Of a DNA stretch of 64,000 nt, positions 1 through 64,000 are shown piece by piece (the first letter of the stretch is position 1; the number at the start of each line of letters is the position of its first letter). The stretch spans positions 39,496,001 through 39,560,000 of the forward strand of contig OZ076409.1 of assembly GCA_964187785.1 (NCBI GenBank), read 5' to 3'. Position numbers and translations under genes: made by a program. The stretch comes from Amphiscolops sp. MND2022. Taxonomy: Eukaryota. The notes under the pieces are model-generated. The model ran no database searches. It saw nothing but the letters and a program-made list of their open reading frames with translations, and was not told the DNA's origin.

Positions 1-960
1 GCCCTGTGTCCCTGCCTAATATTGTCCAATAATTTTTGAAAAAATCTTTAAAATTCGATCTCCCGACCCAGTTTGGCTTCAGGAAAGGTTACTCACAGGT
101 TCTGCAACTAATCATTTTCCTCCAAAAGATTTACGACGGCGTTGAATCTGAGCAAAGTATCCATATCATTTACACCTACTTTAGCAAAGCCTCCGATAGA
201 GTCGATCACGGCCTCCTACAGAAGCAAATTTATCTATTTGGAATTAGGAGAACAATGATCTTCGTCTTGAAATCATACCTGACAAACTGCAGTAAAAAAA
301 TTTCAAGATCAAAATGCATCCTCAAACATTTTCGGATTAACAAGTGGAGTCCCTCAAGGCAGTACACTTAGCCCTTTTTTGATGTTTATTTACGACCTTC
401 TATGTTTTGCTCTAAATCTAAACTCTTTGCAATTTGCTGACGATGCTATTTTTTTAGTATTGATGTGGAAACAAATTATACAAGCTGACCTTGATTCACA
501 CTTTATCTGGACGCAAAAGAACAAATTACCTTCTAATATGGACAAGTGCGCACACATAGCTCTGGGCTGAGCCAGAAATCGTTACGCCTTGAGAAAGAAG
601 TTGTTAAATCAGCATCAATCCAATCCGACCTTGGTTTCATTTTTTCAAGCGACCTCAAGTGGTATCTTCATATCGAAAAAGCCTGCTGAAAAGCAAATCG
701 AGTGTTTCATATGATAAGAAAAAATGTATCAGATCTATCCATAAGAGCAAAATTGAACCTCCACAAATCAATGAGAGTGCCAGTTTTTGTGAATGCCTAC
801 CCTTGTTACGGCCTCAGCAAATACGTTATCAGCGAATGTGAAATTAAGTTTATCAGAAAAGCGTCGTGAGATGGATTAACTCTGGGGGGAAAGTTAACCA
901 GAAAAAGTTTTATTTCTGTCGATATTGCCTCTGCTATTTTAAATTCAACTAAACATCCTG
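1..960 (+). pseudogene. Decayed non-LTR retrotransposon (CR1/L2-like) reverse transcriptase fragment
   Basis: Broken frames carry QFGFRKG, IIYTYFSKASDRVDH (YxDFSKAFDxVxH), SGVPQGS (nt ~343-363) and LQFADD motifs. Frameshifted, truncated at the window edge; right end approximate. Confidence 0.85.
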
Positions 961-1390
961 TTATCATCTTAAATGTTTTTGGATCAAAATTAATTTAAAC
1001 TTTCGAGTGTACCTACGATTGCATCTTTTTCACGTTGGAATTGATTTCAGCTTCCAAGACCAAAGAAAAATTCCTCAGAAGGAATTTTCTTTTTCCAAAC
1101 TTGTCGATTAGCGAATGTGTCTGAAATCGATCTGCTGGCAGGAGCAAACATGAAGAAACGGGTTTTAACCACTTTTCTAGAATGGTAGATATCAAGTTTG
1201 TAGAAAACAAGTTTGACGAAGTAAGTCTGTAGAAAAGTGATTGTAAGTTTAGAGAAAAAAATCTACAAACTTACCTACCCTTAGTAAGTTTGTAGACTTC
1301 TACAAACTTGCTTTCTACAAAATTACTATACGCAAAAGTAGCTAAACTTGAAAAAATGGATGCACCTGGAAAGGTGCATGTGCTTGCACC

Positions 1391-3360
1391 TGTGGTAAGC
1401 GCGTAGATTCGGTTGGCTACCATTTTGGTAATCAAAGCGCTGCTCACTCCTATTGGTTTCTTAACCTTCTCACCATAAGTTTCTTCGGGGTATACTTCCG
1501 GTCTCTCGGACGGAAGGTTCCACCTATTCTGCGTCATTTGGCCCAATCCGGCATTCAGAACGGTTTGGATTCGTGGTAATATCTAATTACCGATCGCATC
1601 GCTAATCGCCTTTTGGATGTGGGTATTAACACCACTCATCATTTCGTCTAGTTCCCTAGACAACCTTGAATTTAGCTCACTTAACAGTTTATTGATCTCT
1701 GCACTGGACTTACCATCCAATGAATTTTGACCGTAATTGGTATTGATTTCGGGATTGATCTCCCTTGGATCTAACCGTCTGTTTTCACTATTTTTATCAA
1801 ACTCATCTCCGAGAGTACTTTCTTGTCTTCTGGCGCAATTACTATTGGGATCTCATCCCTTTCGTTTCTATTGAAGTTATTTTCTCCAAGCATAATGTCT
1901 AGGTTTTCTATATCTGAAAGTATTTCTTGTTCTCGAGACTTCCTAGCTCTCTTCTGTTTTCTAGTGGTAGGCATCAAAACAAAACCGGATTAAATATTGA
2001 ATTACTTAGAACCGGAAAACTAACAGAGAACTGTTTGTGAAGAAAAGGTTTCTTTAACGAAATATTGCAAGCAAAATTGTGTCCCTTTCAGGAGATGTAT
2101 GAGTATTTATACCCCCGAAAGAGTGACACTCACATTCCTTACATTTTTCGATTAAGAAAGTCATAACATGGTAGTGACCAAAACTGGTCACGTGATTATT
2201 CACGAGCAACATAAATAAATACTTCTGCCTTAGCGGCTATCCTGACAACTACATCAATGTATCAACTTGAACAAAATATTCTAACGATCAAACGCTAAAC
2301 ATTCCTGATTAATAGTTCATGACATCAACAATGTAACATTCCTGTACAGCTTAGCAACAAATGTTTGAGGTATGAGGCGTTGGCACGTGCCTACACAAGC
2401 ACGCTGATTCAACACCCAATTAATATCATTGCAAGCTGTATCACTTGATAAATAGTGCCCTTTTCGGCAATATGACAGATGGGGTCGGTAGGTGGACATA
2501 GGCTGAGCAGTCCCGAGCACTGGTGTTTATGGCGTCATAACTGGTTTATAGCAAATTGTGCTGGTCAATTTCGGGGGTCATATGAGTGTTTCCAATATAA
2601 ATGTAGACTTACATGACGTTTAAATTACATTAACACTTTCATCATAGTTTTTGGATAGTTAGTTCAAGAAATGGCCTGAACCGTCCACTTTCCAATTTAT
2701 CCATACCATGAAAGCACTAGTGTGTCAAATGGCCTTATTCGGCCAATTGATTAAATAAGGGGCAGCATCACAGAAGGGTACTTAACTAGCATAAAAGACA
2801 TAGCTAAGCCTGTATTGGTTAATTATATAAGCAGCTAGTGAAATATCTTTAATCTGTACAAGGCGGCCAGAAACGGCCATGTGACTGAAATGCCACTTAC
2901 GAAAAAAATTACGTCTTCTGGCCTTAACCGGCCGAGTAGTTACGATCGGTACAATATCACCAAACGAGCGAATATGATTGGCTAAAGTAACGAGCTCAAG
3001 TGACGTCTCCGGAATAGAAATTTCGCTCACTTAAAATCGTTTCCTTTACGCCGTATAGCTGTATTGTCAATTGCTTCAATTACATTAAGCATCATACTGC
3101 ACTACCAAATGCTGATACTTTTGAACGTTTAGCTTGAATCTTCTGACAGTGAGCTTAACAGACTAGTATTTGTGTATAAAAACAGGAAAAGAAGCAACAC
3201 CACTAAATACAAAAACATATGGGAAATGATAAGTTAATGTTAAAAGTTCAAGTTTTGATATTAACTTCCGGTTAGTAGATCGGAAGGGTGTCAGTTGCTG
3301 TCTCTTGTCCATATGTGGTTGTTGTGATCCTCGTCCCATTACAGGCGGCAGCCTGCAACA
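1391..3360 (-). repeat. 3' LTR of the Gypsy element (1970 bp)
   Basis: Aligns by eye with 15073-16722; plus strand starts TGTGGTAAGC and ends GCCTGCAACA. Confidence 0.9.
2104..2111 (-). promoter_or_regulatory. Candidate LTR TATA box (TATAAATA)
   Basis: Conserved in both LTRs (also 15591-15598), about 130 nt upstream of the LTR-internal gag ATG (1974). An E-box (GGTCACGTGA) lies further upstream in both copies. Confidence 0.5.
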
Positions 3361-4060
3361 CTGCGGGTGCCCGAAAAAGTAAGCTGCCGGCAATGAGCAC
3401 ATTCGAGTAGGCTTCTCTTCGAAGGGCTGTGATATAAGCCGGTTCACTTTTGGGAGTGGACCTTTCCATGTACCAATTTCTCTTCTCTTGTTTTATGTCT
3501 TCAAAGGACTTGCCGCACACTATACAACTTTGAAATCTTTGTTCGCTGAGATCCGCATACGGCAACACATCTTGTATGTGGAAAGAAGCATGAAAGTTGT
3601 CACTTACTGAATGATGCATCGGCGTGTCCAATACAGGTCCCTTTTCGTGTTCGGGCGGGGACGCTGGAGACTCTAGTACAGGAAGTAGGGTTTTAAACAG
3701 TTCGATTTTTGTCTTTTCTGTTTTCATGGGGGGAGCATAGCACATCTTTTCGTCGAAGTAACGAAAGTCCAACTTAGGGGTAGTGGGCGGCACGGGCTGT
3801 GCACTGCTAGGGCCAGCTTCGCATTCGTCTTCTATTCCCTCCGTGGTCATTATTTTGCCCCCAATTAGAATGGGGCTGGATCTAACTTCTCTTTCGATTG
3901 TCTCGATTAGCATCTCAGTATCTGTCGACCAATCTGAGTCCCATGAGCCAAACGTATCGTCTTCGCTGTCGCTGGATATGTAACTTACCGAGTCCGAAGA
4001 TTTTTCTGAACTTTGTTCTTCTAAGTCGAAGAGCTTTCTTGACAAGTTAAACTTTTGCAT
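3272..4060 (-). CDS. Accessory ORF-X of the Gypsy element (262 aa, unknown function; acidic N-terminus, CxxC)
   Basis: Open ATG-to-stop frame on the element's sense strand downstream of pol; last ~29 codons lie in the 3' LTR; no signal peptide or TM segment apparent. Confidence 0.6.
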   Translation of the reverse strand: MQKFNLSRKLFDLEEQSSEKSSDSVSYISSDSEDDTFGSWDSDWSTDTEMLIETIEREVRSSPILIGGKIMTTEGIEDECEAGPSSAQPVPPTTPKLDFRYFDEKMCYAPPMKTEKTKIELFKTLLPVLESPASPPEHEKGPVLDTPMHHSVSDNFHASFHIQDVLPYADLSEQRFQSCIVCGKSFEDIKQEKRNWYMERSTPKSEPAYITALRREAYSNVLIAGSLLFRAPAVLQAAACNGTRITTTTYGQETATDTLPIY

Positions 4061-5105
4061 TATGACTTTTTTCGCAATTTGCTGTATTCGGGAAACAACT
4101 AGTTTAAGTAAAATTCATAATGGGAATGAAGCTACCTACCTCTAGAATTCAGCCAAGTCAGGCCTTTTCGCGGCAATTCATTTTTGGCCGTTGAATCTTC
4201 GGTAAATCATCTTAATCCGACATAAACATTCCTGAATGGAATTCCTCAATAAGTCGGTGGTCTTTGATAATTCAATGATTACCCCCCATCAACACTATCA
4301 TCAGAAGAGGTGTGAATAACACATGTTATCAATAACAACTTCATCCATTTTAAGTGGGTATTTAACAAGTTGCTTTAGGGTAATTAACAGCATACACCGC
4401 TAACTTTCCTCAATATGAAATCAGGATCAAGCATTGATAGAGTCGAAAAACGTATAACAACTGGCGAAACATAATAATTCCAAAAAATCAAAATATTGCG
4501 AAAAATCTAACTAAGGATAATATGGGTAACGGAACAAAACAATAAAACGAACTAAGGAAAATGGCCGTAATTGGCCATTAACTAAGCAAGTTGTAAATAA
4601 TGAAGGTCTTTGTACATTTCGCTGGCAGACTCCATGTACAGCTTTAAATATGTAGATCATCATATAATATTAGTCTGATATTTTCTTCAGCTAAGAACTT
4701 CAACTTTCAATCTTCCTGATCATTTTCACAATTGTTACTTTTGTATTCTCCTCACATCCACATCTCCAATTACACTGCCCATTTATCACCTTTTCATCAT
4801 CATCATCACTGTTGATCCTCTCCACTTCGGAGTCTTCCTGGTCTTCTCCCTCCTTCTATCTCCGGCCTCGGTCAAATTCCCCCCAGCAATCGGCCTTACT
4901 AGGATCAACACTCAGCGGACCAATTCTCGAGCAGCATGTCTTCTGTCTGACTAAGGCTGGTTCGGATTTCCATTTTAGATCTAATTCAACTTGATCAGGA
5001 TTAAATTTTTGCAGTAGACACTTCCTGTTTCCATCACTAATCGCGTGATAACACGTTTCATTTGAAATTGTCAGACACTTCCGGAAGGTTTCTAATCGCG
5101 GTAAA

Positions 5106-8100
5106 ATGGATTCATATCAAGGAAGGACACTGCTAAAATTCATTCCCTTTCGTTTAGAGAATCTACTGAAAGAGGACGCTCCTGCACCAACCACTTCCCA
5201 AGTCAGCAATCCAGCCGTCGTCGAGAATTTGGCCGCAACATCAGAGGGACCACCTCAAGATTGAATCAGTATCCAAGTTCCTCAGCCCGAAGAGTTAGTG
5301 AACCAAGGCAGCCCAGCACTCAGCCAAGACAGTGACGCTGATGTTACTGCTTATGCTGAATCTGTAGTCCAACGGATGCAGCAGGTACAAACCCATACTG
5401 TACAAGACAGTGGTCATTCAGAATCTGTCCCGCCTCAAGGTCAAGAATCGGCCAATGTCCCACCAGAATTGATACCAGTCACACTTGAGAATCGTAGATC
5501 GAGCACTCCCATCCGGTCTGAGGAAGAAGAGAGACAGGAGGCAGATTTATCAGCTTTGGAATCTGCCCTGAAGATCATCATTTCCTCCGAAACCCAACTG
5601 CCTGAACTGAGGGACAGGGACAATTCGGGCCAAGCTGATGTAAGTGGCACTTAATCCAGAACCGACGAAGACAACGCCTCGTCAGTCTGTGATGTGCCGG
5701 CACTACCAGGAGGAACCCCCAAAGTACGGTTCACAGTGAGTTAAAATGAAGAGGAAGAGTCCACTGAAGAATCAAGTCGTCTCGTCCCGGTCGAATTGTA
5801 CGGGTATCCCACTTTTGCCCCTGAGTCTGGAACTGAAGGTGAAGATGAAACCAGTTACGAAAGGCGGCCCTAGGGACCCGATAAAGAACGTGCGACTAGT
5901 GGGAATCTAAACCAGGACGGCCTACCAGATCTCTCAGGCCGCAGTAGGGCTATTTTGAAGGAGTATTTCGAGGAAGCCTCTCCGATCAGACTCCTTATCG
6001 GGCACACTACCATCGCTTTTACTGAGCCTCAGATGTATCATCTTTTACGCATCCTCACAGATGAGACCCTTCGAAGATCTTTCACCACTATGGAAAGGGT
6101 GGTACTTGATGCTGTTCGCGGATCCACGACAGCCCTCCCATCTCGCACAGCTCATTTCCAACTCAGGAAACTCACAAACTCTAAGAGGCAGGGCCCTCAG
6201 TGAACCGGAGACCAATAGTGATAGGCCAGGGTCAGCTATGAACCAGCTGGGGTCAGGTACTGATGACACCGGTGGGTCATCTTTTTACGAAGAAAGTGAC
6301 AGTGCGACCGAGATGGACTTGATATCAAAGTCCTTCAAACGAACCCCTGCACTCCGCCTAGGTAGTGGGACCCAAGAGATGGTGACTACCACTCAGCCGC
6401 AGACAAGACTTGAAGCGGAAGGATCCAGCAGCCAAGACACCACTCTGCTCGAAATACGAGAGCAAGCCCAGAAAGGCTCGGGAGAAGGACCCTCCACTTC
6501 CGAAAAGAAAAAGGGCAAAAAGAGACTCACTAGGAGAGGTGTGCCCATAGGAGAAGAATTTTTTTCCAAAATAGGGTGGACAAGATCGTTCATCTCCGGC
6601 CCTGCAGATCCGCTACACAATCCTCATATGGTTTGGTGCCATATCTGCAAAACGAATTTCTCAATAAAGTCCAAAGGGCATAATGAGATCCTCAGGCACC
6701 ACCGGACAGATCGCCACTTGAGACGTGATCAAAGATGGCAATACGAACACCTGCGCAGCACAGATCCTGTTAGTGGCAAGGTGCAACATCGAGTCAGAGG
6801 CGCCAACGGCAAGATATTGACAAAGATTGAGCTGGCCAACCAACTGCCCAGGTTCATCAACGTTGAATTGGTGGACATAGGGGAAAGGTTCCCCTTTAAC
6901 GAAGATTTTAAAAGAGGAACCACCACAGCCTTAGTCACCCAAGAAGCACGGGTCAAGACTCAACTTTGCTTGGTAGGCGATTTTATAAAGACAATTGGAG
7001 ACAAGTCTGTCCTGAGGAACTTGTGGTCTAGGATGGGGGCCTACACCAATCATCAAGCGCCAGTTTGTGATTTCGACTTGGGTGAAGAGCGAATAACAGT
7101 AAGTGTCCTTTCGATGACCCGTTCCCAAACTTGAGTATTTCCTGTTCTAAATAGTCGTGTTTCTGTTTCAGGCCATATTCCAACATTTCTTCGTAAGCGC
7201 CCTGAGTGACATCGTTGAACAAATCACGACTCAGCAATGCTTCGCCATAAAGTTTGAGACTGCCGGTGTTTACCGTTACATGACCGTTACATGGGCAATG
7301 CGGAGCCCAGAACTCACTAAAGTAAGTACTTCAATCTGTCTTTCCTCCTAAGGGTCATGAGTCGGACGATTTGGGTGCACTACGGTATAGTAGATCAATG
7401 CGGCAATGGGCATTGCCCACACTGATGCACAAGTCTAAATACTCTGTCTTTGGCCAAATAGACTTCTTCTCAGTGCTCCAGGCTCTGATGGTCTCTCTAG
7501 GCGGATCTCTTGCCGAAGAATGGGCAATGCGGAGCCCAGAACTCACTAAAGTAAGTATTTCATTCTGTTTTTCCTCCTAAGGGTCATGAATCGGACGGTT
7601 TGGGTGCACTACGGTATAGTCTACAACATTGATCTTTGGGTTTTGCAGGCGATGACTAATTGCAAACTTGACGTCAGGACACTCCCAGCTCTCTGTACAG
7701 AGCTTGCCAAGGAATGGAAACCAATTCTCCGGTATTTGCCCGAACATGCCCCCATACAAGGACGTCAAGGGGTCCGAAGCAGGGTTAGACTTTATTTCGT
7801 TTCTCTAGTGATATAATTAATGATCCCGGTAAGAGTTTCTTGGCTCCCCTTATTTACTGAAAAACTGAAGAGCACTGACATGTGTGATCTGTTTAAGGTA
7901 CAGAACTTCGCATGATCCCTGATTTGTAACGAGTTTTTCGTCGTCAAGTTGGAGTTCTTCAACAGGCTCGTGAGTGATTGTAAGTACTTCACTTTTAGGT
8001 AATAGCCCAAGGGTTTTATTCCACTTTAGGCATTTATTTGTGTTTCGAGGCGTGGCTAGTTTCCCTGTGAATCTCCAGCACAGACGTGACGTCTCCTTTT

Positions 8101-9271
8101 ACCTTTGTGGTGAAGTCTGCCAGTTCATAAGCCTGCTCTTTTCCCGTATTTACACTTCTGATTTGGCTCCTCTCGCTAACGCCTGGTTTTTGCTATTACG
8201 CTTCCAGACGAGTGAGGACACGTTCCTGGCCGGAGAGGAATATTTGTTGCGCCTGAAGCTCACCAACAAAGTGTCGGCAGCCGGCAAAGCGAAAGCCGAG
8301 GGAATGCACTTTGGTAAGAAAGCAGAGCGCCCAGCGATCCTGGCGACCACAGAGACTGTGAAAGCTGATTTCATCAAAGACAACCAACAGTATGTCCAGT
8401 ACTTTATCAACGAAGTACTTCGTCACACTGGACTCACTACAAACATCAAGAAAGGGATGGCTACCTTCGTTCTTTCATCTTGTTCAAGCGCCCTTTGGAC
8501 GTGGCTCTGCGCCACTTTGACATATTGTACAGCACCTTCTCCCTCTGTTCGTGGGTTGCTAGTGCCAATGAGTCCTTGTGCCGGGATCAATACATGCAAC
8601 TGCTTGACCACCTATGTACAGCCTATGGCACTGGTTTTGATATAACTAGTGTCTCTGGTGATTTAATTGAGTTTTTGTTCGAGCTGGATTTCCTCCGAGA
8701 CCGTAGCTGTTTGTTTTACCTCTTCAAGTTGTGCTGCTTGTGTGCTACTTCTGTCAGTCCAACGTATCCCGACGTCACTTTCGGGATAGTTTCCACCGCC
8801 GGACGTCAGAGTAGATTGAGCGACGTCATTCTTCCCGGTCAGAGTTACATGGCCAACGTGCGAGACTCAGTGGCTTCCTGCAGTGATGATGGCAACCTTG
8901 CTAAGTTCGTCGACCTAGCTTCTTTTTTTGGGCGATCTGTATTTGCTCCTGATTACGATCCTTGGACCTACGTGGACACTTTTGGACGCTCAAAAATCTA
9001 TAAGTCGTTGTTGGCTTCTTATCGTGTAGCGCTTTCCACCCCTCAAAATGTTCCGACCCGAACGGCACCTGGAAATACAATTTCTGTGGCCGATGCGTCT
9101 GCCGTGATGCGTCTACTTGCAAACTGTAAACTTTTGTTAATTTCTTGTTATATTTATTGTTTTCGTTCGTTCTCAACTCCTGTATTTATTCATCTTGGAA
9201 GGGGTTTTTCGGCAGTCCCACCATTGTTCAAAGATACTATCCTGAGACTAGTAGAAAAAAAGAAAGGATAA
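5106..9271 (+). pseudogene. Antisense multi-exon cargo gene in the Gypsy element: acidic/disordered N-terminus, BED/TTF-like zinc finger, possibly hAT-transposase-derived body
   Basis: ATG 5106 is in frame with ORFs 5298 and 5955; frameshift into ORF 6061-7134 (WCHIC...HHRTDRH); phase-0 GT-AG introns 7099-7171 and 7551-7648; acceptor at 8207 with CTAAC branch point; ORFs 7974-8645 and 8480-9271 continue by frameshift. Confidence 0.65.
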
Positions 9272-9329
9272 AAGAAAAGAAAAGAATATCCTGAGCTCTT
9301 CTCTGGGCCGAATTTAGCCTTTTCTAGTA

Positions 9330-10735
9330 TCTAAAGTCTTCTGAGTAGTTTGGGTTACGGTTCAGGCCTGAGGTTGTATCGCCCACCTCTAGGACTCAGA
9401 TTTTCATTTTTATCATCCTTCTGCGATATTTCGGGCACGATAATATCATCCCCTCTTTTTGGAGACTTTTGTGCATCATTTTTATTAGCAAAGCTTCCTT
9501 CTGAAAATTTTGCATCTTTTCCCTGTCTTTCAGACAAGTCCGGCAAAGATTTTTCTGGACTTTTGTGGTAAACGGCCGAATCCGGCCAATCAGAGTTTTC
9601 ATTTGTAGTTGCTTCAGTAGTTTCATTTGTATTGTTGACGTCACTTTCAATTCTTTTATCTCGGCTGTGCGCTGCATCGTTGACGTCATTCGGACAATCA
9701 GTCGTGAATGTAATACGCTTCATTCTCGTTTGCGTCACTTGTGTTCGCCTCTGTCGTAGTTGGCCGTTCGCCATTCGGCAAGCTAGTCGGAATAGGCTCA
9801 TTGCCGCGTGTAGCGAGCTGTTCACCGAAGTTCGTTTCCCACGTTGTTGTGCTAATGTCGTCTTGCGGAATAACAATTTCTTCGTCTTGTTGCAATCGCT
9901 CTTCTCTGAAATTGTCCTGAAGCGGTTGATTGGGAGCAAACTTTTTAAGGCGAATGCGATGTAAATTTTGAGTTTTGTTTGTATTGAGTCTTCGGACTAT
10001 GTAATTCTCATTGGGAAGTACCTTTTGGATAATAAATGGTCCAACCCAACGGTAATCTCCAAAAAGAATTTTTGATCCTTGGTGGTCCGCTTTCGGCTGC
10101 AATACAAAGCAGTAGTCGCGTTCTTTGAGTGGAGCGGCTTTCGCTTTTCTATCATAATACTCCTTGTATTTGATGTATGACTGCATGATATTCTGCTTTG
10201 TTTTGTCGATGAGGAGTTTTGTCCGGTTCTGGACTTCTTCAGCAAATTCAGTTGTGGGAGTGATCTGGTCATTTGGATTATTTCTAAGTTTGTGATCCAA
10301 GATATTGTATGGAACTCGTCCAAGGAATACTCTTGTTGGTTCACAACCAATGCTTGCATGACAGCTCGTATTGTGATTGAGAACTGCTAATGGCAAGTAT
10401 TCATGCCATTGACGGCGATATTCAACACATGCCATTGTAAGGTTTGTCTTCAATGAGGCATGGGTACGCTCTAATTTCCCACTTGTTTGCGGGTGTTTTG
10501 TGTTTGCGCATTTGAGAGTAATTCTCAAAATTGGCGTAATCTCCGCAATAACCGTAGATGTGAATGCAGTTCCTTTATCCGTATTGAGCGTCGTTGGTAA
10601 GTACGTATGTTTTTTCATAATGTCAAGGAGTACTTTTGCTACATGATCGCTGAGGCATCCGTGAGAGGATAGGCGAACAAGTATCGAGAAAAGACATCTA
10701 TCGCAGTTACCACATTTTCATATCCTCCGCTTGTT
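9330..10735 (-). pseudogene. Gypsy integrase core, GPF/Y region and disordered C-terminal tail
   Basis: AIDVFSRYLFAYP, TDKGTAFTS, HPQTSGKLERTH, RWVGPFII; tail ends RYNLRP. HHCC zinc finger missing, with an apparent deletion near 10730. Confidence 0.9.
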
Positions 10736-10929
10736 ACAGCAGGTTCGTCTGTGGCGGGATTTTTCCTGATTGCTTCCTTCCTTGCCCAGTATTGTTTTTC
10801 AGTCTCATCGTCATCGTTTGTGTAGAAGATTTGTTCTTCCTGTGAGACTCCTGCTGACTGGACATTCATTTCGATCGGTAAAGTTTGTACATTTTCTCGG
10901 GTTTTCATGACTAATTTGTCTTTGGGGTC

Positions 10930-11580
10930 TGCTTCAAGGCGGGACAAATAAACTGCTGCCGTGTTTTGTGCCCCTGGGATGTGTGCTATGACAATATTGA
11001 ATTAGATGACATAATCACATGCGTTCCACAGGGCTGGAGGTACAATTTTTGAAAGAATCTAGTTACGGCTTTGTTGTAGGTGAGGATATTGACCGGTTTC
11101 GGCGCGCCCCAGAAAACTTGCCCAATTTCTTTGAATGCAAAGTAAGTTGCAAGAAATTCTTTTGCGTAGATTGACATCTTTATTTGGGTTCGGTTAAATG
11201 TTTTTGAGCCGTATGCAACCGGCGCATAGGATTTGCGGATTGAGGTGAATTTTTGACTTGGGTCATCTCTATGAGTAATGCATATCCAGCAGCACCAAAG
11301 CTTGCAAATGTCATCAGTGCGATTTGTTTGTTTGGAATTAGTTAATGGAGGGCTAAGTCGCAGCATTCTTCTAGTGCTCGATTGATTTCTTCAAATTGTT
11401 GAACCAATTCTTTCAATACTTGGACTTTTTTGTCACTTTTCAGCATCTTGTAAAATGGAGCAAGGCGTTCGGAGAGTCTTGGGACATAATTTTGGTAAAA
11501 GTACAGGAAACCCAAGTATCTCTGTAAAGCTTCTTTCGACTTTGGAAATTTGGTTTTTTCAAGGAAGTTCTGGACATTCT
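10930..11580 (-). pseudogene. Gypsy RT connection/RNase H region
   Basis: PVAYGSKTF...YAKEFLA...WGAPKPV motifs; frameshifted. Confidence 0.85.
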
Positions 11581-11581
11581 G

Positions 11582-12286
11582 CTATTGAGGTTTGACGCCT
11601 TGTGAGGTTATTGTTCTGCCGAGGAAGTCAATTTCTGTGGCACCAAAGTGGCATTTGTGCATTGTCAATTTAAGGCCTGTTTCCCGAATGCAATTCAAGG
11701 TTGCTCTCAGGTTAGCGATGAGGTGATCAGCGCCATTGGCTGCGATGCCGATATCGTCTACGTACAGGGCACACTGGTTCGTTTTCATGACTTTATCAAG
11801 GTATTCTCGCATGAAACTGGAAAATGCGGACAGTGCCCGGCTAAGGCCTTGTGCTAATCGACTGTAGGCAAATGTGTGGCTTGCAAAATTGAAGGCTAAC
11901 ATTTCAATGGAACGTTGATCAGCCACCTGAAGGCACTGATACGCTTGTGAACAGTCTAACTTGCAGAAAATTTTTTTGCCCACCATGTGCTGGGCGGCAT
12001 CGACTAGGGTACTGACAGGGTGATTACTATTGATATAATCATCTGAGATTAGGTTGTTGATTTTTCTCAAGTCAACCAAAAGTCGCAGTTTCCCATTGGG
12101 TTTTTTCTGTGCAAATATTGGACTAGCGTATTTCGAGAATGGTAGCGTGGTAATTATTCCATATCTATGTAACATGGCTAGTTCGACAATGATGTCTTCC
12201 TTGAGGTTTATTGGTGCCGGAAGACTCTGACTATAGGCTGGGGAATCGTCCTTAGGTGTCAATTTCACCTTGAATTCCTCATTCAT
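11582..12286 (-). pseudogene. Gypsy reverse transcriptase
   Basis: SKYASPIF, KLRLLVDLRKIN, KLDCSQAY, LAQGL, YVDDI, FLGRTI. Confidence 0.95.
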
Positions 12287-12289
12287 GCC

Positions 12290-13330
12290 TATATCAAATC
12301 TATGTCTAGCGAATCTTGGAATTCCACGAGGAGTTTTTCAATTTTTGTTCTTTCGTTTCAGTTAAGGTGGAATCTTTCCAATCGAATTTTGTTCTGGATA
12401 CTTCATCTCTTGTCGGGTCGAGAGTCTCCAGGTCTTGTAGGGCCTGTAGTTCCCATAGTGTTCGTTTCTGGATGGGTGTGTCTTCCGCCGGGTTGCCCGG
12501 GTCCTCCGGAGTTGGGAACCAATAATTTTCTGTAGTCTGTGACTTTTTATTGGTCTTGATGAGACTGCTGACATAGTGGGCCGCTCTTGGTCATTTTGTA
12601 GGAGGTGCCAGTTCGATGCCGGATCTATTGGTTTGACAAACTTCATTTGTTTTGGCGTCATAAGGGGAAACTGGCGATATAGAGCCCCTTCTTGAGTTTG
12701 TAGGGGTGATCTGTGAAGTTATTCCCAGGAATCGACACATTGCCATCATTCAGGGTGACCAGGGCTGGGCAAAAGGTAATGCCTCCTTCTTCATGTTGAT
12801 GGTCGCTCGGTTGCAAAATCCCAGTTACTTTATTCTCAGGGTAGGGCAAGGAATTGGTCCAAATTAGGACTCTGTCGTTTGGCGGAATGCTCATTTCATT
12901 AGGATTGAGAATCGGTTCTAGTACGTTGGAGTATTTGTGATCCGCTGTTTTAAGCTGCATCGAAAAGAACGGGAAATTCAGTATTCTTTGTCTCATGTCC
13001 AGCACTGTATGGTTTCGTTGGGGGAACATTAGTCCAATAATCGGTCCTGTCAAATTTTTCATTACAATGAAGATTTCATGGAACTCTATATCACCAACTT
13101 CAAATTAGAGCTCTATAGTACCCTTGGGAGTCTCTAGTTGCCCATTTGCGACCATGATTTGGAAATTTGGAGGAGGACCTTCTCGAATGACAGATTGTGG
13201 CGAAAAAAGTAGAGTTTTCCGGAGGTCCATTTCTGGGCTGGCACTGAATAGTGCCCCAGTATCAATTAGTCCATCTATGGTCAATTCCCCAAAGTCCATT
13301 GTGAAATAGAGCATGCGTTTTTTGCATTTA
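12290..13330 (-). pseudogene. Gypsy aspartic protease and PR-RT spacer domain
   Basis: GLIDTGA active site, IIGL motif, then a ~150-aa spacer before RT; frameshifted. Confidence 0.85.
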
Positions 13331-14039
13331 AGGCTAATGTTGGTTGACAGGGGTATACAGTCTGGCTCACCTTCTTTGGTGATGAGTACATTTTAGAATT
13401 GTGTTTCATCTAGTAGGGATTGTGAAATTGATTCAGAAGTGTTTTCAATATTCTCAGTCCCCAAAGGGTTTGGAAACACGGGATGGTTGGTACCATCGTT
13501 CATTTGCAAATTCCCAATGAGTGCTCTCGTTTTTTTGTTGTGGGTAATTGGAGGATTCTCGTGGACTGTTTTGTTGTAATGGTCGATGTCATCTACGACA
13601 TATTGGAATTGCAATAGGTCCTGGTTATAGATCTCGGTATCCAGTAGGGATTTCTACTATAGTCTGGGTCGATGAATGTTGGGTTGTAATTGTCTATCAA
13701 AGGAATGGGCCTGAAGCGGGTAGTAAATGCAGCTGTGTAATCAAGATCCCAAACAGGAATTGGTTTTTGGAACAAGTGGGTGTTATTATAGGTAATAATG
13801 GTAGCTTTTTCCATCTGCTGCTGTCAGACAACAGAGGGATAGCCCATCAGTTGTTGTTCATAATCATGGAATGCCTTTGTTGGAGGATCCGACCTGATGC
13901 ATTGTCGGACTGATACCAGTTGGTTATATTGGAGTCGTGGCGAAGCTAGTTTTTTGAATCATCATTTTTGGATGAGGGTTGGGAGTTGGATGATGTTGGC
14001 TTGGGATAAGGTTTTGGAGCTTGGAGTCCGGTTTGGTAT

Positions 14040-15550
14040 CACTGGGTCTTCTGATCTGGTACGTTTGGGTTTGAGGTGTGCACCTGCACCTTGCCAACAC
14101 CTTTCCTCGGGATGGTTTTTCGTACCACAAGTTCCACACTCAGGATAAGTTTTTTTCTGGGTTGATTTGCCTTGTTGGGCATCTTTTTTTTCTTTTTGAG
14201 TTTTTCACAGTCTTTGACCATATGACCCTTTTCCTTGCATTAGTTGCAAGTAATGTCACTCATCTGTACATTGGAAGAAATAGTTTTGGGATTGGTGACT
14301 GAAGATGTCATTGACGCCATTGGTAGGACGTCAGATTCTTCAAGTGCATTTAACTCAAGCTCTCTTTCAAGATGAGCGACAATTTCGTCGTAGGAGCCGT
14401 TTTCCAGTCTGGCCATGTTGACTGATCTTTTCAACTTCGGCTGCAGTTTTGCGTATAGGAGGCTGTCAATCATCTTTTGGGCGTTGTCTCCAAACGCCTT
14501 TTCTGCGCCTTGGTTGAGTTCTTCAGGAAAATCTGGTAGTTTTGTCGTGTTTGGGTCAAATACTAGACGGTGCCATTTGTGTTTGGCAGATGCCTGTGAT
14601 TAAGGCTTGACATATTTTCGTCTGAATATGATTAGTACGTCCTCAAGAGTTTGTCGGTTAGCTGTGCTGATTTTGCGGAATGTTTGTAGGGCTTTTTTCC
14701 GCAAGAGGGAATGAAAATGATTAATTTTCGTCTGCTCAGACATCTCAGGCTACATCTTGATCATCGTGTGGAACAGATCCTCGAACAGTTCGAATTTCTC
14801 ACTTTTACCGTCGAAAGTCATAGTGTTTGAGTTGACTGGGCGGATAGTGAGCTGTTGGGCTGTTGGACGATTCTGCATGTTTGTCAAGACGTCAGCTAGC
14901 CTGTTGATGGGGTCTTGTTCTGGAGCCGGAACGGTCCTTTCTTGTGTTGGGATCGTCTTGTCAAGGAGGGGGTGGAAGTCATCATGGGAACTGTGAAGAT
15001 GATTTCTAGATGGCATTTGTCACGTGAGAAACTCAGGAGCTTCGATTGTAGATTCGTTGTCTCCTGTCACCAAGGCGTGAGCGCGTAGATTCGGTTGGCT
15101 ACCATTTTGGTAATCAAAGCGATGCTCACTCCTGTTGGTTTTCTTAACCTTCCCGCCATATGTTTCTTCGGGGTATACTTCCGGTCTCTCGGACGGAACG
15201 TTCCACCTATTCTGCGTCATTTGGCACGATCCGGCATTCAGAACGGTTTGGATTTGTGGTAATATCTGATTACCGATTGCATCACTAATCGCCTTTTGGA
15301 TCTGGGTATTAACACTACTCATCATTTCGTCTAGTTCCCTAGACAACTTTGAATTTAGCTCACTTGACAGTTTATTGGTCTCTGCACTGGAATTATTTTC
15401 CGATGATATTTGACCGTAATTGGTAATTGATCTCCCTTGGATCTAACCTTCTGTTTTCACTATTAACATCAAACTCATCTCCGGAAGTACTTTCTTGTCT
15501 TCTGGCGCAATTACTATTGGAATCTCATCCCTTTCATTTCTATTGAAGTT
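14040..15550 (-). pseudogene. Gypsy gag (starts within the LTR)
   Basis: TFDGKSEKFELFEDLF capsid-like motif; two decayed CCHC knuckles at ~14090-14245; N-terminal part lies in the LTR. Confidence 0.85.
15061..15072 (-). promoter_or_regulatory. Primer binding site TGGTGACAGGAG (tRNA-Leu-like)
   Basis: Begins immediately after the 5' LTR end with TGG (complement of tRNA CCA); the tRNA identity is inferred. Confidence 0.75.
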
Positions 15551-16722
15551 ATTTTCAGAGGTTTATTGAAGTTTTTTTGAGGGGTATGGGTATTTATACC
15601 CCTGAAAGTGTGACACTCACATTCCTTACATTTTTCGATCAAGAAAGTCATAACATGGTAGTGACCTTAACTGGTCACGTGATTAATCACGAGCGACATC
15701 AATAAATATTCTGCATTAGCGGCTATCTTGACAATCACATCAAAGTATCAACTTGAACAAAATATTCTAACGATCAAACGCCAAACATTCCTGATTAATA
15801 GTTCATGACATCAACAATTTAACATTCCTGTACAGCTTAGCAATAAATATTTGAGGTATGAGGCGTTGGCACGTGCCTACACAAGCACGCTGATTCAACA
15901 CCCAAATAATATCATTGCATGCTGTATCACTTGATAAATAGTGCCCTATTCGGCTATATGACAGATGGGGTCGGTAGGTGAACATAGGCTGAGCAGTCCC
16001 GATAGTATTTGGATAATTAGTTCAAGAAATGGCCTGAACCGTCCACTTTCCAATTTGTCCGTACCATAAAAGCACTAGTGTGTCAAATGACCTTATTCGG
16101 CCAATTGATTAAATAAGAGGCAGCACCACAAGAAGGTACTTAATTAGCATAAAAGACATATCTAAGCCTGTATTGGTTGATTATATAAGCAGCTAGTGAA
16201 ATACTTTTAATCTGCACAAGGTGGCCAGAAACAGCCATTTGATTGAAATGCCAATTATGAAAAATAAAAATACGTCATATGGCCTTAACCGGCCGAGTAG
16301 TTAGGATCGGTACAATATCACCAAAGGAGCGAATATGATTGGCTAGAGTAACGAGCTCAAGTGACGTCTCTGGAATAGAAGTTTCGCTCACTTGAACTCG
16401 TTTCCTTTACGCCGTATAGCTGTATCGTCAATTGCTTCAATTACATTAAGCAACATACTGCACTACCAAATTCTGATACTTTTGAACGTTTAGCTTGAAT
16501 CTTCTGATTGTGAGCTTTATCAGACTAGTAATTGTGTATAAAAATAGGAAAATAAGCAACACCATCAAATACAAAAACATATGGGAAATGATAAGTTGAT
16601 GTTAAAAGTTCAAGTTTTGATATTAACTTCCGGTTAGTTTATTGGAAGGGTGCCAGTTGCTGTCTCTTGTCCATATGTGGTTGTTGTGATCCTGGTCCCG
16701 TCACAGGCAGAAGCCTGCGACA
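15073..16722 (-). repeat. 5' LTR of the Gypsy element (1650 bp, two internal deletions)
   Basis: Matches 1391-3360 but lacks segments equivalent to ~1882-2090 and ~2515-2648. Confidence 0.9.
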
Positions 16723-16859
16723 GCACCCTTAGCAACTGTCGCAACAAAACAAACGTGAAAAAAACCTGCAGGGTGACGTTTCTGGTGTTTCTTGGAGCAC
16801 TAAAGCACTTCTAAGACTACTACTATTGATAGTTCTCTGCTTTAGCAGGCTATTTGTTC

Positions 16860-17200
16860 CATCCTGATGGTTATCGTCCGTAGTTGTTTGTTTTCGTATC
16901 AGTTCAGTCTTCCTGCCTTTTCATCAGTCGTTGATCCGGGATAAGCATGGGTAGTCACATCACGAGGAAGGTCGTTTTGGTTTATTTTACTGATGATGCT
17001 CAATCCAATAAAAAAGTGTTCAGTTTCTGGATTCAGCAAGTGAGGTCGAAATGAACGAATTTGTATTGGTTGTGTTTGATTGTCTTTGACTTCTGTCACA
17101 TTGTTGGGATTATTCACTTGGTTGGTTTCTTGATTGCATAATATGTCATTCAATTTTTCCTCATGGGTATCCAGCCTCATCGTAACATTTTCAAGTGAAT
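16860..17200 (-). pseudogene. LINE ORF1 remnant (coiled coil plus SGNH/esterase-like)
   Basis: FFIGLSII (GDS-like) and AYPGSTT motifs as in CR1/L2 ORF1 esterases; broken frame. Confidence 0.55.
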
Positions 17201-17328
17201 TATTGAGTTTGACGTTTTGTTGGTGAACTTTTTCGAATGTGTTGCATTTTTTCCGTGTTTAGGTAGAAAGGGAGTAACATTGATGTATCGACGATTAAAA
17301 ACCAAGTGTCAATGTTGAAAATTTTTAT

Positions 17329-17366
17329 TGTAATCGTTTTCGCAGTTCAACTGCGCCATCAGACAT
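17329..17366 (-). ncRNA. Degenerate hammerhead ribozyme motif of the Penelope 3' end
   Basis: CTGATGG-C-GCAG-TTGAA-CTGC-GAAA; core mutated relative to the copy at 19359. Confidence 0.5.
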
Positions 17367-17725
17367 CTAGAAATAGATCAAATAAAACAACTAAATAAGC
17401 AAAAAAGCATCGTGAAAGTCAGAATAAAGGCCTAAAGATTTAAAAACGTCAAATCTTTAGTGTCAGTTGACGCTGTCTGAACTCGTCGCGTTGATTTAAG
17501 GCGGGATTAAGTCAATCGATGTGTAGAGCTTCCAAAGTGAGAAGTTTCGATGCAATCCGTGTTCTGTCCAATAACTTGGCTGTTGGAAAAGAAACATTTG
17601 CATTTTTCAAGATGTTGTGAAACAGGTGCACTGGACCGCTGGTGCTCATGCAGTCGTGTCGTAAGATGTCGCACTGTTTGGCCAACATAGCTGGAGTCAC
17701 ATCCAGGACATTTTATGCAATAGAC

Positions 17726-18282
17726 AGTAAATGGTCACTTGGCTTAATGCCATTTGGCTTAAAGTCATTTGGCGTAATACAATTGGTCACTTGGCTTAAT
17801 TTTTTTGAGCTAAGTGACTCGGGTATCGGTCACTTGGCTTAAAGTCATTTGACTTAAAACCACTTAGTTGAAAACACGTGGCAGATTCTGTCGAATTTAT
17901 CCTTATAACGTAGTCAGCGTATTAATATAACATGTCATATCAAGTACCCCTCGGATATGTCCCCAATTCCTCTACTGCCATGCGGCCCCTTGGGGCCGCT
18001 TATATTCCCATCTTGCTAAGCGAGGTTGAACAGGAGCAAAGATCTAGCGGGAACGAAGATCGTGAAGCGATCGTGGTGGAAGCTGGTCCTTGCGACGGTG
18101 AGGGCAAGCGTGCATACACCGCATATGCCCCACATTATGATATTTCCGGCAGATGACATATTCATTCCTTGAACTGGAATAGAGTTGGCTTAATTTTGTG
18201 GTCACTTGGCCTAAAATTTTCAAGCCAAATGACTCCACGAGAAAATTAAGCCAAATGGTAATAAGCCAAGTGACTGGTAACC
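17726..18282. mobile_element. MITE with 8-bp TSD, nested in the Penelope-like element
   Basis: CAATAGAC at 17718-17725 and 18283-18290; inverted ends containing GTCACTTGGCTTA / TAAGCCAAGTGAC; internal TTGGCTTAA repeats. Confidence 0.8.
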
Positions 18283-18481
18283 CAATAGACGACACAACTA
18301 CAGAGATCGCCAGTAGTCTGCGATTTTAGCGACGGCAACAAAGACGTTAATATTCTTGTGCACAGTCGTAGGTTCCAAACAGCCATTAGTCGGTACTCGG
18401 AATCGTAGAAACTTCGGAATAATATCATTTTCAGCGCAACTCATCAGGAACTTCATGCTCGCTTTGTTGTTGCGTGAAGGC

Positions 18482-18922
18482 ACGGTAATAAGTTCGAACG
18501 CATAAGTTCGAATTTTAGTTTCGAATGGACTAAGTTCGAATTTTCCAAAAACCGGAACAAGTTCGAATCACTGTGTTCGAATTTTGAACAAACCGCCGTA
18601 AGTATAAAACGTATCTCTATGTTCCCATCTTGCTAAGCGAGGTCGAACAGGATCAAAGACCTATCGGGAACGGATATCGGGAAGCGATCGTAGTGGGAGC
18701 TGGTCTTTGTGACGGTGAGGGCAAGCTTGCGTGCATTTTGCCCCACATTAGAAAGGAAAAGTATTGAAAATTTTCTGAGTCATTTACGAAAGGTAATAAT
18801 TTATTCTTGACACACCGGATTTGCCCGATATGAAAATTCGATTTTGGTGTCTCGAAACTATTCCTATTCGAACTTATTCCACTAATTCACATTCGAACTT
18901 AGTAAATCGAACTTATTGCCCG
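18482..18922. mobile_element. MITE with AAGTTCGAA subterminal repeats
   Basis: Ends CGGTAATAAGTTCGA / TCGAACTTATTGCCCG; AAGTTCGAA repeated on the left and TTCGAACTT on the right; TSD unclear. Confidence 0.65.
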
Positions 18923-18984
18923 GAGCCGTTGCGTGTTTTCACTAGCGAATCACGGTGTTTTAGAAACAACTGCTATTTCCCAAG

Positions 18985-19406
18985 TGCAAGTAGTTATATT
19001 GTCTATTGCATAAAATGTCCTGGTTGTGACTCCAGCAATGTTGGCCAAACAGTGCGACATCTTACGACACGACTGCATGAGCACCAGCGATCCAGTGCAC
19101 CTGTTTCACAACATCTTGAAAAATGTGCTCCAAATGTTACTTCTCCAACAGCCAAGATATTGGACAGAACACGGAATGCATCGAAGCTTCTCACTTTGGA
19201 ATACATCGACCGACTTAGTCCCGCCTTAAAACAACCCGACGAGTTCAGACTGCGTCAACTGACACTAAAGATTTGACGTTTCTATCTCTATATGCCTTTA
19301 TTCTGATTTTCACGATGCTTTTTTGCTTATTTAGTTGTTTTATTTGATCTATTTTCAGATGTCTGATGATGCAGTTGAACTGCGAAAACATTTACAATAA
19401 AAATTT
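18985..19406 (+). mobile_element. Penelope-like element 3' fragment (GIY-YIG endonuclease plus 3' UTR)
   Basis: IVYCIKCPGCDSSNVGQTVRHLTTRLHEH...LLTLE...PAL; stop at 19276. Confidence 0.88.
19359..19396 (+). ncRNA. Minimal hammerhead ribozyme motif
   Basis: ATGT-CTGATGA-T-GCAG(TTGAA)CTGC-GAAA-ACATTT-ACA: conserved core and perfect 4-bp stem II in the Penelope 3' region. Confidence 0.7.
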
Positions 19407-20426
19407 CCGTGTTTAGTTTTTTGAACGTTTCGAAATTGATCATAGTTTCCATTGTTTTACAAGGTTGAAGGTGTATAACTTAACAGTACATCAATAGTTG
19501 TTGCCAAACAAGATGAGTAAAATTTACGATAAAACTTTTGACAAACAAGAAAATGAAAGATCAATAAAAATTCTAGATTGACAGCTAAATATGGTAGAGT
19601 GAAATAAGAAAGCAATTTTAAGCACCGACTGCACCCGACGAAATCTACATTTGTTGTTAGATTTCAGATAACGATTTCAGTTAGATTTTGCAGACCACGG
19701 GTGTGTGTCTTTTCCCCCCAACGTGATGATACACATGGCACTTGATTTATGACGAAGATCCATGATTTCTGATAGAAAATTATGGATATATTTATGGTAG
19801 TAAAATTTCAGGTACCATTTTTATGGCCATACCATAATTCCAAAGTCTCGTTTTCTTGATTTCGGAGACATCAAGCCAATAATCCATGGAAAGGCGTGCA
19901 ATGCTATTCAGTTTTGTGTGAAAATCATATTCAAGTGTTTTTCTTACCATACGGTTATCGGAATTTATACACTTATACAGCCTAATTGTTGTGATGGGCT
20001 TGTTGAATAGCTTCAGAGATGGCAATGATTTGAATTTGAGACAACTGGACAACATCTCTGACGCTGTTTTGTTGGTTTGTCGCTGCACTTGGGCTGAAAG
20101 ATCTATCACAACCCGGTGAGATAATTCCATTTGTATTTCATTTAATCAATTTGAGGCTCAGCGTTTCTACCGGTCTACTGGGATAGAGGCTGGTATGAGT
20201 AGTTTTTTGGCGTTTTTTTTAATGTTATAATTCATTAATTTAATTTTAACTTATCTTTTTAACAAATCAAGTCTCCAGATTTTTCGATGGCTTTAGAAAC
20301 TCCCAGCCCGGTTTTCCCTTGTTTTTCTCCATCCTCGTTTTTGGTCGTTTTGTCTTCCCTCTGAAAACGAGCATTGTAACACGTGTCGTGTGCAGTGCCT
20401 GAACCATAAATCGTGGGCTCTGAAAA

Positions 20427-23325
20427 ATGTCCCGGAGAGGAATCAATAAGTTCTGCTCCGCCCAAAAATGTTGTAAACCCTCTGGCAGAATTTTCTGGGT
20501 AGGATGTTCAAAATGCCGTAAATGGTTCCATATCAAGTGTGTGGGTATCCAAAAAAGCAGTCGGAGGAGGAAGATTTTTTCTGCAGACCTTGTCAAGTTG
20601 TGGATACGGGTGCTCCACTGCCGCTTACTGTTGATACTCTAATAGCTGTCACTAAAGCAAACCCCACCATTCTGAAACGAGTACCCAAACACGCACGCAT
20701 TCCATTAGCGAAGCTTCTCAATGAAGCGCTTGATGGCATAGTAGCAAAGCCACACGATGTATCGTGCTGGGTGAGTTTCTTTCTTCAATTTTGCGCTATT
20801 ATGAAACCGCCAAAACGATCTGGCAAACGACAGAAATCTGATCTGGGGAGTATCATATTCGAGAGAATCAACAAAGGTGCAGCTCTTGGCGATCTTGTCG
20901 TCCCGCGTGAAATGAAGGACTCTAAACTCGAGCAAGAATGCGAAAAAAGGATCAAGTTGATCTCCGCCAAGCTCGATGAGGGGAACGTCCGAGCGGGAAT
21001 AAGACTAGCAGCGTCTGACGACTCAGTAGCTCCCTTTGACAACAACACTTACGAAAAACTTCAGTCGAAACATCCCCCTCGAGCCCCAAATCATGCCCAA
21101 CAAAATGTCGAAGATAGCCTATTTACGTTTGAACCCATCGTAGCGAAGGCAATCAACTCCTTCCCTTCTGGGTCTTCGGGAGGACCAAGCCTACTTGTGC
21201 CCCAGTTGTACAAAGACCTTATCGCGAAGAGCAACGGGTCCGTAGGCAACGAGTTTCTTCAGAAGCTAACAAGCGTACTGAATATTGTCTTGGAAGGCAA
21301 AGGCCCTGTAGGTTTGAGACTTTTTTCTTTGGTGCTAAACTTATCGGTCTTCGGAAAAAAGACGGCGGAATTCGACCAAATGCTGTTGCAAATACCCTGC
21401 GTCGAATATGCTCGAAATGTGTGAGCTCTTTCGCGACTGACCAACGACGAATTGATTTCCATGGTACGCAGTTCGGCTGCGGAACAAGTCGTGGAGCTGA
21501 AATCGCAGCACATGTTTTTCGAAACCTCATTGAGAACGAGCAGAATCCTGAAAACGTTATTCTGAAGATGGACTTCAAAAATGCCTTTAACTCGCTGAAA
21601 CGTGACAAAAGCTTAGACACCGTTTTTCGAAAACGACGGCAGATTTACAATTATACGCACTCTGCATATAGCGAATCCTCACATCTTTTCTTCGGAGAGA
21701 AAGTTATTCAATTGCAAGAGGGCTGTCAGCAAGGGGACCCCGAAGGCCCAGCTCTCTTCTCCGGCACTATTCAAGACCTCGTTAACCAAATCGTTTCACA
21801 ATATAATGTTTGATACCTCGACGACGGAAACCTTTCGGATGACTATCGGACGGTTCTTGAGGACCTCAAACGAATCATCGCTAGCGCCGACGAGTATGGG
21901 TTATAACTCGAGAAAACTAAATGTTACCTGATTTTCCTCGGAAACTGTACCGAAAGTTCAAAAAAAAGAATCAAAGCGCTTTTTGACGAAAGTTGCGCGG
22001 GTATTAAAGTGGAGGATCGTGAGAATTTGGAAAATTTAGGGTCGCCAATGGGAGCAAGTGCTCGACGAGACCTGTTGAACAAAAAATGATTGAATTGCAA
22101 AAACTATCTGAAGTCGTTACGAAATTAGATGCCCACTATGAATTCTACTTGTTGAAGAACTGCTTTAGTCTACCTAAACTACTATACTTTCTTCGTACCA
22201 GCCCTTGCTTTGAAGAGGTGGACCTCCTACAGCAGTATGATTCCATTATCCGCAAATCATTGTCCAAAATCTGCAATGTGAATATTGATGAAAGCAGCTA
22301 TACTCAAGCGATTCTCCCAGTCTCCAAAGGGGGCATAGGCATTGCATCGGCTTCCCAGATTGCTCTTCCTGCTTTTTTAGCTTCAGCATCGGGTGCCAAA
22401 CGTGCTTTGTCGTGTATCCTCCCGTGTATCCTCCCCATCAAGACTATGTTGATGCATCGTTTGAAAAGGCTCTGGATTTATGGTTGGCGAGGGCGAACCT
22501 GACAGAAGCACCGTCGGACTCCATCCAAAAACATTGGACCTCTCCTCTGAGCGATGCTACTTTTGAGCAACTTATTACAGACCTTGATGCGGAAAATGTC
22601 AAAAGGCTGAATGCTTATCAAGACCCCTTTGGTTCAGCTTGGCTGAATGTTGTACCAAGCAAAAATCTCGGTCTGAAGTTGACAGATCAGCAACTGCGCA
22701 TCTCCTTATCCCTCCGCCTGGGTTCGAAATTTGCGAGAAACACACTTGCGCTGCGGTAAACTTGTCGAAGAGAACGGACATCATGGTCTTTCCTGTGCCA
22801 GAAGCGCGGGACGTTTCTCGAGGCACCACAACCTCAATACTCTCGTGAAACAGGCGCTGAGTTCCATCAGAGTTCCCTCAATTTTGGAACCATATGGTCT
22901 GACCCGAACAGATGGAAAGCGCCCAGATGGAATTTCTCTGGCGCCCTGGGAGGATGGCAAGCAATTAGTCTGGGATGTTACTTGTGTCGATCTTCTCGCC
23001 CCCAGTAGAATAGAGAACGGGTCTGTTGCCAACCCAGGCACAGCAGCGGAGGATGCAGAGGAATTGAAAACGGCTAAGTACGTTTGTTTGACTGACAAAG
23101 GATACATCTTCCAACCCTTAGCCTTTGAAATTCAGGGAGGACTCGGACCTTCCACGTCTACCTTCCTGAAAAACCTCTGTAAAAAATTGTGCGTGTGCAA
23201 TCAAGAAATTAGAGCCGGGTCCTTTTTCAGGCGGAGACTCTCTCGCAATCCAGGTAGGCAATGCGGCCAGTGTAGTTGGAACGGTTCGGGACGGTGGGGT
23301 ATTTTTGGATCGAATTTTTGTGTGA
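20427..23325 (+). mobile_element. CRE-clade non-LTR retrotransposon ORF (PHD finger - RT - CCHC - restriction-like endonuclease), frameshifted
   Basis: PHD (C-C...WVGCSKCRKWFHIKC...FFCRPC); SSGGPS, QFGCG, MDFKNAFNS, GCQQGDP, YLDDG (~21815); CG...HGLSC, RH, RPDG, WDV; C-terminal AIQVGNA, stop at 23325. Confidence 0.9.
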
Positions 23326-23446
23326 GCGAAAAGCGAGACCGAAAATGGATCGAAGGTTTTGAGATCGAATTTTTCCGGTTTTGCTAGGTTTTTGCTCCTG
23401 TAAAGTGTTTAAAAGCGTTTAAAATTATTTAGGTAGTTTTCCCCAC

Positions 23447-23630
23447 CTAATATGGGATCATATACGGTGTATGCACGCTCGCCCTCACCGTCGCAAAAAC
23501 CATCTCCCACTACGATCGCTTCGCGATCTCCGTTCCCGCTAGGTCTTTGCTCCTGTTCGACCTCGCTTAGCAAGATGGGAACATAAGGGGCCGCGGGACA
23601 TTAAAGGAAATGGGGGGCGTATCCGACGGC
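23447..23630 (-). repeat. Dispersed structured repeat (other copies ~17948-18138 and ~18618-18750)
   Basis: Shared TCCCATCTTGCTAAGCGAGG...GATCGCGAAGCGATC...TTGCGACGGTGAGGGC core. Confidence 0.8.
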
Positions 23631-24460
23631 CAAAAACATTGTTATTTGAAAACGCTAGGTATTTGAAAACATGGATTCGATCTCATTTTCTTTGACCATT
23701 TTACTTCGATCTCAGTGACAGATTGCATATTCGCGCAAATTCATTCGATCCAAACGCCCACCGCCGTTCGGGACGAAGACCACTTAAGCGAACTTTACTA
23801 CTTGTAAATCCGCGTTTTAATGTCCGTTTTGTTTCCTCAAGAAATATATGTCTTCTTTGCTTCGTAATCGTTACAAGTTCACATGCCTCTTTGAGTTTCT
23901 GAATTGAGATTCCTCCTGGGTCCTTTGAAATCTCTAGTTGCATGATCCTTTCCTTATTTTTTTGTTTCCTATGTTTGTTGGATTTTTTTGTCTGCCGCCC
24001 GGGCTGGGGGCACATGATGAATACAGAAGCGTTTTTTAAGAAACGCTGATTGATGACGACGATCCAATTCTGAACGCCATAAAAAACGGTTATCGGATGC
24101 TTTCAGAAGTTTGCAGAAACTAATGGTACGAAATCGTACCATCGTCCATTTGGAGTTAATTGCAAATACTTATGCCTTGGATAATCATTCCAGTATTACA
24201 CTAAAAGGTTTGCAGAGGAAATATTTTTGAGGAACGCATAAAATAAGACTTCCAAACTATTCAGAAATTTTAATAGTTGCTGATTATAAAATGTTTTTGG
24301 AGTATAACCTGTATTTGTAACATAACGACAAATCTTACCAGCTGTCGTTTTTAGTCGGCGCTTCACAAAGTGAAACGCCACTAAAATAGTGACTTTTCAA
24401 TCCACAAGATCTGACCAAAATAGTTCTAAAAATTTCTACAAAATTTCAAGGGCCCAAATG

Positions 24461-24570
24461 TAAGGGCTTTCGAAGCAACGGATTTCAATGGCTCTTCAGA
24501 TCGGCAATGCGGCCTGTGTTCTAGGAACTGTTAGCGACAGATGCGTTCGAAGAAATTTATTACATATAGC
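24461..24570 (+). mobile_element. 3'-terminal fragment of a second CRE-like element
   Basis: Translates SMALQIGNAACVLGTVS...FEEIYYI*, homologous to the CRE C-terminus at 23246-23325. Confidence 0.7.
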
Positions 24571-24817
24571 TAGTTTTTTTAAAACCTATATCATTGCAGC
24601 TTTAAAAGAAAATTCTACCGGTCGACTGCGATAGTGGCTGGTATGAGTAGATTGTTGGTTGTTTCTTTTTGCTAGTGGTCTACTGGGATAGTGGCTGGTA
24701 TGGGGTTCCCTACTTTCGTTGCAGATCACGGGTGTGTGTCTTCTCGCCCCAACATGATGATACACATGGCACTTGATTGATGACGAAGATCCATGATATC
24801 TGATAGAGGATAAAATG

Positions 24818-25257
24818 TAGGGGTTGTCAAAAATTAATTGCTTCCAATTACATTGCAATTAATTGCAATCAATTAATTGATTTCATCCATTTCACAATTA
24901 CAATTAATTGATTTCAGATTACCAATTAATTGGTGCTGCAATAGCTATGTACTGCGACGCCACAGCTCTTTTTCAGAGATAAAATTACCATTCCTACGAG
25001 CAGGAAATTACGTAAATCGATTGCAGCCGACAAATTTGACGAATTCACTGCAAGTTTTTTATTCGATACGATCTTTTAAATCAGTCTAAACGTTCACTTT
25101 TTTCCTTAAGATAAATAAGAAGCTCTGGTATCAAGAACTCGTAACAAAATGCACCAATTAATTGCAATAATTGATTGTAACAAACTAGTAATTACAATTA
25201 ATTGATTGGTAAACCCTATAATTGATTGTTGTGAAGAAAAAATTTTGACAGCCCCTG
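24818..25257. mobile_element. hAT-type MITE with CAATTAATTG repeats
   Basis: TIRs TAGGGGTTGTCAAAA / TTTTGACAGCCCCTG; flanks ATAAAATG / GCCAAATG (partial 8-bp TSD). Confidence 0.7.
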
Positions 25258-26139
25258 GCCAAATGGTACAATTTGGCCCAGGAACTGAACTAACTCAAAT
25301 AGTTCTTTTTTAGCGTTCCTTCCAATTTTTTCGGCATTGAGACTGTTCAAAATTCTCATTTTTCGTTTGCCCTAGCGATGGCGCACCAGTTCAGTCCTCC
25401 TTTGGTTTTTAAATACTGTGCAAGAGAATACTTGACACTTTAAAGTCCTTGTGCTATTTTTAAACCTCAAGTGTAGCGCCGATTGCTGCCGTTCCCGGTT
25501 TCTTCCTAATATGAGTCACTTTTTAGTCGGTGCCTTATGAGTTACCACGCGACTTTTATAGAGCTTTTCGTCGTGTTGTTTTTCAATTCGGTCGAGGTGG
25601 CCATTCATGTTGAATGTGAAAATTTTTAACGAATTTTCTACGAAAAAGCCAATTGTTCTGAAAGGTCATCCCTTTCAAATTTCGACAATTATTTGAATTT
25701 TAGGATTTTAGGGTAATGTGTGAAAATTTAGGGTAATGTGTGACTTTTTTGGGAAATATTTTGTTCTCTTTAGTTTTTTGATGTTTCTGGTGAGAAAAAG
25801 TCATTTTAAGCCAAAAAGGCCCCCTTTTTTCGGTACTGTAAATTGTATGCAAAAGAGAATCTTTGACGCTTTAAAGTACTTTTCTTATTGAGCCAGAAGC
25901 GACTTATGCTGTTCCCGCCTTGTTTGATATATATTACATGCTGATATGCGTTTTCACTATGCCCCCAACAAGTATGTTTAATATGAATGGATCGCCCCTT
26001 TCATTCATTTTGACATTTTGCAGAATTTTTATGACCACTTCGGCCGTATTGAATGAAGGACCGTGGAGTTTAATCTTTCGATGAACCTTGTTGCTATCCC
26101 AAAAGCAGATTGTCCAAACTTTTATTCCAATCGTTGTAA

Positions 26140-29100
26140 TGTTCGCCGTTAGCGGCGACTACACTTTGTGGGGTAGTTTTCGTAGAAGAAAATTAGTGTT
26201 TGTAAAATCTTCAGTTGAATTGATTCAAATCTTCAATACCAGCAAATTTAGCTAAGTATTCAATTTCCCACAAAATTAAGTAAAAGGTTTCACTAACCAT
26301 GCTGACTTTCTCGTAAATCGTTGAATCGAAAGTGAAATTACATAACCTACGTTAATTGTTAATCATCACAACATCGCTTGTTTCATTGAAAAGTCATTCA
26401 TGAGTTTCTTGAATGGCACACTCCGGACGGGGTTAACAAGATTACATCCTTACTGCTCATCCTTGGGCACAATAATGACTAAGTTTTGCATTGGCCGAGA
26501 CAAAAGTGTCTTGCATTTGTCTTTACTGACAACTTCAACTTCACATCTCTCACGATTATCTAGTCCAGGCTAGACGTTTTTGACAATGCCAAGCTTCCAA
26601 ATACCTCGAATTGCATTTTGATCCTCTAACAATACTACATCGCCGGCTGGAATGTTCTTCCGTTCTCTTTTCCAGGTTTTGTAGTGAGCCATTTGAGGCA
26701 AGGAAGACTGTTCATTTCTTCCAGAACGGATTCATAATAGTTTCAACTAGCTTATGTCAAGCCCTGTTTCGACATGGATGAAGGGCACTGATTGATTCAT
26801 TGTTCGACCAAGTAGAAGACTATCAGGAGACAAGTAAAAACCATCTTCCGGTTGAGTAGGATGCCTGCCAATTGGACGATCATTGAGCAAATTAGCTGCC
26901 TCAAGTAGCACTCTGCAATTCGATAAGGGTTGAAACTCGACTACCAATTGCGAACAACAAACATTTTTTCACAGAAGCGATTAATGATTCTGCATATGCT
27001 TGACGCCTAGGTGCACCGCCTGGAGCAAACTCCCATCTAACTCCTTCAAAAAGCAGTTCTGACAGAATATCGGGATCGAGAACTCGATAAACACTTTGGA
27101 GTTGCCTGTTTGCACCAACCAATTGTGTGCCAGAATCTAATTGAATCACCTCGGGGTAACCTCTTATAGTAACAAATCTTCGGAATGTTTGCAAGAATTC
27201 TTCTGTTGAGTAGTTTAAAACAATGTCCAAGTAAACTGCTCTGGAAAACAAACATTGCATAAAATTGCCGCATACATTTTCCTTACAGTTGTTTTTCTGA
27301 AGCAATCTTTAACTTCATACGGTCCAAAAAGATCAACGCAGATGCTTGATAAAGGATATGCAAAATCAGTTCTTTCATCAGTATGTGCTCCATTAACTGA
27401 AATGTACGGGCTCTGGTTTTGTTGAAAATTTTACGACTTGTTCATTTCTTCAGGATAAATTCTGCTGGTTTTAACAAATGAAAAACCCAAACGTTTGTTC
27501 TGACTTTGCTGGCTGTGTGTAAAACTCCACCATGTCCATTTCATGAGCATCTTTCATCAAAGGTTCAACTAATGGCGACTTTGGAATCGAAGGAACTGTC
27601 TGTTGAATCCTCCGCCCCACAGGAATAATTTCATTCGCGTCCAAATAAGCTCCCAATGAATCAAATTTCCCAGCTTGAAAATCTGTCAATCTTGTTTTGT
27701 TCAGACCTCTCTATAAATTCCCAGGCTTTTCCAATTTTCCGGTATTCGGCATCTTTTTGACTTTCCGGAACGATCTTGAAGAACAAACTGACAACACTCG
27801 GGCAATCGTTCGAAAAAGTGAGTTAACATTCGAAAATCTTGTAGCGTCAAAATCCACGTAAGGAGTTTTTCTTTGATTAACTAGAAACATTTTGCAGGGA
27901 ATAAATTCTGGCAGTAGCTCTTTCGCATACATTTTTTGTTCAAGGGGCCATTCAAACATTTAATTTCTGAGAAATGAAGGTCCTGTGTGCCATTGGCTAT
28001 CGACTCTGAGTTCTTTCGGAAAAGCCCTCTAGAAATTGAATCAGCCACATTCACTTCACCTGAGACCCAATAGAAAGTGTTCCGATTTTCAGTTTTCTGA
28101 ATTATGCCCAGTTTCACTCCACTGAAAGATTTGAAACCAAAGGAGTCCTTTTGTATCATTGCTCTTACAACTTCAGAATCACAAATGAACTTCACATATT
28201 TAATATTTTGTCTGGAATGTTTGAAAAGGAACTTTTTCAATCTGACAGCAACTAGAACACCACGCAATTCCAGTCGTACATTTGATGTTTGCTTCTTCGG
28301 GGCTAGTCTGCTTTTAGCAACAATTAACCTACTTTTAGCTTCATTAGTCCTGATTGAGAGAGTCTATACAGCGTAGGCAACTGCCCCATATGCATCTTTG
28401 GAGGCATCACTGAATATTACAAGTACTGGATCACCAACGGTCTGATACGGTCTAATGCAACGCGTAAACTAAATTTCGGCCATTTCAAAAAGTTCTTGAA
28501 ACAACAAAATCCATTCAGTAGTGAGTTCATCCGACAAGGCATCATCCCAATCAGAAGCTTCCTCTAAAATCCATGTTTTTCGCATCAGTTTTTTTAGCTT
28601 TCACAATGAATGGTGTTGCTAATCCTAAGGGGTCGTAAATGGAATTGACTTGACTCAAAGCTTGGCGTCTTTTTAAATTGTCTATACCATCTTTTTTGAG
28701 ATCCTCTGCTGCGTGGTACGTTTCGGTGGGTTCTTTTCCTGATTTTTGCTTGATAACAATTTTTGACTTGAATTCAGAAACATCTTTCTGCTAATTCCAG
28801 TAAAGTCCCAAAACTTTTTCATGAGATGTGAAACTTTCTTTATCGGATGGAGGCTCCTTATGACCTGAATAGATCCAGTTTTTTATTTAAAAATATCCTT
28901 CAGCTAACATTTCATCAGTTTTTCAGTTCGTGTGTTGGCTACGTCATGATCATGGACGCTGTCGACAATGTCATCCATATTAGTTGAACCTAGAATAACT
29001 TTTTTCTTCCGAGTACTCGTCGTATGCCATTCCGGCTGTTTTTCTTAAGGCGAGCTGTGCAATTGTTGCTGCGGGTCTGTCACCGAAAGAAACTACTTGC

Positions 29101-32093
29101 ATCATATAATGGTCTGGTTTATCATCTTGTCGGCAATCTCTCCACAAAAAACGACGTGTCTGCTGATCTTGAGGATCTAATCGCACTGTATGATACATTT
29201 TTTTCACCTCGCCGATATAGCCCACAAAATTTTCTCTAAATTTGACTTGAATACCCAAAAGATTGCCCAATAGATTGTAACTTTTAGCCCAATACTCATT
29301 TGAAACGTGATTTTTGTAATTTGCAGAAACGTTGAAAACTATTGGACGAGTAGAAGGTGAATCTTGCTTTAGTACTTCATTATGGCTGATATAGTGCACT
29401 GGACCGTCATAATTAAATCTTTTGACATCTTCGCGACTCCTCGTTCTATCATATCCTAATTTGACTTTGGTACGTTTTCGCTTCATCAGCCTCCTTTCAG
29501 TAGTAAATAACATCTTCTCTGCAACGTGAAAGTCTGCATCTTCTCACAAACAGTCAAACCCTTTTCAATTATTTCTAACTTTTTTGTTCCTTGATTGAAA
29601 ACTCAGAGGAACCAAGAGGACAACTACCACATTGGCAGATGCCACATTTGGGGTTACAAGGAATTCCTAAGTTTGCAACATTGTGAAAATCTTTCATAGT
29701 GATAGCTCTCTGCACGAAGTTAACCTTGGTGAAAGTTTATCCAAACGAGTGGCAGCTACTACCACTAACACATTTACCAAAAGCATTCTTAAACAAGACA
29801 GTTATTTTTTCTTTTCGCGGGTACAGGATGACACTGAACCACGTTCAAACCTAAGAGTAAACCAATATGAGATTCCTGACTATATTTGCAAGCAAAATCT
29901 TCTGGAAACAGTTTCTGCAGTTCTGTATTGTACATATCTCTAGAAATTTCGTCAACGCCGTAACCTTCAATTTGCACTAGGTTGTTTTTCCGCTCCTTGA
30001 TTTGCATAACAAAGATTCGTTTGTTTTTTGACAACTCTGCCCAATGTTTCCATTGTAATCCAAATAGGTTTTCCTTTCAGCTTCAAGTTATCGGCTACCT
30101 TGTTGAGAAATGAAGAAACTGTAGACCCAGAATCCCATAGGGCTGATACTTATTTTTTTCAACCAGAGCTGACTTCAATGGGCATAATCTGCAGTAAACT
30201 TTTTTCTGGATTGTTTGAAATATCGCATTTTGCAGAAAAACCGTTTGTTTCATTTCTGTTGCTCAGAAAATTATCATCGTGTAAAAGAAGATGATTTCTA
30301 CCGCATTCAGCTTTACTGCAAACTTTTCTGGTGTGCCAAGTTCTGGATGTGTGCCCAGCGGCGAGACCATTGAAACAAGCACGATTATCTTCACCAATAT
30401 CAGCTCTTTCCTTCGCGTTTTCGTCCAGAAACAATGGACAGTCTTCGGTTTTATGAGTTCCACTTGGAAGAAGACACTTGTTTTTCGGGAAACCAGCCTC
30501 TTCACTTTTAGAAATTGTCATTTTCACATTTCCTTTGATATCATCTCTGTTACGTTTCAAGTTGATCTCATATTCAATCACCATTTTTCTTTCGAGTAGA
30601 AACTTCAAGAATCCCGGAAACTTATCCCTTTCACAATTGATCCCTTTCATCAATTGTACTCTTTGTCATAAATTCGTTCTATCCATTTTCTTCTCAATTC
30701 GGCTGGCAGCTTTTCTTCAATGATTGAAATGATTGTACTATTTTTGATTTCTGATTCACGTCCCAAGGACTTCAGTTCTAGATCAGCTTCTTCAATAAAA
30801 TTCAACAGACGACGTTCTTCATTATCTCGGACAGGCTTGTAGTGTTTTATGTAGTTTAACACAATTTCCACAATTTCACGTTCATCACCATACCGTTCTC
30901 CTAAACGTCGCCACAGTTCTTTTAAATCATCGCTCATATTCCGCTTCAAACTTTTTGTTATCTGGTAATCCGTTTCTCAGAGCGTATGACACAGTAGCTT
31001 CATCCTTCATCACATTTTCAACTTGTTTTTCAAAATCTTTTCTGAATTGAGGCCAGTCTCTGCATTTTCCGCTGAACTTAGGAAACTTGAGCTTTTCCAT
31101 GTGTGTAAAAGGTTTTCTGTCTTGCAAAACATCAGCGCCTCCGTTTTCTGACTGAAAAGATTCTGAACTGGAGGCGGCATACATCATATCAAAAGACTTC
31201 GTTGAAATTTCAGTGAATTCATTTCCTTTTTTGAAAGTTGTCTCAAATTCAGAAAAAAATCAATGACAATCTTCTCTTCTTTGTATTGGTTATCGAGGTC
31301 GTATTTGACGTTTTTCAAAACTCGTTCTGTAACTTTTGGAAGGTTTTCAAACGATTGACAAATGTTGTGTAATCTTGACTTCAACCTTGTACTTTTCTTT
31401 CATTTTTCTAAGTGTTTCTTTTATTTCATCTTGACTTTTCAATTCATCTGATTCAGCAAGCTCTATTGTTTTCTTTTCTAGTTTCTTTTTCCCTTTTCGT
31501 TTTCACATTTTCAGTAAAATATCGTGTTGGCACTTTTTTTGATCTTAGTGCATGGAATCGGTTTTCAGGCTCGTCAATCCAAGAAATTTCATTATCGTAC
31601 TTTTCTTGGTCTAATTTAAGCAAATACTCATTTTGCTTTTCTTGAAGAGTCCATGTTTTCACAATGTTGTCAAAACAATCGGTTTTTGCTTCGGCAGATT
31701 TTTTCGTCTTCAGATAGAAAAGTCTCATACCTGTTAAATGCTTTGGTAATGTTTCGTAAAGACAAACTTCCAACCCTCTGTTCCACTTGGACTTGAGAAG
31801 GGGTTGTCATGATTTGAATTTGCCGTGAGGGGCGACTACACTTCGTGGGATAGTTTTCGTAGAAGAAAATCAGTGTTTGTGAAATTTTCAGTTGAATTGA
31901 TTCAAGTCTACAATACCAGCAAATTTAGCTAAGTATTCAATTTCCCACAAAATTGAAACGTTTCACTAACCATGCTGACTTTCTCGTAAATCGTTGACTC
32001 AAAAGTGAAATTACATAACCTACGTTAATTGTTAATCATCGCAACATCGATTGTTTCATTGAAAAGTCATTCATGAGTTTCTTGAATGACACA
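26140..32093 (-). mobile_element. Decayed BEL/Pao LTR retrotransposon
   Basis: ~280-bp LTRs at 26140-26420 and ~31817-32093; gag KLKFPKFSG and CCHC knuckles; protease ALWDSGS; RT RFLWR...SFGDRPA, MDDI; RNase H IFSDAS; integrase SRAVYLD, DSGTQLVG, LLNDRPI. Many stops and frameshifts; no clear TSD. Confidence 0.92.
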
Positions 32094-33266
32094 TAATGTG
32101 TCAACTAATTTCGCAATTAATGTTAGTGATTCGAATGAAAAAATGTATCCTTTGAAACCATACAAAACCATTCGATTTTGTAATTTTTCCGTTATAGGTT
32201 ATTCGGTGTAGAAACGCGAGTTTCGGTCTTGTCGGGGCCGAAGCACCCCTTTTCCGAAGCGTGCTATCTATTTAGAGCTTTCGTGGGCTACAGAAATGAT
32301 GATAAATGATCAGTTCAGCAACCGAGGCTGAAAAACTACAATGAGCTTTGCTCCTTTTGAGAGGTGTTCAACGTGGTATTTTTGACTGCCATTCCCGCAA
32401 AAGTTCAGTAATACTGTCAACGCCTGTGGTTCTCTTTTGTCCAGGGATGATTGTTTTTTATTTCAGATTGATATTTGAATGAGCACAGTGATTGAAAATA
32501 TCAATAAACCGGGTGCTGCTGCAAAGCCCTCGATTGAAATCAATCGGTGATGAATCAATGTAAATGTTCGTTTCAATATTGTCACTCACTACTACACAGC
32601 TTATCAATTTAATCCACCCAGGGTTTTTATGTTCATGGTAATCAAATGGTATCACTAATGGGCAAACATTCTACAAATATCTGCGAATCAATCTTGAAGA
32701 TATCTGCGAATGTTGGATATGTAGTTTTAACCGCCACGATATTGCCAGCAAAATTAGCTTGACGCTGGCGGAAGTTGCATTACTGCAGTTGTTATTCGAC
32801 ACAGTGCACATAATTAGCCACTGTTCCTGTCACAGTCAGAAAGAAACAAAGCTGTGTCTACTTTTGTTTGTCTCTCCTACACGTCTAAATCCTGTTCCCG
32901 TCTTACAGCTCCTCTAGTATTTCTACAGCATTGATTGTATGCTTGTTTTTCACATAATTTCCTTAAAGTAAGACCTTGTTAATCTTCTGTGCTCTCCTCT
33001 CAGTTGTTACCATCCTCAACTAGTTGTGCTAGTTAATAGACCAACATAGCCACCGCGGATCCTCAACTTTTGTGTTTATCCCTACATTAGTCGTCACATT
33101 TCTCGGCATTACTTGTAACCTAACCTAAAAAGAAACCGAGGCAGGCATTTATTCACGCATTTCCTCTGCTGTAAGAAAGCATTTTAATGCAACGACTACA
33201 AGCAGCGTGATAAACAGTTCACCGGTGTCCTTGCATTTCTTTTTCGTGGAAAATAAATTGTCCTAG

Positions 33267-33761
33267 AGTACAACGGTTACGAACTTCTTACGTAATATGA
33301 CCGCCGACCATCGTACAGTACAGTCTAAGCATTATTGAAACAAAATACTGTAGTCGTGTGCTATTTAATTCCTTTTGTTCGTCTCTGTTATCCTTTCCCA
33401 AGTTCATTTGTGATCGAATAGCCTGTTTTCAACTTGCCCAACTCCTCACAGCAGTATTTTGTTTTACTTCATTTCCATCTTCGGCAGCAGCCACCACGTT
33501 TTCTCTTCTGTCAGTACAACGGTTACGAACTTCTTACGTAATATGACCGCCGACCATCGTACAGTACAGTCTAAGCATTATTGAAACAAAATACTGTAGT
33601 CGTGTGCTATTTAATTCCTTTTGTTCGTCTCTGTTATCCTTTCCCAAGTTCATTTGTGATCGAATAGCCTGTTTTCAACTTGCCCAACTCCTCACAGCAG
33701 TATTTTGTTTTACTTCATTTCCATCTTCGGCAGCAGCCACCACGTTTTCTCTTCTGTCAGT
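33267..33761. repeat. Tandem duplication, 2 x 246 bp
   Basis: 33267-33512 repeats at 33513-33758, apparently identical, with AGT junction microhomology. Confidence 0.9.
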
Positions 33762-35479
33762 GTTGGTCGTGGTAGTGTAACAGAGGCCTCAATCTCGGCC
33801 GAAACACGTTGAATTTTCACTCTGCATGTCGAGCTATCGAAACCGACGACGACCTGCCACCTCAGTTGTTAGAACAAACGACAAGCTCAGCTCTACACGA
33901 CTAGCAATCTTATTTTCTTTTCAATTACGCAGCTATTTTTATTCTATCCCAAGTCTTCTGTCTTTCCTTCGCTCCTAGCTAGCTAGAACGACCGCCGTTC
34001 AATTTTATCATTATTATTGTACACCATACGTACGGTTGGAGTTAAGTTGCGTGCTAGTGTAAAATACAAGCCGTGCGTTAAAAAAAGTGGTAGCTTGGTG
34101 TATTGCAGTGTTTTGTGGAATAGAACAGAATAGTACCATTGAAAGTGGTGTTGAAGGCCTCCGACCGCAGCGCCGGCGCTCTCTTACTGCTCTTGTTTTT
34201 ACCGCTCGTGCGTTTGTTCGATTACAAGTCAGACTCGTGGTCCTCCGCTGTTGTTCCTCCAATGTTGTCACCGCTCTACAACGGTAGCAGCAGCGGCAAG
34301 CTCAACAACTAGAGCTAGCTAGTCCTATTTCTAGTCCCCCAAAGTGCGGCTGCACATGCAACCTACATTTATGTGCATGTTACCTTGGCTTCTTTCTTCT
34401 CGGTGGCGGCAGTGGCAGCGGCGACATTGAAGGCCTTGTTGCTGCAATTGAACGCTACACTTCTCAGTCCACTTGAAGCGCCCTCAACCAACCGGATAGA
34501 TGCTCAAAAATAACACAAGTACTTCTGATACCTGGTCTTCTACTCGCTGTATTGAGCTGAGCAGCTTTACAAGATGAAGCGACGGTGTACAAGTCAAAGA
34601 AGTATCAAACTACCAAACTATTCGATAAAATTTCGATGCTCATGTGCATATATTGCAACTGGCTCTGTCGGCAAGCGATAGTCGCTGATACATTGTCATA
34701 CAGTTCTTCATAGCTACTACTAATTGATCGGACGAACTGATCCAAAATAGAATCGAATAATAACTGCATCGTATATTTAGTGATTTGACCTCAAGTTTTT
34801 ACAAATGTCTGAGTAAACTTGAAAAATTAGTTTACTGAGGTCTTTCTTCATCTTTCAATTGAACATACGACCACATAATTATGTACACAATGCTGCGTTT
34901 CATCTGTTATGTTAAATTGTTTTATACCACAAAGGTTGGCGTGTTGTAGTTGGCTCAAATTTGAACATACGATGAAGAAACAGCTCCGCGTCGTAGCTAA
35001 TTATGCCACCGATTGACCAAAAAGCCAACCTAATCTGTTTCATTTGTCGGCAAAGCTAGAAATATTCTACATGTGACTGCTACTTAATTTACTTCAGCGC
35101 GTACCGATATCATAACCGACTTTGATATTGCTATAGTTGATATCACTCAACTAGCCATCGTCTTTGTTCTCTGGACCACGAAAACCCAGATCGTCTCACT
35201 GTGGCATTAGCTAAGGCCAAGTGACTAACCCGCATCTTCGTGTTTCCGTTGTCATTATAAAACTCCTATTAAATAGGATACATTTGTTAAGTGTGCAAAA
35301 TATTTGTTTGTTAATTTGTGTAAGGTTCAACTCTTACATTCAGCTCACTCATTAACAGCACTTCTATCCCTTTAGTTTGTCGCTCTTTTGTTTGTTGCTT
35401 AAATTTTATACCGTCTTCCAATTCATTGAAGGAAGAGTGGATCTTGAAAGATAGTCCAAAGATAGTCCCATACCCTACA

Positions 35480-35963
35480 ATGAGAGCGAGTCAGGAATTC
35501 CTGATGAGACCTCTTACACTCCTGCTTTTGTTGTCTCTCCAAATGAATGGAGCCGCCGCACCATTTGGCAACAACCCAGCCACCAACAACTCAATTCTGA
35601 TCGGAGAAAAGGGCCCTGGCAAAACAGAGTATCGTTTGGGAGTTCTAGCCCCTGGCTTCTTACGTCATGAAAACGATTTTTCAGGATTGAATCTAAATGC
35701 CACCATTGTTGCCCTTCAAATGTCGATTGAAAAATGGCAACCGAAGATATTACCAGACTTCTATTTCAAATTAATCTATCAAGACACTGAGTGTGACTTC
35801 CAGAAGCACAGCATGTCTCCTGTTTACCTCTACTCCGATTCCCACGTCCATGCATTCTTCGGTCCCATGTGTGTCACCATTGTCAGCTGGACAACTCAGG
35901 TCGCCAAACTTAACGATCTCCCTGTCATGACTGTTGGCTCGCCCAGCAAAGCCAACATAAAAG
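35480..35963 (+). CDS. Receptor guanylyl cyclase (NPR/GC-type), coding exon 1: signal peptide and start of the ANF-receptor domain
   Basis: Hydrophobic signal LTLLLLLSL; YQDTEC, HAFFGPMC motifs; phase-1 donor AAG|GTGAGA. Confidence 0.88.
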
Positions 35964-36494
35964 GTGAGAGAAACCTTTGTGTTCGTTCTCATAAGTTCTT
36001 GCCCGTCTACTGAGGGTTCTACAAGGGACTGTCTGACAACGCCGCGCCGCGCTGAAAGCGCAAAGTCTCATAGAAATGCCCGTGGTGGCTTTTATGAATT
36101 TTATGACTTTCGGAGTAGCAAAACGCTTTGCCCTTATGTGAATTTTTTTAAATAAAAGAGCATTTAAAAAAAAACGGACAGTGCTGAAAAGCCTTTAGAT
36201 GATGTAAGCTTTTAGGCCTGAAAAACGTTTTCTCGGAAGTTGAGGAGAGAAGTTAATTTCCCCATTACCGCGGGGTGGACGCCGAATAAGCAGTTCTGCT
36301 TTTCGAAGTCGGCGCCCTTTCGGATACTATCTCCCCATAGCAAGCTATGGTACCATATTTGCAGCCAAGTGGTCAAGTAATGGTGGACTTGAAGCTGTGG
36401 TTTCAAAGTAACTTACTCAAGGTCACAAAGGTCTGACTACTCACCGTTGCTCTTTTTGTTTTGCTTTTCTCCGCCAAATGCGTTATTTTTTGTC

Positions 36495-36622
36495 ATTGAC
36501 CATACCACTAAGCTAGGGATGAAGGACTTGCTTAAGGACCAACAATGGTGAGTTGAGAGAGATTCGAACCTGATACCGCCCCAGTACAGGCCGAATGCTC
36601 TAACCACTACGCCATGCTCCCC
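36495..36622 (-). mobile_element. tRNA-derived SINE with CORE-like segment
   Basis: A box TGGCGTAGTGG and B box GGTTCGAATC, followed by CCTTAAGCAAGTCCTT. Confidence 0.7.
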
Positions 36623-37833
36623 ACAAGGGAAAACCGAAGAAACATTCAGTGAAATGATTTTTTTTCAAAAAGTTGGAGTCTTAAAAAATACGCCGCCTAA
36701 AAATGCTTAGACTTCAATTTTGTTTCCTTTTACGGATAGATAAATTTTGCGTGGAAAAATTTGACGTATGTTACAAATTTAAGGTCACGGCTGTGTAATT
36801 TTTATTTTTAGCTGCCTCGCTTCGATAGTAGAATCCATGAAACGCAAAACTATTTTGGGTGTTCGAATTTATGATCATCCGACCACGGAAATGAATTTAC
36901 CGAATGAATTCAAGTTCCTAATATGAACTCAAAGATCATTTCTTCCTGCTAAATCTCAAAGCCATTCTCATCTTAGCGTTTTTAGACGGAGTAACAATTT
37001 TGTGTTTTGTGAAAGCTTTAATGATGAAGGTTTTCCCAAGTCGATTACTGTAAATATTGCTTTGAAAACCAAGTGGGGGCTGTATAACAGGTTATTACAA
37101 CCGAAAGAAGATGTAGGCAGTGGGTGTTTTGCTCATTAGTCGTTTGAGTCAGTCATCATATGACGTCATTCTAACTTTCTCTGCTTCAGAGTCTTGAATG
37201 CACTGTCGAAGTATAAATTATTGAGGCTGCTTGTCATCATTTGGGTTTGATTGGGACTTTCAGATTGTTTTGAGCATAGTAATTCAAAGCTATATGGTAG
37301 GGAAGCATCGCTTTCAAGTGCTTTGTTTTCCGCAAATTTTGAGTCAAAATGTGATTTTTATTCGTTCTGGTTGATGAATTTCAGTCCGTTACTACTCAGA
37401 AAAACCGTCTCTCGGAATAGATTTCCTAAAATTGAATGTATTGCAAGGCTTTTTTCTTCACGCGCTGCTCCAAATCGGCCTTGAAAACTTGACTCAAGTA
37501 ATGAGACATTCTTCGCTGATGTCTGTAACACTTGTGATTTCAACCCGATCATTATAACGTAATTTTCATCTGAACCCATTTAAAAGTTGCTCGAAGTAAG
37601 TTTGCTTTGAATTGAGCAATAAAACCAATTTTAAATCCGTGAATGAAATTTCATGATCTTAAAAAAACCGCCGTACGTTTTTTCACGCAGCTTTCCTTAA
37701 TGCTTTACGTGTTCGGCTGTGCTAAGAAGTTGTGTCAATCATTATCAAACGAGAAAAACAAGTTAAAGTTTACCTAAGGAGCAGCACTGATTGCTACTTG
37801 AGATTCATGATTCTAGTAACTTTGTGTTATAGG

Positions 37834-38268
37834 CAAGGTTGACATTGTTTTAAACAGGTGTTTTAAACAAGGGATAAACATGTTTTAAACAGCATTGAAA
37901 AAAAAACAATGTTTTTATTTTTTTTCACTACAGTTTCTCTTACTTCATCTGAAAACGTAAAGGGCCTTGAATATATTCGACATTGTAAGGCCGATATCAT
38001 GCCTGATGTCATGAAAGTTTTAGCAAAAGAAGATCCCTTTGTGCCAAGTCTTTTTGAAAATTTTAAAGAGGCATCTACAACCTCATGGTGGAAGCTGGGA
38101 TTACGTATGGGCTTTCCTGAAGGGATTTTGCAGTTTGCTTTGTCTCTTTTACCGGCTGTGTGCAGTTATTTTGCATTTCTTTGAAAAAAAAACAATAAAA
38201 AACAAAAAAACATGCATTTTTCGAAATAAAACTAAAACGAAAAAAAACGTGTTTAAATCGCAACCTTG
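37834..38268. mobile_element. hAT-type MITE inserted in the exon 2 splice acceptor
   Basis: TIRs CAAGGTTG / CAACCTTG; perfect 8-bp TSD GTTATAGG at 37826-37833 and 38269-38276. Confidence 0.88.
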
Positions 38269-38275
38269 GTTATAG

Positions 38276-39888
38276 GCGTAGTCCCATTGTTACCTCCTTT
38301 CAACTACGACGAGGGACGTCAGCACCATCCCGCTTTTTTCTACACCGTCAACCAGACATTTGCCCACTTCGACTGGGACTTCTCGCTGGCAGCTGTCTAC
38401 GTCAAAGATGATTCCCGAGACGATGTTTACATGCAGGCAATCTGGTCCTTTGTGTGGTCCTGGAGAAGCGCCCTACTAGAAAGTATCGATGCATACCAGG
38501 TTGCTTTAATAAGCGAGAAATATGACAACGGAACTGTATACTTGAAGCATCTGGATTTCAAAAGCGTCGGTTTCCGCAGTTGGACCCGAGTCCTTGTCAT
38601 TTCAATGCATCCTAGGCTGTTTCGAGATTTCATGTGGAATCTTTTTCATGACCTCAAACTTCCCATTGAAGAGTACGTTTTTCTGTTTCTGGATGTACAT
38701 TACCCCATGTCTAATGAAGACTGGATTCAGCCGTGGCGAGATAGAAATCTGCCTTTGGATCACGAGAGAAACAAGTTGATGAAACACTATTTCCGCCATG
38801 TCCTAATTTACCGTCCTCACACTGTTCTGACAGATCAAGATTCTCTGGATACAATAAGTGAAGCGTACAACAAAGCGTGTAAGAAAGCTAATTACTCTTA
38901 CTGCCAACTTCCCAATTCAGCTGAACACATGCAGTTTGTGTCTGCTACTTCTGACGGAGTAAAACTATTGATGCAGGCCATGAATAGCACCCTCGAAAAG
39001 GGAAGAAGTTTTGACACGAGTCCTCTGCTCATGGCTGAATTCGTCGAATACATTGCTGGGAAAACCTTCCACAAAGAAGACAACTTCACCTCCACAGTCA
39101 TATTCAATGACCGCGGAGAACGAGTATCGAAAGTCCACCTTTGGCGAATGCTGGATTCTGAATCCGGCAACTTTTCCATTCACGTTACCTTCAACGAGGA
39201 TGGAACAAACACCACTTTTGCCCCTGGTATCAATTGGATTTCAGGCTCCGCACCAAAAAACCCGCCTTTTTGCGGATACGACAACGATAAATGTAAGAAA
39301 CCCGAGACCCTTAAGTATTTGGTTACTTTTGTGAGCCTCGGAGTGAGCATATTTTTAATCATAATGATGATTCTCGGTTTTATAATATATCGCAAAGTGA
39401 AACTGGAGGAAGAGTTGATGAAAATGATCTGGAAGATAAAGCACGATGAGTTGGATTTCAGTGAAGGCAAGAGCGCTTCCACCCCCTCGCTTTCACATCA
39501 CGTTGTAAACTCAGTCGATTCCAAATCCCAGCAGAATAATACATCCGTTTATCACAAAAACTTACAGAATCACGTCAAAACAGTCCTAACCAACGTTTCC
39601 TCAAACAATTCTTCCTCTCAAAGAGAGTCATATAACAACACAAATTCGCTATCTGTGAACAACGGCACTGTCCCAAACGGCAACGCTGGGGGGAAATTGT
39701 CCGTGGTTGCTCCTAGAAAGACTTCCTCTTCGATATTCGCCGTCAGAAGGACTAGCAACAATCAGGGTCCCATGGCTCTTAGCAACAAAGAGAGAATGTC
39801 AGTTGTAGCAGGCACTCCATATGAGCACGCTTTCACTTCACACCGACCAGAGCCGCAATACGTGTTTCCTCGTTACAAGAAAATGAAG
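38276..39888 (+). CDS. Receptor guanylyl cyclase exon 2: extracellular domain, TM helix, juxtamembrane region
   Basis: Phase-1 acceptor matches exon 1; FNDRGER, INW...PPFCGYDNDKC, TM segment, KLEEELMKMIWKI; phase-0 donor AAG|GTTAGC. Confidence 0.9.
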
Positions 39889-40887
39889 GTTAGCTAGCGT
39901 CCTTTCATCGCTGTTTTTGTTTCAAAAGGTTTCCGCTACCGCCGCAAACCTAAAGAATTTGGTGGCCAATTAATCACAGGCAAATATCAAGCTTTCTCTT
40001 TTCTTGGTAATTTTCTAAGGAACGAGTAGCTGTTGTCAAAAGGTGGCGTTTCGTTGACCAAATTGATACATGGAAGATTTTGAAAGCCTAAGTGGCTTTG
40101 TTGTGGTGGTTTCCTGCTATCATTGTCGGTAGTGAAATTTCAGAAAGTGTTCAGTGTCGTCCTATACTTTTTTGGATTTCAGCATGAAAAGGAAAGGAAA
40201 ATGGTGTGCGCGTAATTTTAGTAATCCCAATATTTTCAAAATGGTAGAGTATCGTGCTTACATTTTAAACCGACATTGAAATACATTTATATGGTTTCTA
40301 ACTTGAACCGATCATGCGTACACGCTGTCTGCATAGAAGCAGCCATTCCTGTATCTCGGTGATGCTTCTTGAAGACGACAACGAAGCCTGAAAACTTTTA
40401 GAGTCTCCGTTTGTCTATCTGATACCGTCGCAATGGCTAGCCAATCATGAACGACAATTTTTCTTTTCTTAATAACCGCTTTTGTCTAATGGACTCATTT
40501 CTATTTTTTTTCAGTTCAAGCACTTGTTTGTTCGCATTTTTCCTAAATGAAGTTTCATCTACAAACAGTTATTTCGTCACCAGCTGCAGAAAAGCGTGTT
40601 TCAAATATGAAAAAAAAATCGTTTTAATCAGTAATTAAACAGGAGTATAATCTAAGATTCTTTCGAAAACCAATACCGATGAAATAAGTTTTTAAGGGTA
40701 ATGTATACAGATGTAGAAATTTGACTTGATAGATAAATAGAAGTGTTATGTCATCGAATGATGAAATTACACACTCGATTGGGACACAAATGAGTCTATT
40801 GACTCTACTAGTTGTGCCCTTGGGAACCAGTTAGTATTGAACTAAACTTGTATAATTTAGAAAAAAATTGACTTGATGCATTTTCAG

Positions 40888-41518
40888 GTTGCTGCACGAC
40901 CACTCAAAGATTCAGTCCAGTTTGAGTTGAACCGAAAGCGATTAATAGAGTTGAAGAACTTGAAAACGTTTACGAGCGAACACGTGGTGCGGTTCATTGG
41001 ATGTACCGTGGACCAACCTAGGTACATTGTGTATGAGAATTGTGAAAAGGGCTCTCTATATTCATTTCTACGGTCCCCCATGAAAGCAGATCTATCGTTC
41101 CGGTTTTCCCTCATGCTGGACATTGCCAAAGGACTGCTTTTCCTTGTTCAAAATGGGATGTTCCATGGAAGGCTCAATGCGAAAACCTGCGTTCTTGACA
41201 ATCGCTTTGTGTGTAAAATAGGCGACCATGGTCTTTATTCCTTACGACCTCTGCCCATCATAGACATGAGTCAGCCAGATATGTATACTGAAGATAAATA
41301 TTACGTAAAATATGTTTACGTTGCTCCCGAAATTCTCCGTAGAGATACTTTGCCAAGTTCACAGGAAATGCAACATTCCGAATTCACCCACTTGATGCAG
41401 AAGGCAGATTACTATTCGTTGGCTATCATCTGTCACGAAATTCTGTACCAGAAGCAACCTTTCCATATCACCAACAGAGATTATACCCACAGGCAGAAAA
41501 TTCTGGAAGTTATCAAAG
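40888..41518 (+). CDS. Receptor guanylyl cyclase exon 3: kinase-homology domain
   Basis: TTTTCAG acceptor; HVVRFIG, CEKGSL, FHGRL, KIGDHG, YVAPEILR, QKADYYS; phase-1 donor. Confidence 0.92.
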
Positions 41519-42194
41519 GTTACTTGTTGTACTATTTAAATATTCTAACGAAGAATGCTTATCGAAAGCCGTACTGACTCGAAGCCCTCTAGTTGGAGAG
41601 TTGAGGTTGGGGGTGTAATGGATATACTTTCTGATCAATGGACGGTGATACGTTCTTGAAAGTGGCATTTTATCTATACTCAATAAGTATCACTGTTCTG
41701 TAATTGATTTCATCGTTGCGACAACTTTAATTCTACCATTTGTATTCAATTTTGAAACCAAGTGATCTTCACCATGACCGGCTCAACTATTTTATATTGA
41801 AAGCACCTCCTCAATGTAATCTTTAAGAATTGATTAGCTCCTGAAAAACAGTTTTAAAAACCGAGCTTAGAGGGACTCTCAAACTGTTTTTTTTGAAGCT
41901 AATCAATTGCAAAATCCATTCAAAAATATTCAGCTGAGCTGTTCATGGTCAAGACCGTTTCGCCTGTTTATGAAAAAATTTCACACGTGCAGGAAATGCT
42001 GACGCAGAAAAGCTTGAACTTTTCAGTTTCTTACTAAATATATTCAAGCAAATCGGCTACAAAAAACTACTTCGTGTTTTTCGCCAAAACAATATTCCAA
42101 ACTGTCAGCTACCTGTGTCTTGAAAAGTCATCACTAAAGTTGACCTATAACTCCGTAGTACAGTAATATTTTAGTAATATTTAAATCAAACTGG

Positions 42195-42623
42195 TTTTTT
42201 AGTCGGCGCTTCATGAAGTGAAACGCGACTACTATAGTGACTTTTATTTTTTTTTCAATCCACATGAACTGACCAAAATAGTTCTTAAAAGTTCTACGAA
42301 ATTTTATGGTCCCAAATTGAATCATTTGGCCTAGAGAACTGAACCAAAAAAGTTTTTGCTCGTTTTCCGCGTAACATACAATACAGGGAGAGACTAAAGG
42401 GTCCCCCTTTTATTTTTTTGCACCAAAGGGTCCCCCTGCAATTGTTTTGATGATTTGCGACAGAATGGATAAAAATCTCAAAGCGTCCCCCTTGGCGCGC
42501 CAATTCGGTCCAATTTTTGGGTTTTTCGGGTGCTGCAGAAGAGAATACTTTGACATTTTGAAGTCCCTTTCCTGTTTTTGAGCCTTAGATATGGCGCCGA
42601 CTTGCGCCGGTCCCGGCTTGTTT
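42195..42623 (+). mobile_element. Non-autonomous Helentron-type element (HINE/DINE-1-like), reference copy
   Basis: T run, subTIR AGTCGGCGC (42201), partial IR GCGACT, 3' subTIR GCGCCGACT (42594), hairpin GCCGG-TC-CCGGC, TTGTT end; no TSD. Confidence 0.75.
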
Positions 42624-45600
42624 TACAAAATTTGCCAAGCACCAAATTTATATACAAGCTAAAGGGTTTCACATAGAATTCAAGTGACGTAAAATTAGTA
42701 TCATGCGGCGGTATGTATTTGTAAAGATTTTTGGACTTTTTTGGTTCACCCCAAGAATGACCCAAAAACAGTAAAATTTGCAAAATTTTCCGATTTTAAA
42801 CGTTTTTATGCAATTTTTGTCAAATTTTTGATAGATTTGGTGGCCTAGAGGCTTTTTCGAAGAAATAAGTGCCATTTTTCAATGTCAGATTTTTGATACA
42901 TTTGCTAGCTTGGAAAGTTAAAAACGTTCAACAAGGAAAGAATTCGTTGTCCAAGAGGCTTCTTCGAAGAGGTAAATGCAAGTGCAATTTCTTTCGAAAA
43001 ACGCCTTAAATTTAGACCGAAATTGACGAAAATCCCAAAAAATCAAAAAAGTTTTCATGCAACTGTTCAAAAAGTTCCAGTTTATGTAGCTTTTTCTATT
43101 ATTTGAGTCCATTTTTGTGAGTTAGGTTCAAACAAATCAAAGGCAAAAGGTCAGGTATGTAGTGTTCTTTTTTGATGAGAAAATTACAATGTTCTACATC
43201 AGGAATACTTCGAAACAACACAAGTGAGCTCGAAAGTAAATGAATTGAAATTTTAAACATTTTTGTGCAAAAGTCCTTCAAACGAAACGTTTCGAGGGTT
43301 AGAACTATAGAATGGTTCAATAACAAATGCACTTGATATCCAGTTGGCTTTTGTGGGAGGTATTTCCTGTAAAATATCGAAAGTTTCCTTTTTTGACACT
43401 TCTGGTGATTGTTTGTGAAACTTTTCGTTAACTAGATGGCCCTAAAGCTCCAGACAAACAATCAAGCTCTGCAGTACGCCTTTGAGGGCAAACTTTGTAA
43501 AGAATGAAAAAGTCTAGCAGCAAAGTAATGCGAAATGGAGTAGACTTTTTGGAACTCAATTGCAGTTTCATGTTCGAAAAGAGCCTCAAAATGACCCCAG
43601 AATAACCAAAAGTCAAACGTTTTAAAAATTTTTGACGTTTTTAACCCATTTTTTTTCGAAATTTTGAAAGATTTCGTGAGTTAGAACTTTGAAACATTGA
43701 ATTAGCATCTGAAATTTATTGTCCAGTAAATTTTTTGAAAAAATGAATGCAAGTTATCATAGGAAATATGCCTAAAATTTCACCCCAAAATATCAAAATC
43801 AAATTTTGTCCAGTTTGTCGTTTTTCCTGCAGTTTGTGTACAATTTTGAAAGTTTTTGTGACTGAGAAAGTTCAAAACACTCAACGAACAAGCTAGCTAT
43901 GCAGTATGCTATTTGAAAAGAGTTGCAGTATTTTGCTTCACAATCGCATCAGAAATTACCCTGATGAGTTGGAGAAGAAAAAAATCCAAAGTCAACGTTT
44001 CATATGCAAAGTTCTGAATTTTTTGAGAAGTTTCCATCGTTGGGAGAATGAAAAAGTTCAACTGCGAACAAATGCGTTATTCAGTAGGCTTTTTAACGGT
44101 CAATTGCAGTTTCACGTTAGAAAAGATTCTCAAAAGGACCCCAAAATAGAAGAAAAAAAAACAAATTATGACAGTTACCAAAATTTCATAAAATTCTAAG
44201 TCAAATTTTTTAAATAGGCATGCACAATGTTCACAAAAAGAAATTAACAATTTTGTATGTAAAAAATTGTCAGAACGACTGAAATAAGTGAAAACTCCAT
44301 TTTTATTGTTTTTGAAGTATTGATATACTTTTTTGTAAACCTTTCGAGCACTTTTTTAATTCAATAGGCGTTTTAAAAAACATCTATAGTTTCTTAGAAA
44401 AGTTCCTCAAATGACCGCAAAGTTGTCGAAAAAGCAAAGTTTTCCAAATTTTGCTGTTTTTGACGACTTCGCGCTAACTTATTAAAAATTGATTGGTTAG
44501 GTTTTGGTATACACACAAGCCGACAAAAAATTAGGTGTTTGGTGTGTTCTTGAAGTGTTTGCTTCTGAAATGGGATGACGTTCAAAAAGTGTCAAATCGT
44601 CTTCATCAAACTTCTGTGCGTTTTCATAGTGCAATGGCTACTCTTGAGTCTCAAAAATATGTCATTGCTAGGACCGTTTGGACGGAAAATATCCTGCTAG
44701 TCAGCGGGCGTCTTGTAAAAAAATTTCTAGAAGAAATGATGTTTCAGTAGAGCAATTTCTTTTTTCGATAGTATTTAGATGGGGTTAAGCAAGCCATCAG
44801 TTACGGAAACCGTACGTTTTTGACTAAATATCCATCTAGGGGTTTTCTAATTATAGATTGTATAGAATTCATTGATATATTTTTGTTTCAAAAACATTCT
44901 AAATGAAAAGATAATGCAGTTTTTCGCCGCGAAACATTCATTTCTTATGTAAATCGACGAAATCTTACCTTTCGAGCGTGATATTTGAAAACGATTGGTA
45001 ATTTTTGAAATCGAAAAATATCCATATATTCAGTAGATTTGTGCGAGTTATTTGAGCGTAAAACTTGCCGAAAAAACTGTGGATAAAACGGTCAAAATCG
45101 GAAAACTGAAAAATTTGTCCCAGAAAAATTTTAAAAAACTAATATGAACTAGATGAAATTCTAAAACTTTTATTTCTGATGTTTCTCAACAGATTTCGAG
45201 AAAATCGAGCCTAAAATCACCCCGGGGGACGTTTTGTTAATCACAGTACTGTGGATGTCGGTATAGAAAAAAGGGCGTCATTAGATGCATGGTTTTCCTG
45301 TTAACATTTTACTAAAATCGACGGTATTTTTTGCCCGTTCATTTTCGGTAATCCTCTGCCATGCTTGAAGTGTTCAATATGTTCACAAATGCTATGAGCC
45401 GTAACTAGTGTGTGCGTCTGATAACTTTTCACGGGGTGTTCAAAAATTATGAATCGGCGCTATTGCCTTGTAATGCGTTCGAAACAAGATGCTGTTGAAG
45501 TTACGGCTAAATATAGGTACTTGATCGACCGGATAATTTACTTGAGGTCACGAAAGGAACATCTGTAGTTGAAAAATCTAGTTAATTGAAAAATCAGTTG

Positions 45601-46855
45601 CGATGATAGCAGTACCAACTTTCGTCGAGAACTGCTGCAAGTTTTTGGTTTTACGTGTCATTAATTTTGTATTGAGCCTGAACGAATTGCTTTTAAAACT
45701 TTTGATGTGTTAGAAAAACATTCGGTCTTTTCATTCGAGAATGAGCTTTGGATGCTGTACTTTTCGAGAGTAATAATCAGCAGCACTTTCAAGTCACGAA
45801 TTTGAATTTTTTGATGCCCTTTTGAATTTTTTGATGTTTTCACAGGCCATTTTTTGAGCCTCCGATATATTTTCAGCAATAAGATGTATGAGTTTTGTCA
45901 AAAAGTACCCCCTAGCATATTCAAGACTCCTTTTGAGCCTCATGCGGGACGCGACTTGGTTCGTATCAAGCTTGTTTCAGTTTTATACCTCTGAAAAAGT
46001 TTCTGAAGGAGGACTACAAATATCCGCAATTTTTGTATTTTTCCGCCAACATCGAAATTTCAAATACCCCATTCTTGAATAATTTTCTTTTCAAAAAGTG
46101 TTTCAGTTGTTTTGAAAGATTTATGGCTAGAATTGATTCAGTCGAGCCGGTTTTCGCGTTTCATTTCAAGTGTGAATGTACTCAAAAGTGTCGAATTTAC
46201 CCGTTTCACGCTATTTTGTTTTTCAGTCAGAAATTTTCAGCAGAGAATTTATTGAATTTTTTTTCAATCTTTTTTACTCGATGTATTTGGCATTAGTCTC
46301 AATCCAACAATCCTTCAGATTGATACTAGGGAATTTGATTCCTGAGATTTTTTCGAGAAATAAATGATTGAAAGTAGCAAAAAATGTCGTTTTTGTCGAA
46401 TTTAAAGATCGTTCTTAATTGTTCTATTCAACTATCAAATTGAGCTCAATCAAAAACTTATGTAGTTTTATTCGGTTTGACCCGTTTTGTGCACGGTTGC
46501 TCTAATTTTGAGTTGTCTTAGTCGAATGATTGCAGAATTAGTAGCATCGTCGTTTCGTTCCACAAGGTCGTTTTTACGACCGATGAAAAAATGTCTGATT
46601 TTTTTTCCTATTCAGATTGATTTAAGCGGAACCGATTTCCGAGATTTGTATTCATTCTAAAGAGATGCTAGTAGCGTTTTGAATTTTCCCTGAATACTAA
46701 TTCCCGAATCTTCTGGAAGTTCTGAATCTTAGTTTATTCGGATACGTATTAGTTCACTTCGAGTCCCCTGTTTACTCAAAAAATGTATGCAATATTGAAA
46801 ATGTTTGGATTAAGAGACCTGCTGGTGTTTGGTAGCATTGTAGTAATGAAAGTTA

Positions 46856-47350
46856 ACAAGCCGGGAACTGCCCAAGTCGACGCCATATCTAAGGCTCAAA
46901 AAGACTCGAAAACGAAAACCACTTTTTCTACAACTGGAGACGACAAAAGCTCTCAAAAAACTAAAAATTGAGAAAAAAAATTCCGATTTTTTTCGAAATT
47001 TTTTTGAAGTTTCCGGTAAGTCGCATAGTGCCGAAAAATGTAAAAGGGGGGACGCATTGGGATTTTTTAAACATCCATTCTGTTGCAAAATATCAAAAAT
47101 TGATGGGAGGAACAATAAAAAAATTTCGGAAAAAAATCAGTCTCACAGTGCCGAAAAAAGGAGGAAAGTCTCAGTGTCGAAAAAAGTGGACCCTTCTGCT
47201 TTGGAATGGCTTTTTATCTCATGTTAGAGGCTTTGGATGCGTTGAAAATGAAGTACTAAGTACATATGGTAAAAGTTGGTAAATGTGCATTAATGCACAA
47301 AAAGTGGACGTTTCGCGTTGAACTGACGAAAAAAAACTAGCCACTGTAAC
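46856..47350 (-). mobile_element. HINE-family copy
   Basis: Begins AACAAGCCGGGAAC...AAGTCGACGCCATATCTAAGGCTCAAAA, the reverse of the reference 3' end. Confidence 0.65.
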
Positions 47351-47673
47351 GCCGGCTAACAATCAATGGCATTCAACACAAGAATAACATATATGAGACT
47401 CCGATTCATTAATGAAAATTAATTCTAATACAAAACATACAATCGAGTTCAATGTCAATGACAATACCTAATCGAAAGAATTGGAAAATATCCCTTTCGA
47501 CAAATTTGAAGATAGTTTTTTTGTCACGCCATCAAATGAAGCTTAAACGAAAGCCGTAGGTATTTAGATTGAAACAATTGAACCAATTTTGCTCATTTTT
47601 GGTATATTTTCAAGTTATCTCTGGAATTTCCCAGAAGTAATAACATTCGAATGAAAATAGAATGTTTTGAGGA

Positions 47674-48305
47674 AACAAGACGGGAACGTCTTAAGTCGGC
47701 GCTATATCTAAGGCTCAAAAAGCGCAGTTTTTTAAATAATGCGTAGGACGTTTTCATGAAAAACTCCTGTTTTCAAACCTCCGCCTCCTCCTTAGTAAAA
47801 CGCAATAAAGTTCGGATATAACGTCAGAAATTCGGAAATAGCGCTTTACTCCATATATTTCTGATGGTACTGAAAAAATTATTTGTGGGTATATATTGAG
47901 AAAACCCAATTTCAGACTAAAAAGAGTTTTGAAACAGTCTCATAGTGCCGAAAAACTTAAAAGGGGAGACCCTTAGTGCTTTTTGAAACTCCAGTTTGGT
48001 GCAAAATATCAAAAAACTTGAAGGGGGGACCCTTTGGAGATAAAAACTTGGAAAAAAAACGCACAGCGCCGAAAATAATCAAAGGGGGGCCCTATAGTCT
48101 CGTCTGGTTTTGTATCTTACGTTAAAATGGAATAACTGAAATTGGACCCTTTGCATTAACTTAAATGCGTTTCCGCTTGTCTGTCCAGTAGTTTAGTAGT
48201 TCTGTAAAAAGTGTCCACTACGCAAACATTCTGTGGTCTGACGAAAAAAACTAGTCACTGTAATAGTCGGGCTTTTTTCCTTTGAAGGAAAATGCGCCGA
48301 CTAAA
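47674..48305 (-). mobile_element. HINE-family copy
   Basis: AACAAGACGGGAAC...AAGTCGGCGCTATATCTAAGG at the left end; GCGCCGACTAAA at the right end. Confidence 0.7.
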
Positions 48306-48471
48306 GTGTTTTGAAAAGCTTCTTTTTGAGCCAACAACTTTTAGTAGGAAGATCAAACGTCGTGGAAAAAAATGTTTAGGTCTTTGAACATCTTCGCAAT
48401 TGAGTCAAGCGTTTGACCCATAAAATGTTGAACAACTTCTGTTTCTAATTTCATCTTTTTCTGTTATATAG

Positions 48472-48832
48472 GAGGCAAAAGTCCCTTCCGACCCATGTTC
48501 GATGACCGAGACTTCACCGAGGAACTAGAGACCTACGAAAACGATGTGCAAGATTCGATGCGAGTCAGGCTAAACACTGCTCGACACGTGATCGAGCAGT
48601 GCTGGGCTGAGAACCCCCACGACCGACCCGACATGAATTGGGTGTGCGCTCGTCTGAAAGAAAATGTCCACGAAAACATCATGGAAAACATGCTGCAAAG
48701 AATGGACAAGTATGCAAAAACCATGGAAACGTTGGTTGAAGAGAAAGCCAAGAGTGTTGTACAGGAGAAAAAGCGAGCCGATGATTTGTTGTATTCCATT
48801 CTACCTGTCGCTATTGCTACCAAATTGATTCG
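48472..48832 (+). CDS. Receptor guanylyl cyclase exon 4: end of KHD and dimerisation coiled coil
   Basis: Phase-1 acceptor; PFRP, QCWAENPHDRPD, NIMENMLQRMDKYA, EKKRADDLLYSILP; donor CG|GTTAGT. Cyclase exons not found in the window. Confidence 0.93.
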
Positions 48833-51800
48833 GTTAGTGGAAGACGCAACATTGTCATTTTCTTCACTTTGCCCTGTGTCATCTGCAATTTTTTTAATGC
48901 ATAAGGCATTAAATTAATAATCGGGTGTTAAATGATCGCGATCTACCGCTGTGTCCTGGTAGAGTTCATCGTTTTTCACGCTTACCCTTATTAAGTGAAT
49001 CTGTTTGTCTCAATATGCGGAAAACTTGTCGAAATTAAAAAGCGGAAAACTGGACGAAAATTAACTCGCTGAATAATAATTGAGTGCAAACTCGTCGAAT
49101 AATCACAGATTTCACACGGGGACCAGCTAGTGCTGATTATGGATTAATTTTCCTTCATTGATGCGTGAAAATTACAGTTTTGCGCATAATTTAGCCAATT
49201 TGGTTAAATAATCGCTCGAAATGTTTCACTTATAGTTTACAGTGTAATAATAATATTTTTTACTACTTTTTAATATTTTTCATGTCACAAACTTAGCGCT
49301 ATTTTTGTCTGAGATGATTTTCTGTTCCTGCGACGAGTTTTACGCCAGATAATTTTCGGCGAGTTGCTTTTGGCGAGTTTTCCGCCTAGTATTTTTGACC
49401 AGTTGTTTTCGACAAGTTTTCCTAGATTCATTTGACTCAATTACTGAACTCCTTGCACTGAAATTTTTGATGTTTGTCAAACTAATGTTTTTTTGCATAG
49501 ATTTTTCGCTTTTCTTCACTGCTCTCGTTTAAATTTGTATTTTCGTGTATATAAAATTGAAATGCGATTGAGATCAATTGAAACGATTTTTTGTTGTTGA
49601 GTTGTTTCTGGTGCACGAAATGAGCTCTTTGATGTAATTTTTGGCCTATCAAGATAATTCGTCATGCTTGAAAGTCCCTCAATTTCTGACCTTGAGACAC
49701 TACTTTGGCAATGCTTAGGCATTGATATCATTGTTTCAACCAGAAATAAAAATGACAGCTTGAACATTTTTCATGCATTACAGGCATTCAAAGCATATTT
49801 CAAGTATTCTCCAGTAAATTATTACAAACAATCTGGTAGAAAGGTAGTGTATCGGGAAAAGAAGAAAATGGCAAGAAAAACAGCTTTCTTGCTCTTTTAG
49901 TTCTGATTTCATTTCCTGAAAATTTGATTTTCAATTTTGAGCGAGTCAAGGTAAGGAAGACGTTATTTCCGGAACACTTTAGACGTTGATCGCGCCCTTT
50001 CAAGTGAGAATTCCTTGTAAGTGACGTTTTGTTTATAATCTAGCTATGCTTACGGCTATTAGATTCCCAAGTTTTTCTGAGTCAGTATTGGCATTCAGAC
50101 AGATTGATTTGTTGCGGACTCGAACATCTAGTGCGCCGTTCTGATCATGTATGAATCCAATCTGTGTCAACTTTTTTCTAAAATAAATATTTCTCGTAAC
50201 AAGTGTCGTCTTTGTCTCCACTTGAATGAACTGTGGTAACAGGCGAAGCTTACTGTTGCGAATCCAGGTTTTCATTTGCCTGGACATGTAGCACCGTGTG
50301 TTTAGTACACTGTTACTTGCTAATTTCATTTCAGAAACTTCTTTCTACAACTTAGCTGACATCAGATAACAAAAAAATCACAGTTTCGAAATGTATGCCA
50401 ATCAGAAAGCAATGCGCTTGCACTTTGAGGTGTTCGATTACTACTTTGGGGCTTTCAATAATGAATGCTTTTCAATTTTTCTACTTTGACGGTAGTTCTC
50501 TGCGTTAGACTTACTCGTTGAGTTTCACTCGGTGAATTGTATGCTGCTTGAAATATTGTTTTCCACTCACGCATGGCCATGCTTTTCCGTACATAGTGTC
50601 AGTGTATACAAGTGTTGCTTCAAGTTTTGGCGGCTTCTTTGAGTTTCAGAAATCCTTGTAACATTTTTGAAACGAAAATTACCAATCCACGAAGTTCTAA
50701 ATTTGCACTGCATTTATCATTTAATTTTATGTTGCGCATTTTCATGTTCTAACAATTCCTTCATAAGGCTTGATTGCATTCTAGAGTGCAATAATTTATT
50801 CAATTTTTACGTTGGAAAGCATTGAGATCTTAAAATTCTTTTCAGTCGGCGCTTAATGAAATGAAACGCCACTATTATAGTGGCTTTTCGTAGTGTTTTT
50901 TCCCAGTCCGGTCGAAATCACCATTTCGTGCCGAGTGCCAGAATAGTGCCGAATTCCAAATTCATTCAAAGGGTCATCCCGTTTAATTAAAGTCCTAATC
51001 AATTTCAATTTGACTATTCGGATTTCATTTGTCGGTTCGTTTTCGGCACTGTTCGATTTTTTCGAGAAATTAGAAATTTCACGAAAGGGTTGTTTTCCCT
51101 TTAGACTTTTTTGGACCCTGTGCAATTTCTAAATTTTCATGAAAACCGTCATTCAGCATTGTTGAAAGCAAGGTTGAAAAAGAACGATTTTCATTATTTC
51201 TGCGATAGCAGGAATATTATTGAAATCTGAAGAGTCTACTTTTTTTCAGTAAAATTCTCGCACGATACTGAATAATTCAGATATTTTGTTCGGCAGTGAC
51301 TAAGCGTGAGAATTAAATTTCTCAAGCTGCCGACGACAATTCAATTCTCGTGCAATGGAAGACGTCATTGAGATGAAGCGAGTGAATGTTCGTAATTGTG
51401 CTTTCGTTGCGGCGAGTTATGAGATGAAGCGAATGAGTGTTAATTATTCTTTCGCGGAGAGCTTCGCCTGCATTCAAATATATATTTGCTTTAGTCCGAG
51501 ATTTACTACTATTACTACTAAAAGACTGAATTGATTCTAGTCAACAAAAAAATACTTGATGAAAGAAATACTTGTATTTACATTTACAGATTTTTTAACA
51601 ACAGATTTAAAGGCGGGATAAACTGGTACAGTGATTAATTGTGCGGTAAATAATGATTAAACAGGAGTGTATTGGTATTCCAGATATGATTTTTTTATTA
51701 TTGAAAGATTAAAGCAGAAATAATAGTGTGCCCCGGAGGCCTATTTTTCAAAACATCAATCATTTTTTCAAAAACCAAGATTTATTTGATTTATATGATA

Positions 51801-52455
51801 ATTTGCTTAGTTATCGGTACAGAAAAGCCAGTTTTCCGCATTTTTCCACGCCGATAAGAGTCCAGCGGTGGAAAAGATACGTTCTAATCCAGCTGAATTT
51901 GGTGTACCTTTAACTAAGTCTTGTCAAAAATTATTTCTGGGTATATATTGAGAAAATTTAATTTCAGACTAAAGGATTTTGAAACAATCTCTAAGTGCCG
52001 AAAAATGTAAAAGGGGAGATCCATTGGGCTTTTTGAAACTCTAATTTGTTGTAAAATATCAAAAAATTTGAAGGGACCCTTTGGAGATTAAAAAATTTGA
52101 AAAAAGTTGCACAGTGCCGAAAAAATTCAAAGGGGGACCCTACAGTCTCGTACGGTTTTGTATCTTACGTTAAACATGGAATGAATGAAAGGGGGACCCT
52201 TTGCACTAACTTAGATGCGTTTCCGCTTGTCGGTCCTGTAGTTTAGTAGTTCTTTAAAAAGTGTCCACTGCGCATACATTCTGTTATCTGACGAAAAAAG
52301 TGTACCCGGGGACGTAGTTTTAGTATCACTTGTTGAATGACGATTTTTCGAAAATCCAAAAAAGTCTTATAGTACTGAAAATCTGACCCTAACGCTTTAC
52401 ATTGAACGCAAATTGTGAAATTTTGGGGAAAAATCAATAACGTTTTACGAGAAAT

Positions 52456-52540
52456 GAAAACGTTATATCCGAACTTTGAAAACGTTACATCCGAACTTTA
52501 ATAACGTTACATCTGAAGTTTGAAAACGTTTTGTCCGAAT
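52456..52540. repeat. Minisatellite, ~4 x 22 bp (GAAAACGTTACATCCGAACTTT)
   Basis: Adjacent degenerate units without spacers. Confidence 0.75.
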
Positions 52541-52839
52541 GTATATACGTGTTAGATGTATGTATGTATGTTTTAAGAAAGCGCCGAAAAATTTTCGGAA
52601 TAGTCTCAAAGTGGCGAGAAACAAATTTAACAACGCCAAGGTAGCCGAAGGAGGGACCCTTGGTATGTTTGCGAGTCTCTAGTACGTTTTGTAGGTCCGT
52701 AGTTCACTTGTCTGCAGAAATTTATAAAATCTGTCACTTCGTCGGTCTTTACACTTGCGATAAGCAAGTGTTACGGGAAAGTGCGGTTGCTTTTTTTCCG
52801 GGCGGCAACTCTCGTTTCAGCCCGCAAGTCGCATAGTTC

Positions 52840-52915
52840 AGGTGTTCGTGGTCTAGTGGTAAGATGCTTGCTTTTCAAACCACAGGGTTCGTGTTCGAAC
52901 CCGTGCGTATGCGCT
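52840..52915 (+). other. tRNA-derived head within a dispersed repeat
   Basis: A box TGGTCTAGTGG and B box GTTCGAACC; poor acceptor stem. Confidence 0.55.
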
Positions 52916-55900
52916 AATTTTTTTACAAGTATTCCGAAGCAGAAGGTTCTCGCTTTTTTCGGCACTATGAGACTCCCCCTTTTTCGGCTTTGTGAGACTT
53001 TTTTTCGAAAATTTTTTAATGTCCCCAAAGTGTCATCTCTTCAATTTGTTTGATATTTTGCAACAGAACGAATGTTGAAAAATCCCAAAAGGTCCCTTTT
53101 TTACAGTTTTCGGCATTGTGAGATTTTTCAAAAGGAATAATTTTCGTCTTAAAATTAGGTTTTCTCAGGCGCAGCACGCTATATCCGATTTTTGTTTTTT
53201 TTAAAAGACCGGTGTTTTTTCTATGCGACTTTAAAAATTTGTTTGCATCGAAGCCTCCCCCCCTCCCTCAATTTTTACAAGAAATGAAACGTTTTGCGAG
53301 CGTAGAGGACTCCAAGGTTTTCGGCACTTACCGGAGACCTTCAAAAAATTTCGAAAATTTCGAGCCGGACCCGCGCCGCCGGAGTGGCGCCAACTCCCGA
53401 CCTAACTAGTGCGCATTTGAAAGCTTAAGTAAAGGGCTTTCAGGAACAGAAAACCGATTGGAGCTGTGGCTATTATTTTTGGAGAAATGAAGCTTTGAAA
53501 AAATTTTGTCAATTTTTCGACTTCTCGGTGTACTGTCGAGGTTAAGCGAGGCGCAAATTTTTGCCGTTCCCGGCTTGTTAAATGTTCTAGTCATGATGTG
53601 TGAAAATGTTGGGTTAGTTCTAGCTATTCGTAAATTAGGACACCAAAGTAGTAATTGTAACTGCTGAAGCTATGAAAAGCAAGAGGATTTCTGCCGATGA
53701 ATCTTATTTCCCGTTCTGCTGGTTTTTTCAAGTCTATTCTTCCACCATTCGCTTCTTTAATAGGTTTTTTGTAACGTCCTAAGTGGAATCAGAACAGCAG
53801 TGTAGCATTTTAAAAGGTTTCTCGTTCCACCAATGGTAAACGGTTGATTAATTTCAATCTAGAGTTTCGTTGATCTGAGAGCTCTTTGCTACCTTTAATT
53901 TCTTGATTGACTTCTTGTGATCATCTACGTCAAAGCTCAAAAATTGTCACAAATGAAAAATAATGAAGGAGCAGATGATTTTAGCTTTTGAATTTTTTAC
54001 CATCTTCATAACAGCTATCATCGTTCTTTGGAACTTTTTGAGCAACAGCGTACTCGTGGTTTTAAGAGAATATGAGAAACTTGGAAAGAAACTCTGAAAC
54101 TTTTTCAAACAATATACATAGTCATTTAAGAAAATTGATCGAAGAACCTAGCTAAAATAAGGACAAAAACGCCAATGATGACGGTTTCTTGTTCGAGTTG
54201 TGAATGCAGACTTCCATATAGCTGACAAGGACTAACGAGTGCAGTTTAACCTTGGACATAAAAGAAAGAGAACCTTTTGTAGACTTATTCTCACGCCATT
54301 AATAAATCTTTGCTTATTTTCCAAGGTCAGACTAAGACTTTCGACAGTTGATTATTTATGGTCACATTTTTTGTCAATTAACCTATGTATGCATGCGGAA
54401 TGGCATTGCCTTTTCAAGAATTTTTCAAATTTAATTACGCTTCCGTGGTACGTGAAATATTTAATTCAACTCAGCTTTCCATCCCTTGTGGCATAAAGTT
54501 GAGACGAATCAGAATAGCAATTTGCTTCGCATTTAAATTGGTCACACTTGTTTTCGCTCTTCTTGGAAAAAGTTGCATAAATAGAGCCGAAACGTTACAC
54601 TCTGAATGCTGCGCGGGAGTTTGTAATAACAGGATATTATTGTTGCACAAGGTGTTGTGTAAGGATACTGGGTTGTCGTTTTATATGTGTCATGGAGTTA
54701 TGAGAAATTGGCTTTTGCCAAGCAGGGGAAAGAATATTGGCTACTTGCAAAATGATTCAGAAGTTTAAAAATTGGTAGGCTGCTTCAAAGCATTGCTATG
54801 TTAAGTATGGTTAAAGGTATCAACCCCTATATCTGGTGCTGCAGTACATTCGACCTTGTAAAGAAATATCAGCATTTTACAAAGTGGTTTTATTCGTGGT
54901 TCAACAAGATGTACAGCAATGGGATAGTGTAATTTGGAACTCTCTCAAAGTTGCCTAAATCCCATTGGGCAGTTGGTGTAGCCAAACAATTCGGCTGTTT
55001 GAAATTATTTGGTGCTTTTTAGTTTTCAGTTAATGTATTCAAAATAGTAGTCACGGAATTCGAAATAGTTGAGGTATTTGAACTTTTTTGGAAAAAGTGC
55101 CCAAAATATCCCAAATCAGCAGAAATGCCGAAATTTTTCTTGTACCATTTTCATGCGATTTTTGTTTGTTTTTAAATGATTTCTAGTATCCTTTAATTAG
55201 CTATCCACCATGATTTTGAAAAGAATTACGAAGTTGTTTGCTATCCCCCGTATAACCCCTAGTTTTTATTACAGAATTTTCAAGTTTGTTTCGAAAAAAC
55301 CGCAAAAATGCAAGTTTTTCGGCTGTTTTTGCCAGTTTTGTACAAGTTTCGGTTGTTTTTGTCGGTATCAGTATCCCAGTGCTCAACAGCGAAACAGTTG
55401 GCCAGTTAGCATACTCTTGTTTGAAGAAATATATTTTGTTTTCAAATTCCAGAGTGTCAAAAATGAAAATTTCCAGTTAATGTAATATTTATTCTGTGTA
55501 ACTTGTGGGGGAAATGAAAGAGTCATGAATAATTTATGTAAATTTGGCCTCGATTTGTTGTCAAAAAGAATTGTTTCCAAATATAAACCATGGCGAGATT
55601 AACAGCAAAATCACGACTGGGCCAAGATCTGTGAACTTGAAAAGACAGCGAACCTAAACCGAAGTGTGAATTGATATTTTTCATACCTTTCGTGGTATGA
55701 CACTGTCGTGAAAGTTTCAGTGAGCCCTTTCCCAAAGCAAGATTTTTCAGGAATAGTTCAAGCTCTGAATAATAGTTCAAAATCTGAATAATTCACAATT
55801 TATACGGTAATGAAAATCTAAAAGTGTCAATGTATACGAAGTATTGAATTACTTAGGTTGTCAATTGCAAGTATTTTTTGAGGAAAATCGCTTCCTTGCA

Positions 55901-57151
55901 ATGAGGTGTGAAAAAATTGACCTATGAATTCAATTGAAAATTTCAAAAAGACGTTTGACTGAAGAAAAATTCACAGTGAGGTACTTTTTGCGCCAAGATG
56001 CACAGTAGGCAATTATAGTAGACCACGTTTGTTCCGAACAGTTCGAATTTATCAACGTATTTTATCGATTAATGCCCTAACCCTGTTCCGAAGTGGAATT
56101 TATTTGATCTGTCTAGAAAGACAGTCCTCGAGTGTATGTGCTTAACTTTTCTTGCGTAGTTTGTTCACGCTTTGCATCTCGAACATTTTACTGTGTATTT
56201 ATGGTTAGCAAAACTGTATCATACGATGGGGACGGTTCAAATCGTAGAATATTCAAAGCGTCGAAAGCAGTTTACACGCAGTAAATACTGCGCGTCATAG
56301 TCACGTGACCAAATTTTCATTCAATGAACCAATCAAATTCAGTAAAATGAATACAGCACAAGCGACGAACTAATTACGATAACGTAGTCAGCTATGTCCA
56401 CATACTCTTAGTGCCCTGAAAAGTTTACAGGACATTGTTAGCAAATAAGACGATCAGTTATCATGTTGAACAAAAATGCATGCTTAACGCCTGGATATTT
56501 TCCACAAACATGCGCTTGTTGCACCCTAATGCATAATATCTTGCATAACTATCCAGACCTTCGTTTCTGATGGAGAAATTTCGACTACTTATGCAATCGT
56601 ACCTTTTTTCTCCCGACCTTTCAATGAAAATTTCTCAAAAACTATCCATATGATTTTGACAAAAACTGTCCATACGATTTGAACGAAATGTTTCACAGTC
56701 ATTCTACACCATATTAGGGTCCTATGAGTGCAATGACACCAAAGTCGTTTGACTAGGATCTTAGAACCAGTCAAAAGTAACCAAATGAAAATAAAGAAGG
56801 TAATTTGTTTTTCAATATTTTAATCCGTTTCCGATTCCTTCACAGCACATGTGGCTCTGGTTAATGCATACATTCATAGAAAAGTAATCGAGTAATAGAG
56901 AAATTTTGCAGAGTGAGTGTTGATTTTGTGAGCAGAAGCTGAAAATGAATTGAAAAAGTCCGCTTTAACGGTGAATTTTATTCTCTTGTATGCTTTCTAT
57001 GTGTACGACAGACAACTAGATCATCCGGAATCATTGTAACATGAAACAAGACAGGAGCGTATAAAGTCGACGCCCTGCCTAAAGCTCAAAAAGCGCAAAG
57101 TCTCATAGAAATGCTCAGGATGGTTTTTGGGAAACTTTCAACTGGTAAAAA

Positions 57152-57535
57152 CAAAGTTGGCATGTTTTAAACACTGTTTTTAAGAACATGTTTTTTATTC
57201 ATTGTTTTTTTAATTGACGTAGGTCATACGTGTATATTTTTCACACAAAATATTTTGTTGTGCGGTCATTGGGAGATAATAAGACAAGTAACAATAAGAA
57301 CTCTGTATAAGTTAGCATTCAATTGAAACTCAAACAAAAAATGTGAGCCAGAATACTTTAACTTATTTGGTTTCTACTTTTGTTTCACCATTAAGAGGTT
57401 CTAAATAAATCCTAGTTTTTTAAAAAATATCTGACAAAATGTGTTTTTTTGAAAAAATGTGAAAAAAACGTTTTAAACACGTTTTCGTTATTTTAATTGT
57501 TTAAAACGTTTGTATTGAAAAAAATGCCAAGCCTG
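57152..57535. mobile_element. hAT-type MITE related to 37834-38268
   Basis: Ends CAAAGTTGGCA / TGCCAAGCCTG; flanks GGTAAAAA / GGTTAAAA; shared TGTTTTAAAC repeats. Confidence 0.7.
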
Positions 57536-57711
57536 GGTTAAAATATCGAAAGGGGCGCCCTGTGGCTTCGGAAAACACCTTTTGGTGTCTAAGAGCATTC
57601 CATTTCTAAAAATCCAAATTAGTGATGAAATTGTTTGGATTTTTCAAAAGGCGCGCAGTGTCGAACAAAACCATTGGTAACATCAAGATTTGCAAACATG
57701 ATTTTTTTTAA

Positions 57712-57778
57712 TTGGGCGGGAATCGAACCCACGATCTCCTGCGTGAAAAGTGCGCATTCTAACGACTAGGCCAAGTGC
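57712..57778 (-). pseudogene. tRNA-derived sequence (pseudogene or SINE head)
   Basis: TGGCCTAGTCGTTAG A box and GGTTCGATTCC B box; stems imperfect. Confidence 0.55.
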
Positions 57779-57898
57779 AGCGTGAACAAAGTTGTTTAAA
57801 AAGTGGGCCATTCAGGTTGAGGTCGGTGTTCAGACAAACTTGCCGCTAACACTCGGGCACTTTTTATTACTAAAAAGCCGACTAGCAATTGTCCAATG

Positions 57899-58399
57899 CA
57901 GTGTATTGTTACATGTACATGTAAGGAATACACGTGTATATAGTATCCGGATACAAGACAAGCAAACAAGGCTACTCAGCGCCAATACATGTAATACAAG
58001 CGTGATCTGAACAGCGCGAACTAGTGCAAGCAGAATCATTGAAACGAATTCAATTACACAAACTTCGACGACAGCCCAGAGTTTCGAAATGCCGTCCTGG
58101 GAAATTCTATCGTGCCCTTGCTCTTCGGCTTCTGTAGAGAGACTGTTCAGTCTTTGTGGCCTTCGGACATCGGACCGAAGAAACATGACGAATGCAGAAA
58201 CTCACGAAAAACTTGTTAAAGTTGCTTTTTCTGTTAAACATTTATTTTAGAAATTGTACTTTTGCCGTACCTTTTTTACTACATACATCATAGAGGTACA
58301 TGAGGCTTATAAAAGTACATGAAATACATGCAGGACCAAACGATTCAGAAATACATGGATACATCTTACATGGTAAATTTCGTTCAAAGCAATACACTG
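57899..58399 (+). mobile_element. Internally deleted hAT transposon retaining the dimerisation-domain coding sequence
   Basis: TIR CAGTGTATTG / CAATACACTG; perfect TSD GTCCAATG; 58101-58250 translates EILSCPCSSASVERLFSLCG. Confidence 0.93.
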
Positions 58400-60238
58400 G
58401 TCCAATGAAATGCTCTTTTGTGACGTTTCAAGTGCTATTAGTAGCTTCGAACATCACTAAAAAAATGTGTAGTACATAAATAACATCAATGAAAGTTTTG
58501 CGCTATTTGAAGTTCCAGCACTTTACTTTGATTTCAGTTTTGGAAGCCTAAAAAACAAGACCTGTTGTAAGACATGTTTTCAAGAAATGCCGACGAAAAC
58601 CGTGCGCAGTGGGAGATCAAACGTTTGACTTGTGGTGAAAATGAAAAGGTTACTCTTGACAATTAATGGAAAACAGCCGTTTGATCTCGGTAGGTAATCT
58701 CGGCGATCGCGCTTAGGTTGTGTTTTGAAATAAAATTGAAAATAAATTGAAATAAAACAAAATTAGTGTTGCTTCCCTTGATGGATTATTATTTCTGACA
58801 TGCATGTTTTTAACTGATTTTTCGAAACTGTTTTTCTTGAGTTCAGTTGCTCAATTCCGCGGGGTGGACACTTAACAAACGTGCCTGCTTTTTTTGAGTC
58901 GGCGCTCTTTCGGAAACTCTGTGTTAAAATAGGTTTATTAACCAAAAGACCTGTGGTGAATGTACTGCTTCCAAGTTCAGCAGGGCTAGAACGTTATCCC
59001 TAACCATGGGCTTATTTATGGCAGCTAAGAATCGACTTGATTCAGAAAAGATGAAACAAATTGGATTTGCTATAAAATGTTACCAGATGCCAATTGATTT
59101 TTCATTTGAAGTGTTCGTAAAATGATTTTTTTTGAAAAACTTATAACAAAAGGTGTTATTGACATTTTTCAACATTTTAAGCATTCCTAACGTTAGGAAT
59201 GAAAGATATTTGTTGAAAATGCATCGCTGGGCGCTTCACAGATTGATATTGATATACGTGTTGGAAGCAGCAGTAGTCAGGTGCTGGTCACAGTGGCACT
59301 ATGCTTTTGCCTTGTCTAATTTGCTTTTCAACCTGGAAGATAAGACAAGATTTACATTTTCTGACGTATTTATGTCTCGTCGACTCGAGCCATTAAAATT
59401 TCAACAGGAAATATGTAAGAGCTTGTTAATAATATACGCTTCAACTAAAAGTCAAATCTCCCTGACTTGTAATTGCTAATGTAGCATTCATTAACCCAAG
59501 ATGGGCTGTAAATATTGCGATATGTACAATTTATAGCCGATACACACAATGTCGTTGTCACAGTACATGTATTAGTTGGTAGCTACTCCATTGGGTAGTT
59601 CCTTGGAACAGAATTCCATTTTAAAACCTTTTTTTGAGATGCCTGTTTCAATTAGCGCAAAGTAGACACAAAAATTTGAATACATTTCTCTCGGTCTTGT
59701 CTTTTGGCGCTGGGGCTCTTCTCTGTCCGTTTTTCTTCGCTCAGTGCATTGGGACTGTTTCTTGATGACGTAATTCTAAATGCCCTTTGGCAAGTTACGA
59801 TGTGGTCGTTTTTCATGCTAATGTAGGTGTATATTGTAGTTGAAAGGAAACATCAAGCTCTAAGATGGCGCTTTTGTTTGTTCTAATGACAATAAACGAT
59901 GTTTATGCTCCGTTCTTTCTGACGCCATCACAAATTGCAATCAAGTGGTTGTTCTTTATGGTTGGTTTCAGAAGTTCATTCGAAGCTGTAAGTTCTTGTA
60001 TGAAGAAAAGTGACTTTGGACTTCTGCTCAGCTTAATTTGTATGAGAAAAGGTCACGCTTTTGTACGGACTGCTTGGTCGATGTTTTATATGCAATTATT
60101 CACAGCTACGATGTACTCAGTTCAAAATGGAACAAGGCTGGGACGTCATTGGTCGGGCTCCAAAAGTCTGAATTATACACTCGGGGGCTCTTTTCGGACA
60201 AAATTCTGCAAGATCTGTCAGTTGTTGAAGTGTCCTAT

Positions 60239-60648
60239 AACAAGCCGGGAACAATTTAACTCGGTGCCCCGCTTATAGCTCAAAAACACAAGTCTCAAAG
60301 CGTCAAGGATTCTCTTTTGAACGAATTATAAATTTCACACTACTCAAAACCATCAAGGAGACGCTTTCGCTTTTGTAACACTTTTGGGGACCTTTTTGGC
60401 TTAAAAACCTTTTTTAAATCCAAAAAAAACGAAAGGGGGACCATCCTGGAAAGTCACAGTATCGAAAAATAACCCTCTTTTTTTCAAATGCATTTGGCAA
60501 AATTTTAAAGGAAAAAACCCGTACGAACAATTTGCTATTTTATAGGAATTTCTTGAAGTCGTCAGGAAATGGTAACTTGGGCCGCTTAGAAAAACGACGA
60601 TAAGTCACTATAATAATCGCGTTTCATTTCATAAAACTCCGACTAAAA
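60239..60648 (-). mobile_element. HINE-family copy
   Basis: AACAAGCCGGGAAC at the left end; TCACTATAATAATCGCGTTTCA...CCGACTAAAA at the right end. Confidence 0.65.
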
Positions 60649-63600
60649 TTCAAACGAATCTGTATGCATATACGGTACCTGTAAGCCTTGAAAGAAAAAA
60701 ATAGCTAGAGTTAACTCGATTGACAGAAATCGAATTTATCAACTTCGAAACTTTGAGATCTGTTCCCATTGGATCAATCTTATACGTTTTTCATATAGTC
60801 ATCCTGAAAAAAATCTATGAATAGTTCAAAAAGAATCCACTGACAAAAGAATATTTTCTGGGCTTTTAAAAAGTTGAGGGTTGAAAAAACATTTTAGCGT
60901 GCAGGATAACATAGCTTGGCGACAACAAGCTCTAAAGGATACAAAGACAAACTTGGCTAGAAGCTCACGAACCGTTGAATTCCTTGAAATTCACAGGAGC
61001 TGCTGTTTATAAAAACATCTTTGTGAGAAATCTGAGGTAACTTTTCGGGCCCTTTCGGTTACACATAGTCACTTGAGCTTGATTTATTTATACTACAAAT
61101 ATAATTCCGTGCTTCGAATAGGGATCGAACTCGTCACAGTATTTGAAAATCTTCACCAGTAAAGAAAAGTCTTATTTTGATGGTGATTCATCGCTTACGA
61201 CTGTCTTGGAATGCCGAGTTGGAGTAAAGTAGAACGAACCTCTCGACCCTGTTTTTTATCGCTCATGAACGGTTCCACGAAAGATGTCAGGTCACAAACA
61301 GTTTTTTGGTACAAGTTTTTGATGATGCAAATATCGAAACATTTCTGATGCTCTACGTACTTTTATTTTATATGCAGTTGATATAGCTTACTTTTTAGTG
61401 AAACAGAAAACAAAAACGTACAAAATGATATCGATACTTCATTGTGCTTTTGCGAGAAGAATTTGTGTGTATCATTATAAATAAAATTGATTTTGGATCT
61501 TTTCGAGAGGTCTTGCTAGGAGGCTCCATGCCATCACGACTCAGGGCAGAGCAAATGACCGGATCGACGTATTTTTCTACCTAGAGATACTTCTCATAAC
61601 ATTTTTAGTCGGCGCTATTATAAAACGAAAGAGCCCGACTATTACAGTCAAATTGTACCTGTTGGCCCAGGGAATTGAACCAGAAAAGTTTTTTTTCTTT
61701 TTTTCCGCGTAACATACAATTCCGGGTGAGACTAAAGGGTCCCCCTTTCAGTTTTTTTTCGGCATTGAGGAAAGAAAATTCGATTGTTGAATTGTTCAAT
61801 TGATTCTTGTCCCCTCTGCGAGAGTCCGGATGAGTCTCATTTGTCACAAAAATGTACAAGTTTCAAAGAAACGCTGTGTAGGAGCAATTCCTTGAATCAT
61901 ACTATTTGTACCCCAATGACAGCTGATGAATGTACTGATATGAAAATATTGAAAATTCTTGCTTCTTTTCTGCATTGTATTATCACTCGGTTCACTAATA
62001 CTGATATTGATGTAAGTTTTATGCTGTTTGTATGCTTTCAGGGAACAAAAATTCAACCTATTCTATTCAAGATGTTCGGATTTGAATTCTGTCATTTCAA
62101 GCAATGCCGTTGCGTTGTTTTAAAACGCTATTGTATTTGGCTCTATCCGCTGTACCTGAGGAAGTATATTTTATGTATGTTGGAACAGTACTATTTTGTT
62201 CTGCTTTTAGAGTATTTGTCCACGTGTTTCCTTTCGCATAGAAGGAAATAATGAAAAAGCCTCCCTAGAATCGCATTGTGTATTTTAGAGGACTGTTTAT
62301 AACTAGAAGAAAGTTGATTTTAGCGTATGAGAGGGAAACGACATTTTTATAATGTAAAATTTCATCTAATCAACCGAGTTGGTGCGCTATTTCGTTAAGG
62401 TCATCCCAATTTGCAGCAAATCAGTCGTTATTGAAGGACACTGTTTAATGGATTCCCCGGTTGGTACGTCATTGACGAACTTGAAAATGATTGATGTTCC
62501 CATTTCCTCAGATTTAAAAACGTCATTTCTGTGCCGTGCCGCATGTCTGAAAAAGATAGCACCTTTCATGGACTGATGACGCGGTAAAAGCAGAGATCTA
62601 CTGCAGTTTTTATTTGCATCATTTAACCGTGTTTTTCAATAGCTTCCTTTTTTGGAACTTCACTTTGACCCAATTAATGATCAAACAGCGAATCGGTGCT
62701 AGTTTAATATTGATGGCACGACGCAAGTGCTCAATATAACCACCGCTTGCTGTAGTCACAAAAAAGCAATTATTGCTAAAGGTTTTGAGAGTTCTCTTGA
62801 AATTATTCGTTCGATTTCTTTCACAAGGCTGAATTCAAAGCTTCCTAAACGTTGACTGGTTTAAGTTTAATCCGTTTTTGCTTTCTTTCCTGGGAACTTA
62901 CGGTCAACAATATCCATATGAAAACCTTCTGAACTCTTCTAAAGTATTCACTAACTTACGTTCTTTCATTTCTCACCCGCTAGTTTTTTCGGGTCTCATT
63001 AATGCTTCTGAAAGTTGGTTTTTTCTTTTTAGGTTTTCCTTTTTCAGCAATGATAATTTCTGAAAAAAAGTCAAGTAAATGCTTCGGAAGATAGTCCAAG
63101 ATTGACCATAGCTTGTATGAGTAGTTTCAATGTTATCGCGAATATATTCAATTTAAAGTCCTACGCACCCAGTTTTTTTTAACCAGGCGTGTTAATAGGA
63201 TTGAGTGAATTTGAACAAGATTATCAAAATTTTCAATTTTTAATGCTTCTGAAAGGTTGACAACAATAAAATGACAAGATTAAGTAAATACAGTTTAAGT
63301 AGCCGAATTTCTGCTAGTCTTGAAAGTCTAAATTCCTGTCAAATTTTCCAGACTTTGATTTCGAGGGCAAGAGACGGTTTGTTCAATGATCACTCGCTCA
63401 ATCTGTTCTGATGCGTTTTCGAGATGTCTTGTCTGTTGAGTTTTCCATAATTGATTTCCTTTGATAGTCTATAGTTGCCTCTTCACTGAATTGTTGTGGT
63501 TTGTCTTCTAAAGGCCACTTTTGAACCTATACAAAAACATTTGAAATATAATAAATGGTCTTGGAGACATTCTGGAAGTTGTTGTCAGTTTAATTCAATT

Positions 63601-64000
63601 AATCATCAAATAGATCAAAAAATAATTTTTCATCGCGAAAATGTGTTTATACCAACTGCATGTTAGATCTGACAAAAATTTTTCCATCCATTTATAGTTC
63701 AATTTAATTCAAACCGTTGTCTTGTCTTAATTGATCCTATATATCACTTGTTAATAACTAAACATCACTTGCGTTTTAAGTCGGCACTTTTTGAGAAGAA
63801 AGACGTGACTAATCCATTGACTAGTTTTTTTTCCAAACAGAATACTGTACTGTATTTTTTGTTCAGTTTCATATTTTCCTTCAAGTGTAAAGTGTATCTA
63901 ATATAAATTTGCAAGGCTAAATACCCAAGGATCACACTTTAGGTTTTTCCAGCACTGTGCGACTTTTAAATTTTTTATTTCATCAAAGGCCCCCTTCAAT

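Follow-up and report, generated by a model that had tools for sequence, protein, structure and literature searches.

Why does an LTR retrotransposon carry a spliced gene with a zinc finger on the strand opposite to gag and pol? The question is raised by a window of 64,000 nt from the genome of Amphiscolops sp. MND2022 (GCA_964187785.1, contig OZ076409.1, positions 39,496,001–39,560,000). An earlier note on this DNA regarded the gene as a captured DNA-binding gene, possibly derived from a hAT transposon. Sequence comparison suggests that the gene descends from a transposase of the hAT5/Blackjack lineage, predicted to be catalytically dead, and that its product is likely a nuclear DNA-binding regulator that would activate or shield the element's own promoters. 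The probability of this reading is put at a little under one half.

Table 1. Features of the retrotransposon and its antisense gene (window coordinates).
Feature	Position	Strand	Remarks
Target-site duplication GCACC, left copy	1386–1390		Identical 5 bases recur at 16723–16727
Ty3/Gypsy element	1391–16722	−	Old; 5-bp target duplication
3' LTR, ~1.97 kb	1391–3360	−	Direct repeat of 5' LTR
ORF3	3272–4114	−	Second extra ORF, sense to gag-pol; 280 aa in window copy
AT-rich spacer	4115–5105		Between the starts of ORF3 and antisense gene, head-to-head; candidate internal promoter
Exon 1	5106–7098	+	ATG at 5106; four stops and one frameshift in window copy
Intron 1, phase 0	7099–7171	+	GT in 52/56, AG in 54/56 copies
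Exon 2	7172–7550	+	Predicted degenerate RNase-H-like core; rearranged in window copy
Intron 2, phase 0	7551–7648	+	GT in 55/56, AG in 55/56 copies
Exon 3	7649–7783	+	135 nt in 52/56 copies
Intron 3, phase 0	7784–7897	+	GT in 55/56, AG in 53/56 copies
Exon 4	7898–7979	+	82 nt in 53/56 copies; one stop in window copy
Intron 4, phase 1	7980–8049	+	GT in 54/56, AG in 54/56 copies
Exon 5	8050–9120 (end approximate)	+	Transposase helical domain and C-terminal region
pol, fragmented	9355–13392	−	Pfam RVT_1, RT_RNaseH, rve, Integrase_p58_C
Integrase	9698–11001	−	Gypsy order
RNase H	10986–11390	−	Gypsy order
RT	11582–12337	−	Gypsy order
gag, fragmented	13900–15442 (approximate)	−	Weak zf-CCHC match
Primer-binding-site-like stretch	15055–15072	−	Starts with TGG; adjoins 5' LTR
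5' LTR	15073–16722	−	Direct repeat of 3' LTR

The host element is of the Ty3/Gypsy type. Pfam matches on the minus strand give the order gag, then RT-RNase H-integrase. The LTRs begin with TG, end with CA and are 91–99% identical; the 5-bp duplication is seen in the window and in one relative, and the primer-binding-site-like stretch is in place. The LTR pair of the window shows 91–94% identity over the three blocks compared. In relatives, pol is an open frame of 1738 aa, and gag, whose frame begins within the 5' LTR, encodes 579 aa. Where a polypurine tract would lie, before the 3' LTR, the sequence is G-rich in six distant copies; in the near group it is pyrimidine-rich and ends with CAG. 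ORF3 is acidic, contains an H..CxxC motif, runs on into the 3' LTR and has no match to any Pfam domain. The spacer contains conserved non-coding blocks among the 17 copies compared, the strongest at 4611–4711 and 5020–5100; no Rfam family reaches its gathering score there, and three weak rows are due to chance. The genome contains thousands of candidate copies of the family.

As the earlier note stated, the extra gene lies inside this element in antisense orientation. It sits with integrase on one side and the 3' LTR on the other. In an unbroken natural relative, the open model consists of five exons with 1284 codons (3855 nt). The start codon, the first two introns and the donors at 7784 and 7980 had been located correctly in the window. 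The donor at 7784 had been left without its partner acceptor, 7897. The acceptor listed at 8207 is wrong: its joint with the donor at 7980 is out of frame (34 stops), its AG belongs to a codon for Gln, and the preceding 52 codons are coding (pN/pS 0.12). The true acceptor for 7980 is at 8049, where AG is present in 54 of 56 copies and in 16/16 diverged copies. Another candidate acceptor at 8029, present in only 2/16 diverged copies, was rejected. The stops and frameshifts reported for the window copy are real, and the proposed gene end at 9271 is not natural: exon 5 is frameshifted and its 3' end is deleted near 9106. Exon 2 measures 379 nt in this copy, whereas its length is 486 nt in 40 of the 56 copies, and 7291–7391 duplicates 7520–7620. 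All exons are open and all eight splice sites are canonical in 4/40 near copies.

The earlier note held that splice sites not conserved among copies would speak against the gene. All eight splice dinucleotides are retained in 52–55 of 56 copies. Among 53 GT/AG dinucleotides inside the introns, 52 are retained in just 9–77% of copies, and the last, which lies within a pyrimidine tract, in 96%. Since these controls are kept far less, the conservation of the splice sites is above chance. The introns vary in length across copies (69–87, 95–117, 110–126 and 66–76 nt), while exons 3 and 4 are fixed.

Intron 4 alone, or introns 2 and 4 together, are missing exactly at the predicted joints in natural lineages. 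Intron 4 is precisely missing in 13/18 distant copies, which form a natural clade. Intron 2 is precisely missing in 5/18, all of one lineage, and their sisters retain an intron at the same site. The absences fall in nested lineages, and their exactness implies the past presence of spliced antisense RNA. Such an mRNA may have been the template for intron loss, for example by a switch during plus-strand synthesis, where its polarity would be that of the minus-strand DNA.

The origin of the gene is indicated by profile comparison. The exon 4+5 family matches ten transposases of the hAT5/Blackjack lineage (hhalign 96%, E = 3.3e-9, 191 columns); a repeat comparison gave 95%, E values range from 3e-9 to 2e-8, and the score is 67 versus a shuffled maximum of 23. 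The zinc finger W-C-x2-C-x16-H-x5-H, which starts at 6634, is as described before. The zf-BED profile (PF02892) does not match the antisense protein, and one donor protein scores E = 9e-4 with it, below the cut-off. The finger matches that of the donor family instead, with a score of 36–38 against shuffled maxima of 20–22, and both are C-x2-C-x16-H-x5-H. Exons 2 and 3 alone give E = 0.07–0.4 with the donor family, and 1/40 and 2/40 shuffles equal the score, which is not significant. Over the exons, the protein is collinear with the donor transposases. The proposed hAT origin is therefore retained, while what was captured was not a zinc-finger gene alone: the gene is apparently a whole hAT5/Blackjack-lineage transposase with a new acidic N-terminus of ~470 aa. 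Exon 1 encodes this Ser/Thr-rich extension, the finger and the beginning of the transposase body. The extension contains short conserved islands and a Lys-rich run, a predicted NLS. In the genome, donor-group members carry CAGGG terminal repeats, with duplications of 5 bp or 8 bp.

Other searches yielded little. The donor family has no Pfam hAT domain. The exon peptides have no match in Pfam, 50 relatives gave three weak unrelated rows only, and for the antisense protein no match was found up to E = 10, including PF04195 (TRP28). Because no Pfam model detects the protein, mis-annotation of such elements is expected. The Ac-type and one Tip100-like hAT transposase of the same genome do not match by HMMER and hhalign; PDB sequence searches and searches for longer homologues of exon 5 came back blank, and a DUF4371 search matched nowhere. 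In ESM Atlas, exon 5 leads to Dimer_Tnp_hAT clusters at 0.90–0.91 (53–68% of members, low recognition), which is a lead only, and exon 2 has no usable match. Both predicted folds, from shallow alignments, are of low confidence (pLDDT 36 and 45). That of exon 2 (pLDDT 45) has a helix-three strands-helix order with a weak profile match, and Foldseek and VIA-align yielded nothing usable for it. A single metagenome match (L203) was rejected as a chance off-frame match within a bacterial gene.

Could the protein still be an active transposase, so that the element moves by cut-and-paste too? The transposase body is apparently full-length, and hAT5 also generates 5-bp duplications (PMC12730594, PMC9004415). 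However, the DDE triad, CxxH and RW motifs of active hAT transposases are not found at the aligned positions, the register in exons 2–3 being motif-level. An acid is present at the second Asp position in 0/60 copies, and the aligned columns of the first Asp and the Glu have no conserved acid; two catalytic positions depend on that register. The transposase is predicted to be catalytically dead. No terminal repeats surround the gene, which is always within an LTR element; both short motifs occur together in only 1/55 copies. The TG..CA LTRs are up to 99% identical, and RT and integrase are conserved. Cut-and-paste movement is thus very improbable.

The window copy and most others are broken, as would be expected of a functionless fossil of a nested transposon. 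The codon pattern already refutes this explanation, whose probability is negligible. Purifying selection acts on each of the exons (pN/pS 0.11–0.24, all 95% intervals below 0.52), with values of 0.24 overall for exon 1, 0.11 for exon 2, 0.22 for exon 3 and 0.12–0.17 for exon 5. From the finger onward in exon 1, dN/dS is 0.03, and the Cys and His of the finger are retained in 60–62 of 62 copies. Constraint is confined to the plus frame and its mirror, and the latter has 41 stops over four exons. Sister copies are near-neutral after insertion (dN/dS 0.6–0.9), whereas purifying selection between lineages is strong. All 20 elements picked by integrase have exon 5 in antisense, which also supports the earlier proposal that the element retains the gene under purifying selection. 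Conversely, 69 of 71 loci picked by the gene have pol antisense downstream, and the remaining two are tandem duplications.

The antisense gene diverges far faster than pol (29–75% versus 74–98% identity). Old alleles have been swapped between near-identical pol backbones, with a synonymous difference of 0.75–0.89 in the gene versus 0.02–0.22 in pol. This is what conflict predicts, and the dead transposase might act in counter-defence at the protein level, as a decoy or block for a silencing or restriction factor of the host or as a poison of competing hAT transposases, leaving the element's own promoter unregulated. Elements of hAT5 and Blackjack-like types are present in the same genome. Against this, constraint is strongest in the finger region, and no exon has pN/pS >1 in an exon-level test. 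Counter-defence is considered rather unlikely. For the regulator reading, antisense alleles are not tied to LTR types, as copies with proteins 60–76% identical share LTRs 90–95% identical; this weighs against a tight lock-and-key of VANC type. GGCC is five-fold enriched in near LTRs and missing from three distant LTRs, and was rejected as a general binding site.

The earlier note named targeting, transactivation and anti-silencing as possible roles. For targeting, the protein would tether or import the pre-integration complex and select target sites. The predicted DNA-binding finger and the basic run would suit such a helper, and, as a raw count, 7 of the 35 flanks are in contact with dispersed repeats that also occur in the window, two of them at the junction. 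The 35 flanks have no common target, and the four pairs that are alike lie in dispersed repeats, so tight integration targeting is not supported. Moreover, integrase is nearly invariant whereas its partner would vary widely. This role is doubtful; a loose chromatin preference in integration is possible.

Transactivation or anti-silencing by the antisense protein is plausible. The regulator reading is favored by the finger region being the most constrained part and by the acidic extension, which is missing from the donor transposases. Many domesticated hAT proteins act as repressors, and the protein or the antisense RNA might dampen the element so that the host is spared. Antisense transcription in the direction of pol could interfere or give rise to double-stranded RNA (PMC7264820). 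A repressor of RNA alone is excluded by the protein-level constraint across all exons. The thousands of candidate copies also speak against self-limitation, and the acidic extension would fit activation better; this explanation is quite improbable.

Returning to the regulator that activates or shields its own element, the following history can be speculated. A hAT transposase gene would have inserted into an ancestral element in reverse orientation, and its introns would therefore not have been spliced from the genomic RNA. Its terminal repeats and DDE residues would have been lost, and the low-complexity acidic N-terminus with a basic run gained. The gene may be transcribed from the spacer that it shares with ORF3, its finger may bind an LTR or spacer motif, and the acidic part may recruit host factors. 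The broader scenario is offered tentatively, as appreciably short of an even bet: the retrotransposon would have domesticated a whole transposase as a spliced antisense transcription factor. Its gene would turn the element on, pass between elements as a cassette and, in the course of reverse transcription, shed introns by recombination with its own antisense mRNA. There is a precedent in transposases that activate cognate elements and lose DDE upon domestication (bioRxiv 10.64898/2026.08.24.746577).

By position and conservation, the gene fits the aORF-3R class of antisense extra ORFs lying between pol and an element's 3' LTR. The antisense ORFs of plant Retand/Tat elements (Grande gene23, RIRE2, Retand TRP28/PF04195) are located likewise. 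They are present in nearly all copies, have their own promoter, and are nuclear or predicted to bind DNA; they have no similarity to other transposons, hence a nested-transposon origin was set aside (PMC7264820, PMC11963269). In contrast, the gene here is hAT-derived, with four introns, 1284 codons and no TRP28 match. It shares finger spacing and the helical C-terminal half with hAT5/Blackjack transposases, and the order of the two is identical, but it has no terminal repeats, does not keep DDE, has added the ~470-aa extension and travels inside an LTR element. FAR1, MUSTANG and CGGBP1 are likewise transposase bodies under purifying selection with lost catalytic residues, and ZBED genes are further host-domesticated transposases. 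Here the domesticator is a mobile element, not the host, and there are thousands of candidate copies versus one. HBZ of HTLV-1 is a small, spliced bZIP protein. It is a nuclear antisense regulator of the retrovirus, as cited in PMC11963269, and LTR elements of bdelloid rotifers have captured env-, DEDDy- or GDSL-like ORF3s (PMC5408684). These are extra or antisense genes too, yet neither is transposase-derived.

Spm TnpA and VANDAL VANC are DNA-binding accessory proteins encoded by elements, as is predicted for the antisense protein. TnpA is transposase-derived and activates cognate copies (bioRxiv 10.64898/2026.08.24.746577; the word 'retrotransposon' is missing from its main text). TnpA and VANC each work for DNA transposons of the class to which they belong, whereas the present gene is proposed to serve an LTR retrotransposon. 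No earlier description of such a transposase-derived antisense gene was found in the literature searched. Where the antisense extra genes of LTR retrotransposons come from and what they do are questions stated to be open, and one of the two plant papers calls for a search for spliced antisense transcripts (PMC7264820, PMC11963269). The present case has an origin that can be traced to a hAT transposase, evidence for splicing from within the genome and a predicted DNA-binding domain that is defined. With it, the domestication of transposases reaches beyond hosts to other mobile elements, and the gene may help account for the thousands of copies of the family.

Exon 2 is under strong constraint, with invariant Glu, Arg, Asp and His residues of its own. 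A new protein-binding, RNA-binding or enzymatic role would account for this constraint equally well.

The antisense gene on the plus strand, found within a minus-strand Ty3/Gypsy element, is a selected, family-wide, intron-containing derivative of an hAT transposase. RT, RNase H and integrase are arranged in the Gypsy order in the window element. Together with the paired LTRs and the 5-bp duplication, this agrees with the earlier note, which placed the gene inside an LTR retrotransposon.

Positions of the host element, its extra genes and the introns of the antisense gene
Feature	Position	Strand	Remarks
Ty3/Gypsy element	1391-16722	minus	LTRs 91-94% identical; 5-bp duplication at ends
pol end	9355	minus	two head-to-head extra genes between pol end and 3' LTR
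ORF3	3272-4114	minus, sense	faces plus-strand antisense gene head to head
Intron 1	7099-7171 (window-equivalent)	plus	GT 52/56, AG 54/56 copies
Intron 2	7551-7648 (window-equivalent)	plus	GT 55/56, AG 55/56 copies
Intron 3	7784-7897 (window-equivalent)	plus	GT 55/56, AG 53/56 copies
Intron 4	7980-8049 (window-equivalent)	plus	GT 54/56, AG 54/56 copies

For two exons, a first-look search of the genome (1.07 Gb) gives 7183 and 8012 candidates, figures that are not copy numbers; all of the scored ones (125 and 150) matched. The copies fetched were 39 near, 16 middle and 16 distant. In L035, a natural unbroken copy whose exons were verified individually, the five exons join into 3855 nt of open frame (1284 codons and a stop). 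Splice sites are conserved among copies as the earlier note expected, with GT at the donors in 52-55 and AG at the acceptors in 53-55 of 56 copies. Among 53 GT/AG dinucleotides inside the introns, used as a control, a single one reaches 96% of copies; the other 52 persist in 9-77%. Intron lengths vary freely, in contrast to the 135 nt of exon 3 (52/56 copies) and the 82 nt of exon 4 (53/56). The earlier observation is largely right, but two splice corrections are needed. The proposed acceptor 8207 sits in coding sequence and shifts the frame when joined to donor 7980; it was dropped as the partner of that donor. With donor 7784 the frame would be kept, making a minor exon-skipping form possible. 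The window copy itself is damaged, as had been noticed: stops are found in exons 1 and 4 and frameshifts in exons 1 and 5. Its exon 2 is rearranged, and the 3' end of the gene is deleted.

Intron 4 is absent from 13 of 18 distant copies, five of which also lack intron 2; ten of the 18 were chosen for membership in the loss groups, and these fractions are not frequencies. Both losses are exact at the predicted joints, and for intron 4 this extends to the split codon. Exact intron loss implies a spliced RNA intermediate. Along with the five-exon frame and the conserved splice sites, these losses bear out the claim of a spliced antisense gene. The five double-loss copies, at five places, are 97-100% identical, and their sisters (87% identical) retain intron 2 in the same place. 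Both loss groups nest among intron-bearing lineages (98/89 support in the case of intron 4, on exon 5; midpoint roots, no outgroup), which makes loss the simpler reading. Template switching could be the route.

The codon comparison across copies proposed in the earlier note separates exons (pN/pS 0.11-0.24) from introns (0.43-1.05 in three frames). Among ten subfamily representatives, exons 1-5 give 0.24, 0.11, 0.22, 0.21 and 0.12-0.17, with upper 95% limits of 0.14-0.52. Constraint is seen only in the plus frame and its mirror; it is stronger in the plus frame, and stops abound in the mirror frame. Sister copies split after insertion evolve nearly neutrally (0.58-0.91), as expected if selection works on the replicating lineage. 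A fully intact gene is present in only 4 of 40 near copies. The antisense gene is almost certainly functional, and at these ratios a fossil is scarcely conceivable.

Exon 5 lies antisense in each of 20 elements selected solely for their integrase similarity, out of at least 150 listed; it is 52-72% identical to the reference, and the integrase 93-98%. At loci picked by the gene, pol lies downstream on the other strand in 69/71, and the remaining two are tandem duplications. Within single elements, L014/L015 and L056 show tandem duplications that cover either the antisense gene or its last exon plus the pol end. Several copy pairs differ at synonymous sites by 0.02-0.22 in pol versus 0.75-0.89 in the antisense gene, indicating that old alleles were swapped between backbones. 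LTR type is likewise uncoupled from the antisense allele. A profile search found 472 relatives (E <= 0.001, cluster representatives; the 150 listed are <=418 aa). One is only 29-31% identical to its best scored match in the genome searched, which suggests that the family is present in other genomes.

Pfam and PDB searches and folding of the protein gave no identification, and its ESM Atlas features point weakly to hAT clusters. No match was found with the Ac-type hATs of this genome. A short two-motif pattern led to a decayed transposase in this genome, ten relatives of which carry a finger, two Asp motifs, CxxH, RW and a C-terminal Glu motif. The exon 4+5 family matches these ten donor-group transposases at 96% (E 3.3e-9, 191 columns), well above shuffled and reversed controls; a second comparison agrees. 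The finger scores 36-38 against the donor finger (shuffled maxima 20-22) with identical spacing. The best local match of exon 2 covers the first two strands, in the expected order; neither this match nor that of exon 3 is significant. The hAT origin put forward earlier is very likely.

The donors are assigned to hAT by genomic copies with CAGGG ends and 5-bp or 8-bp duplications. The 5-bp duplications flank two donor copies (profile E 1e-118); the 8-bp ones flank three copies of a more distant family, which from its ends we take to be Blackjack-like. Donors and Ac-type hATs align collinearly and weakly. No Pfam hAT model picks up the young hAT families with CAGGG termini (L165-L168, L170, L172), whose duplications measure 8 or 5 bp. 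In PMC12730594, hAT5 (5 bp) sits inside a lineage with Blackjack.

The search of the literature, with Repbase, Dfam and most subscription papers outside its scope, turned up no LTR element carrying an antisense gene that is both spliced and derived from hAT. The accessible portions of PMC7264820, PMC11963269, PMC5408684, PMC12730594, PMC9004415 and PMC13547354 describe no such hAT origin. An unpublished annotation may exist, and the domesticated-protein list of bioRxiv 10.64898/2026.08.24.746577 could bear on novelty.

Alignment of the catalytic residues shows Glu, Ala or Val in place of the first Asp and Ser or Thr in place of the second; the RW motif is lost, and the Glu position has no conserved acid. 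The protein is probably catalytically dead, and an active transposase is very improbable. Exon 1 contributes some 470 further residues, in two stretches of which acidic residues make up 18-19% and Ser/Thr 23-24%. It also bears a start motif and an island of about 70 residues, both conserved, and a Lys run ahead of the finger. The strictly kept finger, the lost catalysis and the acidic tail together indicate a transcription-factor build. Its predicted target is the element's own promoters, which would explain selection acting on the element. Introns would travel through the genomic RNA owing to the antisense orientation, and a spacer with conserved blocks would drive both extra genes. We give such self-regulation a probability of just under one half. 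However, antisense alleles show no correspondence with LTR type. Counter-defence is rather unlikely, and repression quite improbable. Help in integration is also unlikely: 35 insertion flanks have no shared target in a raw comparison without background rate, some LTR ends being approximate.

A non-coding block of about 100 nt (4611-4711), more conserved than the surrounding coding DNA, is a candidate promoter, binding site or RNA element. It has no Rfam match, and two short motifs in it are retained even in the most distant subfamilies. An element-sense AATAAA at 9150-9190, between the pol stop and the antisense-gene end, is present in 15/16 copies checked; a short gag-pol mRNA avoiding overlap with the antisense RNA is possible. 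ORF3, the second extra gene (about 260-360 aa), is family-wide and present in 13/16 distant elements. It has an acidic N-half, an H..CxxC motif and a conserved C-terminus running into the 3' LTR, without a Pfam match, and follows the LTR type, not the antisense allele. At the polypurine-tract place (3361-3390; L149-L164) distant groups show a G-run, but in the near group a run of pyrimidines closing with CAG stands there. The start of the gag frame (15020-15442; L066/L035) lies within the LTR, some 600 nt in, and the frame crosses the primer-binding site. At 10733, about 550 nt of pol found in relatives is absent from the window copy. Elsewhere in the window are an element of about 2 kb whose inverted ends are long (17319-19406), a decayed element bearing RT (20522-23387) and host receptor-gene exons with ANF_receptor and protein-kinase domains (35324-41577).
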